Assembly: GCA_039189765.1 (NCBI GenBank)
Contig: JBCCYL010000009.1
Span: 54,984 to 118,983 of the forward strand
Direction: 5' to 3'
Length of the DNA stretch: 64,000 bases
Source: Cyanobacteria bacterium P01_F01_bin.150
Lineage (GTDB): Bacteria > Cyanobacteriota > Cyanobacteriia > CAKZMO01
Translations under genes and position numbers: made by a program
Notes under the pieces: generated by a model
The model's input: only the letters and a program-made list of their open reading frames with translations
Database searches by the model: none
Told to the model about the DNA's origin: nothing
Shown: positions 1 through 64,000 of the stretch, one piece after another
How positions within the stretch are numbered: the stretch's first letter is position 1
How the letters are laid out: every line of letters starts with the position of its first letter

Positions 1-217
1 AAATCTAATTGGTAAAGGGTTGTTGATCTTGAGTATGGAACAACCGAGGTTAGAACATGATTCCGGCAATGGCTTTGCTGAACGATCTTCTTTAGAGGCA
101 TCTCAGAAAGCCCAGGAGCAAGACATTGTAGAATTACGGACAAAGACAACGCCGACCTGCTTATCTGCATATCTCAAATAAAGTCCATATCAGTAACGGA
201 ATGGTGAGACAGAGCTA

Positions 218-249
218 ATGGTGGTGTGGGCGCAACGCGCCCACACCAT
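218..249. repeat. REP-like GC-rich palindrome / probable terminator
   Basis: atggtggtgtgggcgc-aac-gcgcccacaccat hairpin just past the stop of the minus-strand gene. Confidence 0.6.
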
Positions 250-255
250 TTGTTT

Positions 256-1083
256 TTAAGCTGTTAAAGGGCCAGGCTGCAATGCCTTAAGATACTTCAG
301 AAACTCTGTTTGTTCACGAGCACTGAGCTGCTGGCGTGATCGCTTATGGTATTTTTGATCCAGCCAATCCCGTCCTTGGGCAATGGTCCACCCCACCCGC
401 TGCATTTCAATCAAAATCAAATCCGATACCGATAGCTCAATCACTCCAGCAATTAATTTCCAGCACGGATCGTCACCTTCCCAGCTGGGCGGACGGTGGG
501 GCAAACCTAAACTCATCGTTATCAAGCATTGAGCACTGGGCCTATGACCTTGATCTAATTGGGCAACAAATGCTGGATCGGTAATGGGTACCTGATAAAT
601 CGTTTGCCCCAGAGCCGTTGTAAACGATCCTTTCCAGCGGGTTCCAGTGGAACGGACATCACCCGTGACCTGAAAAGACTGGGTGCGGATTAGCTCTAAC
701 GTTCGGCGGTTTTGGAGAGGCTGCGATCGCAGCCACGGCTCTGATACATACTTACGTTCGGTATGCAAAATCTGAGGCCGACAGCTACAAAAGGTCATTA
801 CCCTAGCAGGCTGTGCCCGATCAATCCGTTGCCATTGGCCATCGCGAATCCAGTAATTTTCACGGGCCATGCGATCGCGGTCCACTTTGTAGGCTAGCGG
901 AATACTCAAGATATCCAGAAGCGCCGGTTCGTCACCGTCAATAAGGCGGATATCCGCTGGCACTTGACCATCGGGGAGGCGATCGCACACTGGCCGTACC
1001 CATTGGCCTGTATAAATATCGATACCAGCAATGCATCGCTCTCCATGTTTCCAGGAGTTTGCTAAACAAATCAACGTCGCCAT
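256..1083 (-). CDS. Dual OB-fold domain protein (DUF488-associated) with C-terminal cyanobacterial helical module
   Basis: N-term LICLANSWKHGERCIAGID...WVRP, ITDP, WKLIAGV; C-term EMQRVGWTIAQGRDWL...KRSRQQLS...EFLKYL. Confidence 0.75.
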   Translation of the reverse strand: MATLICLANSWKHGERCIAGIDIYTGQWVRPVCDRLPDGQVPADIRLIDGDEPALLDILSIPLAYKVDRDRMARENYWIRDGQWQRIDRAQPARVMTFCSCRPQILHTERKYVSEPWLRSQPLQNRRTLELIRTQSFQVTGDVRSTGTRWKGSFTTALGQTIYQVPITDPAFVAQLDQGHRPSAQCLITMSLGLPHRPPSWEGDDPCWKLIAGVIELSVSDLILIEMQRVGWTIAQGRDWLDQKYHKRSRQQLSAREQTEFLKYLKALQPGPLTA

Positions 1084-1101
1084 GCGTTCTAATAAAAAGG
1101 C

Positions 1102-1554
1102 TCAAAGATGATGAATCGTGACATCGCTCCACCGATCGGATAAATATTCGGCGACCAGTCGCCGATGGCAATGGTGGGGAGTTGCTTCACTACAGAGCAA
1201 ACATCCTCCATCAAGTAACTCCGGAGACAGGGTTTCCTCAATCCGTCGTTCGGCCATTAGTGCATTAAACTGACGGGTGTATTGGTCCCAGTCTCCCAGT
1301 TTTCCTCGTTTGCCGCCGGGCTTTTTGTAGGCGTCCAGAATATTTTTGGTGGGTGCGAGATTCAGTTGGTGCGTGTAGTTAATGTTCCCAATTTCCCCCA
1401 GGAAATATTCAAGATCGGGAGATTTGCTAAAGCCTGCAAGCTGGGATTTATTATTTAGCCGCACATCGATAACGGTTTTCACGCCTGCGTTGATTAAACG
1501 GCTAAAAAACGTCCGTGCTGTTTTCTTGGTAAATCCAATAGTGTAAATCTTCAC
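1102..1554 (-). CDS. DUF488 family protein (short)
   Basis: KIYTIGFTKK, IDVRL, LLCSEATPHHCHRRLVAEYL. Confidence 0.9.
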   Translation of the reverse strand: MKIYTIGFTKKTARTFFSRLINAGVKTVIDVRLNNKSQLAGFSKSPDLEYFLGEIGNINYTHQLNLAPTKNILDAYKKPGGKRGKLGDWDQYTRQFNALMAERRIEETLSPELLDGGCLLCSEATPHHCHRRLVAEYLSDRWSDVTIHHL

Positions 1555-1689
1555 CGCTATGTTGAGGCTACTGCCTAACTGACCCTATATTACATATATA
1601 CTATATCTTTAGTGGGTTTCGTGAAATAAGCGACAGTGGAGGCACAGACACCTCCATTGCCTGCCTAACGTTAGCGATACAATAACTCT

Positions 1690-2469
1690 ATGAACAGACC
1701 TAATTTTCCTGGCATGAATCCCTATTTGGAGCGACCAGATATCTGGCCAGAGATCCATTATGGTCTGATAAGTGGTTTGATGCGATCGCTAAATCCTCTT
1801 TTAGTCCCCAAATACAGGGCCGCAGTGGATAAACGGACCTATATGGATTCTGTTTTAGTGGGGATTCCCGATACCACTGTTATCCAATCACCCAAGTCTA
1901 TTGACTCACAGCAGCTAACTGGTCGATCTGCGGCTAACCTTCAAGCGGCCACGACCATCTTGAGCAAACCAGAGATTGTTTCAGTTCCAATACAGGAAGA
2001 AGTGACCGAACGCTTTTTGGAAATTCGAGAAACAGCCACTGGCAAAGTGGTAACAGTGATTGAAGTGTTATCACCTAAAAATAAACAAGGAGGAGAAGGG
2101 CGCTTGAAATATCTGAAAAAGCGCCAAATGATTTTCAGCAGTCAGACTCACTTTGTTGAAATTGATCTCTTGAGAATGGGGCAACCGATGCCAATTCAAG
2201 GAGGCCGAAAATCGTCTTATCAAATTTTGGTCAGCCGAGTGGACCAGCGCCCCAGTGCAGAACGCTACCCCTTTGATATGCAACATCCGATTCCAGTTTT
2301 TACATTACCTCTGATGGTAATGGATACTGAGCCTGTAATTCAGTTAAATAAATTAATTGATCAAGCCTATCAGGAAGCCGCTCTTGATTTAGTCATTGAC
2401 TACAGTCAACCGCCTGCGCCTCCCTTGGGGAAGAAGGACAGAGTATGGCTTGAATCTTTGCTCAATTGA
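1690..2469 (+). CDS. DUF4058 family protein (PD-(D/E)XK-like)
   Basis: FPGMNPYLE start, VIEVLSPKNK, EIDLLR. Confidence 0.85.
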   Translation: MNRPNFPGMNPYLERPDIWPEIHYGLISGLMRSLNPLLVPKYRAAVDKRTYMDSVLVGIPDTTVIQSPKSIDSQQLTGRSAANLQAATTILSKPEIVSVPIQEEVTERFLEIRETATGKVVTVIEVLSPKNKQGGEGRLKYLKKRQMIFSSQTHFVEIDLLRMGQPMPIQGGRKSSYQILVSRVDQRPSAERYPFDMQHPIPVFTLPLMVMDTEPVIQLNKLIDQAYQEAALDLVIDYSQPPAPPLGKKDRVWLESLLN

Positions 2470-2616
2470 TTTTTCTAGTATCCCTGGTTGCCACAATCTG
2501 GATGAACCAGGGGTATCGTCATCAGACGGGTGGTTTGGGGGGGGCGCGCCCCCCCCCCACCACCGTTAATTTTATTTCGCTTTAAAACGAAAGCCTGAAC
2601 CAGGGAAAAATTGTGA

Positions 2617-3357
2617 TTACTTTCGGTAGGCAATTTTTTTACCTTGTTGACAATAGGCTATTGCGATCGCCCTCTGTCTTTTTTCTAACTGCGGCTCTAG
2701 CCAATCTTTAAATACATCCAACTGTCTGACTACAGTAATGCTGCTATCCCTTTTACGATTGTTCTCCTCAAAAGTGCTAGAAGGTGTCGGTCTTGCTTTA
2801 GTTCCAAACACACTTAGTAAATCCAGTTGGGCGATCGCCTCTTCAGGCTCCGGCTCTGGCTGATCGGGAGTATATAACTTTAGTAATCGATCCTCCAGCT
2901 CTGAGTGGGATTCCAGCCGACCATTGCGTAAAATATGTTGGATAGTATGGCCATCAGTATGAAGGGGACGGCTTACTAAAATAGCCCGATGACAGGTAAT
3001 CGGATCGTGCTCGGCACACATCAGAGCAATGGAATGGGTTTCCGACCCTTTGACCAGACGGTTTAATCCCTCGATAAAAATAGGCGTTTGGGCCAGTCGT
3101 TCATAACTTACGGTTCCATCAATGTAGCAATCCGGATCGGTGCTGCGGGGTCCCAGTTCTTTTCCTAAAAATACATAACTCAGTCCAGCTTTACGGATTG
3201 CGCCTTCTAGAGGAGCTTTGCAAAAGTGCTGGCAGTAGCGACTGTAGGGATGCGATCGCACATCAGCCAGCGCGGTTACACCATGATGCTTAAGGAGACC
3301 AATAAACTCGTCAATGGTGTGATTGGAGTGACCGATGGTAAAGATGGGACGTGGCAT
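2617..3357 (-). CDS. DUF488 family protein (long)
   Basis: IFTIGHSNH, ADVRSHPYSR, LMCAEHDPITCHRAILV. Confidence 0.9.
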   Translation of the reverse strand: MPRPIFTIGHSNHTIDEFIGLLKHHGVTALADVRSHPYSRYCQHFCKAPLEGAIRKAGLSYVFLGKELGPRSTDPDCYIDGTVSYERLAQTPIFIEGLNRLVKGSETHSIALMCAEHDPITCHRAILVSRPLHTDGHTIQHILRNGRLESHSELEDRLLKLYTPDQPEPEPEEAIAQLDLLSVFGTKARPTPSSTFEENNRKRDSSITVVRQLDVFKDWLEPQLEKRQRAIAIAYCQQGKKIAYRK

Positions 3358-3436
3358 GAACTAGCACGAACAAAAGGTCTATTATTTTATTCTAACCGCC
3401 AGCGAAATTGAAGAATATGCGCCTAAAGTCTACGAG

Positions 3437-4666
3437 TTAGGAGGGTTCCAGATAAACCTGGATTTTGCAACCTTTGCCAGGTTCGCTGTTAATTTTGAGA
3501 CTGCCCTGGAGAGCTAAAATTCGTTCCTCCATCCCCTGTAGCCCAAACCCACTGCGCTGACTGGCCATGCGATCAAAGCCCTTGCCATTATCTTTTACGA
3601 TTAGAGACAGCCCCGAAGGATTTGACTCCAGGTGAATATCGACGGTGGTCGCTTCGGCGTGCTTAAAAATATTGGTCAGTGCTTCTTGAATTACTCGGTA
3701 AAGGGCAGTGGAAACGTTTAGAGGAGGATTAGTACCTAATTGGATATGAACGGTCGGGTTAATTTGAGTTGTGCGGTGAAAGTTTTGAGTCAGGGTGGCG
3801 ATCGCCTCTTCCAGTGGCTTATCTTTCAGAGGATTTGTTCGCATGGCCGCAACGGACTGACGCACATCCTGTAAGGCTGTAGATCCCAAACGTTTTGCCT
3901 CTTGCAAAAAGCTCTGGGACTGCTCAGGGCGGACCGTCGCTAACTTTAGGGCTCCCTCGATTTGCAGATTTAAGGCTGTTAAAGAATGACCGAGAGAATC
4001 ATGGATTTCACGGGCAATGCGATTCCGCTCCTGTTCCATCGCCAGGGACTCAACCCGGAGAGCATAGTTACGCAGTTGATCATTGGCATCAATCAGCTTT
4101 TCTCGACTTTCTCGCTCGGTTACCAAGGCATTAGTCAGGAGCAATACCAGAATTAAGCACAGCCCAAACAGAAGCGAAAAATTAAGACCAAAGGCCATTA
4201 GCATACGTTGACTGAGCTGCCAAATACTGACTGCGGCGGGACTGTCAAACGTCGGATTCACAATGCGACTGCCTGCCTGGCTGATCCGATCAAGCACTAC
4301 GGACACAAAAATGCCAAAGGCAAGAATGGTTACGACCAGACGCCCCCGCAATCGAAAGATAAGGGAGCTGCGAATCACCATAATCAGTTGGGGAAATGGA
4401 AACCCCCGTCCCGATACCCCAAAAGCCATTAGGACAATAAGTCCCATTTGCCCCGCTGTATAGAGCCACTTATGACTAGCCTTTTGGGTGGGAATAGCCA
4501 ATCCCATCAGACCAAAAACAATAATGACCAAAATGGCGGGAAAGGGATTATTACTACGAAAGGGGGCAAATAGCTCTAGGAGAATAGCCAATAGCAGTAA
4601 CCCCCATTCCACATACAGCAAAAAGGGAAACGGGTGATTGCGAGGGGTAATCACACGATGATTCAT
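3437..4666 (-). CDS. Membrane sensor histidine kinase (HisKA_3, DesK/NarX class)
   Basis: Several TM segments, ERNRIAREIHDSLGHSLT H-box, QEALTNIFKHA, DNGKGF, GFGLQGM; start set at MNHRV. Confidence 0.9.
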   Translation of the reverse strand: MNHRVITPRNHPFPFLLYVEWGLLLLAILLELFAPFRSNNPFPAILVIIVFGLMGLAIPTQKASHKWLYTAGQMGLIVLMAFGVSGRGFPFPQLIMVIRSSLIFRLRGRLVVTILAFGIFVSVVLDRISQAGSRIVNPTFDSPAAVSIWQLSQRMLMAFGLNFSLLFGLCLILVLLLTNALVTERESREKLIDANDQLRNYALRVESLAMEQERNRIAREIHDSLGHSLTALNLQIEGALKLATVRPEQSQSFLQEAKRLGSTALQDVRQSVAAMRTNPLKDKPLEEAIATLTQNFHRTTQINPTVHIQLGTNPPLNVSTALYRVIQEALTNIFKHAEATTVDIHLESNPSGLSLIVKDNGKGFDRMASQRSGFGLQGMEERILALQGSLKINSEPGKGCKIQVYLEPS

Positions 4667-4856
4667 ATTTTTTCTCTGATGCGGTGCGTTATCACAGGGG
4701 TATTGTAGGCGCGATCGCACCTTTCCATAACAGCTTTGAGTACATTATTAACGTTGTGGATAGTGGCTTATGGATTCCTTTCACCGTGTCACATGATCGA
4801 ATAGCCCCGGTAGGGTTCAAGTAAAATATGGATACATCCTTTATGGGCTCCACATT

Positions 4857-5501
4857 ATGACCCAAAGTCTTGCGATCTCTAAAAATATTCTTACAATGGC
4901 GGCTGTCCAGCAGCGTTTTGGGGTGGTTCCAAGCGCGGATCCAGCCTTTTTTACAGAATGGAGTCAAGCGTTGCCAGCATTAACCCAGTCAGATCTTGAA
5001 ATACTTGACCAAGTAAAAGCGAGATTTGACCGTCATCGTCATCAAGGCCCCTTGGCCGAAGGAACCATTAATCAGCTACTGATTTCTCCGCTGCTGACGC
5101 TGGCGGGTCTATATGACGCTCCCTTCTTTGTTTCTACAGAACCTAGCCTTGAAATTGAGATAGAAGACAGGGATGAAGTTTTACGGGGACGCATTGATAC
5201 CTTGATTGTTCAAGACCAATTTTGGGCGTTGGTGATTGAATCAAAGTCCACTATCGCATTTTCACTGGCGTTGCCTCAGGCGATGACGTATATGATGGCC
5301 AATCCCTATCCCGATCGCCCCGTTTATGGGTTAATCAGCAATGGGGACGAGTTTATGTTTATTAAAATGCTGACCCAAGGACTCCCCCAATATGACCTGT
5401 CCAACGTTTTTTCCCTACTGATTCCCCGACGCAATCAGCTTCAAGACATTCTGCAAATCCTTCGGCAAATTCGGCAAATTATGGTCAGTTCTACACACTG
5501 A
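4857..5501 (+). CDS. Stand-alone HsdR-N-like / PD-(D/E)XK restriction-endonuclease-like protein
   Basis: LRGRIDTLIV..VIESK, LPQAMTYM, YGLISNGDEFMFIK; typical cyanobacterial family. Confidence 0.75.
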   Translation: MTQSLAISKNILTMAAVQQRFGVVPSADPAFFTEWSQALPALTQSDLEILDQVKARFDRHRHQGPLAEGTINQLLISPLLTLAGLYDAPFFVSTEPSLEIEIEDRDEVLRGRIDTLIVQDQFWALVIESKSTIAFSLALPQAMTYMMANPYPDRPVYGLISNGDEFMFIKMLTQGLPQYDLSNVFSLLIPRRNQLQDILQILRQIRQIMVSSTH

Positions 5502-6120
5502 CCGTTCTCAAAACTTGATTCGCTGTCAATGTCAGGCCAGGAAATGTGGGAGAAACAATCAGATTGTCGTCTCGAAACTGCTGGACCTGATACCGACCAT
5601 TCACCAGGGTAAAAATGGAAAGCGTGGGTCTTTTGGGACTGCCAATATGGCGAGTACCGCCTATCCCCGCATAGTCTGCAATCCAGTATTCAGGGATACC
5701 TAAGGTCTCGTAGTCCTCTAACTTGCGAGAGTAGTCATTTTGCCAATTACTGCTAACGACTTCAGCGATCATCTTAATTGAGCGACTCTGCGTCAAAATT
5801 GACTGTTCCTGCCAGAGCGGTTCGTTATGTAGATTGGCTTCATCGATTACAGCCACATCAGGGCGAAAGGCCGTCATCGCAATATTCGGTGGACGAAAAA
5901 GCGGCCGTTGCAAGACAACCCAAGCGAGATCTGCTAGATCTATCTGAACGCAAGTCTTCTTAGTGATAAACCCCGCTACCTGCTCATGAGGACCAGTTGG
6001 TTCCAAATCAAACACTTCTCCGTCAATCAGTTCATATCGGTTGTCACCACCATACCGTGTCAGGAACTCATCAACGCTGAGTGGCCTTTGTTGTAGAGGT
6101 GGATTGATTGCGATGGTCAT
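5491..6120 (-). CDS. Uma2 family endonuclease
   Basis: RYELIDGE, RPDVAV, AEVVSSNWQNDY, GIPEYWIAD. Confidence 0.9.
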   Translation of the reverse strand: MTIAINPPLQQRPLSVDEFLTRYGGDNRYELIDGEVFDLEPTGPHEQVAGFITKKTCVQIDLADLAWVVLQRPLFRPPNIAMTAFRPDVAVIDEANLHNEPLWQEQSILTQSRSIKMIAEVVSSNWQNDYSRKLEDYETLGIPEYWIADYAGIGGTRHIGSPKRPTLSIFTLVNGRYQVQQFRDDNLIVSPTFPGLTLTANQVLRTVSV

Positions 6121-6185
6121 AGGACGATCGTTCCTTGAGTTAGCTTTCCTTTTTTGACCATACTATAAGGCTAAATGTTATGCAG

Positions 6186-9104
6186 TTAAAGCCAATTGCC
6201 CAACAGGACAAAGGGTGCCCAATAATAAGGAACATTAAGGTTTGGATCTGGATCGTTTAGGAGAGAAAGTTGGGCTTGTCGGAGCGCTTCTGCTTTAGTC
6301 ACGTCTTGATTAACCCAAACGTCATAGAATTTTGCCATGGTTTGTGATGTGGACGCGTCATCAACGGTCCATAGGGAGGCTAAGGTACTTCGCGCCCCCG
6401 ATCGCACCGCCATTCCTGCCAACCCTAAACTTGCTCGACTATCTCCCGATGCCGTTTTACAGGCACTTAGCACTAATAGCTCAATAGGGCGACGGCGATT
6501 GAGTTCACTTGACTGGAGCAGGGTACTCACTTCATTGATATTTAGACGAGTATCCCAGGCTAGGATAAACGTATTTTCGACCTGAGGTCCAAACTCTCCA
6601 TGGGTGGCTAAATGCACCACTGGTGCAGATGTTGCACTAATGCGGTCTTGAATGGTGCGCTCAGTAAATCGTTCGTTAAGCAACTGCTGACTAGACGCAA
6701 CGATCGCCCCAATTTGATCAAACTCATCATTCACATTGGGCAATGGAGTGAAGTCTTGCTCGTCTTCTGGAATTTCACTCAGCCCACCCATAAATACTTC
6801 TAATTCTTGGACATTAGGGGGAGCTGATTCCGTCAGTTGGATACCGGGGGCAAGGGCAATGCTATAGGTTTCAAGCAGGTAGCGATCGCCATCAAATAGC
6901 GTTGCCATTGGAATACTGCGGAGTGCCCCGTCCAACACAAAAACCAGGGTTTTAACACCACTCTTTTCCAGTTCTTCCGCAAAGGGGGCTAACAACCAGT
7001 CATATAGCATCTTTAAGTTTTGCTGAAGCTGAGCTTTGCTTCCACGACTTAAGCGACGCTGAGTCATAAAGCTGCGTATCAGTCGCGTGGTGTTTTCAAT
7101 CTCTTGCGTAGACACAGGGCTTGCACTATTGAGAATAGAGCGTGATGGTTTATTGGAGGCAACATCGTCCGTGGCCGTTTGCTTAGTGGATAGTGAATCT
7201 GGTTGGGACTCGTTGGTTGTAGTTTGAGCGGTGGGCTGGGGTAAACTCAGAATAACTTCGAGGCGATCGCTCAAAATAATCGGGTAGATCACTGCGGCTT
7301 GTGAATCTACCTCATCGATATTGACATCATTGGCATTGAGACACGACTCTCGAAAAAAGTTATCAAGTTCAGCAAGCTGTAGGTCTTCAATGGTTTGACG
7401 GGCTTTTTCCAGATCCTGATCCTTCTGATTTTTGTCAGATGTGGAGACCTTATTCGGCTCAAGTAACAACTCTACCAATTCACGGTGGATTGGTTCAGTG
7501 GTGTCTCGAAAGGAAAACTGCACGTTTCGATCTACTGCTGCCAGATCCTGCCGCAACACTTTAAGCGATTGGATCGCCTGATCGTAGGCTGCGATCGCCC
7601 CCTCTCTATCATTACCCTGTCGTCGTAACTGGGCCAACTGCCAATACCATCGATAGGTGATCTCATCCGCATTAGCCCTTTGGGCTAATTGAAGGGCTTG
7701 TTGGGTTAAGTAAAGGGACTCACCCCGCCGATTCTGTTTTTCTACATCGGTTTCTTCTTCCCTTTCAGCCTTTATGTATACGGTGCCGAGAGTTCCCAAC
7801 ACCTGGGCCTGAACTCTAGCATCTCCTAAAGATTCTGCCTGTTGGTTTGCTGTCGCTAACAGGGTTGCAATGTCGGTCCACTGAATTAGCTGGATGGATG
7901 GAGGAAGAGAATCGGCTGTATCGATTTGCTTTTGCTTGAGTCGTATTAGTTCTTGTGCGAGATCAACTCGCTGGTAAATACTAGTGCGGCTAGGGGGCAG
8001 AGACTGGAACTGGAGCTGAATTTGAGTTCTAAGCGGCTGTAGCTCTTGCCAAGGGATGGCTTCATCGTTTTCCGTCAGCAAAAGATGGAATTTTTTCAGA
8101 CGGGCATCAATCTGGGTAGATGCTGAAGGGGATTGGTCGATCGCTTGCTGATATAGGTTTAGAGCGCTCTCAATAAGGACCTGTCGTTGGAATTCAAAGT
8201 CCGAGTCTTGAATTCGAAACGCTTTTGCCCGTTGAACATCTCCCTGGCTGAGGTAAATATCGGCGATCGCCTGGTCCAACTCAAATCGCTTGGCCATCAC
8301 CAATGCCTGATCCAAAATTGTGGTTGCATCTGGTTGCAGAGCATTCTGACCAGTCCTGTTTGGGATCTTTTGATCGATCTCCGTATTCACAGATGATGAA
8401 GGTGCCAAAATTCCAGCAATGCGGAGAGCATTCCCTAAACTATGGAGGGTCGAGACCTTTGTTGGAGAATCCGGCTCAGCGGCTAGTGTATTCCGAATCT
8501 CGGTTAGCTGGTCGATGGCTTGCTGATAAAATCCCATCGACTGTAGGGCTTGGGTTTGATTAAATTGGCTTTTAATGATGCCAGTTTGATCACCCGCTTG
8601 ACGATAATAGGTTGCAGCTTGTTTCCAGGTCTCCACCGCATCACGGAACTGGCCTTGGGAAAATTGCAGTTTTCCCTGAATCATCAAGGATTGAGCCATT
8701 ACATCAGCCTTGCCATTCTCAGTTAAAGGCGTTAGTAAGCTAAGGCTCGTTTCAATAGTGGTGCGAGCGTCGCGCCAGTTGCCAAGCTGTTGATGGGCTA
8801 AAGACAAGTTACTAAGGGCGATCGCCTGCTGCAACGTATCACCACTGGCCTCATAGGTGGCCAATGCCTGTTGCAAAAGCTGGATGGCTTCCCTATACTG
8901 TCCAGCTTCGTAGCGATCGCGCCCTTGCTCGACTAGGCCTTGCGCCGTTGGGTAAAGAGAAGACGGGCTAGATGGTGCTTGCGTGGTGAAGGGGCGACTC
9001 GGCGCAACGCGATTGGAGGCCAGATGGGCGATCGCGGGTAGAGCCACAATGCAAAATACGGCTGTAAGGACTGAAATCAGCGCTAACTTATATCGTTTTC
9101 CCAT
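6186..9104 (-). CDS. TPR + CHAT (caspase-like) domain protein with signal peptide
   Basis: TPR repeats; VHLATHGEF, LVLSACKTA, ASLWTVDD, HP/PYYWAPFVLLGNW. Confidence 0.9.
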   Translation of the reverse strand: MGKRYKLALISVLTAVFCIVALPAIAHLASNRVAPSRPFTTQAPSSPSSLYPTAQGLVEQGRDRYEAGQYREAIQLLQQALATYEASGDTLQQAIALSNLSLAHQQLGNWRDARTTIETSLSLLTPLTENGKADVMAQSLMIQGKLQFSQGQFRDAVETWKQAATYYRQAGDQTGIIKSQFNQTQALQSMGFYQQAIDQLTEIRNTLAAEPDSPTKVSTLHSLGNALRIAGILAPSSSVNTEIDQKIPNRTGQNALQPDATTILDQALVMAKRFELDQAIADIYLSQGDVQRAKAFRIQDSDFEFQRQVLIESALNLYQQAIDQSPSASTQIDARLKKFHLLLTENDEAIPWQELQPLRTQIQLQFQSLPPSRTSIYQRVDLAQELIRLKQKQIDTADSLPPSIQLIQWTDIATLLATANQQAESLGDARVQAQVLGTLGTVYIKAEREEETDVEKQNRRGESLYLTQQALQLAQRANADEITYRWYWQLAQLRRQGNDREGAIAAYDQAIQSLKVLRQDLAAVDRNVQFSFRDTTEPIHRELVELLLEPNKVSTSDKNQKDQDLEKARQTIEDLQLAELDNFFRESCLNANDVNIDEVDSQAAVIYPIILSDRLEVILSLPQPTAQTTTNESQPDSLSTKQTATDDVASNKPSRSILNSASPVSTQEIENTTRLIRSFMTQRRLSRGSKAQLQQNLKMLYDWLLAPFAEELEKSGVKTLVFVLDGALRSIPMATLFDGDRYLLETYSIALAPGIQLTESAPPNVQELEVFMGGLSEIPEDEQDFTPLPNVNDEFDQIGAIVASSQQLLNERFTERTIQDRISATSAPVVHLATHGEFGPQVENTFILAWDTRLNINEVSTLLQSSELNRRRPIELLVLSACKTASGDSRASLGLAGMAVRSGARSTLASLWTVDDASTSQTMAKFYDVWVNQDVTKAEALRQAQLSLLNDPDPNLNVPYYWAPFVLLGNWL

Positions 9105-9154
9105 GATTTTTTCTCACTCCTAACGGCTTATTTTTAGGTTAATTTGCAAATCTC

Positions 9155-10936
9155 CTAAAAGGCTTCCCATTCTAGGGACATATAAATTCCCATTTCCTGT
9201 AGTGAATCATCATCACGCGTATCTACATCTACTAAGGGCAAACCAATGTCGATACGGGCGGTTAAGTCATTTTGCTGCCATTGCAGTCCAAACCCAGTTC
9301 CGACAATTGTGCTGGGGTCCGGGTCCTCATCACTGATATTCCAACCTTTTCCCACGTCCAAGAAGGGAATAAGATGTAGCACACCATCGACTTTACGGGC
9401 TTTGATGATGGGAAATCGGACTTCAGCAGATGCCAAGACGCCATTGTCGGTGAGCAATAGATCCTGACGATAGCCCCGAACAGTGCGTTGTCCGCCAAGG
9501 CCAAATTGCTCCAGGGACAGTAAATCATCATCGGCAAATTGTAAATCGGTTTGCACTAGGAGCAGGGTGTCTTCTTCTAGAAGCCGTGCCCATTGGGCTT
9601 GGCCTCGCCACGCGACAAAGCGACTGTCGGGGCGACCATCTGTGTTGACGGTGGAGTTAAGGGCGTCTAGTCCAATGGAAAATTGCGATCGCGCCGCAAA
9701 GACATCTCGCGCTCGCCGTTTGTTCCACTCCTGGAAAAGCCGTAGGGTCGATACCCGAATCTCACCATCTTCATTGGCCCCAAAACGGGTAAGGGGAATG
9801 GGACCACCAAAGTCATTCGATAAGTCGAAGACACTGCGGGTTTGCTGGTGGCCAACGCTGACCCCCAATGCCAATTCCTCGGTTAGGGTCTGAAACAAGG
9901 GCTGGCGGTAGGCGAGTTCTGCAAAAAATGAGTCAGATTCGAGGTTGAGAATTTCAAAGGGGTCTTCAATAATTTCACTTTTGGAAATGCCGCCGCGCAG
10001 TTGAAGCGTGCTGTTATCGGCTCCCAGGAAAGTGGAGATGCTGCCATCAAGGGCGGTACTGCCGCTGGTACGCGCTAAGCCCAAATTGAAGGTTTCTCCA
10101 TAACCATTAAAATTCAGGAGATTGAGATCAAGGAACTGGCGAAAACTGCCGACGCTGGGCGATCGCGAATTGTCCAGCCCCAACACCACATTTAGGTCAT
10201 CCCCTTCCACCACATCCACCGTGAGGATACCTTCTCCTAAAGCCACGCCACCGCTTAACTCTGCTGACAAAGTGGCAATGCGGGGATCAAGCTGTAAGCG
10301 GCGCAGGGTATCAAGCAAATCTTCCACATTAAGCGGCGTCTCGATATCCCGCCAAATTCGATTGGCAATATAGCTATCCTTGAGCTTTTCATTGCCTCGA
10401 ATATCAATCGTCGTTAAACTCCCTTCCACGATTTGAATCGTAATCACCCCGTCTTGGATGGGCTGTTCGGGTAAGAAAGCTCCAGACGATGCATAACCTG
10501 CATCGATATATTTTTGAGCGACGGCAGAGCGAATTTCGTACAAGCGATTAATCGTCACTGACTCGCCAATAATCCCCTCTGGAATAACCGCCGCTAATTC
10601 TTCATCAGAGAAGATCGTATGGCCCTTGAACTCGATACGGTTTACGGTTACCCGCAGTTCTGATTCATCGCCCAGTTCTGGGGTTGAGGATGGCTCAGGA
10701 GATTGCAGTAATTCTTCAACCGAAGGTAAAGGGGTTAAGTCAGGCTCAGGCAATGGATCTGGGTCAAATTCAGGGGTTGTATCTTGGGGAAGAATTTGCT
10801 GGGCAACGAACAGCGGCTGGGCGATCGCGCTATTGGGAACAAGCGCTATCCCCAGGACAAGTGCCATGCTGGCGGGAACAGACTTCAACAAATACATGGG
10901 CCGAGCAAACGGAGATAGGGCGGGAAGATACAACAT
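9155..10936 (-). CDS. ShlB/FhaC/HecB family TpsB outer-membrane transporter
   Basis: POTRA region, VRGY motif (GGQRTVRGYRQD), beta-barrel C-terminus ending in F. Confidence 0.9.
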   Translation of the reverse strand: MLYLPALSPFARPMYLLKSVPASMALVLGIALVPNSAIAQPLFVAQQILPQDTTPEFDPDPLPEPDLTPLPSVEELLQSPEPSSTPELGDESELRVTVNRIEFKGHTIFSDEELAAVIPEGIIGESVTINRLYEIRSAVAQKYIDAGYASSGAFLPEQPIQDGVITIQIVEGSLTTIDIRGNEKLKDSYIANRIWRDIETPLNVEDLLDTLRRLQLDPRIATLSAELSGGVALGEGILTVDVVEGDDLNVVLGLDNSRSPSVGSFRQFLDLNLLNFNGYGETFNLGLARTSGSTALDGSISTFLGADNSTLQLRGGISKSEIIEDPFEILNLESDSFFAELAYRQPLFQTLTEELALGVSVGHQQTRSVFDLSNDFGGPIPLTRFGANEDGEIRVSTLRLFQEWNKRRARDVFAARSQFSIGLDALNSTVNTDGRPDSRFVAWRGQAQWARLLEEDTLLLVQTDLQFADDDLLSLEQFGLGGQRTVRGYRQDLLLTDNGVLASAEVRFPIIKARKVDGVLHLIPFLDVGKGWNISDEDPDPSTIVGTGFGLQWQQNDLTARIDIGLPLVDVDTRDDDSLQEMGIYMSLEWEAF

Positions 10937-10979
10937 AAAAAATGGGGCCGATTAGCTAAAGGGAACTTATTTTGGAGTC

Positions 10980-13900
10980 TTATGACGGACAAACGTTTGG
11001 GGTAGCAGGGGGGACGGCAGCAGCATTAGCATCTGCCACTAACCACAGATCTCCATTAGCATCCTGAACCATTTCCTGGGCTTCAACGGCGTCAGGCTCA
11101 ACACTAATATCAAAGGATTCTGGGGTTGCAGAGGGTTCTGAAAGCGTGGCCACATCACTACCTGCGGTGGGCAGATTGACCCAGTCCGCTACGATATCAT
11201 TAGTATTGGGACGATCGCGAATACTCGGTGGAATGCCCCCACGTCCAGTCACATACAGCGCACCGAGTTCATCACTCGCCAACTGACCTGGCCCTGGACA
11301 AACTTGAGTTAGCAAGCTTTCCACATCCACCACCAATACAGGTAACTCAAACACTCCCCGGACCGGGTCTACATCCAATTCATTAATTGAAATTAGTCCT
11401 TCCGTACCAAATTCAGAGCTAGCTGTAATATCATTACTGAAGTCGAAATCTCGTTCTCGCTTTGCAATATCATTCAGATTAATAAAAAAGCCTGCAGTCG
11501 TAATGTTTCCTCCATCACCGTCAAACGCATTCGCGTTAATGTTGTTATCGTTAGAAGGGAAACCGAAAATGGCATTTAATCCTAGTCCGATATTACCGCC
11601 ATCTCCGCCACCACCTATTTGATCAACCCCAGCTTCCGTGCTGACATCACTCTTTTCAGCTAAGAACAAGGTGTTACCAATAGTCACAATATTACCGCCA
11701 TCACCAGAAGTGGCTGTTGCTCTAAACTTGCTATCTTCTCGCAACACCTGTACTCCGGAGGTAAATACGATAATATCGCCTGCTTGATTATTATCTCCAA
11801 ATGCGCTGGCTGTAAGCTCACCACCGTTGGTTAAGGCCGCATCCCCTGCAATGACAAAAATCGTTCCCCCCACACTAGGGAGTGTTTGACCAGTCACGGG
11901 GTCTACTGTTACAGGTTCACCATTTAAACCCTCTGTTAGACCAGTAGCTCCTTCTGTTCTGACATCAATGAGACCGTTGTTATCCAACTTGAGGAATTCA
12001 GTAACAACAAAAATAGAGCCACCATCACCCGTCGCATTTTCATTCACAATACTGAAGAAAGAACTGGGGAAAATATCATCTCTTCCTAAATCTGGATTAA
12101 ATTGGGTGCGGAATCCTTCAAGTTCAACCTCATTAGCAAAAACAATGATGTTGCCCGCATCCCCTCGCCCCGCAGCATCTACAGAATCTGCTCCACGAAC
12201 TAGAGTCTGTAGTTGAGAGGCATCTGAAAGTTTTACTGAACCTGCCCGAACTGTAATAGCCCCTTCATCTGGTGTACGAACCTGATTAGGAGAGGTAAAT
12301 GTACTCGTATTACTATTCTCATTCTGGATGACGCCCCCATTTCCACCAGGTTCAATATTGCTGAGAATCAAACTAAAGTCAGATAGGGTAACACGACCAT
12401 CAGGAGAGTTCTCAGTGCTCCTATTATCAGCAAAAATATCTATATTGCCAGGGTTTCCGTTCCCTTCCGTGCTCACACTAATCCCTGCTAAATCTGACAA
12501 TTGTAGAGAACCTGTGTTAATGACAATGCCTCCAGCGTCCCCAGTCGCATCAGCACCAACAACACTACGAATTTGAAATAGCCGTTCATCAGGTAGTCCC
12601 GTTGGGGGTGCGCCGATGCCTGAAACATTTATGGAATTGGTGGCAATTAGAAATACTAACCCTGCATTACCTCCTCGCGGACTCAATACACTTGTATTGA
12701 TTTGAGCGCTAAACCCATTTCCCGCTTCTCCCTCAAGAACAATATCGTTGGCCCCAATGACAACAGAACCAAATAGCTGATCAAAATCCAGGGTATCTTG
12801 ATTAAGCAATCTCCGTTCTAAATCGTCAAAGACCTCACGACTGTTTTCTTCGGTTTGAGCGGTTGAATTAGGATAGATGAAATTAAAAATCTGACTGCCT
12901 TGGGAAATATTAACGGTACCTTCAGCTAGTAAAACAATGTTGCCGGCTCTACTGCTGCTATCTCCAATCTCTTGCTCAAGGAGAGTAGCAAGTTCTTCGT
13001 CTATTCCGGGCACTCGTCCACTTGCACAAGCCAGCCCAGGACCAATGCCACCACAAATACTACTTAAATTTCTAAGGGTAATATTTTGTCCGTAGAGTGT
13101 GACATCCCCTTTATTCTCCCCTGTCACATCAATCAGTGCCCGTCCTGCAATGGTAATGTCAGATACCTCAGGAGCAAAAAAGTCAGAATCGAAATCGAGC
13201 AATTTATCGCGATCGATTTTATAACGATTGGTCCTTGGGTCTGGCCCCGTATTCTCTGGGTCTGGCTCCGGATCTGAAATAATAGGCAGGGCTACGGTTT
13301 CATTGCCACCCAACGCCGCAATTTCTACACGCCCTTTAGGCGCTTGGAGGATCCCGCCTTGGATATTGATCGGACCACCCGCCAACATAAGAGTACGACG
13401 ATTAGTCATCACTAATCCTGGCGTTTCCTCCAGATCAGGACGCTCAACCGTAATCGCTCGTTCATTGATGGCGGGACGATTAGCCAATTGATTGAAAACA
13501 AGAGCGTCTGGCGTCACTCTTAAATTGACATCTGATCTTGTATCGTCCAACGCAAAATGTTGATTATCTCCAAACCTAATCTCATCGGCAGTGCTGGCAA
13601 TAAATGAACCGCGCAAATCCAACTGGGCATTTTCACCAAACACAATGCCATCCGGATTAAGCAGAAAAAGGTTTGCGGTTCCGTCGTTTGCAACACCTAA
13701 AAGCCCATTGATATCAGACTGAGTCCCCCCTACAACCCGACCAATTATATTTTCAACACCACTAGCGGCTCTAAATCTTACGGCTTCACCAGAATTAATG
13801 TCAAAACTCTCAAAACTATGAAACAGATTCCTGCCTCGTCGGAAACCATCTATTATTAAGAACGCATTATTTCCATCGTCATCGATTCCTTGGCGATCAA

Positions 13901-14102
13901 CTTGGGTGCCCAGACTAGTAGGGCTGCTATTAGGTTCGGGGACGGGTTCGGCGATCGCTCCTTCTCCCATTCCGATCACCATTGCCAGAGAAAAGAGAGA
14001 GGTGATCGCCCCTTGTTTGAGTCGAGTAGAAAATACTATTTTGAGGGAAGGAGCTGAACCGGAATCAGAAACCTTAGATACTGGGGAAGATGCAGCAATC
14101 AT
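10980..14102 (-). CDS. Filamentous haemagglutinin-family TpsA exoprotein
   Basis: NLFHSFESF, SDINGLL, NLFLLNPDGIVFGENAQLDL TPS domain; repeated G(D/N)AGNI beta-helix motifs. Confidence 0.9.
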   Translation of the reverse strand: MIAASSPVSKVSDSGSAPSLKIVFSTRLKQGAITSLFSLAMVIGMGEGAIAEPVPEPNSSPTSLGTQVDRQGIDDDGNNAFLIIDGFRRGRNLFHSFESFDINSGEAVRFRAASGVENIIGRVVGGTQSDINGLLGVANDGTANLFLLNPDGIVFGENAQLDLRGSFIASTADEIRFGDNQHFALDDTRSDVNLRVTPDALVFNQLANRPAINERAITVERPDLEETPGLVMTNRRTLMLAGGPINIQGGILQAPKGRVEIAALGGNETVALPIISDPEPDPENTGPDPRTNRYKIDRDKLLDFDSDFFAPEVSDITIAGRALIDVTGENKGDVTLYGQNITLRNLSSICGGIGPGLACASGRVPGIDEELATLLEQEIGDSSSRAGNIVLLAEGTVNISQGSQIFNFIYPNSTAQTEENSREVFDDLERRLLNQDTLDFDQLFGSVVIGANDIVLEGEAGNGFSAQINTSVLSPRGGNAGLVFLIATNSINVSGIGAPPTGLPDERLFQIRSVVGADATGDAGGIVINTGSLQLSDLAGISVSTEGNGNPGNIDIFADNRSTENSPDGRVTLSDFSLILSNIEPGGNGGVIQNENSNTSTFTSPNQVRTPDEGAITVRAGSVKLSDASQLQTLVRGADSVDAAGRGDAGNIIVFANEVELEGFRTQFNPDLGRDDIFPSSFFSIVNENATGDGGSIFVVTEFLKLDNNGLIDVRTEGATGLTEGLNGEPVTVDPVTGQTLPSVGGTIFVIAGDAALTNGGELTASAFGDNNQAGDIIVFTSGVQVLREDSKFRATATSGDGGNIVTIGNTLFLAEKSDVSTEAGVDQIGGGGDGGNIGLGLNAIFGFPSNDNNINANAFDGDGGNITTAGFFINLNDIAKRERDFDFSNDITASSEFGTEGLISINELDVDPVRGVFELPVLVVDVESLLTQVCPGPGQLASDELGALYVTGRGGIPPSIRDRPNTNDIVADWVNLPTAGSDVATLSEPSATPESFDISVEPDAVEAQEMVQDANGDLWLVADANAAAVPPATPNVCPS

Positions 14103-14637
14103 GGCGGGGGTATGCCTCTTAAAAACGGGGGAACCACTCTAATCAAGAAAGTGGATAATGCTTGATAGTAGAAATATCAGGAATTTTCCACCAATGCAAG
14201 GGATTTGCATTGAAAATTCTGAGGTAGAGAATAGGGTTAATGACAGTGTTTTTTGGGGGGCGATCGTTTGCCGTGTTTGAATTAATGCCAAATTATGCGC
14301 CGAGCTACTGAAGCGTCAGTGGCGATCGATTCTCTCAATCTATAGATATCTTTGCGATGCTTGATTAACAGAATAATAACTACTTATTTTTCATCAATCG
14401 TTCAGGCGAAAGTTGTTCCACATACGATTGAATTTGTAGCTGAATCGATGGTGTATTCATGGACGTATCTCCAAGAGACAGATATATGTTCAAACACTAG
14501 AACTATTTTTTAGGTTGACATAAGGTGTCAACACTAATCGTTATAATATTAGAACATCTGAATTAAAGGGTCAAACAAAATTGTATTTCTCGCAAATCCC
14601 TTGATGTTGCATTTATCGCCTTGGCTACTGAAGTTAT

Positions 14638-14722
14638 GGCTACACAAACGAAGTCTACCTCCGTGGACTAGGGCGATCAAGAATTCTGGTAACCCACGCA
14701 GGCGGGTTTTGTTTGTATAGCC
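14638..14722. repeat. Cyanobacterial MITE/REP-like element with terminal inverted repeats
   Basis: ggctacacaaacgaagtctacctccgtggact ... aacccacgcaggcgggttttgtttgtatagcc; the ends are imperfect reverse complements. Confidence 0.65.
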
Positions 14723-14856
14723 TTAGTTTCAACGACTTCGCTTTTTTGACTAAAATAGCAAACCCCAGAAGGGGAACTCTTACTTACGTTCAGAGAGAGT
14801 TCTCAAGAAGCTTAGAGTAATGTAAGACATTTGCCTCAAAAGTTTGCATAGCCGAA

Positions 14857-15729
14857 TTATTCTGTGGGACTTTCGCAAAGAGTCATCTTAATTTGCTCCA
14901 GCCGTTGGGCCAACTCAGGGGACGGATTTTCCACTGAAAATAGGGCGTCGAGACTGTCATACAGCAACCGTAGATCATGCTGAATAAAGAAGCGCGATCG
15001 CCGCAGCGCCAATTCCTCAGCCGTTGCCCCACTGGAGTGAACTTGCTCCTCTAGCTGAGATAGCTCTGCGTCTATCATGCGTCGGTCTTCGCTCCCTAAA
15101 CGTTCCAATAAAAGTGGGTCAGTGGATGCGCCATCGGACGTTATGCCGACAAACGTCAAGGTATAAAGCTGTCCTGGCTGTAACTCTTCTCCCGCATATC
15201 GCACGGCAGTATCAGTAGGCTGAACTGAGTACGTCCACATCTTCTGATTGTCTAGCAAATTGCGGACAATAATCTGACTGACATCCCCCTGCCACACAAT
15301 CAGGGGGCGATCGGTCCACACCATAAATGGCCCATTACGGACCTCTTCTAACTTGAATGCATAAGGACTAATCGGACAGAACTTGGAGGTTCGGCTTCCC
15401 CCCGGTTCACCCCATCTGAAAAAATCGACTAAATCATCAGCCATTTCAGACACCGAGCCAGTGCCCGGTTCATCCCAATCACTATCAAACTCTTCCTCTC
15501 CCTGATCATTACCGGATGTCTGTCCGATTAGAGATGCCTGTCCGATTGGAGCGGACAGGGACTTCTGCCGCTGGGCTAAATCAACGGGGGCAAATGGGGC
15601 TAGTGGTGAAACATTAGCGCCAAACGATAGAGAGTGTGTAGCGATCGCTATAGATGTATGAGCCAATCCCAAACAGCCAAGTAAGACAGTAAATGCAGCA
15701 CACCGATATAAACGAGAGGAATTAAACAT
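14857..15729 (-). CDS. Secreted DUF928-like protein of CHAT/CHASE2 loci
   Basis: Signal peptide, GGSR..FCPISP, VWTDRPLIVWQG, YAGEELQPGQLY; overlaps the CHASE2 gene stop. Confidence 0.6.
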   Translation of the reverse strand: MFNSSRLYRCAAFTVLLGCLGLAHTSIAIATHSLSFGANVSPLAPFAPVDLAQRQKSLSAPIGQASLIGQTSGNDQGEEEFDSDWDEPGTGSVSEMADDLVDFFRWGEPGGSRTSKFCPISPYAFKLEEVRNGPFMVWTDRPLIVWQGDVSQIIVRNLLDNQKMWTYSVQPTDTAVRYAGEELQPGQLYTLTFVGITSDGASTDPLLLERLGSEDRRMIDAELSQLEEQVHSSGATAEELALRRSRFFIQHDLRLLYDSLDALFSVENPSPELAQRLEQIKMTLCESPTE

Positions 15730-18472
15730 TGGGCTTTCTCCGCAATACACGTAAAATATAAATCCAAACCAATACAGTGGGTAGGGTCCAGGGCAACAAA
15801 ACGCCTGCTGAAATATAAAGCTGAAGGCTGGCCAGACCAGATAGTCCCGTTAAACCAGTAAATCCCAGCGTTAAGCGACGCCGCTGAAGATGAGTCCATT
15901 GGGAGTGAGGATAAGCCACCTTAATCCACTGGGCCGTCACATAGCCAAAAAGTGCGGCGATCGCCACGACCCAACTATCCGGCACATGAATCACCTTACG
16001 CTGCGTCAAAAAATGGTGAACCATATAGGCATGAGCTTCGCCTTTGGGGAATGCTTCTTTGGTTCCAGATGGGAGAGGAGCGTTTGTAGTTGGATCGCTG
16101 ATTAGATGAGACACTGGCGGAAAGATAGAATACCAATGTTTTGTAGCGCTAGGCAACGGTTCATTATCCTTGGCCTCATCAATTCCCGCTTCTGTATATC
16201 CCCCTGGTACGATCATCACTGTCCGCCCCGATAAATCTAGTGACTGATCTAATACCGATTCATCTAATAAGGCCCAGGCTGGAATTCGGGCATACACCGC
16301 ATCTGGAGGAATAGAAAAATCTAATAGTTGGGCAAACCATGTCTGACCAAACTGTTTATTGCTCCATAACGTTAGTGGGTGAAAGCGCGATCGCTCTTGA
16401 ACGCGCTCTAAACGGTACAGAGCATTAACAGCTTCAGACGTTAACGATATATTTGGAACTTGAGCACTATCAACAGGTGGAGATAACTCCACCGTATTTA
16501 TAAACTGAGCGCGGAGATCGGCTTGATTACTGCGGCTAGGAGGCTTAATCTGTGCAGCAATATCTGGATCCTGAGTGGCTTGCTGCAAAAGCGATAACAG
16601 ATACGCAAATGGGCAGCGATTTAGGCGACAATCATCCCCAGGCGCTTGGAGGGTCATATATCCCATTAGGACATCAATATGAGCGCCCATCATCCATGAG
16701 GGCTGAGCAATTTCACTTTTTTGATTAACGCTGACTTCTTGTCCATCTTCACCAATAATAGACGCAAAAACCAACCACATTTCTTGATCAACCGCTTGAT
16801 TGACTGCCTCCTGTAAGCGCTGGTCCATTTTAGGATCATCAGCCGGACGATCAAGAAGATAATCGATGCCAATAATGGATGCTTTTTGTTGAGCTAACGT
16901 CTGGATTAAATCAGCAAGGTAACTGCGATCAATTGGGAATGGGTCTCCCATTCGCCGATCTTTCTTCAAAGATTCTTCGTCTACCTGCACCAGTACAACA
17001 GGGGGGGAATCTGTGGCCGGAACCTGGTGGGTAAGTTGGCGATAGATGGCTTGGGTGCGTAATCGCTGGTCAAGACCGATCGACTGAGCGCTGGGCAGTA
17101 AGCTGAGGCCGAGGCAGGCAGTGAGGGCGATCGCTTCATACCTTAAGGGAATTAGTGTTTTAAGCTTTTGTCTCAGTCCTCTTTTCGGAATTCGAAATAG
17201 GGTTGCATCAGGATGGCAAAAAAGCGAAGGAACTAAATTAGCAGAGGGATAGGTAAATTGCTGCTCTAGCTTGAGCCATTGACAGGCTGACTGCATGGCT
17301 TCTTGCACATCTAGATGATTCGCTAAGCTCTGCATAAATTTCCACAAGAAGGCTTGGGCAACCCGAGTATGGATTGGCTCCCGCATCACTACAACTTGGC
17401 TCAAGCCCAAATCCATCAAAAACTCGGCAATATCTAACCCATTACAGGAATTAAACAGCGCAAACTGTAGCCCCTTTTCCTTCGCAATTGATAAAGAGGG
17501 CGCTAACTCCTGCATAGTAATAGATGACCCTGGAGCAATGGCAAGCTGTCCGCCCATCAACTCTTTCTCATTACTGTGTCCGGCAAAAAGCAATAGATCC
17601 CAGCCATCATCATCGGCGATCGCCTTACAGACACGAATCTTTACCGCTTCTGGGGATTGATTTGGCTGCCAGCCCTCAAACGTGATATCCGCAATATTGG
17701 TTAAAGACTGAACCGCCTTTCGATCTTCGCGAAAATCTAAACCCGTGCTATCTCCTAAAATGATTAAGATTCGGGGACGACGATGACGACGATAGCGAAG
17801 GTGAGTCGCACCCGAAGCAGCATGAATTGTCAATGAACTACGAACAATCTGTACTGAATCTCTAGTGGCGAATTCGGCCCCTATTTCCCAAGTTTCCCAG
17901 GGAAAACGAGCCAGTTCAAGCGGATAACAGCTAAGAAAAAGGCGGGTTTCCATCGCCTGCTCAGGTAGTTGCTCCGTAGTCGGTTGCTTCTCTTGCTTTG
18001 GCAAATCTAGTGATGTTGTGCCCCGTGACTTTACTCCAGCAATAGTGGCACGGACTTCAAATAAGTCACTATGCCGTAACCAACGTTGAAATTCATAGGT
18101 TAAGGTCGTTTCTGCCTGGACTAAACGCTCATGCCAATCAGGTGGGGGAAGATTCACTGAACCCCCTGTGACTGCTTTTCCTCGCAAAGAGTTACTGGGT
18201 TTTGAGCTAGCACTATCCGTTACCAAAGAGTTTGGATCGGTAGCAAGAACCCTATCTTTAAGACGATCAGCACTCCGGAGTTCCATATCCGAAAGTTGCG
18301 AATAAAACGTAAGGTATTGTCGTTGCCAATCTTGATATCTTTTTTCCAGAACAGAGGGATAGGGCACACGCGCCATTATTTTCTGCCCTTGTCCCCAAGA
18401 CAGTTCAAATAAACAGACCGCCTCAACGCGTTGAACCTGTAGATAAAAGTGACGGGAAGATTGGGAAACCAT
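15722..18472 (-). CDS. CHAT-like + CHASE2 domain membrane protein
   Basis: FAGHS, FALFNSCNGLDIA, VVMREPI; VVLVQVDE..IDRSYLA..IGIDYLLD (CHASE2); C-terminal TMs. Confidence 0.85.
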   Translation of the reverse strand: MVSQSSRHFYLQVQRVEAVCLFELSWGQGQKIMARVPYPSVLEKRYQDWQRQYLTFYSQLSDMELRSADRLKDRVLATDPNSLVTDSASSKPSNSLRGKAVTGGSVNLPPPDWHERLVQAETTLTYEFQRWLRHSDLFEVRATIAGVKSRGTTSLDLPKQEKQPTTEQLPEQAMETRLFLSCYPLELARFPWETWEIGAEFATRDSVQIVRSSLTIHAASGATHLRYRRHRRPRILIILGDSTGLDFREDRKAVQSLTNIADITFEGWQPNQSPEAVKIRVCKAIADDDGWDLLLFAGHSNEKELMGGQLAIAPGSSITMQELAPSLSIAKEKGLQFALFNSCNGLDIAEFLMDLGLSQVVVMREPIHTRVAQAFLWKFMQSLANHLDVQEAMQSACQWLKLEQQFTYPSANLVPSLFCHPDATLFRIPKRGLRQKLKTLIPLRYEAIALTACLGLSLLPSAQSIGLDQRLRTQAIYRQLTHQVPATDSPPVVLVQVDEESLKKDRRMGDPFPIDRSYLADLIQTLAQQKASIIGIDYLLDRPADDPKMDQRLQEAVNQAVDQEMWLVFASIIGEDGQEVSVNQKSEIAQPSWMMGAHIDVLMGYMTLQAPGDDCRLNRCPFAYLLSLLQQATQDPDIAAQIKPPSRSNQADLRAQFINTVELSPPVDSAQVPNISLTSEAVNALYRLERVQERSRFHPLTLWSNKQFGQTWFAQLLDFSIPPDAVYARIPAWALLDESVLDQSLDLSGRTVMIVPGGYTEAGIDEAKDNEPLPSATKHWYSIFPPVSHLISDPTTNAPLPSGTKEAFPKGEAHAYMVHHFLTQRKVIHVPDSWVVAIAALFGYVTAQWIKVAYPHSQWTHLQRRRLTLGFTGLTGLSGLASLQLYISAGVLLPWTLPTVLVWIYILRVLRRKPNV

Positions 18473-18966
18473 ATCAAATTTAATACTATGGGGGATAAAA
18501 AATATGAAATACCGTTAGTATCCCACTCTGGTTGCGGATTGAATGTATCTCACCGTCCCACAGCTAGGATTCAGAGCTGATTTCATAGGCTGTTAATGAG
18601 CACACTTCGTTTTGCCCAACCGACACAAACATCAGGCCGTTGAGTTTGGGCAACTCTCACCTGCCTCCTTTCATTGTTATATGTCTCACCTGCTTCTAGC
18701 TATACAAATGACGGATTAAAATCCTGCCGACCCTTACCAAAATTGGCACACCCCATTGCGTTCGTTAAAAGGGCTGAAATTCCCATTTTTACGTTTATTA
18801 CTCCATTTCTTGCCTTGTAAAAGTGAACCACTCTGAAAAGTGAGCGAGTTGGTCCCCATGCGTTCAGACAGTTCTCCTACGGTAAAGACATCGGGTTCGT
18901 TGGCGAGTTATTTCTTCCCAACAGCCCAAACCTCCACCGTTGCACTGTCTTAATACCGAAATTGCT

Positions 18967-21030
18967 ATGTTGAATTCCACTCATGATCCGCTTTACCTTA
19001 CTTCTGACATCACAAAGGTAAACTTGAGCCCAGATTCCAAATCTTTTAGCGGCACTTTGGGCACTGATGATACACAACTCTATGCCTTTCAGACTAAAGA
19101 CCCCAGCAGCCTATATGCTGAAGTTGAAGGAGAAGAGGTCGTCGTTACCTTAGCAAAAGATATTAATCAGGACGGCATCATTAGCCGCGATGAAACTCTG
19201 GCTAACTCCCGCTCCCGCTCTACCTCCTTTTTCTCTGGCCAGGCGTCTGATACGACGATTCAAGGGCTAAATGCATCCAACTTATCCAGCGACACGTTTT
19301 ATCTACAGGTCTCTGGCTCTGGTGAGTACACTCTTTCGGCGTCCCTAAATGAGGCGATCGCCCCAACCTCCACCTCCACCTCCAGAAGCCGTAATGCATT
19401 CTCTAGTAGTGGGCAGCGCATCTCCAAAAAGAACTGGAATGCCAGCTTCCTCAATCTCTCCAGTCGTAGATTGAGGGACTACGACAGTTATGATTTTAGT
19501 AATGCCAACGCGGTCTATGATTTGGGCAGTCGCAATAAAAAAGGTCGCATTGCCGCCAGACTCGAATTCGACTTTGGCAATAGCAGCCCCGAGGGAGTCA
19601 ATTCCAGCAAGTTTGCCATGGAAGCCTGGACGCGGGTGCGCTTGGCCAGAGGAAAGTTCTATCGGCTTAACGCAGTTTCCGATGATGGCATTCGCTTCGA
19701 GTTTCGAGACAGAAAGACGGGCGAAGTGATTACAGAACTTGAGGGAGACTGGAGCGATCGCAGCCTCGACGATCCCGCCTATACCCAACTGCTGACTGCA
19801 CCCAAAGGCGGCAACTATGACTTCTATGTCCAGTATTACGATCGCCGGGGATACTCCGCCGCCGATGTCACCATAGAAAAAGCTAGACTCAGAGGCCAAG
19901 TCACCTCTTCGGCCCTTAATCTTCGTAACGGCCCCAGCACCGTCAATACGTCTACCATTGACACTTTGGCCCAGGGAGAAACCTTCCGCATCGTCAGACA
20001 GGTAACCTCTCCCACCGACTCTACCTATCGCAACTGGTACAGAGTTGTCACCAGTGACAAGCAAAAAGGCTTTATTGCTGCGGATTCAAGATTTATAGAT
20101 ATTACCAATGACACCACTGATGTGATCACGGTGGAAAATGCAGCCGATATTACTCCTCCCCCCTTATTTCCTGACAGCCCTACAGTTCCTGATAACGGCG
20201 GTGTAGACAGTGGCGCTGATTCCTCCAAAGGAATTATTAGCTCCAAAGTCTGGATTACCTCCGATGACAAAATTGCATTCCGTAATGACAAAAGCATTTC
20301 CGGTACCCAGCTTGCACGCTTGCCTGAGGGCACCCCTGTGACGATTTTGAGCGAAGAAGTGGGTGGACGCTACTTAAATGATTTCGACCTCTGGTACAAA
20401 ATTCAGGCAAACGTTGGGGGCGTCACTCAAGAGGGATATGTCGCCGCATACTATGTAGAGCGTACTACTTTTAACGGCACCTACGGCACATCAATTTCCA
20501 AAAGTAATGGCTCCTACGCTCATCATATTGATGAAGCCACCAACGCTCGCTTTGACCCCAAAAACTCCAGCTACCGCCCCTTAATCGAAGACGCGGCCAG
20601 CAGATATGACTGGCTAGCGCCATCAGTGGTGGCAGGCATTGGCTCCCGAGAATCTGCCTGGGGTCGCTTCCTTAGCCCCCAAGGGCCAACCGGAACAGGA
20701 GATGGCGGCCACGGTCGCGGTCTAATGCAAATTGACGATCGCTTCCACCAAAGCTTTATCAACTCCGGCCAGTGGACCGACGCCAAAGCTAATATCAACT
20801 ACGGCATCGACAATGTGTTGAGCGACTACTACGACTACTTGGATATCAGCACCAATCTAGAAGGCAAGGATTTATTGAGAGGCGCGATCGCCGCCTACAA
20901 CGCTGGTCCCCAGAGCGTCCTTAACGCCATTAACCAAAACCTGGATATTGACTACTACACCACCGGACAGGACTACTCCTGGGATGTATTAAATCGGGCA
21001 GGCTGGTTCCAATCCCACGGCTGGGCGTAA
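18967..21030 (+). CDS. Multidomain cell-wall hydrolase: PPC-like + PA14 + 2 SH3b + goose-type lysozyme/SLT
   Basis: SDDGIR (PA14), LNLRNGPST (SH3b), GIGSRES, GRGLMQID, IAAYNAG. Confidence 0.8.
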   Translation: MLNSTHDPLYLTSDITKVNLSPDSKSFSGTLGTDDTQLYAFQTKDPSSLYAEVEGEEVVVTLAKDINQDGIISRDETLANSRSRSTSFFSGQASDTTIQGLNASNLSSDTFYLQVSGSGEYTLSASLNEAIAPTSTSTSRSRNAFSSSGQRISKKNWNASFLNLSSRRLRDYDSYDFSNANAVYDLGSRNKKGRIAARLEFDFGNSSPEGVNSSKFAMEAWTRVRLARGKFYRLNAVSDDGIRFEFRDRKTGEVITELEGDWSDRSLDDPAYTQLLTAPKGGNYDFYVQYYDRRGYSAADVTIEKARLRGQVTSSALNLRNGPSTVNTSTIDTLAQGETFRIVRQVTSPTDSTYRNWYRVVTSDKQKGFIAADSRFIDITNDTTDVITVENAADITPPPLFPDSPTVPDNGGVDSGADSSKGIISSKVWITSDDKIAFRNDKSISGTQLARLPEGTPVTILSEEVGGRYLNDFDLWYKIQANVGGVTQEGYVAAYYVERTTFNGTYGTSISKSNGSYAHHIDEATNARFDPKNSSYRPLIEDAASRYDWLAPSVVAGIGSRESAWGRFLSPQGPTGTGDGGHGRGLMQIDDRFHQSFINSGQWTDAKANINYGIDNVLSDYYDYLDISTNLEGKDLLRGAIAAYNAGPQSVLNAINQNLDIDYYTTGQDYSWDVLNRAGWFQSHGWA

Positions 21031-21110
21031 TTTGAATTTTGGATTTTAGATTTTAGATTTTGGACGGGTAAAAATTAAATCCAAAATCTAAAATCCAAAA
21101 TCTAAAATCT
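21031..21110. repeat. Inverted heptamer tandem repeats (STRR type) between convergent genes
   Basis: (ATTTTRG)n followed by (YAAAATC)n, forming a long imperfect hairpin. Confidence 0.8.
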
Positions 21111-21112
21111 GT

Positions 21113-22138
21113 TTATCCATTCCGACTCAACGCCGTGATCATTGCCTGCTGGCTGACCGACTGGTAAACCGTATCCAAATATTGACGAACGGTTTGGGCA
21201 TCATTGGGAGCCAGGGGCATTTTTCCTAATACGTCCAGTACGGTTTGGGCGGAGCCGGGGGGAGTGATTACCACTAGGGAAGGATCTAAGGGTTCGTTGT
21301 ATTGCCAGAAGGCTTGGGGATCAAAATTGTCCATGTCCAACTCTGGAGATGGGTCGGGACCGGATTCTTGACGATGCTCTTCCTGAGCGTCTACGCGATC
21401 GCCTTTTGAGGATATTTCACTTGAATTTGATTCAGTCGTAACGGTAACGGATGGTGTCTCAGTTGATTCTGGGACGCCATTTTTTTCTGAGTTGTCGTTC
21501 GCAGTATCTTCAGCAATATCTTTGCTATCTTTAGATGCTGCATCGGGTAATGAGGTCAATAGGGGCGACCCTCCACTACGCTTTTGGCGTACCGCTTCCA
21601 AAATCTGACTTTTGGAACGGCCCCGGAGTTCAAATAGGACAAACGGATCTTCTCTAAAAAAGTCCCCTAGCTGGTAGTAAACTGCGGCAATATGCTTACA
21701 GGGATTTTTGGGATCGGGGCAGTTGCAGCGCGATCGCACTTCCGCTAGCTTAAACGGGAATAGGCTGAGGCCATTGGCGGTAAAGACAGCTTCAATATCA
21801 TCGGGCATTGTCCCAGCTAGCAGCTTAGCGGAATAAATCGCTTTTTCGGCAATGCTGCCTATGACATAATCCCAATCCTCGTCACTAAAGCGTTCGATGG
21901 AAATCTGAAGTTTATAAGGTTCATCTGCGGTGCCCTGTACCGTGGCGTAGACCTTCCCCTTCCGGAACTCCATATGCAGGATATTGCCTTCACGGGCATA
22001 GATCCGCCCACGCTCTAACCGTTTTTTGAAGCGATAGGTATTGAGCAAGTCAACCCAGCGTTGGACCCACCATTCCTGTTCAATGGTTTCCCCTGTGGCT
22101 TGTACCGCCTCATTAGCGGCAGGCATCTGTGCAGTCAT
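21113..22138 (-). CDS. SWIM zinc-finger protein
   Basis: RLERGRIYAREG, CNCPDPKNPCKHIAAVYY, DPFVLFELRG. Confidence 0.9.
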   Translation of the reverse strand: MTAQMPAANEAVQATGETIEQEWWVQRWVDLLNTYRFKKRLERGRIYAREGNILHMEFRKGKVYATVQGTADEPYKLQISIERFSDEDWDYVIGSIAEKAIYSAKLLAGTMPDDIEAVFTANGLSLFPFKLAEVRSRCNCPDPKNPCKHIAAVYYQLGDFFREDPFVLFELRGRSKSQILEAVRQKRSGGSPLLTSLPDAASKDSKDIAEDTANDNSEKNGVPESTETPSVTVTTESNSSEISSKGDRVDAQEEHRQESGPDPSPELDMDNFDPQAFWQYNEPLDPSLVVITPPGSAQTVLDVLGKMPLAPNDAQTVRQYLDTVYQSVSQQAMITALSRNG

Positions 22139-22461
22139 AAATTCACGCAGTTCAAAACATCTTTTTATCTTAATTCTTTGGATTGACCTTCAAGCTTAAA
22201 GAAATATAACCGACAAACGATCTTAATACTTCTAGGGTGACAACTTTAGGTAGATGCTTTGCTCCCACACACCGCTTCATTGAAATAAATCAAGTTGTGA
22301 TAATATCTGGCAAGTAATTTCTTGTTGGGAGAAATATGGCCCAGCAAAATGTTTGATAAATTAGGGCTGCTTGATTTGTCTGAAGCCAGGAAGAATTTAA
22401 CGAAATCCTGGGACACAAACCTCCCCAGTATTCTGTCTCAAAACACAAGCTAATAAATTTA

Positions 22462-23208
22462 ATGCCAATTAATCCTTTAGCCAAATCAAAAAACATCGCG
22501 TTATGGACTTGCCCTAGAAGTCGTTCAACCTTGGTAACCAGAGCATTTGAACAACTAGATGAGGGAATTATTTTTGATGAGCCTTTCTGTGCTCCCTATA
22601 TACTGCACCATGGGTTTAATCAGCCTCACCGACAAGAGTTGTTAGCATTTTATAAAAACGATCACGATTACATCAAAGTGATTGAGAAAATTACGGGTGA
22701 TCTACCACCTGGAGCGTCTTTTTCTTTTCAAAAACATATGTCTAAACATGTTCTACCGGACTTTGGTAAGGAATGGATGCAAGATCTTCACCATGTCTTT
22801 TTAATTCGGGATCCAAAGGAAATTGTCTTATCTTGGCATAAAGTCTGTGGAGACGTGACAGCCCATGATATTGGGATGGAAGTGCACTACCAAATATTTA
22901 AGTATGTTCAATCATTTAGTCAACATACTCCATTAGTCCTTGACTCAATTGATTTAGTGAGAAATCCTGAGGCGTTTCTTCGTCTAATCTGTTCACACTT
23001 TAATCTGAATTTTTCCAGTAGAATGTTGACCTGGAAAGCAGGTCTGAAAGACTCTAATCTGTTGTTTTCTGGCGCTTTATCCTCATTGGCTTCAACTTGG
23101 TATGAGGATGTTGCAAACTCCACTGGCTTTCTGCCTTATCAAGAGAAGGAGATTTCTCTAACTGATAATCTAAAACGTCTGGCAGAAGATTGTTTCCCCT
23201 TCTATTAA
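22462..23208 (+). CDS. Sulfotransferase-like protein (P-loop), probably slightly truncated
   Basis: ALWTCPRSRST, DEPF, FQKHMSKH, FLIRDPKE, ML.W; reading frame appears to continue past the TAA. Confidence 0.75.
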   Translation: MPINPLAKSKNIALWTCPRSRSTLVTRAFEQLDEGIIFDEPFCAPYILHHGFNQPHRQELLAFYKNDHDYIKVIEKITGDLPPGASFSFQKHMSKHVLPDFGKEWMQDLHHVFLIRDPKEIVLSWHKVCGDVTAHDIGMEVHYQIFKYVQSFSQHTPLVLDSIDLVRNPEAFLRLICSHFNLNFSSRMLTWKAGLKDSNLLFSGALSSLASTWYEDVANSTGFLPYQEKEISLTDNLKRLAEDCFPFY

Positions 23209-23297
23209 GAACTCTACCATTATCGTCATATATTTGAATAATAGTGAAGGGACAACCTCTACGAGATTGCCCCCTCATCACAAAGCCGATGCAATAA

Positions 23298-23834
23298 TTA
23301 GGATTCTTGAGCAGCGCTTCCAGGCTGAATCAGATTCCTGACCCTGTTTTGACCGCCTTGATAAATGCGACGGACTCGATCGCCCCACTTGGCCCGATTT
23401 TGTTCGGCTTTTTGGGGAAACCAGGAAAAGATCGCCAAGTCTAGCATCAGCTCAGCCATGCGAGTCACGATCAGTAGCACTCCTGCCAGTAATCGGTAGC
23501 GAATTAAATAGTAGGGCGTAAAGGCAAAGGCGGAGAGCTGAAGAAAATTATCAAATAGTTCTTTATCCAGGTTAAACGAGACGCTGACATGCACCCGCAT
23601 TAGGCTGTACCAAAGGGAAAAGACCACCAAAGTACTGACGACAAAGCCAATAAAGCCTTCCACTTTGTCCCAGGTAAACTTTAGAAAACGCTTGAAGGAA
23701 AGCCAGAGGGTACCACCAATGGCGATCGCCACGGTGCCGTAGGTAGCAACGTCAGCCCAGTCCAGTTCGCTTAGGTCTCCTAAGCTGGTCAAATCAAACT
23801 GCTGTAGCCAATCCAGTAAAAACGAGTCCCACAT
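23298..23834 (-). CDS. Hypothetical membrane protein
   Basis: 178-aa ATG ORF with 3-4 hydrophobic segments. Confidence 0.6.
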   Translation of the reverse strand: MWDSFLLDWLQQFDLTSLGDLSELDWADVATYGTVAIAIGGTLWLSFKRFLKFTWDKVEGFIGFVVSTLVVFSLWYSLMRVHVSVSFNLDKELFDNFLQLSAFAFTPYYLIRYRLLAGVLLIVTRMAELMLDLAIFSWFPQKAEQNRAKWGDRVRRIYQGGQNRVRNLIQPGSAAQES

Positions 23835-24144
23835 TTTTTAATCACTCCTTAACAAATCCATGTGGCAATTCTGCAAGACATGGATATAAGCGTTAATGGC
23901 CTTGATATCCCTCGTCTCACACCAATAGACTAACGTGATGCTATTGGTGCTGTAGAGTACGGATTGTGCCATTGCCAGCCGATATCGCCCTTGATGACCA
24001 AGCCTTTTTACCGGGCCGCAAACGCTTAGCAGTCGTTCCTTAAGCCCCAAAAATCATGCATTTAAAAGTGCAATAATTCGGGTAGGGATAACCGCAGAGT
24101 CTGAGCGTTAGTTCCAAATTGCTCACCATTCCTTCCATTCACCA

Positions 24145-24177
24145 GCGATCGCTCTCACTATTCCACTCAGCGATCGC
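24145..24177 (+). repeat. HIP1 mini-array 1
   Basis: Two GCGATCGC copies 25 nt apart with a C/A-rich spacer. Confidence 0.6.
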
Positions 24178-24234
24178 CCTCTACCCCCAAAGACACAGTA
24201 CCATTTAGGTGGGTGTATTGATTGTTTTTCGCTT

Positions 24235-24325
24235 ATGCCAACGTTATTGAGAGTCGGTCCATATCGTTTTTTCTGCTATGCTGGTGACCCTGCTGGAGAG
24301 TTGGCATGACTTCTTCAATGATTGA
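24235..24325 (+). pseudogene. DUF4160 family toxin-like gene, internally deleted
   Basis: MPTLLRVGPYRFFCYAGD joined out of frame to LLESWHDFFND*, the two ends of a DUF4160 protein. Confidence 0.75.
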
Positions 24326-24614
24326 TCGGATTGATACTCAAATAGTGAAGTTAGTAACAGTAACAGTAACTGATGAGTTTCTAACTGTTGATGTAATGGA
24401 TGGACGGGTTATTTCTGCACCTTTGACCTGGTATCCTCGCCTGCTTAATGCATCTCAGGCAGAAAGAGAGAACTGGCGGCTAACAGGTGGAAAAACTGGC
24501 ATTCATTGGCCTGACTTGGATGAGGATATTAGCATCCGGAATATTATTCTGGGTCAGCCATCTGGAGAAAGTCAAAAGTCACTCCAACGTTGGCTCAAAA
24601 GTAGAATGCAGTAG
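24306..24614 (+). CDS. DUF2442 family protein (putative antitoxin)
   Basis: DGRVISAPLTWYPRLLNAS..ERENW, GIHWPDLDEDISI. Confidence 0.9.
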   Translation: MTSSMIDRIDTQIVKLVTVTVTDEFLTVDVMDGRVISAPLTWYPRLLNASQAERENWRLTGGKTGIHWPDLDEDISIRNIILGQPSGESQKSLQRWLKSRMQ

Positions 24615-24621
24615 TTTTTGA

Positions 24622-24800
24622 GCGATCGCCCCTCTCATCATAACTTGCGACAACGCGATCGCCCCCAAATTCCACAACAGCGATCGCCTCCAAATTCCAC
24701 AACAGCGATCGCCCTCACAATCCCAAACAGCGATCGATCCCACCACTCCACTAAAAAGCGATCGCCATTACAACCTAAAATCCCCACAATCAGCGATCGC
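24622..24800 (+). repeat. HIP1-anchored repeat/spacer array 2
   Basis: 6 perfect + 1 degenerate GCGATCGC every ~25-35 nt, G-poor spacers. Confidence 0.85.
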
Positions 24801-24834
24801 ATACAATTACTCTGGTGCTCTACTCTGGCTTGGG

Positions 24835-25134
24835 ATGGCGATACGTAATTTTCAGAACAAGGCAACGGAAGATATCAACTATGGAGTAGTTTCAAAAATT
24901 GCGCTGAAGCTCCTTCCTCAAGAGTTGCATCGAAAGGCGCGAATTAAATTAGCGAGATTAGGTGCTGCCACTTCGATTCAGGATTTGCGAGAATTGAAAG
25001 GAAATCGGCTTGAAGCACTGAAAGGGGACAGAAAGGGACAATATAGTATCAGAATTAATGATCAGTATCGGATTTGTTTTAAGTGGAAGCAAGATTATCC
25101 ATACGATGTTGAGATTGTTGATTATCACGATTAG
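24835..25134 (+). CDS. higB: HigB (RelE/ParE superfamily) toxin
   Basis: GNRLEALKGDRKGQYSIRINDQYRICFKW...VEIVDYH. Confidence 0.9.
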   Translation: MAIRNFQNKATEDINYGVVSKIALKLLPQELHRKARIKLARLGAATSIQDLRELKGNRLEALKGDRKGQYSIRINDQYRICFKWKQDYPYDVEIVDYHD

Positions 25135-25149
25135 AGTGGAGATAAGTTC

Positions 25150-25437
25150 ATGACCATACAACATGTTACGTCAATTCATCCTGGAGAGGTTTTACAAGAC
25201 GAGTTAGAGGAACTAGATATTTCACCCGAAATCTTAGCCGAGCACATCAAAGTTCCCATAACGAATATTTTGGATATCTGTAGTGGTCAAAAGGATATTG
25301 ATGCAACGCTTGCCATTAAGCTTTCACGCGCATTAGGAGCTAGTCCTCTGTTTTGGCTTAATCTTCAAAACAATTGGGAATTAAGTCAAATTGATGAGTC
25401 CGCTTACCAGGATATTAAACCTGTCGTAGCTGCTTGA
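25150..25437 (+). CDS. higA: HigA antitoxin (HTH)
   Basis: IHPGEVL..EL, AIKLSRALGAS..FWLNLQ. Confidence 0.9.
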   Translation: MTIQHVTSIHPGEVLQDELEELDISPEILAEHIKVPITNILDICSGQKDIDATLAIKLSRALGASPLFWLNLQNNWELSQIDESAYQDIKPVVAA

Positions 25438-25438
25438 C

Positions 25439-25670
25439 GCGATCGCCCCTAAAAATCTCACCAACGAGCGATCGCCTCCACAAAGTCCATCAACCAGCGA
25501 TTGCCCTCAAAACTCCACAAGTCAGCGATCGCCCTTCACCAATCCACCAACCAGCGACGCCCCTCCCATCATAACTGGCAACAAAGCGATCGCGTTCCAG
25601 CACCAGGAGCGATCGCTTTCCAAACTCCACAACAGCAGTCGATCCCACCACTCCACGAAAAAGCGATCGC
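25439..25670 (+). repeat. HIP1-anchored repeat/spacer array 3
   Basis: 6 perfect + 3 degenerate GCGATCGC; some spacers shared with arrays 2 and 4. Confidence 0.85.
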
Positions 25671-25696
25671 ATTTCTGACTCTCTACATTCCTAGGA

Positions 25697-26023
25697 TCAG
25701 GCACTCTTCTTTGTTGCCGTCTCTTTTTGAAGAAGAAAATCAAGGTATTCTTCGAGTTGAAGAAGTCTAGGTTCTGATAGCTGTCCTAACTTGTCTAGAA
25801 TTGCTTGCTGCTGTTGCCATTGTTGCAGGGGCATGATTTGTGATGCTGCAACTTCTACAGTGACATTAGGAACGTCAAACCCTTCTAGGCTATAGCCATC
25901 TTCCTCATTTTCAGGCATGGCGTAATATTCCACGACTGTGGCACGATCGCCTCTCTTGAGACGATATTCGGGAATATCTTCGGCCAGGGCAACTTTGGAA
26001 AACAGAGGGTGTTGGCTGCTCAT
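25697..26023 (-). CDS. DUF4926 family protein with C-terminal DUF2281-like helix
   Basis: KVALAEDIPEYRLKRGDRATVVEY, EDGYSLE; C-term LLQLEEYLDFLLQK; ATG overlaps the upstream stop. Confidence 0.75.
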   Translation of the reverse strand: MSSQHPLFSKVALAEDIPEYRLKRGDRATVVEYYAMPENEEDGYSLEGFDVPNVTVEVAASQIMPLQQWQQQQAILDKLGQLSEPRLLQLEEYLDFLLQKETATKKSA

Positions 26024-26352
26024 AAATTTTCTCCTTTGTCTGGCACTAGGGTAACAAATCTGGTCACTGTGGGAGTCACCATCCAGATCGTTTTGATGTT
26101 TAGTTCTACTCCATTTTCTCCTACCAGAGTGGCTCGGATGCAATATTTCTGTCCGTATTTGTTGGTTTCAAGCAGTTCGGCAGGTTGAGATAAGACTTGA
26201 GTTTGTAAGTCTTCTTCTAGCTTTTCCCAGTTATCAAGCGTGTAACCTGCTTTTGCCAGAAATTTAGATTTGTCATCTTTAGGTAAGGGAATCAGTAAAT
26301 ACTGGGTTAGTTTTGCTTCTGGAATTGCTGCGTCTGGGGGAAGAAAAGCCAT
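26020..26352 (-). CDS. DUF6883 family protein (putative RNase-fold toxin)
   Basis: AAIPEAKLTQYLL, DKSKFL..AGY, YGQKY, TIW...RFVTLVP. Confidence 0.75.
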   Translation of the reverse strand: MAFLPPDAAIPEAKLTQYLLIPLPKDDKSKFLAKAGYTLDNWEKLEEDLQTQVLSQPAELLETNKYGQKYCIRATLVGENGVELNIKTIWMVTPTVTRFVTLVPDKGENL

Positions 26353-26395
26353 CGATGCACCAAACGAGAATTACTTCTATTGTAATTTAAGTTTT

Positions 26396-26667
26396 GCGAT
26401 CGCTCCCTTCTCTTGTGGCCACTCCACCAGCCTGCGATCGCCCCTCTCACCATAACTTGCGACAAAGCGATCGCATTCCTCATCACTACAAGCGATCGCC
26501 ACTACCAAGTCATCAGTCAGCGATCGCTCCCTAATCTGCACACATAGCGACCGCTTTTTGTCCCCCTAATAAACAGCAAGCGATCCTCACAACTCTACAC
26601 ACTGCGATCGCCTACCAAAACTCCATAAGGGTGTTCGCTCTCCATAATACCCACAATCAGCGATCGC
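26396..26667 (+). repeat. HIP1-anchored repeat/spacer array 4
   Basis: 7 perfect + ~3 degenerate GCGATCGC, G-poor spacers. Confidence 0.85.
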
Positions 26668-26701
26668 TCTCCACAAATCTATAACAACGAGAACTGTCTG
26701 A

Positions 26702-28234
26702 TTATGCTATTTCCAAATGTGTTAAAGGCGACATCATTTGACGACAATACAAAGAGTGACACAGTTGATTTTTTTCATCAAACCAAATGACGCCAATTTT
26801 TCTATCTAAACACATATATTCTTGTAACCATGAAACCACAGTTGGTTCATTAGGAAAAACAAGACACAATATTACGTCATAGCCTATGATATGTTGATAC
26901 CTGAAACGATACTCATATAGTTGACTAATTCCTTTTCGAGATTGACTTAGGAGATTATCTCTCGTCGTACTTTTGACCTCAAAAATGAATTTCTCTCCGT
27001 TAGAAGGTAATTGAGCAAAAAGATCAATATGTTCATTTTCGGTTGACTCAACACCACGTTCTTTAAGATAAGAATAGAGCTTCTCCAGAATTATCTTGTG
27101 ATTCAGATTTGCTCTTTGCCGCTTAATTCTAGTGATTTCTGGGTCAGCATAAACTGGCTTCTTCAATTTTTTATTTTGAGGATTAGACTCCTCAAATTTT
27201 AGAGGCTTAAACTCGTATATACTCTCTGATTTCTGAATTTCTATTTGATTATCAGAGGAAATATCAAGACCTTGAAGCTCAGTATAAATTTTAGGATCTT
27301 CATTTGTCAGGATTTCAACCGATTCTGCACTTAGTGTTTTGATACCGTCAAAATAATCACCCCAGGAACAAATCCTGACCTCATCTAACAGATCATCAGA
27401 GCTTGATGCCTTATCAAATCCCCGAAACTCAGTTTGTATAGCACTAATTGCATTTAATTTAGCTTCAAGCTGGCGTCTATCGGATTGACTAACATATCTT
27501 CTAAGTCTAATTGCATCACGATCAGAAACCAACAAATTAGTATGCTTTAGAATATGAAAACGACTCTCATATTTCTGAGGCGGAAATAAAGTACCGTTAC
27601 GAGACTTTTCTAGTACACAAATCACATCATCTAAATTTGGATTAGCACGACTATTTGTTCTAGGATGGTTGGCTAGAATAAAAACTTCTGACCGAGATAA
27701 AGCTGCATTAAAGAGGCTAACATCTCGCAAGAAAGAGTCAGCCTGAATACCTTTGCATATAAGCCTTAAGGGGGATAAATGTATATTATTTTTGACAAAT
27801 TCTAAAGTTCTGTCACGTGTGTTAGATTGTATCCTTACATTATTAGAATTTGTTTGATAAGCAATACCCATGCCGTTTGGATACTGAAATAGTGTAAGTT
27901 GAAGTACCATAAAGGATGATACATTTGGCTCTTCGCAAACTAAAAATCGCCTGGTGGTTTCGCTAATAAATATATGCCAGATTCCATCTTTAAGTGCAAC
28001 TCTGTATAGCCCTAAATACGCAGGGTAAGCACTTATCTCATCTCTAAATTTAGAAGGATCTCTTGCGACCTTAGATGCTCTTGGACTGATTTTTGACAAA
28101 CGAGCTTCGATTGCTTTTCGGTCGTAAGGTTTTCCATCAAATTCGGAAAATATAGTCGCAATATCAATCAGCTTATCCGACCAGTCGTCACCACTTGAAT
28201 GAATTTTATGACTAAATAGATCTTTTATTTCCAT
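26702..28234 (-). CDS. Putative restriction endonuclease (C-terminal PD-(D/E)XK)
   Basis: HIDLF...IFEVKS...GISQLYEY; AT-rich; overlaps the MTase 3' end. Confidence 0.65.
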   Translation of the reverse strand: MEIKDLFSHKIHSSGDDWSDKLIDIATIFSEFDGKPYDRKAIEARLSKISPRASKVARDPSKFRDEISAYPAYLGLYRVALKDGIWHIFISETTRRFLVCEEPNVSSFMVLQLTLFQYPNGMGIAYQTNSNNVRIQSNTRDRTLEFVKNNIHLSPLRLICKGIQADSFLRDVSLFNAALSRSEVFILANHPRTNSRANPNLDDVICVLEKSRNGTLFPPQKYESRFHILKHTNLLVSDRDAIRLRRYVSQSDRRQLEAKLNAISAIQTEFRGFDKASSSDDLLDEVRICSWGDYFDGIKTLSAESVEILTNEDPKIYTELQGLDISSDNQIEIQKSESIYEFKPLKFEESNPQNKKLKKPVYADPEITRIKRQRANLNHKIILEKLYSYLKERGVESTENEHIDLFAQLPSNGEKFIFEVKSTTRDNLLSQSRKGISQLYEYRFRYQHIIGYDVILCLVFPNEPTVVSWLQEYMCLDRKIGVIWFDEKNQLCHSLYCRQMMSPLTHLEIA

Positions 28235-29339
28235 TACTTAAAAAATTGAGTTCTAGGATTTTAATTAACTCATCAATGCTTGGTTTTGCTTCTGTATTAA
28301 AAATATTCTGCGAAACATATCTCGCTAAAATACCCGCAAATAGTGGTGGAACCGCATTGCCAACCTGACGAATTACATGTCTCCCAGTCCCATGAAAATC
28401 CCACCAATCAGGGAATGTTTGAATACGAGCGCTTTCTCGTGGAGTCACTTCTCGTGGGTCATAGGGATGGACATGTCCTTTCCCTCCACCTGCATCAGAA
28501 CCAACAATAATTGTAAAGCTTGGTCTATCTGGATTTAATTTATTTATTCTCGTTTTTGGATCTCTTTCTCCATAGGATAAGGAATGATAACGCTCAACAA
28601 TTCTTTCACTGTGCTTGCGTCCCACATGTCCATTGAGCGGCGGTTTTTTTTTCCAATCAGTGATGGGTTTAGGTAAACCGGATAGTGCAGACTGAACAGT
28701 ATTAAATGGCCGACAATCATTCAATAATGATTTTTGCTCTCCAAAAATTTCTTTTTTTACTTCTGAATGAGTTGAAAACATTTTTGGAACTTTCTTGCCA
28801 GAGCGAGTTCCAATAAAGAATAGTCTTCGTCTAAATTGAGGCACACCAAACTCAGCTAGCTCATATTCATGGTCTGAGATGGTATATTCTCCGCTCAAAG
28901 ATAAAGTCTTAAGAAGTTCCTGATATAGGTTGCCATTGTGGATAGTTTTCAACCCAGTCACATTCTCAAAGATAAATGCTTCAGGCTTTATCTCGTTAAT
29001 TATTCGGGCGTATTCGAATACCAAACCACCACGAGGATCTTCTAATCCCTTTCTTCGACCAAAAATAGAGAATGCCTGACACGGAGGACCACCAATAATG
29101 AAATCGATGTTGCAGTGACCGATCTCATTCTTGACACTTTGTTGTGATAGCTGCCGCACGTCCTGACATAAAACCGGATGCTTGTTGAGATAAGGCTTCT
29201 TCTCTTGGTTTTGCTCTAGTGTTTTACATGAGAACGAGTCTATATCAGATGATAAAACTAAATGAAAACCAGCAGCAGAAAAACCTAAGTCAAGGCCACC
29301 GCCACCAGAAAACAACCCTAGTGTGTTGATTTGTGTCAT
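28212..29339 (-). CDS. C5 DNA cytosine methyltransferase
   Basis: LFSGGGG, GGPPCQAFS, FENV, PQFRRR, RESARIQTFPD, QVGNAVPP. Confidence 0.95.
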   Translation of the reverse strand: MTQINTLGLFSGGGGLDLGFSAAGFHLVLSSDIDSFSCKTLEQNQEKKPYLNKHPVLCQDVRQLSQQSVKNEIGHCNIDFIIGGPPCQAFSIFGRRKGLEDPRGGLVFEYARIINEIKPEAFIFENVTGLKTIHNGNLYQELLKTLSLSGEYTISDHEYELAEFGVPQFRRRLFFIGTRSGKKVPKMFSTHSEVKKEIFGEQKSLLNDCRPFNTVQSALSGLPKPITDWKKKPPLNGHVGRKHSERIVERYHSLSYGERDPKTRINKLNPDRPSFTIIVGSDAGGGKGHVHPYDPREVTPRESARIQTFPDWWDFHGTGRHVIRQVGNAVPPLFAGILARYVSQNIFNTEAKPSIDELIKILELNFLSNGNKRSI

Positions 29340-29796
29340 CTATCAACGTCCAAACAATCATTAAGCTGGGTGAATGAGAATTAACAGTTGATGATGTAAC
29401 TCCCACTTTAAGAACTATAGTACCAGCTCTAGCTACTGCTGATATTGCTACATATCTAGCGTTCTCCTCAAACGCATCGGAGAGGCTATCGGTTAACGCC
29501 TTTTGAATATGGTACAGCACTCGCTCATAATAGAGGGGCATCACCTTAACAAACTAGAATACTATGTTTTTCCAAAACTCTAAGATATTCGCAGCACGGA
29601 AGCTACCCGTATACGCCCGGTGACTCCACAGCAGCTCTTACGCTTCGTGGACGTCTTCGGGAATGCCTTCTACCACGGTGCTGATGTTGGAATGGGTAGA
29701 TGTGATCGCCATTCCAAACAAATTAACTTCGAATGACGATAAACGGTTAGTAACCAGTCCCAGTGGCCCTGCATCCAAGAGAATTACTCGACTCAC
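29340..29796 (-). pseudogene. Decayed PIN-domain (VapC-like) toxin
   Basis: GTG coupled to upstream TGA; MSRVILLDAGPLGLVTN, IPEDVHEA*ELL; in-frame stops at 29640-29638 and 29556-29554. Confidence 0.7.
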
Positions 29797-30503
29797 CAGC
29801 TAACCCCTTTCATTGACGAGGGAAAGAGTTTTCGCTCCGAAGAACGGTTTTTATCGAGTGCATGGACAAGAAATTCCCCTGTTTCGCATTGTTCAGGATC
29901 ATCCTCATCCAACCAGCTTTGCAACAACTGCACGCCTTCAATTGCTGAAGCCGATACTTGAGGGGTTGAAGCTACCTGCTGTTGAGCCTCAGAAGATAAG
30001 GATTGAGTCCCAGACTCTGTTGCAGCAAGCCGCATTTCTCTCAATGCATTCAATAAATAGTCAAGGTACTGTTCAAATGAATCCGCACTCTCTCCTTCGA
30101 TGCCGTGATGAAGCTTGATATATTCCAATGCAACGACTGCACAATCTACGTCTAACTCTAATGCTTGATACGTTTCCTTCAGTCTTGATAGAGCATAGTC
30201 ATCAAGGGGGGCAGAGCTATCCGTAACTAAACAGTAGCTTATTAGCCTTAGGAAGAAAGTAATGTCTCGATAACAACATGCGCTGTGACGTGTATCCAAG
30301 GCATAGCTGGGAAAATGCATGTAAACAGCTTGAGACGCTTTCTGAGCTAAAGAGTCTGAACATCTTGCTAATTGCTGTGCCGCATCTAGTCTTACAGATG
30401 CCTTGTGGAAACCATGCCAAACACTTTGCATCTCAGAGTTATTTAAAAAACGAGCTTGATCATGAGCATCAGCACAGATAGCGTTTATGGTACTAATATT
30501 CAT
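29793..30503 (-). CDS. Phycocyanin-alpha-like globin domain fused to a PIN-associated antitoxin
   Basis: DQARFL..E, AVYMHFP, CCYRDITFFLRLISYCLV, ALEYIKLHHG, YLDYLLNAL; C-term LLQSWLDEDDPEQCETGEFL...RKLFP..KGVSW. Confidence 0.75.
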   Translation of the reverse strand: MNISTINAICADAHDQARFLNNSEMQSVWHGFHKASVRLDAAQQLARCSDSLAQKASQAVYMHFPSYALDTRHSACCYRDITFFLRLISYCLVTDSSAPLDDYALSRLKETYQALELDVDCAVVALEYIKLHHGIEGESADSFEQYLDYLLNALREMRLAATESGTQSLSSEAQQQVASTPQVSASAIEGVQLLQSWLDEDDPEQCETGEFLVHALDKNRSSERKLFPSSMKGVSW

Positions 30504-31182
30504 ATTTTCCTATTTCCTTCAACACTAACCAGCAATATCAGAATCAATGCATGTTGTTTGTAAATGAATTTATGAGGTCGTCTTCCTTGTTTTAACATCT
30601 TCCTTTTCCTTGGAGCTATTCAAAACCCCACCGACCTAGTAAGGCTTGTCCTGGCTGACTCCGGCCTTGGCTACCGTTACCGCGCCGTAGACCGATAGCT
30701 GATGCTGACGGAGCAGTTGGGCAATAGGCCATGCATAGGCAGGCAAGAATGCGATCGCCATTCCTAATTACTCAGAAATCCACAAAATTCTGACCTTTTC
30801 CTGACTCCTCAGCCTTCAGTGGCCTATTTCTGCCAAATAACGTTAAATACCAGGCAAGTCTGGAGCTTGACTCTGAACAAGAATCAGCCTATGTTCGTTT
30901 TTATGGCGATCGCAACGCTGCATCGGTAATTTACATCCAAGTGACTTACCGTATCAGCCCCTTGCCGTCGCTCTGGCTCAGAACTCAGGAGACTTAGCGC
31001 CATCGGCGGGTGCAGCGAACACCACACCGATGACTACACCCCAAAAACTGTTCGAGGCAGTTCGGAGGTATGGGTTGATTATCGCCCAGCTACCCCGATT
31101 TGTACCACAGGTTGCGGAGTGGCTGAGTGATTTTGGGTTCTGGTCTCTATCCATTGATGTTTATATCTGGAGACCAGAAAAC

Positions 31183-31548
31183 ATGTCTCAACCCTTTGAA
31201 CCGGGCGTATTTACGCCCACAGTTTGTGATGAAAATTATCCTGGAAACTACCCTGGAAACTACCCTGCATATTACGCAGGCAATTACCTGACAAACTACA
31301 CCACAAGCTATATTGCGAATTATGCAGCAAACACCGTGGCAGTAAGTGCAACGATGTCGTCATCGTCGCCGCCCCACTACGAACCCGTGCGCCATATGCT
31401 CTTTGGCAGCATCGCCGCAGTCCAGAACACGATCAAACTGCTGTACGTCCTTAACTACGCCGAACCCAATGATTGGAGTCATCCTGTTCCGTCAGGCCAA
31501 CCCGGTGAAGTCGTCGTCGTCTTAACTAAAAAAGTTCGTATCGGCTAA
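31183..31548 (+). CDS. Conserved cyanobacterial hypothetical protein with N-terminal NYxx repeats
   Basis: EPVRHMLFGS..AVQNTIKLL..LNYAEPNDWS.P.P...GEV; ATG 31183 follows GGAG. Confidence 0.65.
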   Translation: MSQPFEPGVFTPTVCDENYPGNYPGNYPAYYAGNYLTNYTTSYIANYAANTVAVSATMSSSSPPHYEPVRHMLFGSIAAVQNTIKLLYVLNYAEPNDWSHPVPSGQPGEVVVVLTKKVRIG

Positions 31549-31593
31549 CTAGTAATAGGCGGCAGAAGTTCTGCCCCATTAATTCTGGTAATT

Positions 31594-31643
31594 CTGGTTC
31601 CCAGACTCCGGCTGGGAACCACACTTGGAGACTCTGGCTCCAG
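31594..31643. repeat. Cyanobacterial REP-like double hairpin
   Basis: ggttcccagactccggctgggaacc + tggagactctggctcca. Confidence 0.6.
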
Positions 31644-31694
31644 GTGTGTTTAAATTCAGCTAGTTATGCTACCCTAGTGGGGTTGTCAAAAAAT

Positions 31695-31780
31695 CGCACA
31701 CCCAGACTTTCGGGTGTTTTCGTGAATTGTTGTTTAACCACTTCATCACGAAAATGCACCTGGGTGGAGGCATAACCCGA
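31695..31780 (+). promoter_or_regulatory. rpsB leader (t44 RNA, S2 autoregulatory element)
   Basis: CACAC...GGGTG...stem ttttcgtg/cacgaaaa...GTGGAGGCATAACCC directly upstream of rpsB. Confidence 0.8.
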
Positions 31781-31795
31781 ATAAGGAGAAAATAC

Positions 31796-32602
31796 ATGCC
31801 AGTTGTTTCGTTGGCTCAATTACTTGAGTCAGGTGTTCACTTTGGGCACCAGACCCGCCGCTGGAATCCTAAGATGGATCAGTATATCTATACAGCGCGT
31901 AACGGGGTTCATATTATTGACCTGGTTCAGACCGCCCAGCTAATGGAAGAAGCCTATGCTTTTATGCGGAATGCGTCTGAGAAGGGTCAGAAAGTATTAT
32001 TTGTTGGCACTAAGCGCCAGGCAGCTGGAATTGTTGCTCAGGAAGCCGTACGCTGTGGTTCCTACTATGTGAATCAGCGTTGGTTGGGTGGCATGTTGAC
32101 CAACTGGGCAACGATCAAGACCCGCTGTGAGCGCCTCAAGGAGTTGGAACGTCGTGAGGAGACAGGTGCGTTAGATCTCCTGCCCAAAAAAGAAGCCTCC
32201 ATGTTGCGTCGTGAGATGGAAAAGCTTCGTAAGTATTTGGGTGGCATTAAAACCATGCGTCAGGTTCCTGACATTGTCGTCATCGTGGACCAGAAGCGTG
32301 AGTATAACGCAGTGCAAGAATGTCAGAAGCTGGGTCTACCCATCATCTCTTTGCTAGATACCAACTGTGATCCTGACGTTGTTGATATTCCTATTCCTGC
32401 CAACGATGATGCGATTCGTTCCATCAAGTTAATCGTTGGTAAGTTGGCAGACGCCATCTATGAAGGACGCCACGGCCAACTCGATACTGATGCAGAAGAT
32501 ATAGATGATATCTATGCAGATTACGATGGTGCCGAAGAAGACTATGATGATTACGAAGAGCCAGTAGAAGAAGCTTCTGCTGAGGAATCTAGCGAAGAAT
32601 AA
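31796..32602 (+). CDS. rpsB: 30S ribosomal protein S2
   Basis: [38 protein letters not shown]. Confidence 0.99.
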
Positions 32603-32764
32603 TCTTCTTCAAATGGCTAAGATATTTGGCGTTGATTTTTAACGTCAATTTAAGTGAACAGATGGGGCTAACTTGTCCCATCTTTCAAGCAATGATCTCC
32701 CGCTTCAGTGCGGACCTCAAATAATCACTATCGTTAAACTGAATTGGAGTAGGATTTAGGCACA

Positions 32765-33442
32765 ATGGCTGCGATATCGGCGAAGATCGTCAAAGAGTTA
32801 CGGGACAAAACGGGCGCAGGCATGATGGACTGCAAGAAAGCCCTCACAGAAAACGACGGTAATATTGACAAGGCGATCGAATGGCTCCGTCAGAAGGGGA
32901 TTTCCTCTGCTGAGAAGAAAGCTGGTAAGGTTGCCGCAGAAGGATTGATTGGTCAATATATCCACACAGGTGGTCGCGTTGGGGTATTAGTTGAAGTCAA
33001 CTGTCAAACTGACTTTGTGGCTCGGAATGAATCCTTTCAGGAGTTGGTTCGCAATGTGGCGATGCAGATTGCCGCATGTCCGAATGTCGAGTTTGTTTCC
33101 ACTGATGAAATTCCTGAATCGGTGGTTCAACGAGAGCGAGAGATCGAAATGGGCCGTGAGGACCTAGCAAGCAAGCCCGAAAACATTCGCGAAAAGATTG
33201 TTGATGGTCGTATTGGCAAGCGTTTGGGTGAGTTGGCCCTAATGAGTCAGCCTTACATTCGTGACCAGAGTATTACTGTAGAGGATTTGGTGAAGCAAAC
33301 GTCCGGTGACTTGGGTGAAAAAATTCAAGTACGCCGCTTTTCTCGTTTTGTCCTAGGTGAAGGCATCGAGAAGAAAGAAGATGACTTTGCTGCTGAAGTG
33401 GCAGCTCAGGCCGCAGCAGCTAAAGCCAAAGCAAAGGGCTAG
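32765..33442 (+). CDS. tsf: Elongation factor Ts
   Basis: [31 protein letters not shown]. Confidence 0.99.
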
Positions 33443-33565
33443 GCATTCACAGGACAATAAGAATCTAGCTAATGTCTAAAGCCAATTTACTCAATGAGTG
33501 AACCATCAATCATTAATTTAGCTTGATGAGGCTAGGCGAGTTTTGGGAAATCCGAATAGTATAGG

Positions 33566-33610
33566 GGGATGGGCCAGCTAAGATTATCTGCTATGCCTGT
33601 CCCATTTTTT
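33566..33610 (+). terminator. Possible intrinsic terminator/hairpin downstream of tsf
   Basis: gatggg...cccat followed by a T-run. Confidence 0.4.
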
Positions 33611-33642
33611 ATTTACTGGATTACGTAGGAAATACAACGTTT

Positions 33643-35067
33643 ATGGCTGATGCGGTTCGACAAATAAGGCATGACCTGGAACAGATAGAAAAAGCTGTTG
33701 ACGCCTTGGGAGAAGAATTCAATCAGGTTTACGACAATTACCTGACGACGTTGCAAACCTCAGTCCAAAAGCAGGTGATACTGGCATGTTATCACCTATG
33801 TACTCAAAGTTATCCTGAACGGTTTCTGGTGCTATCGTATCGTCAACGGGAAACGTTGCAGCAAGCAATCCAGCGATATATTCAAGAGCTTCAGCGAAAG
33901 ATAGAGCATGCCTATGTGTTAGCGACAATCTCTCTGGTAAAAGAAGAAGAGGAAGAAATTGTGACCCGCTCAGGTCGGCGGCGATCGCTCCCGTCCTCCG
34001 AACGGTCTTCAAGGCGTCGTGGTCGAGGTGATTCGAGAAACCGCAGAGATGTTGATGATGACTCCCCCGATCGCGATGGCCCCTCCATTGAGCTGATTGC
34101 GATTACCAACATGGATGGGGATGATGCATTGGATGCTGCTAAGGATCCATTTTTAGCCGCAGCCCTATCTGAATTTGCCGATAGTCTGGCGTTAGATGAA
34201 GAAGCCATTCTTGATCGAGTCAAACAGGAACTGCTGCGAAAAGCAACTCGTTCATCATCGAGTCAATCTATTGAAGGTGAGTCAAAAGATAGGACAGATG
34301 CAGATGCGGATACAGATGCGGATGTAGATGATAAAAGTGATATGGGAGCCGCAGAGAAATCCTTGAGCCAGCCAACTACTGGGCCTGAAAGTACTGCAAA
34401 TCCTCTTTCAGAGTCCTCCTCTATCGCTTCGGGGCCTTCTGTGAACTCTTCTTCAGAAAACCCTCAGGAGTCTGAGAGTAGTGTGGGCAGCGAAGAGAAG
34501 GGACAGCGTTCAGAGGTATCGGCGATCGCCCTATCAAGCCTTGAGGCAAAATCAACCCCTGTGGATAAACCAGCCTTTCCTGATAACCCTGATGGTAAAC
34601 GCTTTGCTGATTGTGATGAAACATTGATTCCCGATATCTTAGCGGCCCGACAGGAGCAGTTGGAGCTGAATCTAGCGGGGTTTCTGCGGGAATTGTCAAA
34701 GCAAATCAACAATGAACTACATAATGTGGGGATGATTCCTAAGAAAATCCCCGGTGCGGTGCTAAGGGCGGCGCTCCAAACGGATATGTCTTCTGAATTT
34801 AATGGGTCTCCCAACATTTTGAATTTGTTAGTTGAAGCAGAAGGCAAATCTAAAGGGGCTAACGTGATGAAGGTTACTGCCCTGCGGTTGCGGCCTCAGG
34901 AATTAGAGTTCAGCGATCCTCAGCTTTCAGCCTGCCGATCGCGTATTCGTGAGTTAACCGGCAAGTTGCAGAAGCTTGGCAAGCAGTATCATAAAAAACT
35001 TCGGGATAAAGCGATCGCCGAAGCTGAATCTGCATGGCGATCCAGTTGGTACGAGAACAAGGATTAA
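33643..35067 (+). CDS. Conserved cyanobacterial hypothetical protein (tsf-linked) with long low-complexity insert
   Basis: LACYHLCTQSYPERFL N-term; LRLRPQELEFSDP, AIAEAESAWRSSW C-term. Confidence 0.8.
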   Translation: MADAVRQIRHDLEQIEKAVDALGEEFNQVYDNYLTTLQTSVQKQVILACYHLCTQSYPERFLVLSYRQRETLQQAIQRYIQELQRKIEHAYVLATISLVKEEEEEIVTRSGRRRSLPSSERSSRRRGRGDSRNRRDVDDDSPDRDGPSIELIAITNMDGDDALDAAKDPFLAAALSEFADSLALDEEAILDRVKQELLRKATRSSSSQSIEGESKDRTDADADTDADVDDKSDMGAAEKSLSQPTTGPESTANPLSESSSIASGPSVNSSSENPQESESSVGSEEKGQRSEVSAIALSSLEAKSTPVDKPAFPDNPDGKRFADCDETLIPDILAARQEQLELNLAGFLRELSKQINNELHNVGMIPKKIPGAVLRAALQTDMSSEFNGSPNILNLLVEAEGKSKGANVMKVTALRLRPQELEFSDPQLSACRSRIRELTGKLQKLGKQYHKKLRDKAIAEAESAWRSSWYENKD

Positions 35068-35236
35068 ATACGCTAGGGCCTACTTTGGCGATTTTTCGAA
35101 ATAAATATACCAACGACGATGGGTTACGCTGTCGCTTTTCTTGAATGCCCCTTGGGCCATACCCATCCTACAAGCGGTACATTCTTTTTCAGAAATAGCC
35201 TTCTGCCAAGTCATGTAAACTAGCTGTATGGCACCC

Positions 35237-38200
35237 CTACCAGGGGTTACCGACTGCAGTAAACGCTGACCAAAAATAGGGATGGGATAAGTCGGTGGTG
35301 GCTGTAGCTAGACTTTCTGGAGGCAGGGGAATACCGTCCTCTAAACCATCGATAAACAAAACTCCGTTTTCTATATACACGTTACCCTTTACCAGCGCTA
35401 GCTGTGCCTGACGCAGTGCTTCTGCCTTAATAGGAGCGGTATTTAGCATATTGTAAAACTGAGTCATCAGAGACGTCGTGGCAACATCATCTACGGCCCA
35501 GAGGCTGGCGATCGCCGTTTTTACCCCTGTTTGAACTGCCAGTCCAGCAAAGCCCAGCTCGGCCTCACGACTTCCCACTGCCGTTTGACAAGCACTCAAC
35601 ACCAGCATTTCTACCGCCGGATTATTCCAGCCTAACTGTCTGACTTTGTCCATTGTAAGCTGATCATCCCATAGCTGAATATAAGAATCACTGTATTTCC
35701 CGGGCTGGAAGCGGGCATGGGTAGCCATATGAATAATTCCAAATGGAGTCCGTTCTCGCACATCTTTTAAGGTGTCAAAGGTAGCGCGTTCATTCAAGAA
35801 GAGTTCTCCTTTCCACACATCAAAAATGAGTGTGGACAACTCAGTGGGCACGGCTGGCAGAGGCGTCTGGCCGTTGGTCTCTTCTGACACCCCCATCGCT
35901 AACATACTAGAATCTCGCACATCCACATATTCGGTGTTTGTCAAACTTAGGCTGGGCATCAGCCCCATGCTGTAGTTTTCCACCAAATAGTTATTACCAT
36001 CGTGGATAGCCGCAAAGGGGATGGTGCGTAGTCCTTCGTCCGCAAGAAAGGATAAATTGGTCACACCATGCAAATCTAGCTGATCTTGGATAGGTTCCAC
36101 CAGCCATCGATAAAGCTGGTTTGCCTCGTTTAAATGACGGGTAGCATTACGGGTTGGGGAGGTAATATCCCCCCGAAACTCTCGAGCAATACGAGTGACT
36201 TGACTTCGTGTAACGCCCGGTACACGCCGACGAATCATGCCACCGCGAGCTGTAATCACCACCAGCTCCAGCTCATCTTCATTTTGACCTTTATAGTTCT
36301 CTAAATCCTCAACAGTCAGGATTGTGTCAAAATTAGGCGGCACAAAACTGATGTATATAAATCCTGGACGTTCACCAGTGGCCTTTTCAATCTCGTGAGC
36401 CAACTGTCGGGCACCTTCAGGCCCTGCAAGTTCAAGTTCTTGGGAAACTGTTTCTATTTCCGGTAAATCTAAATAAGCTGCAAAATCATTGGAGAAAAAT
36501 GTTTCTAATGTTTTCAGATGGGTCGATTGCTCCAGCGAGTTGATCGGATTGACCGTATAAAACTCTACTGGAGGCAATGGCGGAATTTCAATGGGTGCTT
36601 CTACTTCATTGGAGACTACAGTGTCGATGGCTGGACGTAAATCCTCTGGAAGCTGTGGATTCAGGACTACAGTGTCGGGGCGTTCTCTGGGATTTGGCGC
36701 GCGGATCTTTTCAGCATCCACTATTGGTTCTGGCTCGCCATCAGGGATTGGTTCTGGCTCAATATTGGGTGTTGGAGTAAGCGTTAAGTCAGGACCGGGT
36801 CGAGGCGTCACCGTGGGTGTGGGTGTGGGCGTCACCGTGGGTATGGGCGTCACTGTAGGGATGGGCGTCACTGTAGGCGTGGGCGTCACTGTAGGCGTGG
36901 GCGTTACCGATGGCGGAGGGGTAGGCATTGCAGTAATATCGACAGTGACTGTAATGGGACTAGACGTTGATACGCGATCGCTTGCCACCACCTGAAGAAC
37001 ATCTGCTTCACCTGTTACACCTGGGGCGGGAGTATACAGAATTTGGTCATCCAGCGAAATCTCCGCATCCACTTCCAGGGGTTCCCCATTAATGGTCAAT
37101 ATGGCCCCATCACTGATACTGTCTACCTTCAAACGGACTGCATCATTATCGGCGTCTGTAACGGTGACAGGATCGAGCGATTCACCTAGGGAAATTAAAA
37201 CGGGAGTCCCTTCAGATGTGGCAAACTCCGCAGTTCCCGTTAACTCAGGCGCACTGTTTACAGACGTAATCATCACCCGATCAGAGCCATTGGCCGATAC
37301 CCCGAGGTCATCGGTCACCACTGGAAATCGCTGATCCTGAACAATCAGTTCTTCAATTAGAAATGTCGGTTCTCCGTCAATAAAGTCTCCATCGGCAAGT
37401 CTCTCTTCTGTGCCTGTGCGAATTGCACCTGATGTCCCATTCAACACCACATCTGCTGTACCAGTGCCATCAGCGTTAATATTTTGGCCGTTGCCCACAA
37501 TAAAGTCGTCATTGTCTGAGCCACCAGAATGGGTGATTTGGACCGATCCGCTGAAATTCTCCGAACTGCCAATAACAACATTGAAGTTGCCGTCATTGCC
37601 GTCAATATCTCCATCCTCTGGCCCGCTTCCGACAACGCTTCGTCCGTCTGTAATAATTGAGTTGCCTTGTTTATCAGTGCCAATAATCTGAATCAGGTCA
37701 CCCGTGAGTACGACATCTCCCCCTGACCCCGAAGAACTGCTTGTGTTAATTGGAGCAAACGCTTCTGCATCATCAGCATTGGGGACCCCAATTCGCACTG
37801 TCCCCTCTCCAGTGACACTGATATCGCCCCCATCATTCTCCCCTACGCCAGCGGTCAGGAATGAACGCCCCATCACATCGCCACTGGCAACAATGGTAAT
37901 ATTTCCGGCATTTCCGTTTCCAAAACTTGTGTCTATCGTGCCTAAGAGAATATTTGCCCCTTGGATGATGACATCATTACCGTTAGTGATGAGCTTGTCG
38001 TTAGGAATAGTACTTTCGTCAGCGGGGTTCTGATCTGTGGATGCCATCGAAAAGTCGCCCTGGCCATTACCGTCGGCATCGGCAATAAAGCTAGCATCAG
38101 TGGACAAGTTGAATTGCCCCCTGCTTACAGCAGCTATCCTAATATCATTGGTGGCTTCAAGAATGATTTGACCGTTAGCATTGATATTGGCGTCCAAAAG

Positions 38201-39262
38201 CCTAATATCTCCACCAGCGATCGCCACATTTCCCTCTAACTCTGTTTCTTCAGAAATAGGCAATACGTCCACCGTGCCAGCAATTGTTACTGCTTCATCT
38301 TCAACAGAGATTGTTTGTCCTGAGGCTAAAGCAAGAGAGCCATCTGGATTAACCTTCACCGCATCAGCATGGTCCAAGTCTCCGCCAGTCAGAACCTCTG
38401 GCAGAGCTGCAACTGGGAGGGTCCAGGTTGCTAAAGAATCTATATTTGCATCATTGTTTGCTGGGTCTGCCGTCCCCAGTATTCCATCCAGAGGATCCAC
38501 ATCCAAGCTCAATACCTGACCCGCTAGGTTAAGACTCACTAACGATTGTCCTGGAACCGCTGCCAGCAAAACTTGCCCACCATCGCTAGCCAATGTACCT
38601 GTAGATAGCACCTGTCCCCCAATCAGTGAGAGCGTTTGCCCTTGGGTAACTGACAATGCTCCACCATTAAAAATAGGACCGGGTGTATCAGTTCTGAAAA
38701 CAAATTGATCTGGATTGCCGACTAACCTACTGTAATCGTTGATGCTTGCATCGCCTAGTACATCGAACCAACCATTTTCAAATCCAATACCCGTTGCAGT
38801 TGTAGCGGTGAAAGAAGCCGGGACATTTAGCTTGGCATTATCCCCAAAAAATACGCCGGCAGGGTTGACCAAAAATAAATTAGCATCTGCCCCAGTAATC
38901 GTTAATTGACCATTGATAATGGAGGGTGTGCCTCCCACCACCCGCGACAGAATATTCAATGTCTGCGGATCAACGATAAAGTTAGCAATTTGGTTTAGAT
39001 CAAGGTCAAACTGATCAAAACTATGAAAAACATTTTGCCCATTATTCGATAAAGTTCCGCCCGTAATATCAAATTGCTGATCATTGGGTGTTGTGACTAT
39101 CGTGCCTATCTGGTTCGGATTCTCGGGTGTAACGAATTGGGCCAACGCTGGACTAGCGAAGGGAAGGGTCAATATAGGAAGAGTCAATATGGAAAGGGAG
39201 CTGATGCCCAGTACCCGACATACCGCATTTGGATAGTTGGACGCAGAATATTGAACAGCCAT
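35237..39262 (-). CDS. TpsA-like haemagglutinin-N + Ig/cadherin-like + Pro/Thr linker + CHAT protein
   Basis: NVFHSFDQF, NLFLVNPAG; PTVTP repeats; HMATHARF, LSACQTA, HPYFWSAFTAVGNPW. Confidence 0.9.
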   Translation of the reverse strand: MAVQYSASNYPNAVCRVLGISSLSILTLPILTLPFASPALAQFVTPENPNQIGTIVTTPNDQQFDITGGTLSNNGQNVFHSFDQFDLDLNQIANFIVDPQTLNILSRVVGGTPSIINGQLTITGADANLFLVNPAGVFFGDNAKLNVPASFTATTATGIGFENGWFDVLGDASINDYSRLVGNPDQFVFRTDTPGPIFNGGALSVTQGQTLSLIGGQVLSTGTLASDGGQVLLAAVPGQSLVSLNLAGQVLSLDVDPLDGILGTADPANNDANIDSLATWTLPVAALPEVLTGGDLDHADAVKVNPDGSLALASGQTISVEDEAVTIAGTVDVLPISEETELEGNVAIAGGDIRLLDANINANGQIILEATNDIRIAAVSRGQFNLSTDASFIADADGNGQGDFSMASTDQNPADESTIPNDKLITNGNDVIIQGANILLGTIDTSFGNGNAGNITIVASGDVMGRSFLTAGVGENDGGDISVTGEGTVRIGVPNADDAEAFAPINTSSSSGSGGDVVLTGDLIQIIGTDKQGNSIITDGRSVVGSGPEDGDIDGNDGNFNVVIGSSENFSGSVQITHSGGSDNDDFIVGNGQNINADGTGTADVVLNGTSGAIRTGTEERLADGDFIDGEPTFLIEELIVQDQRFPVVTDDLGVSANGSDRVMITSVNSAPELTGTAEFATSEGTPVLISLGESLDPVTVTDADNDAVRLKVDSISDGAILTINGEPLEVDAEISLDDQILYTPAPGVTGEADVLQVVASDRVSTSSPITVTVDITAMPTPPPSVTPTPTVTPTPTVTPIPTVTPIPTVTPTPTPTVTPRPGPDLTLTPTPNIEPEPIPDGEPEPIVDAEKIRAPNPRERPDTVVLNPQLPEDLRPAIDTVVSNEVEAPIEIPPLPPVEFYTVNPINSLEQSTHLKTLETFFSNDFAAYLDLPEIETVSQELELAGPEGARQLAHEIEKATGERPGFIYISFVPPNFDTILTVEDLENYKGQNEDELELVVITARGGMIRRRVPGVTRSQVTRIAREFRGDITSPTRNATRHLNEANQLYRWLVEPIQDQLDLHGVTNLSFLADEGLRTIPFAAIHDGNNYLVENYSMGLMPSLSLTNTEYVDVRDSSMLAMGVSEETNGQTPLPAVPTELSTLIFDVWKGELFLNERATFDTLKDVRERTPFGIIHMATHARFQPGKYSDSYIQLWDDQLTMDKVRQLGWNNPAVEMLVLSACQTAVGSREAELGFAGLAVQTGVKTAIASLWAVDDVATTSLMTQFYNMLNTAPIKAEALRQAQLALVKGNVYIENGVLFIDGLEDGIPLPPESLATATTDLSHPYFWSAFTAVGNPW
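36800..36910 (-). repeat. 18-nt tandem repeats encoding (TP[T/I]PTV)n linker
   Basis: ggcgtcac(c/t)gt(g/a)gg... repeated about 6 times. Confidence 0.8.
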
Positions 39263-39500
39263 GATACTTTTTATACGTAGACTAATGACGGAAACTACAT
39301 TCACTTTTCGGGCTTTTCCTGTCGGGTCCGCAATCCTACGGATGGATGGCTATTGCAAAGGCCTGTATGCATTGTCCAAAGCCTTGCTGATCAAGGCTTT
39401 TAAGAGTTCTTTATCTTTCATCAAGTCTTGATGAATATCCTCTGGAGGATAGACATTAAACCGTTCGTGACCAAACCCCGCTATGATGAACGATTGATGT

Positions 39501-41657
39501 ATGGGAAAAGATATGGGCAGACGGCGTTCTATTTGGGTTTTGGTGGGCATCTTAGCCGCTGTAGTAATCATTACGCTTCAATCCTTCATTGGGCCAAATC
39601 TGGGGCAATTGTTGGGGCGAACTCTGGGACGCACTATGGGGTTTGGGGATAATGACTCATTATCTGTATTTGTCGTTGCAGATGCCCACTTTGGTTCGAC
39701 CCACCGCGATCAGCCAACCAATGAACAGATTCGGGACGCAATGCGTCACATTTATGGACGGTTTCCGGATTTAGATATGGTGTGGGATGCTGGGGATGCT
39801 CATCACAATACGGACTTAGATGTAGCAAGGGGAGAATGGCTTGCCTATCTTGCTGGAGAAGTGCATCAAAAGCCTCTGTACTACACTGCTGGGAATCACG
39901 AGCTTGATAACTTTAATAGCCCTTTTGATCCGGAAGAACGGGCTTCACAGTTGGGGAGTTTGACTGCACGCCCTTACTACAGCCTGGACATCAAAAATAT
40001 TCATCTAATTGCTTTGCCGGAATTAATTGATGTCAACTACCTGAGCGTGGAAGAGCTGGCTTGGTTAGACCTAGATCTTCAGCTTAATCAAGATAAAACA
40101 GTGATTATTATTAGTCACAATGCATTGACAGGGACGACAAAGACGAACGCTAACCAAATTGCCTATCGCAGACTTGCTAACAGTGATGCCATCCTTGAAC
40201 GAATGGAGAAATATAAAAATATTCGAGCTTGGATTCACGGCCATAATCATACCTATGAAGTGGTTAAACAGGATGACACTCTGTTTGTTTCCGCAGGACG
40301 AATCGGAGGGTTTAATGGCGATCGCAAGACCGATCTCAAACTAAAAGCTGATAATCTGGGGGGTATCTACTTTGAGGTCACTCAAAATAAATTAATGTTG
40401 CGGGCTTACAACGCGTCGAAGCAGGCATTTATGGATGAATTAGGGCATCCTAGTCTGTCCGCAACTCTAGAGTTTGATACGGGCTTAGAGCCAACATCTC
40501 CGGCTAGCCTCAGTTACGGCTATGGCTTAGCCCGAGATGGCCAACGGATTCCCGTTTATAATCACCATCTGGGTGCGACCCAGCGGGAGTTGTTTATCAG
40601 TGGTGCATCGGGGGCTATCTTTAGTGATAATCCTCAATTTACGTCCTACAGCCAAGATACAAAGCGGAGTAAGACTTTAAACGCGATCGCCATTTCTCCC
40701 AAAGAGTCCTATGAATGGCTAGAGCCATCAGTACGCTTACTGCCAAAAGCCGCCGATAAGAAGAAGATAAGCGTTAGTCTAGCGACTAAGCCAGCCGGTA
40801 AATGGGCGTATTACCGAGCTGCTCCCAATCATACCTACACCGCAACCCTTAAATTAAATGCTGCCGAAGGAGGCCAGAAAGTCCGGTTCTACGCAAAGCT
40901 ATTTGATAGTGATGGTAATTTGGTCACCACCTTACCTCCCGAGGCTCAAGATTTGACAAAAGCCTCCCAAACCCTCAGCTATCAGTTTCAGGTGCCAGAG
41001 CTGGCTGACTATCCCAGCATCTACACTGACGCCTCCTCGGACCGTCAACTACAGCTTGCTGTTGAAGCCGTATTTACTAAGATGGCGCAGCCTGTGACCC
41101 TAGAGCAATTTAGTTTGCAGATGGGAGATGCTGAAACAACTGCTCAGCCTGCCATCGTCGTTAACGACATGCGATATGAAGCAGAGGAGACCTTAACGGC
41201 CGACCAATCTGTTCACTTTGATTTATCCGCAGATATCCCCCAGCGCAGCGTGTTTGAAGCGCAGGCCAATGGCAACGGATTACTAACCTTTTTAGTGCGC
41301 GAGACTGATGTACAATGGCAGATCCGCAATGCTATGGCGACCCAACAAGATGATGCTCTAATGATTGGCCCCATGCGGAGGCAGTTTGGAGCATATCAGG
41401 ATATTATCGTCACACCTCTAAACCAGCAAACCCAGCCCTACCTCAACAAACTTAGCGGCATTGATCAGGCAAAAGTAATCTATGGGCGCAACAAGATTGA
41501 CATTGAGCTTCTGGACGTTGATGGCGAGACGGGAGAGCTAACGATTGTGGCGGATCAAAAACCCCGCCAAGTATCGGGAAGCAATGATTGGATATTTAAA
41601 GATGGCCAAATCGATATTGTTGCAGCTCAAAACGATCGAGTGGTCATAGATTTTTAG
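39501..41657 (+). CDS. Membrane-anchored calcineurin-like metallophosphoesterase
   Basis: DAHFG, GDAHH, GNHE, SHN, HGHNH motifs; N-terminal TM. Confidence 0.85.
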   Translation: MGKDMGRRRSIWVLVGILAAVVIITLQSFIGPNLGQLLGRTLGRTMGFGDNDSLSVFVVADAHFGSTHRDQPTNEQIRDAMRHIYGRFPDLDMVWDAGDAHHNTDLDVARGEWLAYLAGEVHQKPLYYTAGNHELDNFNSPFDPEERASQLGSLTARPYYSLDIKNIHLIALPELIDVNYLSVEELAWLDLDLQLNQDKTVIIISHNALTGTTKTNANQIAYRRLANSDAILERMEKYKNIRAWIHGHNHTYEVVKQDDTLFVSAGRIGGFNGDRKTDLKLKADNLGGIYFEVTQNKLMLRAYNASKQAFMDELGHPSLSATLEFDTGLEPTSPASLSYGYGLARDGQRIPVYNHHLGATQRELFISGASGAIFSDNPQFTSYSQDTKRSKTLNAIAISPKESYEWLEPSVRLLPKAADKKKISVSLATKPAGKWAYYRAAPNHTYTATLKLNAAEGGQKVRFYAKLFDSDGNLVTTLPPEAQDLTKASQTLSYQFQVPELADYPSIYTDASSDRQLQLAVEAVFTKMAQPVTLEQFSLQMGDAETTAQPAIVVNDMRYEAEETLTADQSVHFDLSADIPQRSVFEAQANGNGLLTFLVRETDVQWQIRNAMATQQDDALMIGPMRRQFGAYQDIIVTPLNQQTQPYLNKLSGIDQAKVIYGRNKIDIELLDVDGETGELTIVADQKPRQVSGSNDWIFKDGQIDIVAAQNDRVVIDF

Positions 41658-41728
41658 CGATCGCTCTCATCTACCCAGTGAAACATATCGCTATAGAATG
41701 TGACCAGCAGCTTAATTAAAACAGCACT

Positions 41729-42781
41729 ATGCGGCTACAGCTTGAATCCTTTACTGTCCATAAGCGCTTTGCCCTCACGATTAGTCGGGGCACCACGACC
41801 CAAACGACTAATGTATGGGTCCGCATTGAACAGGATGGTATTGAGGGCTGGGGAGAAGCATCACCGTTTTCAGTGGGAGGATCCCAAACCTCTGAAACGC
41901 TGATGGCTAGCTTAGAGGCGATCGCCCCTCTCCTCACTTCCCTGACACCATTTGATCAGGGTCCGGTCGAACGGTTAATGACTCAGGTAAAGCTGCCGTC
42001 TGCCGCTCGCAATGCCCTAGATGTGGCCATGCATGATTGGGTAGGCAAAAAGCTAGGGGTGCCGTTGTGGCAACTGTGGGGAGGCGAACTCGATCGCATT
42101 GTGCCCACCTCCGTCACCATTGGGATTAGCTCTCCTGATGATGCCCGTAAACGAATGCGACATTGGCTGAAACAGCTGGGGCCAGATAATGTGAGAGCCG
42201 TCAAAATTAAGTTGGGAAGTCCCGCTGGCATTGAAGCCGATCAGTCTATGCTGCTTGCAGTCAAAGCAAATGCCCCTCAAGATGCCAAATTTAGTATTGA
42301 TGCTAATGGTGGATGGACTGTTGAAGAGGCCCTATACATGGGAGATTGGCTGGCTGACCAAGGCATAACCTATATTGAGCAGCCGCTGTCCCAGGGGCAG
42401 GAATCAGATTTACCAAAGCTGTACAGGCGATCGCCCCTGCCTATTATTGTGGATGAAAGCTGCTTCAATAGTCAGGATATTCCAGCCCTCGCCCCCTGCG
42501 TTCACGGCATTAATATTAAATTGATGAAATGTGGCGGTCTTTCCGAAGCTCTGCGTATGGTGTATACAGCTCAAGCCCACGGCCTACAGATTATGTTTGG
42601 CTGTTATTCCGACAGTACTCTAGCGAATACCGCAGCTGCCCAGTTGGCCCCATTTGCTAACCACCTAGACTTGGATAGTCATCTAAATCTAATCGACGAT
42701 CCATTTTCAGGGGCAAATATTATGCAAGGCCGACTTTCTCCAACCACGCAGCCGGGAATTGGCGTGACAGTAGTGCATTAA
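41729..42781 (+). CDS. Dipeptide (L-Ala-D/L-Glu) epimerase, enolase superfamily
   Basis: GWGEA, KIKLG, DANGGW, EQP, DES, NIKLMKCGG, DLDSHL. Confidence 0.9.
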   Translation: MRLQLESFTVHKRFALTISRGTTTQTTNVWVRIEQDGIEGWGEASPFSVGGSQTSETLMASLEAIAPLLTSLTPFDQGPVERLMTQVKLPSAARNALDVAMHDWVGKKLGVPLWQLWGGELDRIVPTSVTIGISSPDDARKRMRHWLKQLGPDNVRAVKIKLGSPAGIEADQSMLLAVKANAPQDAKFSIDANGGWTVEEALYMGDWLADQGITYIEQPLSQGQESDLPKLYRRSPLPIIVDESCFNSQDIPALAPCVHGINIKLMKCGGLSEALRMVYTAQAHGLQIMFGCYSDSTLANTAAAQLAPFANHLDLDSHLNLIDDPFSGANIMQGRLSPTTQPGIGVTVVH

Positions 42782-42967
42782 CGCAAGACATAGCAGTATA
42801 AGGACAGAGACGTTTTTGTGGGGGCGTGGAGTGCCCCCACGTTCAAAAATCAAACCGGATCACTATATAAGGTGGATACTCAAGGAAATAGTAGATTTTC
42901 CCTAAAAATATATGGCAATCTCAGATTGCACATGGGTTATTAATGAGTGATTTGGGCATACTAGTAT

Positions 42968-43016
42968 CAAGATTAACAGAGCAGACCGCCCGGTGTTTCG
43001 TCACACCGGGCTTTTT
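42968..43016 (+). ncRNA. Candidate small RNA ending in an intrinsic terminator
   Basis: 9-bp stem gcccggtgt/acaccgggc + T5, ~200 nt past the nearest upstream stop; CATACT just upstream. Confidence 0.35.
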
Positions 43017-43280
43017 CATATGGAGAATTTGGGATGCGCAGTTGTACGCCCTAAATTCTCATGCACTCACGTACTTTGCTAAGCGTGACTGACTTATAAA
43101 CATTTAACGGTGTTGTTCAGCGCTCCGTGTCGAACAACATCGCATCGAAACATACACCTCATGACTTCTGCAAGTAGAGATAAAAATTAATAGATATTGC
43201 GGATACCAAGTTTAAAATCCTGTATATAGCTATCGAGAATAGAGAGCTATTTTGTATCTTTGTTGAGAGGTAGGTTTGGT

Positions 43281-43757
43281 ATGCTCAGTCAGTGTGAAGA
43301 TTTGAGTCAATCAACAGAAGGCCGCTATGCGACTGATGCTGAATTAGATTTTTTTCTTGAATATGTAGAATCATATCCAAAACGATTGAGCCTCTATCAA
43401 AAACTTCAGACTGTTGAATCGGACATTGTGGAGACGGTCCACCAGCGAATAATGGCTGATCATCCCCATCTGCTAAAAAATAATAAACGCGACATTACCG
43501 TCAAATGGAAACGCGACACGGTGCGAACGCTACGGGTGTCAGCGGTGGCTATTTTGCTAGATGATCCGACAACATTACAGGAACGCTATCTATTATGGTT
43601 CCAAAGCGTTATGGGAGCATTTAAAGCCCAGAAAAGTTGTGATATAACCTACTCCATCATGCAAGAGGTGGTTCATCATTTTCTAGAACCAGATGAAAGC
43701 AGTTTATTAATTCCTATTCTAGAGCTAAATCGCACGGCTTTAGGTATGAATACTTAG
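43281..43757 (+). CDS. Phycobilisome-family (globin-fold) protein, bilin Cys replaced by Trp
   Basis: EGRYATDAEL, KWKRDTVRTLR, LLWFQSVM. Confidence 0.75.
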   Translation: MLSQCEDLSQSTEGRYATDAELDFFLEYVESYPKRLSLYQKLQTVESDIVETVHQRIMADHPHLLKNNKRDITVKWKRDTVRTLRVSAVAILLDDPTTLQERYLLWFQSVMGAFKAQKSCDITYSIMQEVVHHFLEPDESSLLIPILELNRTALGMNT

Positions 43758-43968
43758 TTTTTTGTCAGGCAATCAACGAGGAGAAATAGCCCACCAGATT
43801 CTTCTCTCACAATAAAACTGGCATAGTACTCATAATTTCTGTAAATAAAGGCTTACATCCTGCGAGTGGTGTAAGCATGATATAGGGAATACTGAATTAT
43901 GGTTAAGACCATTTCAGGGAGCAACGGCAGATTCGCCCACTCATTTATCCATCACTCCATTTAGTTTT

Positions 43969-44652
43969 ATGGTCACTCTTATCGGTAATCAGCAACCGCT
44001 TAGGGAAAAGTACCCTAAGAAGCATAATCACTATAGCTTTCGCGATTTCTTCCAATTCAACCCCCATGCAGGCACCCTTGAAGACTGGAATAATAGTCGC
44101 AATGCTTTAGTCAGTGAGGACTTTATTATTGGCCTAATTGAAGGATTGGAAGAAGAAGTAGGAGAGGCCTCTGCCGCCACAATGTACACCATTGGGAACC
44201 ACTGGGGCCGCATTGATGCAGACTTCTTTAATAAATGGTTTCAGAAGGAATATGGCACAAATATTCGACAAACAAATCTAATGTTTTTGCTGGAAACCTG
44301 GTGGTGGCCCTTCACTGCTCAGGGCTGGGGGCGATGGGAAGTTGATATGGGCGATCGCAAGCAGGGATTCATGTTTATTAATTTATTTGACTCTGCCGTT
44401 GCCCGAACATTGGGAGATGTGGGCAAACCCGTCTGTTTCTTATATGCGGGACTATACGCTGGCTTTTTTTCTGAGATGGTCAAGAAAAAGCTGAGCTGTA
44501 TTGAAATTCAGTGCTACTCCATGGGGGAAACCTATTGCAAGTTTCTCCTCGGGGGGCAAGATCGTCTTGATGCCGCAGGGTTCTGGATGAATGAAGGTGC
44601 AACAGCACGAGATATTGAAAAGCGGTTACGCGGAGGTGAACGCTTAGGATGA
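43969..44652 (+). CDS. V4R domain protein (slr0144-like)
   Basis: KKHNHY, QGWGRW, KPVCFLYAG, CIEIQCYSMGETYCKF. Confidence 0.85.
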   Translation: MVTLIGNQQPLREKYPKKHNHYSFRDFFQFNPHAGTLEDWNNSRNALVSEDFIIGLIEGLEEEVGEASAATMYTIGNHWGRIDADFFNKWFQKEYGTNIRQTNLMFLLETWWWPFTAQGWGRWEVDMGDRKQGFMFINLFDSAVARTLGDVGKPVCFLYAGLYAGFFSEMVKKKLSCIEIQCYSMGETYCKFLLGGQDRLDAAGFWMNEGATARDIEKRLRGGERLG

Positions 44653-44945
44653 ACCTAGCTGATGCTTCTAAACGAGGGCCAAATGGCTCATGGCAAACCC
44701 TGTCAGTACAAGATTTTTTCTCAAAGGTTAATTGGGATAATGTTGTAGTCCAGAAAATGCCGCTGCCGATCGTCAAAGCCGGAGAGCGATCGGTCAACCC
44801 AAACATGACGGTGAATGACTTTTTCAACGCTATTCCGTGGGAAAGCGAAGCAGCTATTGCCGTGCCGTCCAAAATTGATATGACAAGCCCGGCCGAGGAG
44901 GAAGCTAATAATCTCACCCTTGAGGATTTTTTTGGTTCTTTTTGA
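44649..44945 (+). CDS. Small conserved protein of V4R operons with repeated xxDFF motifs
   Basis: LSVQDFFSKVNW / MTVNDFFNAIPW / LTLEDFFGSF; ATGA overlap. Confidence 0.7.
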   Translation: MNLADASKRGPNGSWQTLSVQDFFSKVNWDNVVVQKMPLPIVKAGERSVNPNMTVNDFFNAIPWESEAAIAVPSKIDMTSPAEEEANNLTLEDFFGSF

Positions 44946-45046
44946 ATATCGGCTTTTCACAAACATGTGATCGATCCCCCGTCCATTGGAGCCACACCAT
45001 CCTATTGGCATGCCCCAGTTAGAAGAATTTGACGAGGATAAAGAAG

Positions 45047-45529
45047 ATGCACCCACAGATTGAATCTATGTTTGATGAAGCGGAAAACCGCTACTTCAAC
45101 CCCGAAGAGTTAGTTTGTCTAAACCAATACGTTGAGTCTTTGCCAAATCGGTTAGAAACCTATCGATACTTGCGCGACCAAGAGATCACTATTATGCAAG
45201 AAGTAGCAGACAATTTAGAAAAAAAATTTTCTAATGAAGATGTTGCGGTCTTAGAGAGATGTCTAAAAAACGCGTTGCTAATCTTGCGTTATTCTGCCAT
45301 GGGTATGTTACTCAACGATAATAATTTTTTGAAATATCGCCTGATTAATTGGTTAGAAGGAACTGCCAAATCGTGTCAAACTGAGGCCATCGATCAGATC
45401 CTGTATCAGCTACTGGATGCCAGATTAAGCGATGTATTAATGCCCACCCAAGTTCAGTTGTTAGGGCCGCACCTTCAACAAGCAAAGAATGTCCTAATTG
45501 GTCAACGCCAAGTTCAGGTTATGGCCTAA
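45047..45529 (+). CDS. Phycobilisome-family (globin-fold) protein
   Basis: EAENRYF..EEL, ERCLKNALLILRYSAMGMLLND. Confidence 0.75.
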   Translation: MHPQIESMFDEAENRYFNPEELVCLNQYVESLPNRLETYRYLRDQEITIMQEVADNLEKKFSNEDVAVLERCLKNALLILRYSAMGMLLNDNNFLKYRLINWLEGTAKSCQTEAIDQILYQLLDARLSDVLMPTQVQLLGPHLQQAKNVLIGQRQVQVMA

Positions 45530-45647
45530 ATGCATACGCCAAGTTCAGACTTAAACTATCTTATTTCAACTCAGTTTTGTTGGGTGTCTTGCTCCCTTTA
45601 ACACCACTAACCACCTCTCCAATATATCCGAAAATAAGGACTGTTCC

Positions 45648-46304
45648 ATGATTTCTATTACTGATTTATTAATTGATAATCGTATTCCAAGCGATTATTT
45701 TGCCAATGAATTTTATGTTAAGGGAGATCTTGAGCTGGGACTATTGGAGAACCGCAAGGGCAACCGGCTGATTGCGATTCCAGAAACTCTCATTCGTGGC
45801 ATTTACGCTGGCTTACATCAAGAAACGGGCCAGGCTACGGGTATGGTTTTATTCAACTGCGGTCGCTGGTGGGGTAAAAGTTTCTATGCCCGTTTTTGTG
45901 AGGAGATTACGGACTACTATCGGGTTGCGGTTGCAGATATGACGATGGTTGAATTTATGCATTGTCTGCGACAATGCTGGGCAACCCATGGCTGGGGGCA
46001 GCTTGACCTCGATCAAACCTATCAGCAGAAAGGCTTTTTGGTGATTTCCATTACTAATTCTCCATTTACGAAGGAGGCTGAAAACACTGTTCAGCCTTCA
46101 TGTTCACTGGAGGCCGGTATCTTAAGTATCTTCTTTAGCCAGTTAACAAGTCGAGACTTACATTGTGTCCAAACGACATGTGAATCCATGGGGGCAGACT
46201 GTAATCGCTTTGTTCTTGGCCTTCAAAAACGAGTATTGCCCGCAGAATCACTTGTATCCCAAGGGCTTGACCATAAAATCATTATGGAAAAGTTGTGTGC
46301 ATAG
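45648..46304 (+). CDS. V4R domain protein (slr0147-like)
   Basis: GLLENRKGNRLIA, HGWG, SCSLEAG, CVQTTCESMGADCNRF. Confidence 0.85.
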   Translation: MISITDLLIDNRIPSDYFANEFYVKGDLELGLLENRKGNRLIAIPETLIRGIYAGLHQETGQATGMVLFNCGRWWGKSFYARFCEEITDYYRVAVADMTMVEFMHCLRQCWATHGWGQLDLDQTYQQKGFLVISITNSPFTKEAENTVQPSCSLEAGILSIFFSQLTSRDLHCVQTTCESMGADCNRFVLGLQKRVLPAESLVSQGLDHKIIMEKLCA

Positions 46305-46339
46305 TTTATCCTACAAATTAATCTTCGCGATTCGTTGCC

Positions 46340-48511
46340 GTGCCTAGCCAAATAAGGACATCCTCTCAGTCGTCACGATATCGAATACTCGGCTTAGTTG
46401 GCCAGGGGCAGTTTGGCCAGGTATTTTGTGCTATGCATCGACGGACAGGTAAGCTTTTTGCTCTCAAAAATTTGGAACATGAGCGTTTCCCTACCCATCA
46501 GTTTCTACGAGAGTTACGGTTTCTCCTAAGTCTCCAGCATCCTAATATCGTTACTTGCCACGCCATTGAACATACGCAAACGGGGCGGTATCTAGTGATG
46601 GACTATTGCGAAGGGGGAACCTTGCGTGGCCTGATGGTGGATGATGTAGCGTTGTCCCTCGCCCAATGTATTCAGATTGTTGCTGATGTCTTATGTGGAT
46701 TAGCGAGTGCTCATCAACAGGGTATTGTTCATTGTGATATCAAGCCTGAAAATATTTTGCTGACGTTGCAAGCAAAGGGTTGGAGCGCAAAAATTTCAGA
46801 TTTTGGGATTGCCCGCCTTAATAAAGAGGTCTACAGTCAAAATACAGGTAATACAGGTTCACCCGCCTATATGGCTCCAGAACGTTTTTATAGTCAATAT
46901 TCCGCAGCTTCGGACATTTATGCTGTGGGAGTATTGCTGTTTGAGCTGTTGGTGGGACGTCGTCCTTTTTCTGGTCCGCCCAAAGCGTTAATGAAAGCTC
47001 ATTTAAATCAGCCAGTTGTATGCCCTGATGAAATTCCGGCGGGATTACAAGGTGTGATTGGTATGGCTCTGCAAAAGTTGCCCGCTCGTCGCTTTCAGTC
47101 TGCGCTGGAAATGCTGAATGCGATGTTATCTGTTGTGAGTAGAATGGATGGCGTATTGGCAAAGGCGATGTCTATTGAGGTGCCGTTACTAACGCTACGA
47201 CAGGGTATTCCCTATTACGACAGCGAATCGCAAAGGGAGGATGATTCTAAATATGCGGCCAAAAATCTGCATGGATTATCTTTGTTGTCTTCAGAGGCCG
47301 TTGACCTTTCTTTTATTGGATACACGAGTTCGACAACTTTTACTTATCGTGGCATTACCGCCATCGGTTCTGAAGATGGAAATGACCATAGGAATAACAA
47401 TGCCAACAACGGTTTGAATGCAGTCAAGGGTAATGATAATAATGGTCCTACATACGATGTAGTGACGTTAAAGTCAGTTCTGACAGACGCGACATATAGG
47501 CATCGGACGTTTGTGGCAAAGGACCACAATTTAGGATGGCGATCGCTTCAACTACCAGACCCTATCCAACAGCTATTACCAGCCCCTCAAGGTTACTTCT
47601 TGGCCACTTGCAACACCATTTATTGGGTTAATCCTGCGGATTTGCCTTTCTCAGAGCCAGATTCCGGTGCAGCGTCTCCGCTATCGGATGCAGGCTCCCT
47701 TACGGCTCACCCCATTTATAAATTAGACCAAGACTGTATTGCAGCCATTGAGCCAGAAGGACATTGGGTTGCCCTCATTACTGATTTGCGTAATGGTAAG
47801 CGGAAAAAGGGTGACGCAAGTACCCTTAGCTTCCATCCACTCCCTCGTCGTGCTGGCAGGATGGCGTTGCCTAAAGCTTCTGCCCGATTGAGGGTTGCAG
47901 GACGATCAAAGCAGCTTTTACAGGCGATCGCCCTCAATATCCGTCATGTGGCGATTATTTCAGATGGCCCCCATCCCAAAGCTCAGCAGGTTAAATTCAA
48001 ACAGGCTAAATCACAACAAATTTCTGCGAACCAACCTGCATCGGAAATAATTAATCCCCGTCCCCTTTATCCTAGTACGATGAGTCGAGCCACCTACATT
48101 GAGGTGTTTACCCGGCGAGGGCAGCGTATTGCTTTGCGGTATTTACCAATGTGTTTAGGGACCGTTATTACTACGCCCAAGCCCTATCGGATTTTGGCGA
48201 CGGATCGCTATGACCCCACATCGATACTATGTATTGACCTTAAGCCGTTCCGTATTCAGCGATTTGTTCTTGATATTAAGCCGCAGTTTCTTGCTGCGAC
48301 GGACTGGGGCTACATTGCAGCGGATGTAACAGGAAACATTGTTTTCCTAGACACGAATGGTTTTGCTGTTAGCGCATTACATGGTCCAGCAAATCTAACG
48401 GCCATGGCATTTTTAGCTCCCAAATGGTTGTTTCTGTCCACCTGGAATGATGGTGCAGGTTGTCTACACACCTTAGACCTCAAACAGCAAATAACCCATT
48501 GGATCTTTTGA
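46340..48511 (+). CDS. Hanks-type Ser/Thr protein kinase (SpkG-like)
   Basis: GQGQFGQV, ALK, HCDIKPEN, DFG, GSPAYMAPE, DIYAVG. Confidence 0.9.
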   Translation: MPSQIRTSSQSSRYRILGLVGQGQFGQVFCAMHRRTGKLFALKNLEHERFPTHQFLRELRFLLSLQHPNIVTCHAIEHTQTGRYLVMDYCEGGTLRGLMVDDVALSLAQCIQIVADVLCGLASAHQQGIVHCDIKPENILLTLQAKGWSAKISDFGIARLNKEVYSQNTGNTGSPAYMAPERFYSQYSAASDIYAVGVLLFELLVGRRPFSGPPKALMKAHLNQPVVCPDEIPAGLQGVIGMALQKLPARRFQSALEMLNAMLSVVSRMDGVLAKAMSIEVPLLTLRQGIPYYDSESQREDDSKYAAKNLHGLSLLSSEAVDLSFIGYTSSTTFTYRGITAIGSEDGNDHRNNNANNGLNAVKGNDNNGPTYDVVTLKSVLTDATYRHRTFVAKDHNLGWRSLQLPDPIQQLLPAPQGYFLATCNTIYWVNPADLPFSEPDSGAASPLSDAGSLTAHPIYKLDQDCIAAIEPEGHWVALITDLRNGKRKKGDASTLSFHPLPRRAGRMALPKASARLRVAGRSKQLLQAIALNIRHVAIISDGPHPKAQQVKFKQAKSQQISANQPASEIINPRPLYPSTMSRATYIEVFTRRGQRIALRYLPMCLGTVITTPKPYRILATDRYDPTSILCIDLKPFRIQRFVLDIKPQFLAATDWGYIAADVTGNIVFLDTNGFAVSALHGPANLTAMAFLAPKWLFLSTWNDGAGCLHTLDLKQQITHWIF

Positions 48512-48601
48512 GCTAGGATGCATAAGGCAAAATCAAAATTGCCAAAAGGGCTGGGCACGGCACACCCACACAACTCACCTCAAAAATAGATTCCATCAAA
48601 A

Positions 48602-48653
48602 AGCTCCAACATTTTAATAGGCTAGTCAAGTAACCTATTAAAATGTTGGAGCT
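48602..48653. terminator. 20-bp perfect inverted repeat, probable bidirectional terminator
   Basis: agctccaacattttaatagg-N12-cctattaaaatgttggagct between convergent genes. Confidence 0.7.
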
Positions 48654-48851
48654 GCTATTTATTAGCTTTCTTTGGGAACCCAGAAACGCTTAGTCAAAAA
48701 CTAACAGTCTGCTGTCAAACCTATCAAAGATTAAAGATTAGTCAAAGTTCAAAACGTCAATTCGTTGCAATGCACACATTTAACAATCTAGTACATTTGC
48801 CTTACTTGTGCCCAATGAAATTCACTGCATCGAAAAACGTTAACGATATAT

Positions 48852-49403
48852 CTACTTGCTAGCAAAGCCCTTTGCTGTACTCTCGACTTCGCTTCCAGCC
48901 TGATACACTTTCTCAAGACGCATTACCTTCCGAGAAGGATTGGAAAGGGCGCTAGAGTCAAGAATATTTGCAAGGATCGCATCAAAGGAGAACAAACCAG
49001 CACCATTGACTGCAAAGAACAAGAAAATACTAGCATAAACAGCAGACAGCTCTAGATAAGCAAGACTTAAACCTGCCACTTTGACATGATGGTACATCGC
49101 TACACACATGGTGCCAAATAAAGCAAATGCCGCAGGTCGAGTAAAAAGACCAAAGGCGACAAGAGGAGCACCAATTAGCTCAGTGTAAGCAGCCATGTAA
49201 CTTAAAGTAACGGGGAAGGGTAGTCCAAGGAAAGCCACATATGCCTGGGCAAAGCTTTCAATATCAGCAAGCTTATCCAGCCCGTTGTGAATCATCATGA
49301 TGCCGACAACAGCACGAACAATGGCCCAAGCAGTTTGCGAGGCCACATTGGAATTAACATTAGGTACTAATACGCGAGCAAGGAGAGAAATCATATCCTT
49401 CAC
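48852..49403 (-). CDS. DoxX family membrane protein
   Basis: RAVVGIMMIHNGLDKL, ELIGA, GLFTRPAA, GAGLFSFD. Confidence 0.9.
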   Translation of the reverse strand: MKDMISLLARVLVPNVNSNVASQTAWAIVRAVVGIMMIHNGLDKLADIESFAQAYVAFLGLPFPVTLSYMAAYTELIGAPLVAFGLFTRPAAFALFGTMCVAMYHHVKVAGLSLAYLELSAVYASIFLFFAVNGAGLFSFDAILANILDSSALSNPSRKVMRLEKVYQAGSEVESTAKGFASK

Positions 49404-49857
49404 TTATCTTCAAAAATAATGAACATCAGACAACTTTTGCACCAAGCAATGACGATATGTATCGTCTAATGTACTTTTGCTTAACATAGGCATACACTTC
49501 AAAAATGCTAAAAATATATACAGCAATGGTTTGAACCAGATACCTTGACCTAAATAGCCACAGATTAGCGATGAGTACTTACTTAGATTTTTGTATATTT
49601 TTGTAATAAATCTGAGTTATCTAAATATATCTTAATGAGTGCGCGCATGTCTACAAATTCCTGCATAACGTTAAGTTGTTAGTGTTTTAAAAAAATAGCT
49701 AAAGTCTTTGCTTTGAAAGAGATTCAGCTATTCTACGCCTGAATTTTTAAGTGGGGATTATTGAGAAAAACAGCAATTGTAATGCTTCGTTAATGATAAC
49801 ATTCTCAATAGAGCTGCTTTCAGCGTAAGGCTCTAAAACCTAAGTTCAGAGAGTTGT

Positions 49858-51588
49858 CTATTTTGATGTATGCTTAATGGCCCTGAGAAAGTAGCAGCTT
49901 GGTCCATCGTTTGGTTGAAGATGTAAGCAGTGCTCGAACAGTTTTGTTGCGACTTGCCATTCTTGATTTCTATACGCATTTAGCCCCGATTGAAAGCGAT
50001 CGCCCAATTCCAACTGCTGATCCGACACCGTGCCCACATATCCCAGCGGTTCATAGATACGAATTGGCTGGTCGTGTCCTGGCACAACAATTTGGTTAAT
50101 TTCCCGGCAAACAATGTTGTCTTGCACCAATTTATAGGTCGCTTCAGCCATAAGAATTTGTGTACCGTACTGTTTATTCGCACCTTCTAAATGCTCGGCT
50201 AGCTGTACAGTCGGCCCAATAACGGTGTAAGACTTGGATTTATCTGAGCCAATGTTTCCAGAGACCACTTCCCCTGTTGCCAACCCGATCCGAATGGCAA
50301 TTTGGGGTAATCCTTTGCGAATGCCCATAATGTCCGGTAGTAGGCGCTGGAGTTTAGCTAACTGATTGAACTGCTCCATGGCAGCGTAACAGGCCCAAAG
50401 AGCATGTTCGGTTTCTCCCACGAAAGGTGGCCCCCAAAAAGCGCTCACAGCATCTCCAATAAATTGATTGATAACGCCTTGATGCTCTTTAATCGGTGCA
50501 GAGGCGAGGGTGAGATATTCATTAATCACCGTTACCAATCCTGATGGTGTTAGCAATTCGCTAATGGTGCTAAATCCTGCAATATCCGAAAAGAACACTG
50601 TCATCACTTGTTTTTGACCCTGCTGGATCCCTTCTTGTGGGTCTCCTTTTGCTTGCTCCTGGACTAACGTTTCAACGATGCGAGGATCAACATATTGGCC
50701 AAATGTTGCTTTGAGTCTTTCCTTCTCCCGAATATCTGCCACCATTGCATTGAAAGATGCAGTGAGAGTGCCAATTTCGTCATTAGAGAGAATAGATAAC
50801 GTTACATCTAACTCCCCTTGTTCTACTGACTGACTGCTAGTCACCAATTGTCGAACGGGGCGAACTAAGCTAACCGTTACCAAAGAGGTAAGGACCACAC
50901 CTACTGCACTGGCCAGTCCTACAATCTGCCAGCTTTTCTTTAAAGTCTCTTTTTCATGGGCTTCCGCGTCTAGTGCGGCGATTTCAGTATACTGCCCCAG
51001 CTCTAAAAGCAGTTCTTCAATACGACGGTTAAACGTGTCCTCATAGGTTACTAACTGTTCATACAGCAAGCCCGTACTTTGTGTGTTTGGTCTACCTTCA
51101 GTTTCTGTGTTTAAGACCTCTAAAATTTTTACGCTGGAGTCGTGTAATCGTGCATGATCCTCTTCTAGCACCGTTAGCAGAGGTAAAAATTGGGCAAATT
51201 CAACCTGATTTTGAACCGTATGAGTATTGGCCAATGCCGTTTGGGTAAGGGCGATCGCCGCCTGAATTTCTTCATCAACCCAATGACCGCGCTCTTCAAA
51301 TTTAGCGAGTTCTGCCTCAATGTAGGCCGAGTCTAATGGTTCGGGACCAACGGACTCGTAGGCACGGACCATACGCTCAAAGTGAATTTCCTGTTCAAGG
51401 GCATGGACATTCACCTCGGCCACGTATTCGGTGAGAGGCGTTAAATAAACTGCAATATCAATGAGTTCGTAATTAACCAAATGAATGCGGCTGTAGTTAT
51501 AGGCCGCAGTGCCCACAAGTAATCCCAGCATGCTAGTGGCAATGGCCAAGATTTTGGTGCGAATAGAAATGGAAAGTTTAGAGAACAT
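49858..51588 (-). CDS. Class III adenylate/guanylate cyclase (TM-4HB sensor-TM-HAMP-CHD-TPR), C1-like half
   Basis: FFSDIAGFS, NQFIGDAV, YTVIGPTVQLAEHLE. Confidence 0.9.
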   Translation of the reverse strand: MFSKLSISIRTKILAIATSMLGLLVGTAAYNYSRIHLVNYELIDIAVYLTPLTEYVAEVNVHALEQEIHFERMVRAYESVGPEPLDSAYIEAELAKFEERGHWVDEEIQAAIALTQTALANTHTVQNQVEFAQFLPLLTVLEEDHARLHDSSVKILEVLNTETEGRPNTQSTGLLYEQLVTYEDTFNRRIEELLLELGQYTEIAALDAEAHEKETLKKSWQIVGLASAVGVVLTSLVTVSLVRPVRQLVTSSQSVEQGELDVTLSILSNDEIGTLTASFNAMVADIREKERLKATFGQYVDPRIVETLVQEQAKGDPQEGIQQGQKQVMTVFFSDIAGFSTISELLTPSGLVTVINEYLTLASAPIKEHQGVINQFIGDAVSAFWGPPFVGETEHALWACYAAMEQFNQLAKLQRLLPDIMGIRKGLPQIAIRIGLATGEVVSGNIGSDKSKSYTVIGPTVQLAEHLEGANKQYGTQILMAEATYKLVQDNIVCREINQIVVPGHDQPIRIYEPLGYVGTVSDQQLELGDRFQSGLNAYRNQEWQVATKLFEHCLHLQPNDGPSCYFLRAIKHTSK

Positions 51589-51609
51589 GGATGAAATACT
51601 TGTGGGATA

Positions 51610-53535
51610 TTATTTTTTCGTTAGTTGCCAAACGCCTTCCCAGTCTTTGGCTGGAGGATTATTGCGGAAATAGGCAATGCGATCGCAATAGATTTGACTG
51701 GGGCGATCGCCCGGTATCGTTTCTAGGCATTTACAAAAATAACCGTGAGCCTCGCGCCACCGCTGTTGACGATAGGCAAGAATACCCTGATGAAAATGCT
51801 CGTATGCGGCAATCTTTTCCTGCGGCAGTGCTCCCATATGGCCCAATAGTTCAAAGATTTGCACGGGTTCATCTTTTCCGACCACCTGAATTCGGTCCAC
51901 CTCACGGGTGATCATCTGTTGGGCTACTTGGTGTTGGGTTTCGCCTGTCATCAGAATTTGCACCCCGTACTGTTTACTTGCGCCCTTGAGACGAGACGCA
52001 ATGTTCACCGTGTCCCCCATAACCGTGTAGGAGCGAGCAGTTTTAGACCCCATATTGCCGACCACTAGTGGTCCGGTGGCAATGCCGATATGCAAGTCAA
52101 GGGATGGATAAATCCGTTGGATATGCGTAGGCGATTCAGGGCTGTGGGCAGCCGTTAAGCCAGAGGAGACATTAGGCGACGAGGATGAAGAACATGACGT
52201 TGATAAAGCAGGTAGAGTCGAGTAGTAATGATTGACTAGTGTGCGTAAGGTAGATAATCGAGCCACCTGGGCCAAAGCCGCTTTGCAGGCGAGCACAGCC
52301 TGATCGCCATCTGTTGTGAACGGAGGTCCCCAAAATCCCATAATGACCGTATCGATAAATTTATCAATGACTCCACTATGGTCCGAAATGGGATCTGACA
52401 TCAGGTTGAGGTACTCATTGGTAATGCAGACAAGCGCATCCGCCGACAGGGATTGGCTAAATGAGTCAAATCCCTCCACGTCAGAAAAAAATACCGTCAT
52501 CACTTGGCGAGTTCCGTCAGTAGCAGAGTCATCCGGCATGCTCATAACATTTTGAATAATCCGGGGGTCCATATACTTGCCAAAGGTTTCCTCCAGTTGC
52601 ACTTTGTGACGCAACTCTTGTACCATGCCGTTGAATGTACGGGTTAGGGTGCGAATCTCATCACGGGTCGTGGCCGTTAGCTCAGTGTCCAAGTCTCCCT
52701 GACGTACCTGCTGGACTCGCTGATCCAGTTGATTCACTGGCTTAACCAGACGACGACTGACGATGGACGCATAAACCAGGCCAAAAATAGTCGCGATCGC
52801 GGCTGTACCCATGCTGAACAAAAGCACCTCTTGCTGATGCTGTTGCCCGGTCTGAGCCGCATCAACGGTAAACGCTTCTAACTCTAGAAATAGCTCATTT
52901 ACTTCCTGGCTAAAGGTTTCTGCTTCTTCAATCAGTTTGCTTTCCAGTAACGTCGCCTGTTGAAACTGTCCCCTTTGTAATAAGGTAAGTAGCTCTACTG
53001 CGTGATCATGAAAGCCTTGATGGTTGACTTCAATTTGATGCAGCCGTGGCAAAATCTGCTCCAGTTCCTGTTGGGTGTGACGAGATAGCACTGAGGACTG
53101 GTCCACCGTTGCTAGGGCCGTTTCGATATGGTCTATGGTGATCGCCAATTCCTGATCGACGAGCTGCCCGCGTTCCTCAAATAGGGCCAATTCCGCATTC
53201 ACCGCATCAGGATTGATTGGCGTCATAGCATACAGGGTTTGGACCCGCTCAAAATGCAGCTCCTGTTCCAGCACGTGAACGTCCACTAAAGCGACCTGTT
53301 CGGTGATGGGAATGATATATTCGGCCAGCACCACAATTTCATCTTTAACTCGGCGTAAGCGGTTAGTAGAAACCATCGCCACTAGGAGTAGCAGCCCCAG
53401 AAGACTGGTGGCCAATCCAAAAATTTTCACCCCGATGGAGAGGCCTTTAGTTTTGCCTACGGCTTCTGAGACTGCCTTTTTTGAATCCATCGTTGCGATT
53501 TTGGGAATCCTACTTTTAGATACGTTTGAGTCCAT
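51610..53535 (-). CDS. Class III adenylate/guanylate cyclase (TM-4HB sensor-TM-HAMP-CHD-TPR), C2-like half
   Basis: FFSDVEGFD, DKFIDTVI, YTVMGDTVNIASRLK, WEGVW C-terminus. Confidence 0.9.
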   Translation of the reverse strand: MDSNVSKSRIPKIATMDSKKAVSEAVGKTKGLSIGVKIFGLATSLLGLLLLVAMVSTNRLRRVKDEIVVLAEYIIPITEQVALVDVHVLEQELHFERVQTLYAMTPINPDAVNAELALFEERGQLVDQELAITIDHIETALATVDQSSVLSRHTQQELEQILPRLHQIEVNHQGFHDHAVELLTLLQRGQFQQATLLESKLIEEAETFSQEVNELFLELEAFTVDAAQTGQQHQQEVLLFSMGTAAIATIFGLVYASIVSRRLVKPVNQLDQRVQQVRQGDLDTELTATTRDEIRTLTRTFNGMVQELRHKVQLEETFGKYMDPRIIQNVMSMPDDSATDGTRQVMTVFFSDVEGFDSFSQSLSADALVCITNEYLNLMSDPISDHSGVIDKFIDTVIMGFWGPPFTTDGDQAVLACKAALAQVARLSTLRTLVNHYYSTLPALSTSCSSSSSPNVSSGLTAAHSPESPTHIQRIYPSLDLHIGIATGPLVVGNMGSKTARSYTVMGDTVNIASRLKGASKQYGVQILMTGETQHQVAQQMITREVDRIQVVGKDEPVQIFELLGHMGALPQEKIAAYEHFHQGILAYRQQRWREAHGYFCKCLETIPGDRPSQIYCDRIAYFRNNPPAKDWEGVWQLTKK

Positions 53536-53634
53536 CGGCACAACCCAAAGTCATAAATGGGACGATTTCAGGCTACCCACCTTCGTCCAGTTCGTCCCAT
53601 CTAGCATCAAAACGTAGTAATTCTCGTGTAAATA

Positions 53635-54081
53635 ATGATTGCTCCAGATATTCTAAACACTGCCATTGCTCGGTTGAAAATCTACGAAGCATCGGTCCAA
53701 ATGGCAAAAACAGCCTCCCCGGAAATGGACCTGAATCTCGATAAACCCAATCACAAATATGATGGACTGAACGATGGCTTAAATCCGACAAGGCTAGAGC
53801 AAGACGAACTGCGACAGGCGATTGATTCGTTGGAAGCTATGCAGACCCAAATCCTGCCGGGTTCCCTTGTTCGCCATAAAGTGACTGGAGAAGTTGGTCG
53901 AGTGATCACAATCTTTAATACCAACGGCTTTGATGATACCTATGTTGCATTCTGGGGGAACGAACGTCTTATGCCAAATAAAGCCCCTAACCCCAGACCC
54001 TATGTGTTGCGTTATTGCTTGAGTAGCTTGGAGCGTTTGGCAGAGGATAATGTTGCGCACCCTACCATAACGTCCAGCTAA
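53635..54081 (+). CDS. Hypothetical protein
   Basis: 148-aa ATG ORF filling the gap; possible small beta-barrel (GSLVRHKVTGEVGRV). Confidence 0.5.
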   Translation: MIAPDILNTAIARLKIYEASVQMAKTASPEMDLNLDKPNHKYDGLNDGLNPTRLEQDELRQAIDSLEAMQTQILPGSLVRHKVTGEVGRVITIFNTNGFDDTYVAFWGNERLMPNKAPNPRPYVLRYCLSSLERLAEDNVAHPTITSS

Positions 54082-54134
54082 TACTGGATGTTAATTTGAT
54101 GTTAAATGGTGCGTTGTCACGCACCCTACTGTAA

Positions 54135-54416
54135 CTACTTTAGAGGACTATGGGTGGCTAAGATTTTCTCCACTCTCGCTTCTTCTACCTTGGCAGAAAT
54201 AGAGTTCGCTTCATGCATATCGCGAGTGGTCTTGGAAACGCTAATGGTTGAACTGACCGTGAAGGCAAAACTTAAAGCCATATAGCCCTTTGCCCATCCG
54301 TCCATGGGCAAATACAAAATGCCCCAGGTGGTTGAGAGAAGGGCAACGATAAAGGAAATCCAAGATTGTGCAATCCATGCTGCGCTGTGCTTTTGGTTAT
54401 TGGAAATACGAGCCAT
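54135..54416 (-). CDS. YiaA/YiaB family inner-membrane protein
   Basis: AWIAQSWISF, GILYLPMDGWAKGY, SKTTRDMHE; AAGGAG RBS. Confidence 0.85.
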   Translation of the reverse strand: MARISNNQKHSAAWIAQSWISFIVALLSTTWGILYLPMDGWAKGYMALSFAFTVSSTISVSKTTRDMHEANSISAKVEEARVEKILATHSPLK

Positions 54417-54728
54417 GGGGTCATCTCCTTTAGATGTGATGGTTATGATGGTTGTAATGCTTGTGATAGCGAAAGCGATACTTGTTTCGCTGTTATTTGT
54501 ATTCTCCACGGCCTCCCCCTGAATCCTCAATGAGTGGTCCAAAGCTGACCGCACTGCAAAAGGGCGCTGGGCTTTGAGGCGAAGGTCCGTTCATTGCCCC
54601 GAACTCGATCGAACTAATCCGAAGTAAGGGTTGTCGCAGTGGAAGAAGTGTCCTGTGGAAAAGTGCGATCGCCTCCTAAAACGGTTATCTTAAGGAGTGG
54701 CTTTTCCTTGGTAAGACAATTTGGCACC

Positions 54729-55808
54729 ATGAACATTACCCCCGAGCAATTGGACCAATGGTTCCCCAAAAACCGGCAGCAAGAGTACGTTTCGCTATTG
54801 ATGGGGCGGGTGGGGTTGACCCGACGACGGGCGGAATGTTTTGTACGTCTTTGGGCTTACATCTGGATTAAGCAAACTGAGCTTAAACAAACTGAGCTTA
54901 AACAGTCAGATGCTAAGCAATCTTCACCCCAAAGCGCCAAAGTAAAACTTAGCCCGACTCCTAAAATTATCCAAAATCTGGGCATGCCTGAAGGGGTGGT
55001 GAGCTGTACCTGTCGAGAGGCTGCCCTCCTGTTTTATCCAGATAGCGATCGCGGTAGTGACCGTTCCGCAGGCATGATGTTGGATAAGCTGGCGGCCTTG
55101 GGATTAATTCGTAAAACCTTTGATGGCAATACCCTGGCAATCGCCATTAATCCCCTGCCTGAACTCCAAACGCCTATGGATGATAAGGATGCGATCGCGG
55201 TTACAGTGGATGCGTTTAATTCCCGGTGCGATGTTATTCCGGTGGCGAACCTACTGGCCCAGAACTATAACTGGATGAATCGCAATGCGGAAGCTGTGCC
55301 CTATCGCATTAGTCGGCTGCTGCGGACCTGGGCCGGACAATATGCAAAAGGAATGCGAGTGCTGCGCCGGAGCGACAACCTAAATCCCGTGGGGTTTTAC
55401 CTGTTTTACCCCACTAAAGCAGAATCAGAAGTGAATTTTTTTGGAACCCCGGCCAATGGGCTTCACCTCAGCACCCTATCGGATACCGATCCGTTTGAAA
55501 TGGCGGTGCCAGGGGATAAAGACTGTCGGGCCATCTTTATTCGCAGCTGGATGATTAGCTCAACCTATCGAGCCCAAGCCCTACCGGTGATGCTAAAGGA
55601 TGCTCAACAAACGCTTATTGAAATGCAGCAGGACTTTCCCAATATTTGTGATTTGCACACGTTGATTATCCACCCTAGTTACGAAGCCCTGATTCAGCAG
55701 TTGGGCTTCCAGAAAATGGGAGCAGACTCCACCTCTTCTATGTACTGGGTTTATCTGGCCATGGATCGTTTTGTATCAACGGATATTGAAGCACTGTTTA
55801 CGTTATAA
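54729..55808 (+). CDS. Conserved cyanobacterial protein (N-terminal wHTH-like, C-terminal GNAT-like)
   Basis: VGLTRRRAECFVRLW, GSDRSAGMMLDKLAALGLI, LGFQK. Confidence 0.65.
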   Translation: MNITPEQLDQWFPKNRQQEYVSLLMGRVGLTRRRAECFVRLWAYIWIKQTELKQTELKQSDAKQSSPQSAKVKLSPTPKIIQNLGMPEGVVSCTCREAALLFYPDSDRGSDRSAGMMLDKLAALGLIRKTFDGNTLAIAINPLPELQTPMDDKDAIAVTVDAFNSRCDVIPVANLLAQNYNWMNRNAEAVPYRISRLLRTWAGQYAKGMRVLRRSDNLNPVGFYLFYPTKAESEVNFFGTPANGLHLSTLSDTDPFEMAVPGDKDCRAIFIRSWMISSTYRAQALPVMLKDAQQTLIEMQQDFPNICDLHTLIIHPSYEALIQQLGFQKMGADSTSSMYWVYLAMDRFVSTDIEALFTL

Positions 55809-55856
55809 GTCCAGTGGTTTACGCCATAAGCCCAATCGCTTGCAACTCCAAACGAG

Positions 55857-55900
55857 CTGTCGTTGATTGTCGGTTAACTGTCGGTTAACTGTCGGTTAAT
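55857..55900. repeat. 11-nt tandem repeat (tgtcggttaac)x3
   Basis: Seen directly between convergent stops. Confidence 0.7.
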
Positions 55901-56375
55901 TGGGCGATCGCTTCTGTAGATCTGAACGCCGTTTGTGTATGGGGCTAGATGGCAAGGACTGGGCCACTTTAAGCTTAAACTCTTTTAGAGAACTGCCATT
56001 TCGGCATAGGTTCTCCAACTCAGAAAGCTGGTGTACAAGCTGGTCTTTGCGCTGGTTGACGGAGCGAAGGCAACTGACAGAACCTTCTGGATCCGCCATA
56101 AATTCGTCTGCCAGCAGTGTCATGCTAAATGCTTCTGTCAATAGCTTACACAACAGGTGATCAAGGGTCTGATATTTGCTGCGGTGTGTGGGTCGCCATG
56201 AGCGAGATGCGATCGCTCGTACTTTAGGTTCAATGGCTTCTAATTTTTGATGGACTGAATCAATTGCCCGCCGTTGGCTGGCGATCGCAGCTGTATGGGT
56301 TGGTAGCTGCAACGACAGTGACGAACAGATGTGCCGAATATCGGCAACAAGCTGTAGATAGGTTTGGTTACTCAT
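55896..56375 (-). CDS. Hypothetical coiled-coil protein
   Basis: ~159-aa ORF from ATG (MSNQTY), helical composition. Confidence 0.5.
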   Translation of the reverse strand: MSNQTYLQLVADIRHICSSLSLQLPTHTAAIASQRRAIDSVHQKLEAIEPKVRAIASRSWRPTHRSKYQTLDHLLCKLLTEAFSMTLLADEFMADPEGSVSCLRSVNQRKDQLVHQLSELENLCRNGSSLKEFKLKVAQSLPSSPIHKRRSDLQKRSPN

Positions 56376-56901
56376 AACACTAGTTCTCAACACCCTGATG
56401 CAAACTGACTAAATTTATTAACAGTTAGCCTATGCTTATTAAAACTCTACTACATAAAATTCAGCCAGGGATTCCATAAAACGATACCAAACTCTTTACG
56501 TTCCTCGGAGATATGGGTTGGGCATTCTGCCTCTATGGGCCTACATACTTGGGTTTGAGCATGCTTTTTCCACTGCACAGAGACATCAGGACTGACAAAT
56601 GCAAGGCCTTTGTCTTAATTCTTAAGAAAATAGCCAATGTCAACTTTCAATGAACAAATCAATCTAAACCTGACAAAACTGTCGCGAATCAAATAATGTA
56701 GGTTCGTGTGCATGCCTTTTTGATTTAAATCGGCATAAGAGTTGCATACTTATAGGCTAAAAGTTGGTTTAGAAAAGTTATTGCTGCTCCATGTAGTGCG
56801 TCTCTATGAGGCATGGGCATGTACTAGGTGAGAGACTGAACAACGGCTGTGTATACAAAAGGAAGTGTTTTCTAAGAAAAATTCAGATAGCAGAATTCTC
56901 A

Positions 56902-57555
56902 ATGAATAATTTAATGCGCCATACCCTGTTCGTAGGCTTTGCAGCGGGAGCAATGATATCCCTGGGTGCGGGAAGAGCCGAGGCCGTCACGTTCGGCATT
57001 CAGCCCTCCTCACCGAACCTCACAGTTGGAGACAGTCTATCGGTCGATTTAACGGTTTCAGACCTGGGTGATTTATCAGCCCCGTCCGTGTCAGTTTTTG
57101 ATTTAGATATCGCGTTTGACAATAGTATTTTGAATTTCGACACGCTTACGTTCGGCAATGCTTTAGACCTTGGTATAGGGTTTAGCTTTCAGGGGGTCGA
57201 CGCTGTAAGTACACCCGGCACCGTTTCGTTATTCGAAGTTTCCTTTGCCTCTCCGTTGCTCGATAGTTTACAGCCCGGTTCTATTACCCTTGCTACTCTG
57301 ATGTTTGATGCAGTGGGTGTTGGAACGACCTCTATAAATCCCACCATGGTTTTGTTGGGTGATGCGATTGGTGGCCCATTGACCCCCAGTTCAGTTTCTG
57401 GTGCGTCTGCAACTGTTTTATCAGATGCGTCTGGTGTTGAGTCGGTTCCATTTCCAGGTTTCGCATTTCTCCCGTCCAGTCTGATCGCTATATTCGGGGG
57501 CCTAGGCCTGAAGCGAAAGGCATCTAAGCTAGAAATGAACCGTAGTAAAGCGTAA
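56902..57555 (+). CDS. Secreted cohesin-like domain protein with PEP-CTERM-like sorting tail
   Basis: Signal peptide (RAEA), VGDSLSVDL, FDLDIAFD, LATLMFDA; VPFP-TM-KRK tail. Confidence 0.75.
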   Translation: MNNLMRHTLFVGFAAGAMISLGAGRAEAVTFGIQPSSPNLTVGDSLSVDLTVSDLGDLSAPSVSVFDLDIAFDNSILNFDTLTFGNALDLGIGFSFQGVDAVSTPGTVSLFEVSFASPLLDSLQPGSITLATLMFDAVGVGTTSINPTMVLLGDAIGGPLTPSSVSGASATVLSDASGVESVPFPGFAFLPSSLIAIFGGLGLKRKASKLEMNRSKA

Positions 57556-57564
57556 AACCAAAAC

Positions 57565-57599
57565 TAAGTTGGCGGCGGGCTGAGCCCACCGCCAACTTA
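57565..57599. terminator. Bidirectional terminator hairpin
   Basis: taagttggcggcgggc-tga-gcccaccgccaactta. Confidence 0.7.
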
Positions 57600-57706
57600 A
57601 TCTAGAATCTTTTGCCTTGACAAATTCTTAGACCTTTATTGATGTAGAGTCACATTTCTCCTCGGACAAAGATATCCTGGAGCAAGTGTGGCCATAGTGA
57701 TGACGC

Positions 57707-58165
57707 TTATAGAGCGGCGACTCGAACCTCAACCATTGCCGTCACTTCGGCATGAAGCTTAACAGGAATCTTGTACACACCCAACTTGTTAATCTCAGGC
57801 ACAGTAATGTTGTGACGCTCAATATCCTTACCAGTGGATTCCTTGATAACGTCCGCAACTTCTTGGTTAGTAACCGTACCGAAAATTGCTTCGTTCTCAC
57901 CTTCTTGCTTCTTAATGGTGAGCTGCCCAATCGTTGCCAACGCAGTCTTCATTGCGTCTGCATCCAGCCTAATCTGACGAATCCGCTCCTCCTCTTCCTG
58001 CCGTCGTCGCTCAACCTGCTTGAGAATACCAGGCGTAGTCCGCACTGCCAATCCTTTGGGAAGCAGATAGTTAATGGCATATCCAGGCTTTACATCAACT
58101 AAATCGCCTTCTTTTCCGAGCTTGCGAACATCTTGTCGTAGGACGACCTGTACACCTTTTGCCAT
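57707..58165 (-). CDS. rplI: 50S ribosomal protein L9
   Basis: LGKEGDLVDVKPGYAINYLLPKGLA, IFGTVT, VKLHAEV. Confidence 0.97.
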   Translation of the reverse strand: MAKGVQVVLRQDVRKLGKEGDLVDVKPGYAINYLLPKGLAVRTTPGILKQVERRRQEEEERIRQIRLDADAMKTALATIGQLTIKKQEGENEAIFGTVTNQEVADVIKESTGKDIERHNITVPEINKLGVYKIPVKLHAEVTAMVEVRVAAL

Positions 58166-58347
58166 GAGCTTCTCAAATCTAAACTGTTGCTGACGTTTGT
58201 TCAATCCAATTTTGAAAATGCACGCAATCACTTAGATTTGGCCTATTCAGCGACCTGAAATGGGGCCTTACATCTTCCCCTCAGCCTTGACGCGTTTCCA
58301 AAGACTTCTATGATACTAACTGCCTTACCAAAATGCAAGGCTTATTT

Positions 58348-61086
58348 TCAATCTGTGCTCGTCCTGTTTCTTTGTATGTCTGATACCCTCAAAGGCAACT
58401 GAATCAAAAATTTCGTGATGTTATTGGCGTTAGAAATGCACTTTAGCTGACCGTTGTGGAGTTCTGTAATAATCTGATGGCTGATAGACATACCTAACCC
58501 CGTCCCTTTACCAGCAGGTTTGGTTGTGAAAAAAGGCTCAAAAATCCGCTCTTGAATATGAATTGGAATACTGGGGCCATTGTTGGCGATCTCTATTTGG
58601 ACAAGATCTTTATCTAGCTGATGATGTTGATTAAAACTGGCATTGTCAGAAATTAATGAGGTTTGAATAGTAATTTCCCTGGGATAAACCTGGTTATCAT
58701 CTACTGACTCAAGAGCATCAATGGCGTTTGACAAAATATTCATAAATACTTGATTGAGTTTACCAGGATGGCATGTAATTTTGGGTACTTCTGTATAGTT
58801 ACGTATGATATTGATCTGAGAAACACCTGCCTTTTTATTGAGCCGATGTTGGAGTATTTGCAGGGTGCTGTCAATTCCTTCATGAATATCCACCTCTTTA
58901 ACGTCCGCTTCATCCATCCGTGAAAAGTTTTGCAGTGACAGCACAATTTGACGAATACGCTCGGTGCCATTCTGCATTGACATTAATGTTTTAGGCAAAT
59001 CTTTTTGTAAAAACTCTAACTCTATGGACTCAAGCTCCTCCTCAATTGCCGAATCAGGGTTGGGATAGTGAGTCTGATAAAGCTGCAGAAGGCGAAATAA
59101 ATCTTGAGAATAATTTTTTACATACGCTATGTTGCCATGGACAAAATTGACAGGATTATTAATTTCATGGGCCACTCCAGCCACAAGCTGACCCAGTAAA
59201 GACATCTTTTCACTCTGAACTAACTGCATTTGAAGCTGCTGTAGTTCTTGAAGTGCCTTCTGGCGAGCTTCCACTTGTTGCCGAAGCTCTTTTTCCGAAG
59301 CTTTGAGTTGCTCGGTCTGCAATTGCGCTCGTACCGCATTTTGCTCAGCTTGGGCATATAGTTCGGCTTGCTGAATGGCAATGCCTAGTTGAATCGCTAA
59401 ACGATGGAGCAACTTACCCTCAAATTCAGCCCAAGAACGGGGCTTATCACACTGATGGATGATCAACAGTCCCCAGAGACGATCGCTCACCATAATGGGC
59501 ACGATTAGGTTGGCTTTTACCTGTAGTTTTTGCAAAAACTCTTGATGCTCCGGGGACAATCGCTCATTGGCAACGTTATCGATGGTCCGGATATGACCAT
59601 TTCTGTACCGTTCTAGACAGGTTTCAGGGAAACAATTGTCAGCAAATTGTCCTAATGTGGGTAGCCAAGGCTCTGCGACATCTTCCCACACCACTTTTCC
59701 TTGCCAATGGGCATCAAACTGATAAATTAGCGCACGGTCGGTGTTAAAAAATTTTCTCACCTCACACACTGCCGTTTGCAAGGTGTCTGACAAATTAAGC
59801 GATCGCCGAATCCGATTGGCAATTTGACTAAAGAGGGTTTCTTGGCTGGCTAAGGTGCGAGCATGGATCTCGGATTTTTGAAGTGACGCTTCAATCTGCT
59901 TTTGCTCTGAAATATCGCTAAAGGTGTAGATCGTTTGTGAAGCGTCTGATTTATCAGACGCCAGGGAAACCGCGTTGACCAATAGTGCCGTTTTGGCTTT
60001 TGCCTCGGCATCTAAATAAACAATGGCATTTTGCAGCGGTAAGTGAGATGCCGCCTGTCTCAATATCGGCCTGAGCGATCGCATCTGTTGCTCAAGGATT
60101 TTCCCCCCAGTATGTTTATCTGGTTGATTAGCCTGACATTGATCATTAGACTGCACAGCTCTTTGCCAGATGGTTTGTAGCTCTGCCTCGGTTGATAAGT
60201 TTAAAAGCTCTAAAACTGCTTGGTTAGAGACTTTTATCCGATGTTTCCCTTCTACAACCACCACACCAACTTGTACCCCTTGAAGAATAGATTGTAAATA
60301 CTCTTGGCTTTCTTGAATTGCTTTTGTGTAAAGAGCCTGGACCGATAAACGACGCTCATAAACGGCGGTGAGAACGGTCAAGCCTAAAAGGACAGCGCTA
60401 CCAATGGTAATCGCAACCGTTAGGGTCAAAGCATTATCCGCTGACTGTAACGTTTCGCTCTGATACTGAGCATCTAGGGGAATAAACTGAGCTGCCGCCA
60501 TTCCGGTGTAATGCATAATGGGAATTGCTGCGCCCATAATGCAGGCCGCCAGCATTTTTTGCCAAAGGATAGGAACCGCCTTTTCTCTCCGGAGCGCGAT
60601 CGCTAAATACAGTCCCACCCAGGCAACGGCGATCGCAATCAGGATAGAACTGGCGACAAGCTTGGGGCTGTAGCGAATTACGGCGTTTAAACGCATAGCC
60701 GCCATTCCCACGTAATGCATGGCAACAATCCCAGATGCCAGCAATAGGCTACTCACCGTTAAGCGTTTGATGCCTATCTCAGCCTTGCTTACACACCACA
60801 ACGATAATCCTGAGGCCAAGATCGCAGGTAAAACAGAAAGGAGGACAGCGTAAACGTCATAACGAACGGTCATTGGCATCTGAAGGGCCAACATGCCAAT
60901 AAAATGCATTGACCAGATGCCCGTACCCATGGTGATCGCACCGCTAAGGAGCCAGATTATACGGGGACGACCGCTAGTTATAGTGACCTGGTTAACTAAA
61001 TCTAAGGTTGTGTATGCGGCCAAACCTGCAATAGCGATGGAAAGGAGGATAAGGTAACCGTTATAGTCGCTGATAAGAGTGGTCAT
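58348..61086 (-). CDS. MHYT-PAS-GAF sensor histidine kinase
   Basis: MHFIGM/MHYVGM/MHYTGM; DRALIYQF, DNCF, LWGLLIIHQC; GVAHEINNP, FEPFFTTK, GTGLG. Confidence 0.9.
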   Translation of the reverse strand: MTTLISDYNGYLILLSIAIAGLAAYTTLDLVNQVTITSGRPRIIWLLSGAITMGTGIWSMHFIGMLALQMPMTVRYDVYAVLLSVLPAILASGLSLWCVSKAEIGIKRLTVSSLLLASGIVAMHYVGMAAMRLNAVIRYSPKLVASSILIAIAVAWVGLYLAIALRREKAVPILWQKMLAACIMGAAIPIMHYTGMAAAQFIPLDAQYQSETLQSADNALTLTVAITIGSAVLLGLTVLTAVYERRLSVQALYTKAIQESQEYLQSILQGVQVGVVVVEGKHRIKVSNQAVLELLNLSTEAELQTIWQRAVQSNDQCQANQPDKHTGGKILEQQMRSLRPILRQAASHLPLQNAIVYLDAEAKAKTALLVNAVSLASDKSDASQTIYTFSDISEQKQIEASLQKSEIHARTLASQETLFSQIANRIRRSLNLSDTLQTAVCEVRKFFNTDRALIYQFDAHWQGKVVWEDVAEPWLPTLGQFADNCFPETCLERYRNGHIRTIDNVANERLSPEHQEFLQKLQVKANLIVPIMVSDRLWGLLIIHQCDKPRSWAEFEGKLLHRLAIQLGIAIQQAELYAQAEQNAVRAQLQTEQLKASEKELRQQVEARQKALQELQQLQMQLVQSEKMSLLGQLVAGVAHEINNPVNFVHGNIAYVKNYSQDLFRLLQLYQTHYPNPDSAIEEELESIELEFLQKDLPKTLMSMQNGTERIRQIVLSLQNFSRMDEADVKEVDIHEGIDSTLQILQHRLNKKAGVSQINIIRNYTEVPKITCHPGKLNQVFMNILSNAIDALESVDDNQVYPREITIQTSLISDNASFNQHHQLDKDLVQIEIANNGPSIPIHIQERIFEPFFTTKPAGKGTGLGMSISHQIITELHNGQLKCISNANNITKFLIQLPLRVSDIQRNRTSTD

Positions 61087-61239
61087 AAAGAGAAAACCAT
61101 TATGAAGCTATTGGCCAAGGGAGTCTATTAAAAAGTAACGTAATTCAACGGAGCAAATTAGGTAGGTGTAGCTATGTTTTATGGTTCCCGTCCAAAAACG
61201 GAACTCTACTAATGTCAACCGAAGAACAAGGGAATTCTA

Positions 61240-62031
61240 ATGGTTCTACAGCGGCTCGTTCAGCCAGTCTTAAATGTCTTTTCTTCACCCAAGTGTGGAC
61301 TGTGCGATCGCCCCACTCACACGATTCTTTGCCACGACTGCCAGACTCAATTTTTATCCTGCCAGTCCACCAATCCTCAACAGTTTTGGCAACCACCCCT
61401 GCCAGTGTTCGCCTGGGGCCAATATACCGGGGTGCTAAAGCGGGGGATAGCGGCCCTAAAGTATGACAATCAGCCGGATATTGCCCAGCTTTTGGGGCAG
61501 TGGCTGGGAGAGGCTTGGCTACGGTCTAGGCTGGCGCAGTCATCAACTAAACCATCATCGGCCAGAACTTCAGCGACGGGTGGTCTTAATCACCACCGCC
61601 GGGTTCCACGCTCCCTACTGGTGATTCCAGCACCCGCCAACGAATCCAAGAAAAAGCGACGGGGCTACGATCAGGCTGAGCTAATTGCCAGGGCATTCTG
61701 CCGATATACTCGCTTACCACTGGGGCTACGACGGGTGTATCGAACGAAGGATACGCTACCCATGTATGGTCTATCGCGGCAGGACCGATATTTGAATGTG
61801 CAGGGCAAGTTTTGTCTTCATCCCCGGTTTGAACAACAGATTGCACGCCAAATTAAACGCCAGGGTAAGCATCGCCACAGGCAAGCTCCGGCCATTTTGC
61901 TGCTGGACGATATTCATACCAGTGGGGCAACGTTGGGAGCGATCGCCCAACTGCTCCGCCAGCACCAGCTATCGGTCTACGGCGCGGTAACGGTAGCCAA
62001 GGCTGGAGTCGGCCAGGACAAGCCGTCCTAA
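61240..62031 (+). CDS. comF: ComF family amidophosphoribosyltransferase-like competence protein
   Basis: CGLC..CHDC, ALKY, RGYDQAELIA, LLDDIHTSGATL. Confidence 0.85.
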   Translation: MVLQRLVQPVLNVFSSPKCGLCDRPTHTILCHDCQTQFLSCQSTNPQQFWQPPLPVFAWGQYTGVLKRGIAALKYDNQPDIAQLLGQWLGEAWLRSRLAQSSTKPSSARTSATGGLNHHRRVPRSLLVIPAPANESKKKRRGYDQAELIARAFCRYTRLPLGLRRVYRTKDTLPMYGLSRQDRYLNVQGKFCLHPRFEQQIARQIKRQGKHRHRQAPAILLLDDIHTSGATLGAIAQLLRQHQLSVYGAVTVAKAGVGQDKPS

Positions 62032-62345
62032 CCCATTGAGATATTGATAAACTACCCCAAATGGGCATCAACTTTAGGCGGGTTGGACACCCAGCCAACG
62101 CATTCACAGCATTTTGGCTCACTTTCTCATTATCGGTGAGCATAGTTATATTGAGTGGAGTGGACATCGTTCAACACCTCCAGCCCCAAGATTTAGGCAT
62201 CACCATCGATCTTCCCCTTGTCGCTGCTGTGATTGAAAAAGAATACGACCTAAATATCCGGAGAAAGTTGGATCGCGCGGCCAATAATACGAGAGAGACT
62301 ATCCCCGTGTAACCAATAAGGGTGATCGCTACCCACCTGCGTAAC

Positions 62346-62379
62346 GTGTTGGTAGATGGCGATCGCCATCTACCAACAC
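62346..62379. repeat. 34-bp perfect palindrome centred on HIP1
   Basis: gtgttggtagatggcga|tcgccatctaccaacac. Confidence 0.85.
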
Positions 62380-62500
62380 AACGATAGAAGAGGAGGGCGA
62401 TATAAGTTTGACCATGGGGATGAAATTGTCGCCAGGGGAACTCAGGCAGGGGAACCAGAATAAATGCCCCTCTCTAATTTGGCCACAGTACTGTGGCCTA

Positions 62501-62938
62501 CTAGTCAATTTCAGAAATTATCGCTGCCAGGGCAAAGTCTTGTTCTGTTAGTCCGCCAGCATCGTGGGTTGTGAGGGTAATCGTTACCGTGTTGTATGAA
62601 ATTGCAATATCCGGATGGTGTCTCGCCGCTTCCGCAGGGTCCACTAGTCGATTAACAAACGCGATCGCCTCCACAAAATCCCCAAACTGTCGCTGAGATT
62701 GAATCGCATTCCCCATCAACTCCCAGTCAGGAATATCCTGCATTTTTGATTGAATCGCTGAATCGCTGAGCTGTTGCGGCCCCTCATAGCCTTGACTCAG
62801 CTGCACCCCAGGTATTTGACCGATTATTGGGGTATTAACAACTGGAGCTGCTAGCCCCATCGTGTCAAAAAAAATAAAGCCCACACTAGAAATGAGGGTG
62901 AACCAAGATAAATGTTTCCAAAGAATATTGAGAGACAT
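62501..62938 (-). CDS. Pterin-4-alpha-carbinolamine dehydratase family protein with hydrophobic N-terminal extension
   Basis: FGDFVEAIAFVN, AEAARHHPDI, LTTHDAGGLTEQDF. Confidence 0.9.
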   Translation of the reverse strand: MSLNILWKHLSWFTLISSVGFIFFDTMGLAAPVVNTPIIGQIPGVQLSQGYEGPQQLSDSAIQSKMQDIPDWELMGNAIQSQRQFGDFVEAIAFVNRLVDPAEAARHHPDIAISYNTVTITLTTHDAGGLTEQDFALAAIISEID

Positions 62939-62989
62939 AGATAAGCCGAGAGACGTAAATAAGTGCAAATCCCTAACCTTATTTTCACT

Positions 62990-63877
62990 CTAAGACGTAA
63001 GCGCCAGCACTATGGGCAATGTGGCCAAACTTAACAAGGTCGAAAGCACAATTGTCCGCGCTAATCGCACCGTATCACCGCCAAACTCCGTTACCCAAAT
63101 CAGCGAATTGACCGCAACCGGCATCGCCGCCTGTAGGGTCAACACCTGTAATTCTAGTCCCTCCACCCCCACTAGCCGACCAATGGTATGTGCTAACATC
63201 GGCGACACAATCAGTCGCAGTCCCGCAGCAAAGGCTTCATAGCGGCCAAAAATAAACTGGGTGCGCGATAGCTGAACGCCCAAAGTAAGAAGGGCAATCG
63301 GGATTGCTCCATCCGCCATCAGCGTTGCCCCCCGGCCTATCGATGCAGGCAACTCGCCGCCAAATATTTGTATGGCCATTCCCGCCACTGCTGCCCAAAA
63401 GACCGGCAAGCTTAACGTCACCTTTAGCCCCGCCTTTAGTCCTTCTCCCTTAATCACAATGGGGAAAAACGTCGCAATCATCAAGCTCGACGCCACCAGA
63501 TACACGATCGCTCTCTCTAACCCCTCATCCCCCAACGCAAAAAACACAAACGGCAGGCCCATATTGCCCACGTTGGCAAATATGGTAGACGCCAGCAGGC
63601 TTTTACGCGTATCCTCCCTTAGATTTAGCAGCTTTCCCAATACCAACGCCAGCAGGTACAGCACCAGGGTGTTTAGATAGAAGGCGGTTACGAGGGCGAT
63701 CGCATTCCCCACCTCTAGGGTCATTTCCACCAGTCCCGTCAGCACCAGCGCTGGCAGCAGACCGTAAATCGAAATCCGCGACAGGGTTTTTAACTCCAGC
63801 TCAAACCTACGCCCAATGATTACCCCCACCATTGCCACTAAAGCAATGGGCAGTACCGCTGAAATCAAAATAGCCAT
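62990..63877 (-). CDS. AEC (auxin efflux carrier) family transporter
   Basis: NVGNMGLP, AIPIALLTLG, QAAMPVAV, LSTLLS; about 10 TMs. Confidence 0.9.
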   Translation of the reverse strand: MAILISAVLPIALVAMVGVIIGRRFELELKTLSRISIYGLLPALVLTGLVEMTLEVGNAIALVTAFYLNTLVLYLLALVLGKLLNLREDTRKSLLASTIFANVGNMGLPFVFFALGDEGLERAIVYLVASSLMIATFFPIVIKGEGLKAGLKVTLSLPVFWAAVAGMAIQIFGGELPASIGRGATLMADGAIPIALLTLGVQLSRTQFIFGRYEAFAAGLRLIVSPMLAHTIGRLVGVEGLELQVLTLQAAMPVAVNSLIWVTEFGGDTVRLARTIVLSTLLSLATLPIVLALTS

Positions 63878-64000
63878 ACAATGCTCTTTATTATGAGACC
63901 TATGCTTCTTTCGGCTTATCAAGCCGGAACCAATTTAATGGTGTTGTGGGGGGGGGGGGCCCCCCCCACCACCCCCCAAAAAAAAAAAAAAAAAAAAATA

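Follow-up and report, generated by a model that had tools for sequence, protein, structure and literature searches.

HIP1-spacer arrays between toxin-antitoxin and defence cassettes in a cyanobacterial island

Described repeat mosaics, cassette systems and HIP1

In Neisseria, NIME arrays (dRS3/RS) are described as intergenic, syntenic and length-variable strings in which a palindrome is combined with variable spacers (Bentley et al. 2007, PMC1797815). The same paper proposes that they serve incoming DNA as substrates or as targets of a recombinase, the insertion of array-flanked genes being one such case, and describes NIMEs as unseen outside Neisseria. Integrons and CALIN are presented as strings of small accessory cassettes, TA modules among them, that vary in content and are often integrase-less (PMC4889954). 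BIME/REP mosaics consist of intergenic short palindromes that have been tied to recombination and to RAYT transposases (PMC3184786, PMC6006769).

The palindromic octamer HIP1 is reported to have had an unclear function for three decades, and an smtB excision is reported to have occurred between copies of it (PMC13756078). Plasmid recombination in PCC 7002 was site-specific and at HIP1, as summarised in PMC4390886 and PMC9239245. According to a recent preprint, HIP1 in homology arms makes integration up to 7-fold higher, and more than 100-fold if methylated, and methylated non-homologous HIP1 increases transformation (10.1101/2024.09.10.611283). The excision and recombination reports share with the locus described here the same octamer at joints, but as described they concern single dispersed sites, not arrays or a platform. 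SDR5 (Elhai et al. 2008, via PMC5861425, PMC13756078 and PMC4390886) is a HIP1-associated element of ~21 nt inserted precisely within HIP1; compared by description, it forms a single dispersed family found only in Nostocaceae, whereas the spacers reported here are diverse, local, in tandem and present in many cyanobacterial groups. In the literature searched (older subscription papers and supplements lay outside its scope), we found no description of HIP1 arrays at TA cassettes.

Anatomy of the arrays and their cassettes

The window is the whole stretch of 64,000 nt analysed here, taken from Cyanobacteria bacterium P01_F01_bin.150 (contig JBCCYL010000009.1; source genome G000). Four arrays hold 21 perfect copies of HIP1 (GCGATCGC), distributed as 2 (24145, 24170), 6 (24622-24793), 6 (25439-25663) and 7 (26396-26660), with degenerate copies at 24730, 25497, ~25553, ~25631-25639, 26547, 26580 and 26631 (Table 1). 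When these are included, HIP1 spacing is 23-38 nt. The 23 spacers (500 nt in all) are C/A-rich and G-poor on the + strand (C199, A174, T97, G30). Spacers recur between arrays: unit S1 is 23/25 identical between 24630 and 26442 and has a variant copy at 25561, gatcccaccactccac is present at 24736 and 25641, and ccacaatca followed by HIP1 at 24784 and 26651. The distance from stop codon to array is 7 nt for array 2 and 1 nt for array 3, and the HIP1 that starts 1 nt past the higA stop does so in the congener G001 as well. The preliminary description of this DNA had reported the four arrays with their perfect and degenerate copies, the spacer composition, the three recurring spacers and the start of arrays 2 and 3 within 8 nt of a stop codon, all of which were recovered by recounting and sequence comparison. 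Its placement of the arrays exactly between two-gene modules fails for array 1, which has a module on one side only; the orphan ORF on its left was matched in 1 of the 41 genomes searched, G000 itself.

Array 1 is a shortened version of a four-copy array at the equivalent position in G001. The first half of array 3 aligns with the G001 array downstream of higA, its second half repeats the array 2/4 units in the same order, though diverged, and unit S1 is common to array 4 and the G001 array adjoining the methyltransferase region. An assembly artefact was ruled out by a single 8,839-nt contig of run X1 that covers the island at even depth (X1 is possibly the source sample, so it is not independent).

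Table 1. Arrays and genes of the island, in window coordinates
Feature	Position	Strand	Basis or remark
178-aa orphan ORF	~310 nt left of array 1		Left neighbour of array 1
Array 1	24145..24177	.	Two HIP1, 17-nt C/A-rich spacer
DUF4160 pseudogene	24235..24325	+	Alignment with intact G001 gene, which matches Pfam DUF4160
DUF2442 protein, second gene of cassette 1	24306..24614	+	Pfam PF10387
Array 2	24622..24800	.	6 perfect and 1 degenerate HIP1; first unit is S1, recurring in arrays 3 and 4
HigB-like toxin	24835..25134	+	Pfam PF05015; starts 34 nt past the final HIP1 of array 2
HigA antitoxin	25150..25437	+	TIGR02607 over cut-off
Array 3	25439..25670	.	6 perfect HIP1 and degenerate copies
DUF4926 protein, second gene of cassette 3	25697..26023	-	Pfam PF16277
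DUF6883 protein	26020..26352	-	Pfam PF21814
Array 4	26396..26667	.	7 perfect and 3 degenerate HIP1
Putative methyltransferase partner, 510 aa	26702..28234	-	Function putative; shares 75% identity with its G002 counterpart
C5 cytosine DNA methyltransferase, type II R-M class	28212..29339	-	Pfam PF00145; PADLOC MTase_II
Glutamate-synthase large-subunit gene, decayed 3' end (gltB remnant)	29446..29661	-	tblastn 59% over 78 aa and DNA alignment

The cassettes stand in both orientations, and no perfect HIP1 was found inside the seven island genes checked. Two of the modules named in the preliminary description stand in part. The DUF4160/DUF2442 module retains DUF2442; DUF4160 has decayed to a 24-aa ORF: compared with the intact 78-aa gene of G001 it has lost 146 nt internally, and the deletion breakpoint is not at HIP1. 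In the R-M module the C5 methyltransferase, one of eight such matches in G000, is identified by both Pfam and PADLOC, and the restriction enzyme is putative: the 510-aa ORF had zero matches in Pfam, NCBIfam and PADLOC, its sole match in the PDB was a designed protein, and its position together with a PD-(D/E)xK-like motif read by eye makes it likely to be a restriction endonuclease. The decayed glutamate-synthase gene, which we take to be gltB on the basis of a gltD-like neighbour in a sister genus, is the anchor gene of the platform and is intact in the congeners G001 and G002; its truncation in the window is not at HIP1.

Among the systems compared, the Neisseria NIME arrays are a closer structural match than integrons; here too a conserved palindrome alternates with variable spacers in arrays that are syntenic yet dynamic. 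The core differs (8-bp genome-wide HIP1 versus a 20-bp dRS3 inverted repeat), as do the spacers (~15-30 nt, strand-polar and locus-specific versus families of 19-214 nt) and the cargo (whole TA/defence cassettes versus surface-gene alleles). The island is like integrons and CALIN in its cassette strings with TA modules, co-oriented joints, content that varies between relatives and lack of a nearby integrase, but it has no attC-like hairpin, no intact IntI, cassettes in both orientations, and multi-unit arrays in place of single folded sites as joints. The IntI profile TIGR02249 gave 10 matches in G000, 0 over cut-off, with C14 and C74 carrying broken IntI remnants and the window's contig none. 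A home-made scan for AAC...GTT attC-like hairpins returned 0 in window positions 23200-31200 and 0 in the G001/G002 islands; its sensitivity is limited (one site found in L106, only 2 candidates at C14, where more are seen by eye). An integron was ruled out on these IntI and attC scans, and the label "integron-like" of the preliminary description survives as an analogy. CRISPR arrays combine a constant repeat of 23-50 nt with unique, invader-matching spacers, whereas the repeat here is 8 nt and the spacers are paralogous. In the spacer search that the preliminary description had proposed, 0 of the 23 were found again HIP1-flanked outside their own locus in G000, zero matched any of 50,697 phage records, and matches to plasmids cover genes only; CRISPR-like spacer capture was rejected. 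Differently from BIME/REP mosaics, the window arrays have no REP hairpin or adjoining Y1 transposase. G000 has nine Y1 genes, none of them on C9; four lie elsewhere with a HIP1 run no more than 3 kb away, and RAYT/Y1 as a driver was set aside, with one striking case (C51) and the others loosely linked. In Acinetobacter, TA modules are bounded by pdif sites; a dif-like bipartite site is lacking here, and the arrays are in direct, not alternating, orientation.

Neighbours, turnover and homology ends

HIP1 occurs genome-wide in G000 (11,422 copies, 1.07 per kb) and is clustered: there are 41 clusters of at least 4 copies (gap at most 90 nt) versus ~9.5 under random placement, and 19 of at least 5 copies versus ~1. 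A TA, XisHI, Uma2 or toxin gene adjoins 12 of 24 non-window array gaps compared with 2 of 40 random gaps (Fisher p 4.6e-5), or 11 of 18 when counted by locus; against this association, 8 of the 24 arrays are without a TA-like neighbour, including arrays by cobW/WD40 and patatin. Viewed from the genes, a HIP1 run lies near 28 of 186 ParE/PIN/XisI/Uma2 genes versus 226 of 7,200 other genes (odds ratio 5.5), but 158 of the 186 (85%) have none, and the enrichment of runs of at least 3 HIP1 by these four TA families is not significant (3/186 vs 63/7,200). When distinct public-genome loci were chosen by repeat pattern alone, 21 of 23 adjoined a TA-type gene (20 if one SNF2/PLD helicase is discounted); these arrays come from many genera, Nostoc, Dolichospermum, Cronbergia and Oscillatoria among them, and several are near-perfect tandem repeats. 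For these counts genes were called with an in-house caller, Pfam searches took in 111 of 177 ORFs in the G000 array gaps and 86 of 123 at the public loci, with doubtful or distal ORFs excluded, and rows L064 and L080 were excluded beforehand as overlapping duplicates. The arrays are a recurring class, in G000 and in many other cyanobacteria, and the enrichment by TA/defence genes that the preliminary description had anticipated is found in both sets. HIP1 triples occur in 86 of 151 genomes class-wide, a figure uncorrected for HIP1 density and hence an upper bound on breadth; viral contigs hold 53 triples, most without polar spacers.

Spacers are polar, with a C/T-rich 5' end and an A-rich 3' end. 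Neighbouring arrays are co-oriented in 22 of 25 pairs irrespective of gene direction (the sense strand is G-rich in 42 of 68 gaps, p 0.07), and both flanks of cassettes have spacer units and polarity in common. A spacer is common to 19 of 89 neighbouring array pairs compared with 13 of 21,026 distant pairs; recurrence is only local, with no spacer conservation from one locus or genus to another. Other short repeats abound in the same G000 gaps.

The platform differs between congeners, in which different cassettes occupy the same slots. In the window the order is R-M, DUF6883/4926, HigBA, DUF4160/2442, with an array at each joint between cassettes. G001 (C794) has, separated by arrays, another methyltransferase, a 211-aa ORF, HigBA, DUF4160/2442 and a VapC-like gene, and G002 (C180), likewise separated by arrays, the same R-M module as the window, BrnTA and HicAB. 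All three platforms are preceded by gltB or its remnant; in the sister genus (G006, G010) gltB leads straight to the gltD-like gene with no array. As the preliminary description had expected of relatives, cassette content varies at one platform, and the swap boundaries at this gltB-linked locus lie within arrays (window versus G001/G002). Congener DNA identity is ~75-80%, and the order and direction of events are therefore inferred; a vacant site in a near-identical strain was not observed. When the C39 and C52 islands were compared with five relatives, the matches were at gene level (63-78% identity) and mostly too diverged for joint mapping. These comparisons support the arrays as joints of exchangeable cassettes.

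Ends of cross-locus homology share a HIP1 in 13 of 95 cases, about ten times the 1.37 expected from a partner-slid control; the 13 represent ~9 independent joints, and the loci were chosen partly for having arrays. Array-versus-array alignments, loci below 0.7 HIP1 per kb and L069, L093 and L096 (duplicates or overlaps, L093 by judgement) were left out of this test. Against a general role, the other 82 of the 95 ends lie away from HIP1, and a 275-nt deletion in a related strain is not at HIP1. Among non-coding ends of paralogs within G000, a HIP1 in common was found at 0 of 46 for TA-type genes and at 4 of 146 for other small genes, three of these from one small-ORF family.

The DUF6883/4926 pair was followed to other loci. 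Its neighbour is XisH in G001 and Uma2/DUF2281 in G003, and its promoter-side homology ends at HIP1; a HIP1 is present at the promoter-side end in G001, in G003 and in an Allocoleopsis plasmid (NC_019739.1). In this plasmid the pair lies between 73-bp direct repeats (71/73 identical) of the form HIP1-spacer-HIP1, each running from one HIP1 to one base past the next, and the locus is placed between a pyrophosphohydrolase gene and Uma2. Against a fixed association, the pair is also found without HIP1 joints, and among the closest 13 metagenomic DUF6883 loci only 5 have a HIP1 within 150 nt upstream, three of them near-identical; one metagenomic locus has an attC-like hairpin in place of HIP1. 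In run X2, one contig of low depth (2.2) leads from array 4 back to the DUF4926 end (26477 to 25714). The short side of this joint is 45 letters, with unread letters between, and the two HIP1 sites share 14 nt; the joint fits a circle or equally a shorter array 3 in that strain.

Possible mechanisms and their consequences

We lean towards reading the arrays as intergenic mosaics of HIP1 and one-directional spacers that mark joints between exchangeable TA/defence cassettes, which host recombination stimulated by HIP1 would insert and remove without a dedicated integrase, in the manner proposed for the NIME arrays of Neisseria. A cassette would come as DNA of another cyanobacterium with HIP1 or HIP1-spacer-HIP1 ends, probably by natural transformation, and would recombine into a resident array at HIP1, splitting it, often duplicating a unit and thereby becoming one very long "spacer". 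Recombination across the flanking direct repeats could then delete or swap the cassette. Slippage and unequal exchange may grow and homogenise arrays locally, with HIP1 cores kept and spacers drifting, and TA and R-M addiction would retain cassettes until the toxin decays, as DUF4160 may illustrate. The chemistry at these arrays is likely to be the HIP1-mediated excision and recombination reported elsewhere. The preliminary description had called the arrays recombination adaptors: we keep the joints of exchangeable cassettes, and do not carry over that arrays cause or speed exchange, that a dedicated recombinase acts on them or that they are the main route. Against a role as main route, most TA genes have no array, most homology ends are off HIP1 and, within G000, none of the 46 TA-type paralog ends is at a shared one.

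These same three observations would also be expected if the arrays were a passive by-product, minisatellites growing in those gaps of defence islands that are free of selection, and recording turnover without promoting cassette entry. A genome-wide HIP1-making process would regenerate the cores, and deletions between any direct repeats would place some breakpoints there; a mismatch-repair model of HIP1 origin has been proposed (PMC4390886). Locally recurring, locus-specific spacers, the near-perfect tandem repeats among the public arrays and the other short repeats filling the same gaps agree with this. We nevertheless regard it as unlikely, since it has difficulty in accounting for a single cassette that ends at HIP1 in four different contexts, for the HIP1-bounded 73-bp duplication and for the TA-type genes by 21 of 23 pattern-chosen arrays from many genera. 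Far less probable still is that the arrays are signals and not joints, either dense methylated HIP1 clusters favouring uptake of adjoining DNA or hairpins of REP type at which cassette transcripts would end or be stabilised. The transformation effect of methylated non-homologous HIP1 fits such a role, as does the lack of perfect HIP1 in the seven checked genes, by which the arrays would provide the whole signal. Adjacent HIP1 copies do fold as hairpins, as expected of any palindrome repeat, but the terminator scan of the island gave zero terminator-like sites, array polarity tracks the locus and not the gene, and the unit duplications around cassettes would be unexplained.

A dedicated site-specific recombinase could instead act in trans on a polar site (A-rich / HIP1 / C-rich) and move circular cassettes in integron fashion. 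Spacer polarity, co-oriented arrays with exact joints, the 14 nt shared at the X2 joint, the PCC 7002 plasmid recombination and one Y1 transposase 57 nt from long HIP1 mosaics (C51 of G000) point that way. We consider it improbable: G000 has only fragments and no integron integrase at family cut-off, a HIP1 run lies within 3 kb of 1 of 11 tyrosine-recombinase loci and none of the 11 is in the island, spacers lack conservation across loci and genera, the X2 joint would equally come from a shorter array 3, and cassettes stand in both orientations. A wider form seems doubtful to us, in which a HIP1-directed host nuclease or recombinase would act on polar HIP1 sites throughout the phylum and these sites would capture, circularise and reorder self-contained defence modules without an integrase; if it were true, HIP1 arrays would correspond in cyanobacteria to attC arrays and would represent a function for which HIP1 is selected.

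Read as joints for host recombination, the arrays would be a natural HIP1 substrate, and HIP1-bounded cassettes would be predicted to enter them with unit duplication in a manner dependent on the HIP1 core and on methylation, which is testable in transformable laboratory cyanobacteria. If this landing-pad reading is true, a long-unexplained palindrome gains a testable job, and how large cyanobacterial genomes gather and reshuffle TA, XisHI, Uma2 and R-M modules without integrons is partly explained. The arrays would also be a simple sequence marker for new defence genes, with DUF6883/4926 and DUF6888/6887, pairs that occupy these slots, as candidates, and would suggest short-homology landing pads for cyanobacterial engineering.

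An Rfam scan gave nothing over the arrays, only rpsB/t44 leaders that were both below the gathering score. The promoter scan was uninformative, with 9 promoter-like sites versus 5.4 +/- 2.6 expected. By eye, TACAAT-like hexamers are seen just within cassette boundaries.

HIP1 arrays beside TA-type genes

HIP1 is abundant in the source genome, a HIP1-rich cyanobacterium (11,422 copies in 10.6 Mb and 350 contigs), and its crowding is well above chance, with 41 clusters of at least four copies against ~9.5 expected and 19 of at least five against ~1. The four arrays reported in the preliminary description were recovered with 21 perfect GCGATCGC copies plus several degenerate ones, C/A-rich and G-poor spacers (C199 A174 T97 G30 over 23 spacers) and all three recurring spacers. 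The whole island lies on a single contig with even depth in a run that is possibly its own source. Pfam and NCBIfam backed the identities of DUF2442, HigB, HigA, DUF4926, DUF6883 and the C5 methyltransferase; the DUF4160 family is present, but only as a remnant with a 146-nt deletion, and the methyltransferase of the R-M pair was matched, but its putative restriction enzyme, a 510-aa ORF, had no library match.

Such arrays recur as an element type linked to TA-type genes. Using our own gene caller, 30 strong arrays gave 24 intergenic gaps outside the window, and neighbours were annotated by Pfam (111 of 177 ORFs scanned). Enrichment at TA/defence genes, which the preliminary description had proposed to test genome-wide, was observed: 12 of the 24 gaps adjoin a TA, XisHI, Uma2 or toxin gene, against 2 of 40 random array-free gaps of similar length (Fisher p 4.6e-5); arrays of one locus are not independent, and by locus the count is 11/18. 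Of the other 12 gaps, four have antitoxin-sized ORFs or small unnamed gene pairs as neighbours, and the remaining eight have neither. From the gene side, a run of at least two HIP1 occurs within 300 nt of 28/186 ParE, PIN, XisI and Uma2 genes and 226/7,200 other genes; 85% of the 186 have no such run, and for runs of three the enrichment was not significant. Public genomes were then scanned by repeat pattern alone, yielding 25 stretches, 23 of them distinct, from Nostoc, Cronbergia, Microcoleus, Aphanizomenon, Atlanticothrix, Oscillatoria, Dolichospermum, Spirulina and others. All adjoin a TA, XisHI, Uma2 or restriction-type gene (in one case an SNF2/PLD helicase) except two: a repeat near psaE in Spirulina and, in a deltaproteobacterial bin, a perfect tandem repeat. 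The DUF6888/DUF6887 pair of contig C78 is a candidate unrecognised TA module, and an array related to those around it ends contig C514 of the congener G003.

Coordinates and gene orders of features in the window, the source genome (C, contig; L, fetched locus) and two congeners (G001, G002)
Location	Strand	Feature	Observation
Window 23298-23834	-	178-aa orphan ORF	Left edge of island
Window 24145-24177, 24622-24800, 25439-25670, 26396-26667		HIP1 arrays 1-4	Joints between gene pairs (array 1: pair on one side only)
Window 26035 to 26311		Joint in related strain (run X2)	275-nt internal DUF6883 deletion, 2-nt microhomology
Window 29446-29661	-	Decayed 3' end of glutamate-synthase large-subunit gene, read as gltB	Right of methyltransferase
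Window 29638-30503	-	Phycobiliprotein alpha-like domain, extra ~80-aa C-terminal tail	Occupies rest-of-gltB position; overlapped by 52-aa ORF
Window 30975-31548	+	Pfam-less small protein	Conserved structured-looking leader; ~60 other places in genome
C14:53000-75400 (L086, L087)		attC-like hairpins, by eye	Repeated ~200-bp block with 3-4 HIP1 before several hairpins
C14:75009-75414		intI remnant	Internal deletion
C19:8300-11900		Three tandem short precursor-like peptide genes	~60 aa, C-terminal FDGDDE
C51:1922-4138 (L088)		IS200-family (Y1) transposase gene	Two HIP1 mosaics immediately after it
C78:24154-26100 (L012)		Long alternating two-spacer HIP1 arrays	Flank DUF6888/DUF6887 pair
		G001 island	Another methyltransferase, array, 211-aa ORF, array, HigBA, array, intact DUF4160/DUF2442, array, VapC-like gene
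		G002 island	Window's R-M pair, array, BrnTA, array, HicAB

Variable cargo and homology ends

In G001 and G002, gltB is intact and followed by an island of the same kind as the window's; in a sister genus, a gltD-like gene directly follows gltB with no intervening array. As the preliminary description had anticipated, cargo differs among congeners and alignments break inside arrays: the 211-aa ORF of G001 occupies the DUF6883/4926 slot, the R-M partner of G002 is 75% identical to the window copy, and window-G001 alignments stop inside arrays 3 and 4. Array 3 aligns in its first half with the G001 array after higA, and its second half is a diverged colinear copy of the units opening arrays 2, 4 and G001 array 4, a make-up that would be expected from an array split and partly duplicated on insertion. 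Because gltB is only a 3' remnant and tblastn with the sister-genus gltD-like protein found no match in the source genome, the NADH-type glutamate synthase appears to have been lost, with glsF retained at C194. The start of the 52-aa ORF resembles a PIN toxin, and the ORF had no NCBIfam match. A search of 41 genomes matched the orphan ORF in the source genome alone, but ~94% identical pieces occur in run X2.

The DUF6883/4926 cassette neighbours XisH in G001 and Uma2 plus DUF2281 in G003, and at both loci homology with the window stops at a promoter-side HIP1. In Allocoleopsis franciscana PCC 7113, plasmid pMIC7113.01 carries the cassette between two 73-bp HIP1-spacer-HIP1 copies (71/73 identical) with unrelated sequence outside. 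Among fetched loci, which are HIP1-rich and partly picked for having arrays, HIP1 is common to 13/95 homology ends (~9 independent joints) against 1.37 expected with the partner slid, and to 7/22 ends in pairs at least 85% identical.

The HIP1 route is not exclusive. HIP1 lies near the start of only 5 of the 13 closest metagenomic DUF6883 homologues; different repeats bound others, and an attC-like hairpin follows one of the loci. Since attC-like sequence follows the pair in metagenome contigs L106 (by scan) and L109 (by eye), this cargo may also be carried in true integron-type arrays. Within the source genome, TA-type genes gave 46 non-coding paralog ends, none of them at a shared HIP1, and small deletions in cassettes (DUF4160, DUF6883) are not located at HIP1; the DUF6883 deletion in X2 is a second case of a cassette's first gene decaying.

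Origin of the arrays and cassette turnover

Spacers are polar, starting C/T-rich and ending A-rich, and neighbouring arrays are co-oriented in 22/25 pairs whatever the gene direction, the link to transcription direction being weak (42/68, p 0.07). A spacer is common to 19/89 neighbouring-array pairs and to 13/21,026 distant pairs, nine of these 13 belonging to one long locus. The suggested spacer searches in the genome and in phage records came back empty: none of the 23 window spacers is HIP1-flanked elsewhere in the source genome, which rules out a dispersed mobile family, and none matches a phage record, which rules out immune memory. Thus arrays multiply locally. That they are passive minisatellites is doubtful, and a role as uptake or RNA signals is very improbable.

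The integron-like label stood as regards outcome, a cassette array, but integron identity was rejected: nothing in the source genome exceeded the IntI family cut-off, and no attC-like hairpin was found in the island by a scan of limited sensitivity. The island also holds no tyrosine recombinase or Y1 transposase. In published work, HIP1 within homology arms increases integration, more so when methylated (10.1101/2024.09.10.611283), and excision (as described in PMC13756078) and plasmid recombination (as summarised in PMC4390886 and PMC9239245) at HIP1 are on record. We therefore infer, with somewhat better than even confidence, that host recombination focused at HIP1 inside arrays drives cassette turnover. 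A HIP1-bounded cassette would enter an array, splitting it and duplicating a unit; it would be lost through recombination between its flanks, or retained through addiction. A dedicated recombinase acting in trans is unlikely, although run X2 holds one joint, ambiguous in itself, of the kind a circle would give.

We conclude that the HIP1 arrays are real and probably form a repeat-array recombination platform. Neisseria NIME arrays (PMC1797815) are closest in structure and proposed mechanism, but HIP1 arrays have another core, polar spacers and other cargo. SDR5, compared through a secondary description, is the nearest cyanobacterial precedent but a dispersed family. The literature searched, which included few subscription papers, yielded no account of HIP1 arrays next to TA cassettes.

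Further HIP1-associated loci

The Pfam-less small protein family (61 profile matches in the source genome) may mark or seed such islands: a ParE/PIN/XisI/Uma2 gene lies within 3 kb of 28/61 members (background 13.6%) and a HIP1 run within 3 kb of 21/61 (background 11.4%), and in three paralog pairs homology stops exactly at HIP1 just downstream. The C14 region is possibly a decayed integron. The C51 mosaics have a period of ~143 bp and REP-like hairpins and flank a HicAB-like pair, and the C19 peptide genes are separated by duplicated HIP1-bounded blocks interrupted by IS pieces.

What the first reader, a model, noticed from the sequence alone, without database searches (positions are those of the whole stretch)
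29793..30503. Phycocyanin-alpha-like bilin domain fused to a toxin-antitoxin antitoxin
Seen: residues ~1-155 follow CpcA closely (DQARFL, AVYxxFP, C-YRDI..LRLISYCLV, PLDDY, ALEYIK.HHG, YLDY.LNAL) and keep Cys at the alpha-84-equivalent position, in a CC pair. They also carry a beta-type LKETYQAL segment. The last ~50 aa (LLQSWLDEDD.EQ.ETGEFL..ALD..R.S.RKLFP...KGVSW) match, from recognition, the small antitoxins that precede MSRVILLDAGPLG PIN toxins, and such a PIN start is translationally coupled (GTGA) right after. The gene sits in a defence island, far from any cpc operon or lyase. Inference: a light-harvesting fold has been recruited as a sensor on an antitoxin. It might couple toxin release to bilin/light status, or to phycobilisome degradation, for example by host or cyanophage NblA targeting.
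Basis: partly seen in the sequence, partly recalled or inferred. Interest (0 to 1): 0.8.

Follow-up and report, generated by a model that had tools for sequence, protein, structure and literature searches.

The report
Phycocyanin-like domain fused to antitoxin tail
A cyanobacterial gene joins a phycocyanin-alpha-like pigment-protein domain to the toxin-binding tail of an antitoxin, and although its own toxin gene is now only a stump, similar fusions sit next to intact toxin genes in other cyanobacteria.

Summary
ORF 29793..30503(-) encodes 236 aa. Residues 1-155 form a divergent CpcA-like phycobiliprotein domain (Pfam PF00502, E 5e-33) that keeps Cys84, Arg86 and Asp87 and has an 8-residue loop deletion. 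A poorly conserved linker follows. The last ~50 aa are 60-70% identical to the C-terminal half of ~94-aa antitoxins that precede VapC-like PIN toxins through a TGGTGA overlap (tail hits in 98 of 401 cyanobacterial genomes).

The fusion is not an artefact. A 237-aa protein from another assembly is 80% identical end to end (domain 83%, linker 55%, tail 84%).

The PIN gene here is a stump. Only ~17-24 codons are recognisable, so this copy is an orphan antitoxin.

PBP-like domains fused to partner-binding tails of two-gene modules recur. Five more of the 401 sampled genomes carry beta-type versions. Two of those sit beside intact PIN genes, and one of these two also has an adjacent CpeS-type bilin lyase gene. 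An interface model supports binding of this tail to a homologous PIN (0.86 against 0.00 for controls).

The sensor role (bilin, light, NblA) is untested. I rate it a new variant of type II toxin-antitoxin systems. Four literature searches found no description of it.

The parts
29793..30503 (-). Whole fusion ORF, 236 aa, stop included
   Evidence: It is 80% identical over the full length to P0158, 237 aa.
30039..30503 (-). CpcA-like phycobiliprotein domain, residues 1-155, with a short B-E loop
   Evidence: PF00502 E 5e-33. CpcA chains in the PDB at E 1e-29. AF2 pLDDT is 93-98 for most of this stretch, dipping to 76-82 in the blocks covering residues 101-120.
30273..30278 (-). Cys76-Cys77 pair. 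Cys77 aligns with the bilin-binding Cys84 of CpcA, and Arg79/Asp80 align with Arg86/Asp87.
   Evidence: Alignment to 2bv8_A and 5ook_A. Kept in P0158.
29946..30038 (-). Linker, residues 156-186. Low model confidence, poorly conserved. Possibly the decayed middle of the antitoxin.
   Evidence: 55% identity to P0158, against 83-84% in the flanking domains. pLDDT about 55 near residues 171-180. The L009 antitoxin aligns to our protein from about residue 162 on, 48% over 77 aa.
29796..29945 (-). Antitoxin tail, residues 187-236, the toxin-binding half of a VapB-like antitoxin
   Evidence: Hits in 98 of 401 genomes. 25 of 32 family-conserved C-half columns are kept. The predicted interface with a homologous PIN uses residues 183-236.
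29793..29796 (-). GTGA overlap: the stop codon of the fusion overlaps the GTG start of the PIN stump
   Evidence: The same TGGTGA junction occurs in 20 of 29 related loci.
29638..29796 (-). PIN (VapC-like) toxin stump. The ORF is 52 aa, and only about the first 17-24 codons are recognisable.
   Evidence: The profile of 21 PINs matches positions 2-24 only. tblastn finds no remainder anywhere in the genome.
28212..29339 (-). C5 cytosine DNA methylase gene. It is the downstream neighbour, and its upstream region occupies the place where the rest of the PIN gene would lie.
   Evidence: PF00145 E 1.7e-66.

Best explanation
The gene encodes a chimeric type II antitoxin. A CpcA-derived phycobiliprotein domain stands where the ribbon-helix-helix DNA-binding domain of a VapB-like antitoxin normally is. 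A flexible linker joins it to the antitoxin's C-terminal helices.

Shown by homology and supported by a model: those helices wrap a VapC-type PIN nuclease and cover its acidic pocket.

Shown: the fusion is an inherited, conserved gene. It belongs to a recurrent class in which alpha-type or beta-type phycobiliprotein-like domains carry the partner-binding tails of two-gene modules (PIN toxins, retropepsin-like proteases).

Shown: in this genome the cognate PIN gene is reduced to a stump, so the protein is now an orphan antitoxin.

Inferred, not shown: the phycobiliprotein fold acts as a handle. It would tie the antitoxin's stability or location to the cell's phycobiliprotein machinery, such as pairing with a beta subunit or NblA/Clp-dependent breakdown, rather than acting as a DNA-binding autoregulator.
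For: Domain identity.

Tail homology and its normal context:
- Tail hits in 98 of 401 genomes.
- The hits are ~94-aa antitoxins.
- 20 of 29 loci have a TGGTGA-coupled PIN of 148-151 aa.
- The PIN model matches VapC structures.
- The canonical N-terminus gives weak FitA-like RHH and RelB-like hits.
- Our protein keeps 25 of 32 conserved C-half columns but only 3 of 21 N-half columns.

Conservation:
- P0158 is 189/237 identical with a single one-codon indel.
- By segment: domain 83%, linker 55%, tail 84%.
- An independent run, X2, holds two short contigs at about 82-85% nucleotide identity.
- The differences listed for the tail are mostly synonymous (my reading of tables 3 and 8).

Interface model: tail residues 176-236 with the L009 PIN scored ipSAE 0.86, best of 3 controls 0.00.
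- That mark was reached by 116 of 157 solved complexes and 2 of 215 mismatched pairs.
- The runs agree in at least 98% of contacts, and the partner's pLDDT is at least 84.
- A profile of this PIN family finds no solved relative by sequence, 0 hits at E <= 0.01.

Recurrence:
- L108 carries a CpeS-like lyase (E 2e-35), then a 203-aa PBP::tail fusion (PF00502 1.1e-40), then an intact 139-aa PIN (5.3e-11).
- L107 carries a 200-aa fusion and an intact 137-aa PIN.
- L095 carries a beta-type PBP with an inserted tail domain, followed by an Asp protease.
- About two dozen 50%-identity clusters of PBP domains with C-terminal extensions of 40 aa or more are among the best 150 hits.
Against: - The toxin partner is missing here, so no toxin-antitoxin function can operate at this locus.
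- No orthologue was found in the other 16 genomes of the same family and order.
- The DNA around P0158 could not be fetched, so whether it has an intact PIN is unknown.
- The X2 evidence rests on two short contigs of depth 2-4.
- The interface model used a PIN from another organism and my own alignments. VapBC complexes are well represented among solved structures at the level of fold.
- Pfam and NCBIfam see nothing in the tail.
- Bilin binding is untested, and the Cys is not conserved across the class.
- Two of the four beta-type PIN-linked fusions have a broken partner or a broken fusion (L109, L111).
- The tail class of P0004, P0005 and P0028 gave no toxin context.
- The tree does not resolve whether the alpha-type fusions share one origin.
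Confidence: 0.75

Rival explanations
1. Accidental relic. A deletion joined a stray cpcA paralogue to the remains of a dying VapBC locus. The open frame through the linker is chance, and the tail has no function.
For: The PIN is truncated. The antitoxin's N-terminal half is gone (3 of 21 conserved columns kept). No orthologue was found in 16 related genomes. The gene lies in a variable island whose synteny differs from a same-genus genome.
Against: An 80%-identical full-length orthologue has only one in-frame indel. Its tail (84%) is as conserved as the globin domain (83%), while the linker is at 55%. The differences listed for run X2 are mostly synonymous. 25 of 32 conserved tail positions are kept. 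Independent PBP-tail fusions exist beside intact toxins.
Confidence: 0.12
2. The protein is mainly a non-light-harvesting, bilin-binding phycobiliprotein, either a photoreceptor-like or a phycobilisome-associated variant. The tail serves only as an oligomerisation or docking peptide unrelated to any toxin.
For: Cys84, Arg86 and Asp87 are kept in both orthologues. A CpeS-type lyase gene sits next to the L108 and L111 fusions. Non-antenna phycobiliprotein paralogues are known, for example the BBAGs (PMC10151467, passages read).
Against: The tail keeps the residues of a PIN-binding antitoxin and is modelled onto the PIN pocket. The GTGA-coupled PIN start is still present. Relatives carry intact PINs. 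Many class members lack the Cys.
Confidence: 0.1
3. Assembly chimera: the two halves come from different molecules.
For: The source is a metagenome-type assembly of 350 contigs with 4.7% contamination.
Against: A separately built contig of 8,839 bases from run X1 covers 28800-30693 with no difference, although X1 may be the source data. P0158 from another assembly has the same architecture.
Confidence: 0.01

Closest known systems
VapBC type II toxin-antitoxin modules (for example VapBC2 of Rickettsia felis, PDB 3zvk, and FitAB, 2bsq)
   Same: A PIN toxin gene is translationally coupled to an upstream antitoxin whose C-terminal helices bind the toxin. The partner family folds like VapC. The stand-alone relatives have a weak FitA-like RHH N-terminus.
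   Different: The N-terminal DNA-binding domain is replaced by a 155-aa phycobiliprotein domain, and the toxin is truncated at this locus. Neither the tail nor the PIN family reaches a curated cut-off: the PIN scores 23.5 against the Pfam cut-off of 23.6, and NCBIfam finds nothing.
C-phycocyanin alpha subunit (CpcA)
   Same: Best-matching family. It has the globin-like fold with the X and Y helices and keeps Cys84, Arg86 and Asp87.
   Different: About 40% identity. It scores 115.8 bits against an equivalog cut-off of 269. It has an 8-residue loop deletion and Trp128/Tyr129 are replaced. It has no cpcB partner gene or rod operon, and it carries an 81-aa C-terminal extension.
Non-antenna phycobiliprotein paralogues: BBAGs (PMC10151467) and AplA (AplA is recalled, not checked)
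   Same: Phycobiliprotein-fold proteins outside the phycobilisome operons. BBAG-like genes with V4R partners lie in this same window at 43260-46304.
   Different: Those are stand-alone globins in V4R/Fe-S clusters. No toxin-antitoxin link appears in the passages read ('toxin' occurs 0 times).
Modular antitoxins with swapped N-terminal domains, and sensor-bearing toxin-antitoxin defence systems such as Panacea-domain antitoxins and CapRel (recalled, not checked here)
   Same: One conserved toxin-binding tail occurs behind several different N-terminal domains. This is seen directly for the A8 tail class in loci L112, L113, L116 and L121.
   Different: In none of my four literature searches is a phycobiliprotein fold named as such a domain.

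Membership tests
Phycobiliprotein (Pfam PF00502) | Globin-like phycobiliprotein domain scoring above the family threshold | tested here: met
   114.7 bits against a cut-off of 22.2. The AF2 model has mean pLDDT 86.6 and is all-helical over residues 3-172.
CpcA (TIGR01338 equivalog) | Score above the equivalog cut-off | tested here: not met
   115.8 bits against a cut-off of 269.45.
CpcA (TIGR01338 equivalog) | Chromophore-binding Cys84 with Arg86 and Asp87 | tested here: met
   Alignment to 2bv8_A and 5ook_A: 'CCYRDI' against 'KCARDI'.
CpcA (TIGR01338 equivalog) | Encoded in a cpcBA rod operon | tested here: not met
   The neighbours are a methylase and toxin-antitoxin genes. The canonical alpha/beta gene pairs are on contigs C16, C67, C259 and C107.
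CpcA (TIGR01338 equivalog) | Covalent bilin attachment | not testable with these tools
   Needs expression with bilin synthesis and lyases.
Type II antitoxin of a VapBC-like module | C-terminal toxin-binding region homologous to known partners of a PIN toxin | tested here: met
   56-70% identity to antitoxin C-halves among the best hits. 25 of 32 conserved columns are kept.
Type II antitoxin of a VapBC-like module | N-terminal DNA-binding (RHH) domain | tested here: not met
   3 of 21 conserved N-half columns are kept. The domain is replaced by PF00502.
Type II antitoxin of a VapBC-like module | Intact cognate toxin gene immediately downstream | tested here: not met
   Only PIN positions 2-24 remain, and the rest is absent from the genome. 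The GTGA coupling is kept.
Type II antitoxin of a VapBC-like module | Binds and neutralises the toxin | tested here: inconclusive
   The model supports binding to a homologous PIN: 0.86 against 0.00 for the best control. That mark was reached by 116 of 157 solved complexes and 2 of 215 mismatched pairs. This is not a measurement.
VapC/PIN toxin (the 52-aa ORF) | Complete PIN fold with its set of acidic residues | tested here: not met
   Pfam finds nothing in the 52-aa ORF. Only the first strand, with the first Asp, is present.

The most novel reading that the evidence does not exclude
Phycobiliprotein-domain antitoxins guard the phycobilisome breakdown pathway. The PBP fold makes the antitoxin a substrate of the NblA/Clp machinery, or a subunit docked on the antenna. 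When starvation or a cyanophage-encoded NblA triggers antenna degradation, the antitoxin is destroyed. Its PIN nuclease or retropepsin-like protease is then freed, causing dormancy or abortive infection. The copy in this window would be a disarmed remnant, or an anti-addiction decoy, of such a system.
Probability: 0.15. Interest if true: 0.9.

Novelty: new variant of a known kind. Interest (0 to 1): 0.7.

Why it matters
Phycobiliproteins are regarded almost entirely as antenna pigments. Here the fold turns up again and again as the N-terminal module of toxin-antitoxin-like pairs:
- It occurs in both alpha-type and beta-type forms.
- It carries at least two unrelated tail types with known partners, PIN nucleases and retropepsin-like proteases.
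- In the L108 and L111 loci a dedicated CpeS-type lyase gene sits next to it.

This would be a cyanobacteria-specific way of wiring a growth-arrest or defence effector to the state of the light-harvesting system. It also offers a concrete, testable link between toxin-antitoxin modules, NblA-driven chlorosis and cyanophage infection.

The copy in this window is a degenerate example because its toxin is lost. Its value is that it points to intact operons, such as L108 and L107, that can be tested directly.

Tried and rejected
Searches that found nothing:
- Word-indexed protein search with the whole protein: only the protein itself.
- Pfam on the tail alone: nothing.
- Own genome: no paralogue of the tail or of the PIN stump. 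No homologue of the other fusion tails.
- Genome-contig scans, metagenome-contig scans and viral-contig scans: no relative. The DNA around P0158, P0004, P0005, P0028 and P0019 therefore stayed out of reach.
- One search failed because the alignment was too diverse.
- Plasmid tblastn: 9 records, no fusion.
- The search of earlier findings: nothing.

Steps that were uninformative:
- A profile search with alignment A1 over 401 genomes was swamped by canonical CpcA, because I had included a canonical sequence. It taught nothing.
- Tail class A9 (P0004, P0005, P0028): 1 hit in 351 genomes. That hit sits on a non-PBP N-terminus with no toxin nearby, so the class remains unexplained.
- Promoter and terminator scan: not above the shuffled controls.
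- No RNA holder was listed for the stretch.
- The careful tree did not finish, so a quick tree was used.

Ideas I dropped:
- By eye, the region after the stump seemed to carry faint PIN-like strings ('ELL', 'ILEF'). The profile search does not support this.

Literature searches that found no description of such fusions:
- 26 papers hold the terms, 15 listed.
- 1 paper.
- 13 papers.
- 73 papers, 10 listed, none of them containing 'phycobilisome protein'.
- PMC5499597 has 0 occurrences of 'phycobili'.
- bioRxiv supplements and subscription journals were not searchable.

Full report
**What is there**

ORF 29793..30503 on the minus strand encodes 236 aa.
- Residues 11-154 match the phycobiliprotein family PF00502 (E 5e-33).
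- The nearest curated model is CpcA, but at 115.8 bits against an equivalog cut-off of 269.
- The best solved relatives are C-phycocyanin alpha chains at E about 1e-29.
- In those alignments the second Cys of 'ACCYRDI' falls on the bilin-binding Cys84, and Arg86 and Asp87 are kept.
- Eight residues of the loop before them are missing, and Trp128/Tyr129 are replaced.
- An AlphaFold2 model (mean pLDDT 86.6) gives a confident all-helical globin domain. It is followed by a weak linker (about 55) and two tail helices, 185-199 and 203-219, at about 75.

**The tail**

The last 50 aa hit 98 of 401 sampled cyanobacterial genomes (this genome included). The best hits are 56-70% identical and lie in open frames of ~100 aa.
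- The hits are ~94-aa proteins. Their N-terminal third gives weak FitA-like RHH and RelB-like matches.
- Their C-terminal half is the part found in our protein.
- In 20 of the 29 fetched loci a TGGTGA overlap leads into a 148-151-aa ORF.
- That ORF matches Pfam PIN at 23.5 bits against a cut-off of 23.6.
- A profile of it finds no solved relative by sequence.
- Its model matches VapC toxins (3zvk_B, E 1.4e-6, TM 0.72/0.81).
- Our tail keeps 25 of 32 columns that are at least 90% conserved in the antitoxin C-half. It keeps only 3 of 21 in the N-half.

The RHH domain has therefore been replaced by the phycobiliprotein domain. The L009 antitoxin aligns to our protein from about residue 162 on (48% over 77 aa). 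This suggests a junction near antitoxin codon 18.

**The toxin is a stump**

The GTGA-coupled start is there, and the first 17 codons are canonical (VSRVILLDAGPLGLVTN).
- A profile of 21 intact PINs matches only positions 2-24 in any frame of 29250-29800.
- No remainder exists elsewhere in the 10.6-Mb assembly.
- The space is taken by the upstream region of a C5 methylase gene.
- The abrupt loss after perfectly conserved codons suggests a recent deletion or replacement. This is inference.

**Not an artefact and not a one-off**

- P0158, a 237-aa protein of another assembly, is 189/237 identical with one single-codon indel.
- By segment, identity is 83% in the globin domain, 55% in the linker and 84% in the tail. 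This is the pattern expected if both domains are under constraint.
- Run X1 may be the source data. One of its contigs, 8,839 bases long, spans 28800-30693 with no difference.
- Run X2, from another study, holds two short low-depth contigs: 29745-29873 with 23 differences in 129 bases, and 30114-30366 with 38 in 253.
- The differences listed for the tail are, by my translation, six synonymous changes plus one codon change (Ser to Leu) that matches the residue in P0158.
- Beyond 29745 the loose end of the X2 contig reads on in the PIN frame as P-N-R-A-E-Q-S-Q-E-C. This resembles the canonical PKLSAESVAC, so the relative's PIN seems to continue where ours fails. This evidence is thin.
- No orthologue was found in the other 16 genomes of the family and order.
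- In a same-genus genome the region upstream of rpsB holds NUDIX-prmA-serA-petCA instead. In our genome that block lies on contig C28. The gene therefore sits in a variable island.

**A wider class**

The exhaustive protein search found 260 hits at E <= 1e-3.
- Among the best 150, many short-loop CpcA-like proteins of 200-250 aa carry different C-terminal tails.
- I followed three tail classes through a 401-genome sample.

Tail class 1 (P0006, P0011, P0067):
- 106 of 401 genomes have it.
- It mostly occurs in 90-105-aa proteins with varied N-termini, overlapped by ~136-aa PIN genes (L112, L113, L116, L121).
- Four genomes carry it on beta-type PBP domains.
- L108 is a CpeS-like lyase (E 2e-35), then a 203-aa fusion (PF00502 1.1e-40), then an intact 139-aa PIN (5.3e-11).
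- L107 has a 200-aa fusion plus an intact 137-aa PIN.
- In L109 the PIN is cut to 85 aa.
- In L111 the fusion is interrupted by a TGA, and the locus has the same CpeS-like neighbour.

Tail class 2 (P0002, P0019, P0032, P0040, P0041):
- 25 of 401 genomes have it.
- It occurs as stand-alone 75-90-aa proteins, multi-copy in some genomes.
- In the loci I could read, these were usually followed by a ~133-aa retropepsin-like protease (PF13650, E 2.6e-12).
- L095 has this module inserted into a beta-type PBP, followed by such a protease.

Tail class 3 (P0004, P0005, P0028):
- 1 hit in 351 genomes, with no toxin context.

Counting this genome, 6 of the 401 sampled genomes carry a PBP fusion detectable by these tails. 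A quick tree needs at least 4 gains or losses of C-terminal extensions, and extensions occur in alpha-like, beta-like and Apc-like clades. Other architectures include PIN_3 plus PBP (P0070) and PBP plus an S8 peptidase (P0013).

**How it most likely works**

Shown or supported:
- The tail is a PIN-binding module.
- An interface model of residues 176-236 with the L009 PIN scored 0.86, with 0.00 for the best of 3 controls.
- That mark was reached by 116 of 157 solved complexes and 2 of 215 mismatched pairs.
- The runs agree in at least 98% of contacts, and the partner's pLDDT is at least 84.
- The contacts reach PIN residues 8-10, 100-110 and 129-131, which include its invariant acidic residues.
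- This shows likeness to antitoxin-toxin complexes. It does not show that this copy binds.

Inferred:
- The PBP fold replaces the DNA-binding and dimerising domain and supplies a different handle.
- The bilin Cys is missing in several members (P0015, P0019, P0032 and P0040; L107 and L109).
- A protein-recognition role therefore fits the whole class better than light sensing. Candidates are pairing with a partner subunit, or recognition by NblA/Clp.
- Members that keep Cys-x-Arg-Asp may still be chromophorylated. These include ours, P0158 and L108 with its lyase neighbour.
- At this locus, with no toxin, the protein is an orphan. It is either a remnant on its way out or a decoy against incoming PINs.

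**Comparison and novelty**

It works like a VapB antitoxin in its tail and looks like CpcA in its head. It fails defining tests of both families: the equivalog score and operon context for CpcA, and the DNA-binding domain and intact toxin for VapB.

Four literature searches and two papers checked by term search (PMC10151467; PMC5499597) gave no description of phycobiliprotein-antitoxin fusions. Subscription journals and preprint supplements were not covered.

I rate it a new variant of a known kind.

Noticed in passing
window 43260-46304 (+), and 46340-48511: Two divergent PF00502 genes (E 4e-16 and 2e-9) are each followed by a V4R-domain gene, and a Ser/Thr-kinase-like ORF comes after them. 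This resembles the BBAG/V4R cluster described in PMC10151467.
   Followed up: partly
L108 (G150:C85) 1082-2705 and L111 (G277:C37) 1085-2712: A three-gene row on one strand: a CpeS-like bilin lyase, a beta-type PBP::antitoxin-tail fusion, and a PIN toxin. A pentapeptide-repeat gene sits beside it. In L111 the fusion is interrupted by a TGA.
   Followed up: partly
L095 (G383:C17) 818-2154; also protein P0076: A beta-type phycobiliprotein with a ~70-aa module inserted before its last helix, followed by a retropepsin-like aspartic protease gene.
   Followed up: partly
loci L076-L105 (for example L078 1097-1722): A widespread pair of a 75-90-aa protein with no Pfam match (in the three members scanned) and an overlapping ~133-aa clan-AA aspartic protease. 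It is multi-copy in some genomes (9 hits in G245, 6 in G325). It looks like a toxin-antitoxin-style module.
   Followed up: partly
proteins P0070, P0013/P0161, P0141, P0016: Other odd architectures: PIN_3 plus PBP (284 aa); PBP plus an S8-type peptidase (715 aa); pentapeptide repeats plus PBP; and a 281-aa protein made of three tandem copies of our tail motif.
   Followed up: no
window 24306-26352: A DUF2442 gene, a HigB-like toxin with an HTH_3 partner, and a DUF4926/DUF6883 pair. Together they form a row of toxin-antitoxin-like genes next to the methylase.
   Followed up: partly
window 26702-29339 (-): A C5 DNA methylase overlapped by a 510-aa ORF with no Pfam or NCBIfam match. The ORF may be its restriction partner.
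   Followed up: partly
window 30773-31250: A repeated element just upstream of the fusion gene. The own genome holds at least 7 further copies at 83-91% identity, and depth is raised in run X1. It covers the start of the 172-aa ORF 31030-31548, which has no family match.
   Followed up: partly
window 10980-18472 (-): A 1040-aa protein with a TPS secretion domain and a 916-aa CHAT/CHASE2 protein.
   Followed up: no
window about 14000-31700, compared with L136 (G191:C71): Synteny upstream of rpsB differs from a same-genus genome. The NUDIX-prmA-serA-petCA block found there lies on contig C28 in this genome.
   Followed up: partly

What the first reader, a model, noticed from the sequence alone, without database searches (positions are those of the whole stretch)
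49858..53535. Tandem adenylate cyclases with reciprocal catalytic losses: a predicted obligate bacterial C1/C2 heterodimer
Seen: two adjacent co-oriented paralogues 21 bp apart share the architecture TM-periplasmic helical sensor (VxVHxLEQExHFER)-TM-HAMP-cyclase-TPR. The downstream copy keeps both metal-binding Asp (FSD; IGDA) but lacks the substrate Lys (NQFIGD instead of DKFIGD) and the transition-state Asn/Arg (PTVQLAEH instead of DTVNLASR). The upstream copy keeps Lys, Thr, Asn and Arg (DKFI; YTVMGDTVNIASR) but lacks the second metal Asp (KFIDT instead of KFIGD). Established: class III active sites form at the dimer interface, with the Asp pair from one protomer and K/T/N/R from the other. 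Mammalian C1/C2 halves split in this way, whereas bacterial enzymes are normally homodimers. Inference: each homodimer is dead and the pair forms one active site plus a degenerate, possibly allosteric, pocket. This could act as a two-receptor AND-gate for cAMP.
Basis: partly seen in the sequence, partly recalled or inferred. Interest (0 to 1): 0.85.

Follow-up and report, generated by a model that had tools for sequence, protein, structure and literature searches.

The report
Two-gene split-active-site bacterial adenylate cyclase
Two neighbouring membrane-receptor cyclase genes have each lost the opposite half of the catalytic site, and relatives keep this pattern in many bacteria, so they most likely make cAMP only as a mixed pair, a design known from animal enzymes.

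Summary
Two minus-strand genes lie 21 bp apart: A (51610-53535, 641 aa) and B (49858-51588, 576 aa). They are 38% identical. Both are 2TM, four-helix sensor, HAMP, class III cyclase, TPR-like proteins.

A keeps the substrate and transition-state residues (K392, T504, N511, R515, K554). It has T396 at the second metal-Asp position and H482 at the phosphate-Arg position. B keeps D335, D379 and R433 but has Q375, Q462, H466 and H505.

The split is not random decay. 219 homologues fall into three clean clades: A-type 76, B-type 97 and fully canonical 46. No member has lost both halves. A tree built only from the sensor and HAMP parts recovers the same three groups.

- Of 17 A-type loci examined, 14 have a family partner directly adjacent and 3 are cut at a contig edge. 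None is a counter-example.
- 72 of 73 canonical loci are single genes.
- A heterodimer model passes its controls (0.82 against 0.00). Class III dimers are solved, so this shows likeness only.

The most likely reading is an obligate A/B heterodimer with one active site, like mammalian C1/C2 or soluble guanylyl cyclase. My paper searches found only statements that bacterial enzymes are homodimers. Earlier unchecked notes of this scan report similar split pairs in other cyclase families on other DNA. No biochemistry exists, and the AND-gate idea was not tested.

The parts
51610..53535 (-). Gene A (P0001, 641 aa from the ATG at 53535; a GTG at 53541 and Met16 at 53490 are other possible starts). 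C2-like subunit: 2TM, helical sensor, HAMP, class III cyclase, TPR-like helices, conserved C-terminal tail.
   Evidence: ORF; translation; Pfam HAMP 54.5 bits and Guanylate_cyc 50.6 bits; A-type clade.
49858..51588 (-). Gene B (P0002, 576 aa). C1-like subunit with the same architecture but without the C-terminal tail.
   Evidence: ORF; translation; Pfam Guanylate_cyc 59.9 bits and HAMP 47.6 bits; B-type clade; AlphaFold2 model with mean pLDDT 77.5.
51589..51609 (-). 21-bp spacer between the stop of A and the start of B. No terminator-like site lies in it, so co-transcription is inferred.
   Evidence: Sequence; terminator scan.
53245..53286 (-). A sensor helix-1 motif VDVHVLEQELHFER.
   Evidence: H87, L89, E90, E92 and R97 are nearly invariant and Q91 is invariant in the A-type alignment.
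51373..51414 (-). B sensor helix-1 motif VNVHALEQEIHFER.
   Evidence: N60, L64, E65, Q66, E71 and R72 are nearly invariant in the B-type alignment.
52609..52761 (-). A HAMP domain (residues 259-309).
   Evidence: coordinates checked.
51865..52503 (-). A cyclase domain (residues 345-557). K392 (52360-52362), D395-T396 in place of the G-D metal ligand (52348-52353), H482 in place of the phosphate Arg (52090-52092), T504, N511 (52003-52005), R515 (51991-51993), K554 (51874-51876).
50068..50619 (-). B cyclase domain (residues 324-507). D335 (50584-50586), Q375 in place of Lys (50464-50466), G378-D379 (50452-50457), R433 (50290-50292), T455, Q462 in place of Asn (50203-50205), H466 in place of Arg (50191-50193), H505 in place of the VVGK Lys (50074-50076).
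51613..51660 (-). A C-terminal tail NPPAKDWEGVWQLTKK. W632, G634, W636 and K641 are invariant in A-type proteins. The tail is also kept in the canonical clade and is missing from B-type proteins.
49864..50022 (-). B C-terminal TPR-like helices (residues 523-575).
   Evidence: AlphaFold2 helices 523-540, 544-557 and 562-575 with pLDDT 94-97; sub-threshold TPR_2 matches in homologues.

Best explanation
A and B are the two subunits of an obligate heterodimeric, membrane-bound receptor adenylate cyclase of class III, with the Lys/Thr substrate pair that I recall as typical of class IIIb.

Class III active sites lie at the dimer interface. One protomer gives the two metal-binding Asp and a phosphate-binding Arg. 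The other gives the base-recognising Lys/Thr, the transition-state Asn/Arg and a phosphate Lys.

Here B supplies D335, D379 and R433. A supplies K392, T504, N511, R515 and K554. An A/B dimer therefore has exactly one complete site that makes cAMP from ATP. It also has one degenerate pocket, built from A D352/T396/H482 and B Q375/T455/Q462/H466/H505.

A/A dimers would lack a metal ligand and B/B dimers would lack the transition-state residues, so each alone should be inactive or nearly so. Signal input would come through a heterodimeric periplasmic four-helix sensor and a heterodimeric HAMP.

The pair arose by one duplication of a canonical homodimeric ancestor, followed by reciprocal loss.

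Shown here: the residue pattern, its clade-wide conservation, the adjacency and the co-divergence. Inferred: heterodimerisation in the cell, dead homodimers, cAMP as the product and co-transcription.
For: (1) Residues. A reads D K (D)T H T N R K and B reads D Q (G)D R T Q H H at the positions D1, K, (D2-1)D2, phosphate Arg, T, N, R and VVGK Lys.

(2) Clade-wide complementarity. The sample is 219 homologues, namely the best 120 listed for each query, merged.
- D2: Asp in 0 of 76 A-type, 97 of 97 B-type and 46 of 46 canonical.
- Transition-state Asn: 76 of 76 A, 0 of 97 B, 46 of 46 canonical.
- Transition-state Arg: 76 of 76 A, 8 of 97 B, 46 of 46 canonical.
- Two columns that were not used to define the groups go the same way. 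The phosphate Arg is kept in 16 of 76 A, 95 of 97 B and 46 of 46 canonical. The VVGK Lys is kept in 72 of 76 A, 8 of 97 B and 45 of 46 canonical.
- No sequence has lost both halves.

(3) Each group is one side of a branch.
- In the whole-protein tree of 212 rows, the support is B 100*, canonical 96*, A 100*.
- In a tree built only from the sensor, TM and HAMP columns, the support is B 98*, A 94, canonical 87.

(4) Adjacency.
- 17 A-type loci were examined: own, G002, L001-L006 and L084-L093 without the too-short L090.
- 12 of them have a complete or classifiable B next door: 7 in the order A then B, and 5 in the order B then A with overlapping ORFs.
- 2 have a family member that is cut by the contig end.
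- 3 have A itself cut at the contig edge on its upstream side.
- None has both flanks visible and no partner.
- Canonical loci are 72 single genes and 1 tandem, out of 73.
- No other gene is conserved beside the pair.

(5) In the B-then-A subfamily, A has lost both metal Asp (GKGTTNR) and still sits beside a D..GD partner.

(6) 28 A/B pairs inferred from equal contig lengths co-diverge: Mantel r 0.958, reached by 0 of 2000 permutations. Identity within a pair is 34-47%, so there is no sign of gene conversion.

(7) Both cyclase domains stay conserved among orthologues, with median identity 0.58 for A and 0.66 for B.

(8) The heterodimer model scores ipSAE 0.82 in three runs against a best control of 0.00. 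The tool's calibration gives 116 of 157 solved complexes and 2 of 215 mismatches reaching its mark. The runs share at least 82% of contacts and the partner pLDDT is 85. Confident contacts include A392-B377, A504-B378, A506-B378 and A510-B378. Class III dimers are solved, so this pass may come from likeness.

(9) Experimental precedent. The Rv1625c point mutants D300A and R376A are each inactive and complement each other (passage in PMC4821796).

(10) In this genome only A and B are degenerate, among 20 cyclase-domain ORFs.
Against: - There is no biochemical or genetic test of this family. I found none in the papers I searched.
- No RNA data set holds the locus, so expression and co-transcription are not shown.
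- The window's A has Asp395 next to the lost ligand, which could in principle reach the metal.
- 56 of 97 B-type proteins keep the base Lys and 92 of 97 keep the Thr. The 'degenerate' pocket is therefore not freely drifting and may have a role that I cannot name.
- The structure model cannot tell heterodimers from homodimers. Only the heterodimer was modelled, and it resembles solved complexes.
- The pairing of 28 protein pairs rests on equal contig lengths, not on seen adjacency.
- The homologue sample is only the top of two hit lists (319 and 1488 hits), so rarer exceptions may exist.
- The placement of A and B as sisters has support 92, unstarred, on a quick tree with long outgroup branches.
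Confidence: 0.8

Rival explanations
1. One or both homodimers are still active through non-canonical residues. In A, Asp395 would replace the missing Asp396. In B, Gln or His would replace Asn and Arg. The two genes would then be ordinary paralogous homodimeric cyclases with different sensors.
For: The window's A has D395 directly before T396. 25 of 76 A-type proteins have Asp at that position.
Against: - 51 of 76 A-type proteins have Gly, Arg or Asn there, and 19 of 76 have also lost the first metal Asp.
- The B-then-A subfamily's A has neither Asp.
- The Asn and Arg positions of B carry eight or more different residues across the clade, which looks like drift and not a substitute catalytic residue.
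- Single mutants of the same two kinds in Rv1625c are inactive alone (passage in PMC4821796).
- This rival does not explain the strict adjacency or the absence of members that have lost both halves.
Confidence: 0.08
2. Both proteins are catalytically dead pseudo-enzymes. They would act as receptors or scaffolds, or modulate other canonical cyclases of the cell by forming mixed dimers with them. The complementarity would be incidental.
For: The genome encodes about 20 further cyclase-domain proteins that could be partners. Degenerate cyclase domains with regulatory roles exist in eukaryotes (my recall).
Against: - Dead domains would not be expected to keep exactly the complementary halves: 76 of 76 A keep Asn and Arg, and 97 of 97 B keep both Asp.
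- No member has lost both halves.
- The conserved unit is the A/B pair itself.
- No other member of this receptor family is in the genome. The next best cyclase ORF scores 170 bits against the family profile, against 280 and 310 for A and B.
Confidence: 0.07

Closest known systems
Mammalian membrane adenylyl cyclases AC1-9 (C1/C2 pseudo-heterodimer)
   Same: The catalytic residues are split between two homologous cyclase domains. The C1-like one (here B) gives the two Asp and the phosphate Arg. The C2-like one (here A) gives Lys, Asn, Arg and the phosphate Lys. The result is one active site and one degenerate site. The residue roles are my recall of the Tesmer structures. The 'complementary domains' statement is from a PMC4821796 passage.
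   Different: Here there are two separate genes and polypeptides. Each has 2 TM helices, a periplasmic four-helix sensor, HAMP and a TPR-like tail. There is no 6TM anchor. The nearest solved domains are bacterial (P. aeruginosa CyaB 3r5g, E 3.7e-30 for B), and the substrate pair is Lys/Thr. In the rooted tree the split arose inside a bacterial canonical clade, so it is independent of the eukaryotic one.
Soluble guanylyl cyclase alpha/beta
   Same: Two separate gene products form an obligate heterodimer with one catalytic site and one pseudo-site, and the beta homodimer is inactive (abstract of PMC3591389, seen in the listings).
   Different: sGC is soluble, haem/NO-regulated and specific for GTP. 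A and B are membrane receptors with the Lys/Thr (ATP) pair and have no H-NOX or PAS domains.
Engineered Rv1625c D300A + R376A complementing heterodimer (Guo et al. 2001, as cited in PMC4821796)
   Same: It shows the same logic by experiment. A protomer without the second metal Asp and a protomer without the transition-state Arg are each inactive, and together they rebuild one active site (passage).
   Different: That pair is a laboratory construct of one gene. Here the two states are natural, fixed in separate paralogues and conserved across clades.
Canonical sister clade of the same receptor family (Thiobacillus, Bradyrhizobium, Verrucomicrobia, Nitrospira and others)
   Same: It has the same architecture and 31-44% identity. 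It keeps the sensor motif in part and keeps the C-terminal tail.
   Different: All 46 proteins and the family ORFs of all 73 loci keep the full D-K-GD-T-N-R set. 72 of 73 loci are single genes, so they are presumably ordinary homodimers.
Chytrid rhodopsin-guanylyl cyclase heterodimers (NeoR with RGC1 or RGC2)
   Same: They are obligate heterodimeric class III cyclases encoded by clustered genes (passages in PMC8815786).
   Different: RGC1 and RGC2 keep all residues relevant for cyclisation, so the cause of obligate pairing there is thought to lie outside the active site (same passage). Here the active site itself is split.

Membership tests
Class III nucleotidyl cyclase (Pfam PF00211) | The catalytic domain matches the family model above the gathering score. 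| tested here: met
   A 50.6 bits and B 59.9 bits, against a cut-off of 21.9. The best solved relative is CyaB 3r5g.
Class III nucleotidyl cyclase (Pfam PF00211) | Each protomer carries the full catalytic set: two metal Asp, the substrate pair, and the transition-state Asn and Arg. | tested here: not met
   A lacks D2 (T396). B lacks Lys, Asn and Arg (Q375, Q462, H466). The set is complete only across the two proteins.
Class III nucleotidyl cyclase (Pfam PF00211) | A head-to-tail dimer with the active site at the interface. | tested here: inconclusive
   The model scores 0.82 against a best control of 0.00, with A K392, T504 and N511 against B 377-379. It is a model only, and it resembles solved dimers.
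Class IIIb subclass (Lys/Thr substrate pair; definition recalled from Linder and Schultz) | Thr instead of Asp as the second substrate-specifying residue. | tested here: met
   T504 in A and T455 in B. Thr is present in 75 of 76 A, 92 of 97 B and 46 of 46 canonical proteins.
HAMP domain (PF00672) | A match above the gathering score, placed after TM2. | tested here: met
   A 54.5 bits and B 47.6 bits, against a cut-off of 25.
Four-helix-bundle sensor (4HB_MCP_1 or TarH) | A match to the Pfam models, or a four-helix periplasmic fold. | tested here: inconclusive
   Only sub-threshold matches in homologues (14-16 bits against cut-offs of 25-27). The AlphaFold2 model of B has four long helices between the TM segments. 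No fold search was run.
TPR repeat | A match to a TPR model above the cut-off. | tested here: inconclusive
   The best match is in the canonical homologue P0083, 26.7 bits against 27. Neither A nor B matched at E 0.01. Three confident helices lie at the C-terminus of B.
Mammalian-type membrane AC (TM1-C1-TM2-C2) | A single polypeptide with two 6TM anchors and two cyclase domains. | tested here: not met
   There are two genes with 2 TM segments each. No fused form of this family appeared among the 10 longer proteins found (weak evidence).
Mammalian-type membrane AC (TM1-C1-TM2-C2) | A complementary split of the catalytic residues between the two domains. | tested here: met
   (eight positions).

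The most novel reading that the evidence does not exclude
This is a widespread, so far undescribed class of naturally heterodimeric bacterial receptors. The asymmetry would run through the whole molecule.
- Two different four-helix sensor domains would form a single asymmetric ligand site, or two distinct ones.
- A heterodimeric HAMP would pass the signal to the one live catalytic site.
- The semi-conserved dead pocket would bind a nucleotide or another small molecule as an allosteric regulator, as forskolin does in mammalian enzymes. B keeps Thr in 92 of 97 and Lys in 56 of 97 members, and A keeps D1 in 57 of 76.

The enzyme would then integrate two inputs. The mammalian C1/C2 design would be a convergent solution that bacteria reached independently and repeatedly.
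Probability: 0.25. Interest if true: 0.85.

Novelty: new variant of a known kind. Interest (0 to 1): 0.7.

Why it matters
Reviews of the field state that bacterial class III cyclases are homodimers with two equal sites, and that the complementary C1/C2 design belongs to eukaryotes (passages in PMC4821796 and PMC9552081). This finding goes against that generalisation in three ways.

- A conserved two-gene bacterial family has the same split. By source names it occurs in many filamentous marine cyanobacteria and in Tectomicrobia, Latescibacteria and Desulfobacterales.
- It would show that the one-active-site design evolved independently in bacteria by duplication and reciprocal loss.
- It gives a small, expressible model for asking why one active site plus a dead pocket is favoured, and how a HAMP and a Tar-like sensor work as heterodimers.

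It also warns annotators that 'degenerate' cyclase genes may be halves of a working enzyme.

Tried and rejected
- Expression. The look-up of sequencing runs listed no RNA holder. Only one marine metagenome DNA run held the stretch, and it may be the source of this DNA. No reads were laid.
- Conserved neighbours. None was found beside A and B in 14 loci. The other clusters were antisense shadow ORFs. The window's flanking genes are a Ser/Thr kinase, DoxX, YiaAB and unnamed ORFs, and they give no functional hint.
- Fused A-B form. The search for longer proteins gave 10 hits, all of other architectures. This is weak evidence of absence.
- Cyanobacterial reference genomes. Only 2 of 401 sampled genomes (G000 and G002) matched at E 1e-60, with three candidates scored per genome. 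The pair is rare or patchy there, or the scan missed some.
It returned mostly canonical loci, 73 of 79. These served as a control.
- R. centenum gcyB/gcyC. I checked these as a possible published bacterial two-subunit cyclase. The passages call them putative or non-catalytic subunits and mention no heterodimer of cyclase domains.
- PMC2447327 (survey of actinobacterial cyclases). The held text is short and a word search for 'heterodimer' found nothing.
- Promoter and terminator scans were no better than shuffles.
- The sensor domain could not be assigned to a Pfam family. PF26769, which is precomputed for some homologues, is not in the Pfam copy I could scan.


Full report
**What is there.** The window carries two co-oriented minus-strand ORFs.
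- A runs from 51610 to 53535 (641 aa from the ATG; P0001).
- B runs from 49858 to 51588 (576 aa; P0002).
- A 21-bp spacer separates them and holds no terminator-like site.
- The two proteins are 38% identical over their whole length (E 9e-140).
- Both match Pfam HAMP and Guanylate_cyc above the curated cut-offs.
- Each has two hydrophobic segments that flank about 180 residues.
- An AlphaFold2 model of B (mean pLDDT 77.5) shows four long helices between the membrane segments. These are followed by HAMP, a low-confidence linker, the cyclase fold and three confident C-terminal helices.
- The periplasmic part gives only sub-threshold matches to 4HB_MCP_1 and TarH, and the tail only sub-threshold TPR matches, both seen in homologues.
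- The nearest solved domain for both is P. aeruginosa CyaB, 3r5g (E 6.5e-27 for A and 3.7e-30 for B).

Against CyaB and the family alignment, the catalytic positions read as follows.

| Position | A | B |
|---|---|---|
| First metal Asp (D1) | D352 | D335 |
| Base Lys | K392 | Q375 |
| Residue before D2 | D395 | G378 |
| Second metal Asp (D2) | T396 | D379 |
| Phosphate Arg | H482 | R433 |
| Base Thr | T504 | T455 |
| Transition-state Asn | N511 | Q462 |
| Transition-state Arg | R515 | H466 |
| Phosphate Lys (VVGK) | K554 | H505 |

The phosphate Arg ('iRiG') and the 'VVGK' Lys are two more, and they follow the same reciprocal rule. The assignment of each residue to the metal side or the substrate side of the interface is my recall of the mammalian C1/C2 and Spirulina CyaC structures. 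It was not computed here. In this genome the family profile finds 20 cyclase-domain ORFs, and only these two lack D2 or the Asn/Arg pair. Pfam finds 22 matches.

**Is it decay or design?** Searches with A and with B returned 319 and 1488 relatives, of which the best 120 each were listed. Merged, they give 219 different proteins besides a shorter gene call of A. On one alignment they show three patterns and nothing in between.

| Position kept | A-type (76) | B-type (97) | Canonical (46) |
|---|---|---|---|
| D2 Asp | 0 (Thr 68, Pro 4, Ser 4) | 97 | 46 |
| Transition-state Asn | 76 | 0 | 46 |
| Transition-state Arg | 76 | 8 | 46 |
| Base Lys | 72 (4 alignment gaps) | 56 (Gln 39) | 46 |
| Phosphate Arg | 16 | 95 | 46 |
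| VVGK Lys | 72 | 8 | 45 |

- In B-type proteins the two lost transition-state positions are filled by many different residues.
- A-type proteins have also lost the first Asp in 19 of 76.
- The phosphate Arg and the VVGK Lys played no part in defining the groups.
- No protein has lost both halves.
- B-type proteins also lack the C-terminal tail PPxxDWDGVWQLTKK that A-type and canonical proteins keep.

**The groups are real lineages.**
- In a FastTree of 212 full-length rows, each label is one side of a branch (B 100*, canonical 96*, A 100*).
- A tree built only from the sensor, TM and HAMP columns, with no cyclase column, recovers the same three groups (B 98*, A 94, canonical 87).
- With six outgroup cyclases, a quick IQ-TREE puts A and B as sisters (92, not starred). 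They sit inside a paraphyletic canonical group (96*).
- This fits one duplication of a canonical ancestor followed by reciprocal loss. The long outgroup branches make it tentative.

**They travel together.** I examined 17 A-type loci.
- Own genome and G002: A is followed directly by B.
- L003, L004 and L005: A is followed by a complete B within 3-55 bp.
- L001 and L002: A is followed by a family member that is cut by the contig end.
- A metagenome scan for an A-type signature returned 10 loci. Among them:
  - L085 and L086 have A then B.
  - L084, L087, L088, L091 and L093 have B then A with overlapping ORFs. There A has lost both metal Asp (G-K-G-T-T-N-R).
  - L090 is too short to judge.
- L006, L089 and L092 have A cut at its 5' end by the contig edge, with no partner on the visible side. 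They are uninformative.
- No locus shows an A-type gene with both flanks visible and no partner.
- As a control, 73 loci of the canonical clade hold 72 single genes, 4 of them split into two ORFs, and one canonical-canonical tandem, L017.
- No other gene is conserved beside the pair.
Mantel r is 0.958, reached by 0 of 2000 permutations. Identity within a pair is 34-47%.
- Both cyclase domains remain conserved among orthologues, with median identity 0.58 for A and 0.66 for B.

**Model of the pair.** The model used A residues 312-641, B residues 290-576, ATP and two Mg, with 32-row alignments.
- It scored ipSAE 0.82 in all three runs against 0.00 for the best of three controls. The tool's calibration gives 116 of 157 solved complexes and 2 of 215 mismatched pairs reaching its mark.
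- The runs agree in at least 82% of contacts, and the partner pLDDT is 85.
- The confident contacts include A392-B377, A504-B378, A506-B378 and A510-B378. A's substrate and transition-state strand therefore lies against B's metal-Asp strand.
- Class III dimers are solved, so the pass shows likeness to them. It does not show that this pair binds, nor that it prefers hetero- over homodimers.

**Mechanism.** The best reading (about 0.8) is an obligate A/B heterodimer with one composite site. B gives D335, D379 and R433. A gives K392, T504, N511, R515 and K554. The product would be cAMP, judged from the Lys/Thr pair, and there would be one degenerate pocket.

The experimental precedent is the pair of inactive Rv1625c mutants D300A and R376A, which complement each other (passage in PMC4821796).

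The rivals are weaker.
- Residual homodimer activity through A's Asp395. That Asp is present in only 25 of 76 A-type proteins.
- Two dead pseudo-enzymes. This cannot explain why exactly the complementary halves are kept.

What can be said is that the two sensor domains are 36% identical to each other and that each is conserved at 48-49% within its own lineage.

**What is known.** Six full-text searches found no natural bacterial heterodimeric class III cyclase.
- Passages in PMC4821796 (2016) and PMC9552081 (2022) state that bacterial class III enzymes homodimerise, and that the complementary pseudo-heterodimer is the eukaryotic form.
- A passage in PMC8815786 notes that many heterodimeric class III cyclases, such as the membrane ACs, need heterodimerisation to complete the site.
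- Subscription journals are largely outside the library, so an earlier description cannot be excluded.
- Earlier unchecked notes of this scan report similar split pairs on other DNA, in CHASE2-type and other cyclases of spirochaetes, Riflebacteria and others. One of these notes was later marked as partly fallen. None concerns this HAMP family, and no stretch like B had been noted before.

**Verdict.** It is a new variant of a known kind: the C1/C2 or sGC principle in a two-gene bacterial receptor family. Interest is 0.7.

Noticed in passing
window 52120-52227 (-), A residues 437-472: A carries a Ser-rich, low-complexity insert of about 36 residues (YYSTLPALSTSCSSSSSPNVSSGL...) inside the cyclase domain. 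By alignment to the model of B it lies in the loop after the long helix. Most A-type homologues are 580-590 aa and lack it.
   Followed up: partly
L084, L087, L088, L091, L093 (metagenome contigs): A second gene order exists: B upstream, A downstream, with overlapping ORFs. In this subfamily A has lost both metal Asp (G-K-G-T-T-N-R). The related protein cluster P0121 stands for 140 member sequences.
   Followed up: partly
L017:1071-4586 (Bryobacteraceae MAG): This is the only tandem of two fully canonical family members among 73 canonical loci. It may be a picture of the state before reciprocal loss.
   Followed up: no
P0226 (2119 aa, Candidatus Ozemobacteraceae) and P0229 (CHASE2 cyclase): P0226 has two cyclase domains in one chain. 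The first keeps both Asp but not Asn/Arg. The second lacks D1 but keeps K, T, N, R and K. This is a fused C1-like/C2-like arrangement in a bacterium of another cyclase family. P0229 is an A-like degenerate CHASE2 cyclase (M-K-S-S-T-N-R-K).
   Followed up: partly
window 53245-53286 and 51373-51414 (-): The sensor helix-1 motif V-x-V-H-x-L-E-Q-E-x-H-F-E-R is nearly invariant in both A-type and B-type proteins and is partly kept in the canonical clade (q..h.eR). It is a candidate ligand or metal site. TM1 is also unusually conserved, at 56-68% identity.
   Followed up: partly
window 51613-51660 (-): The C-terminal tail PPxxDWxGVWQLTKK has invariant W, G, W and K in A-type proteins. It is kept in the canonical clade and deleted in all B-type proteins. 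This is a further asymmetry of unknown role.
   Followed up: no
G000, other contigs: The 10.6-Mb genome (350 contigs) has 22 Pfam cyclase-domain matches. Apart from A and B, the ORFs that aligned well keep both Asp and the Arg, and all but one the Asn. There are single deviations: C227 has Asn to Asp, and C96 has Lys to Asp. C70 aligned too poorly to read.
   Followed up: partly
window 46340-48511 (+), 48852-49403 (-), 54135-54554 (-): The flanking genes are a 723-aa Ser/Thr protein kinase with a long C-terminal extension, a DoxX membrane protein and a YiaAB two-helix protein. None is conserved beside the pair in other loci.
   Followed up: partly
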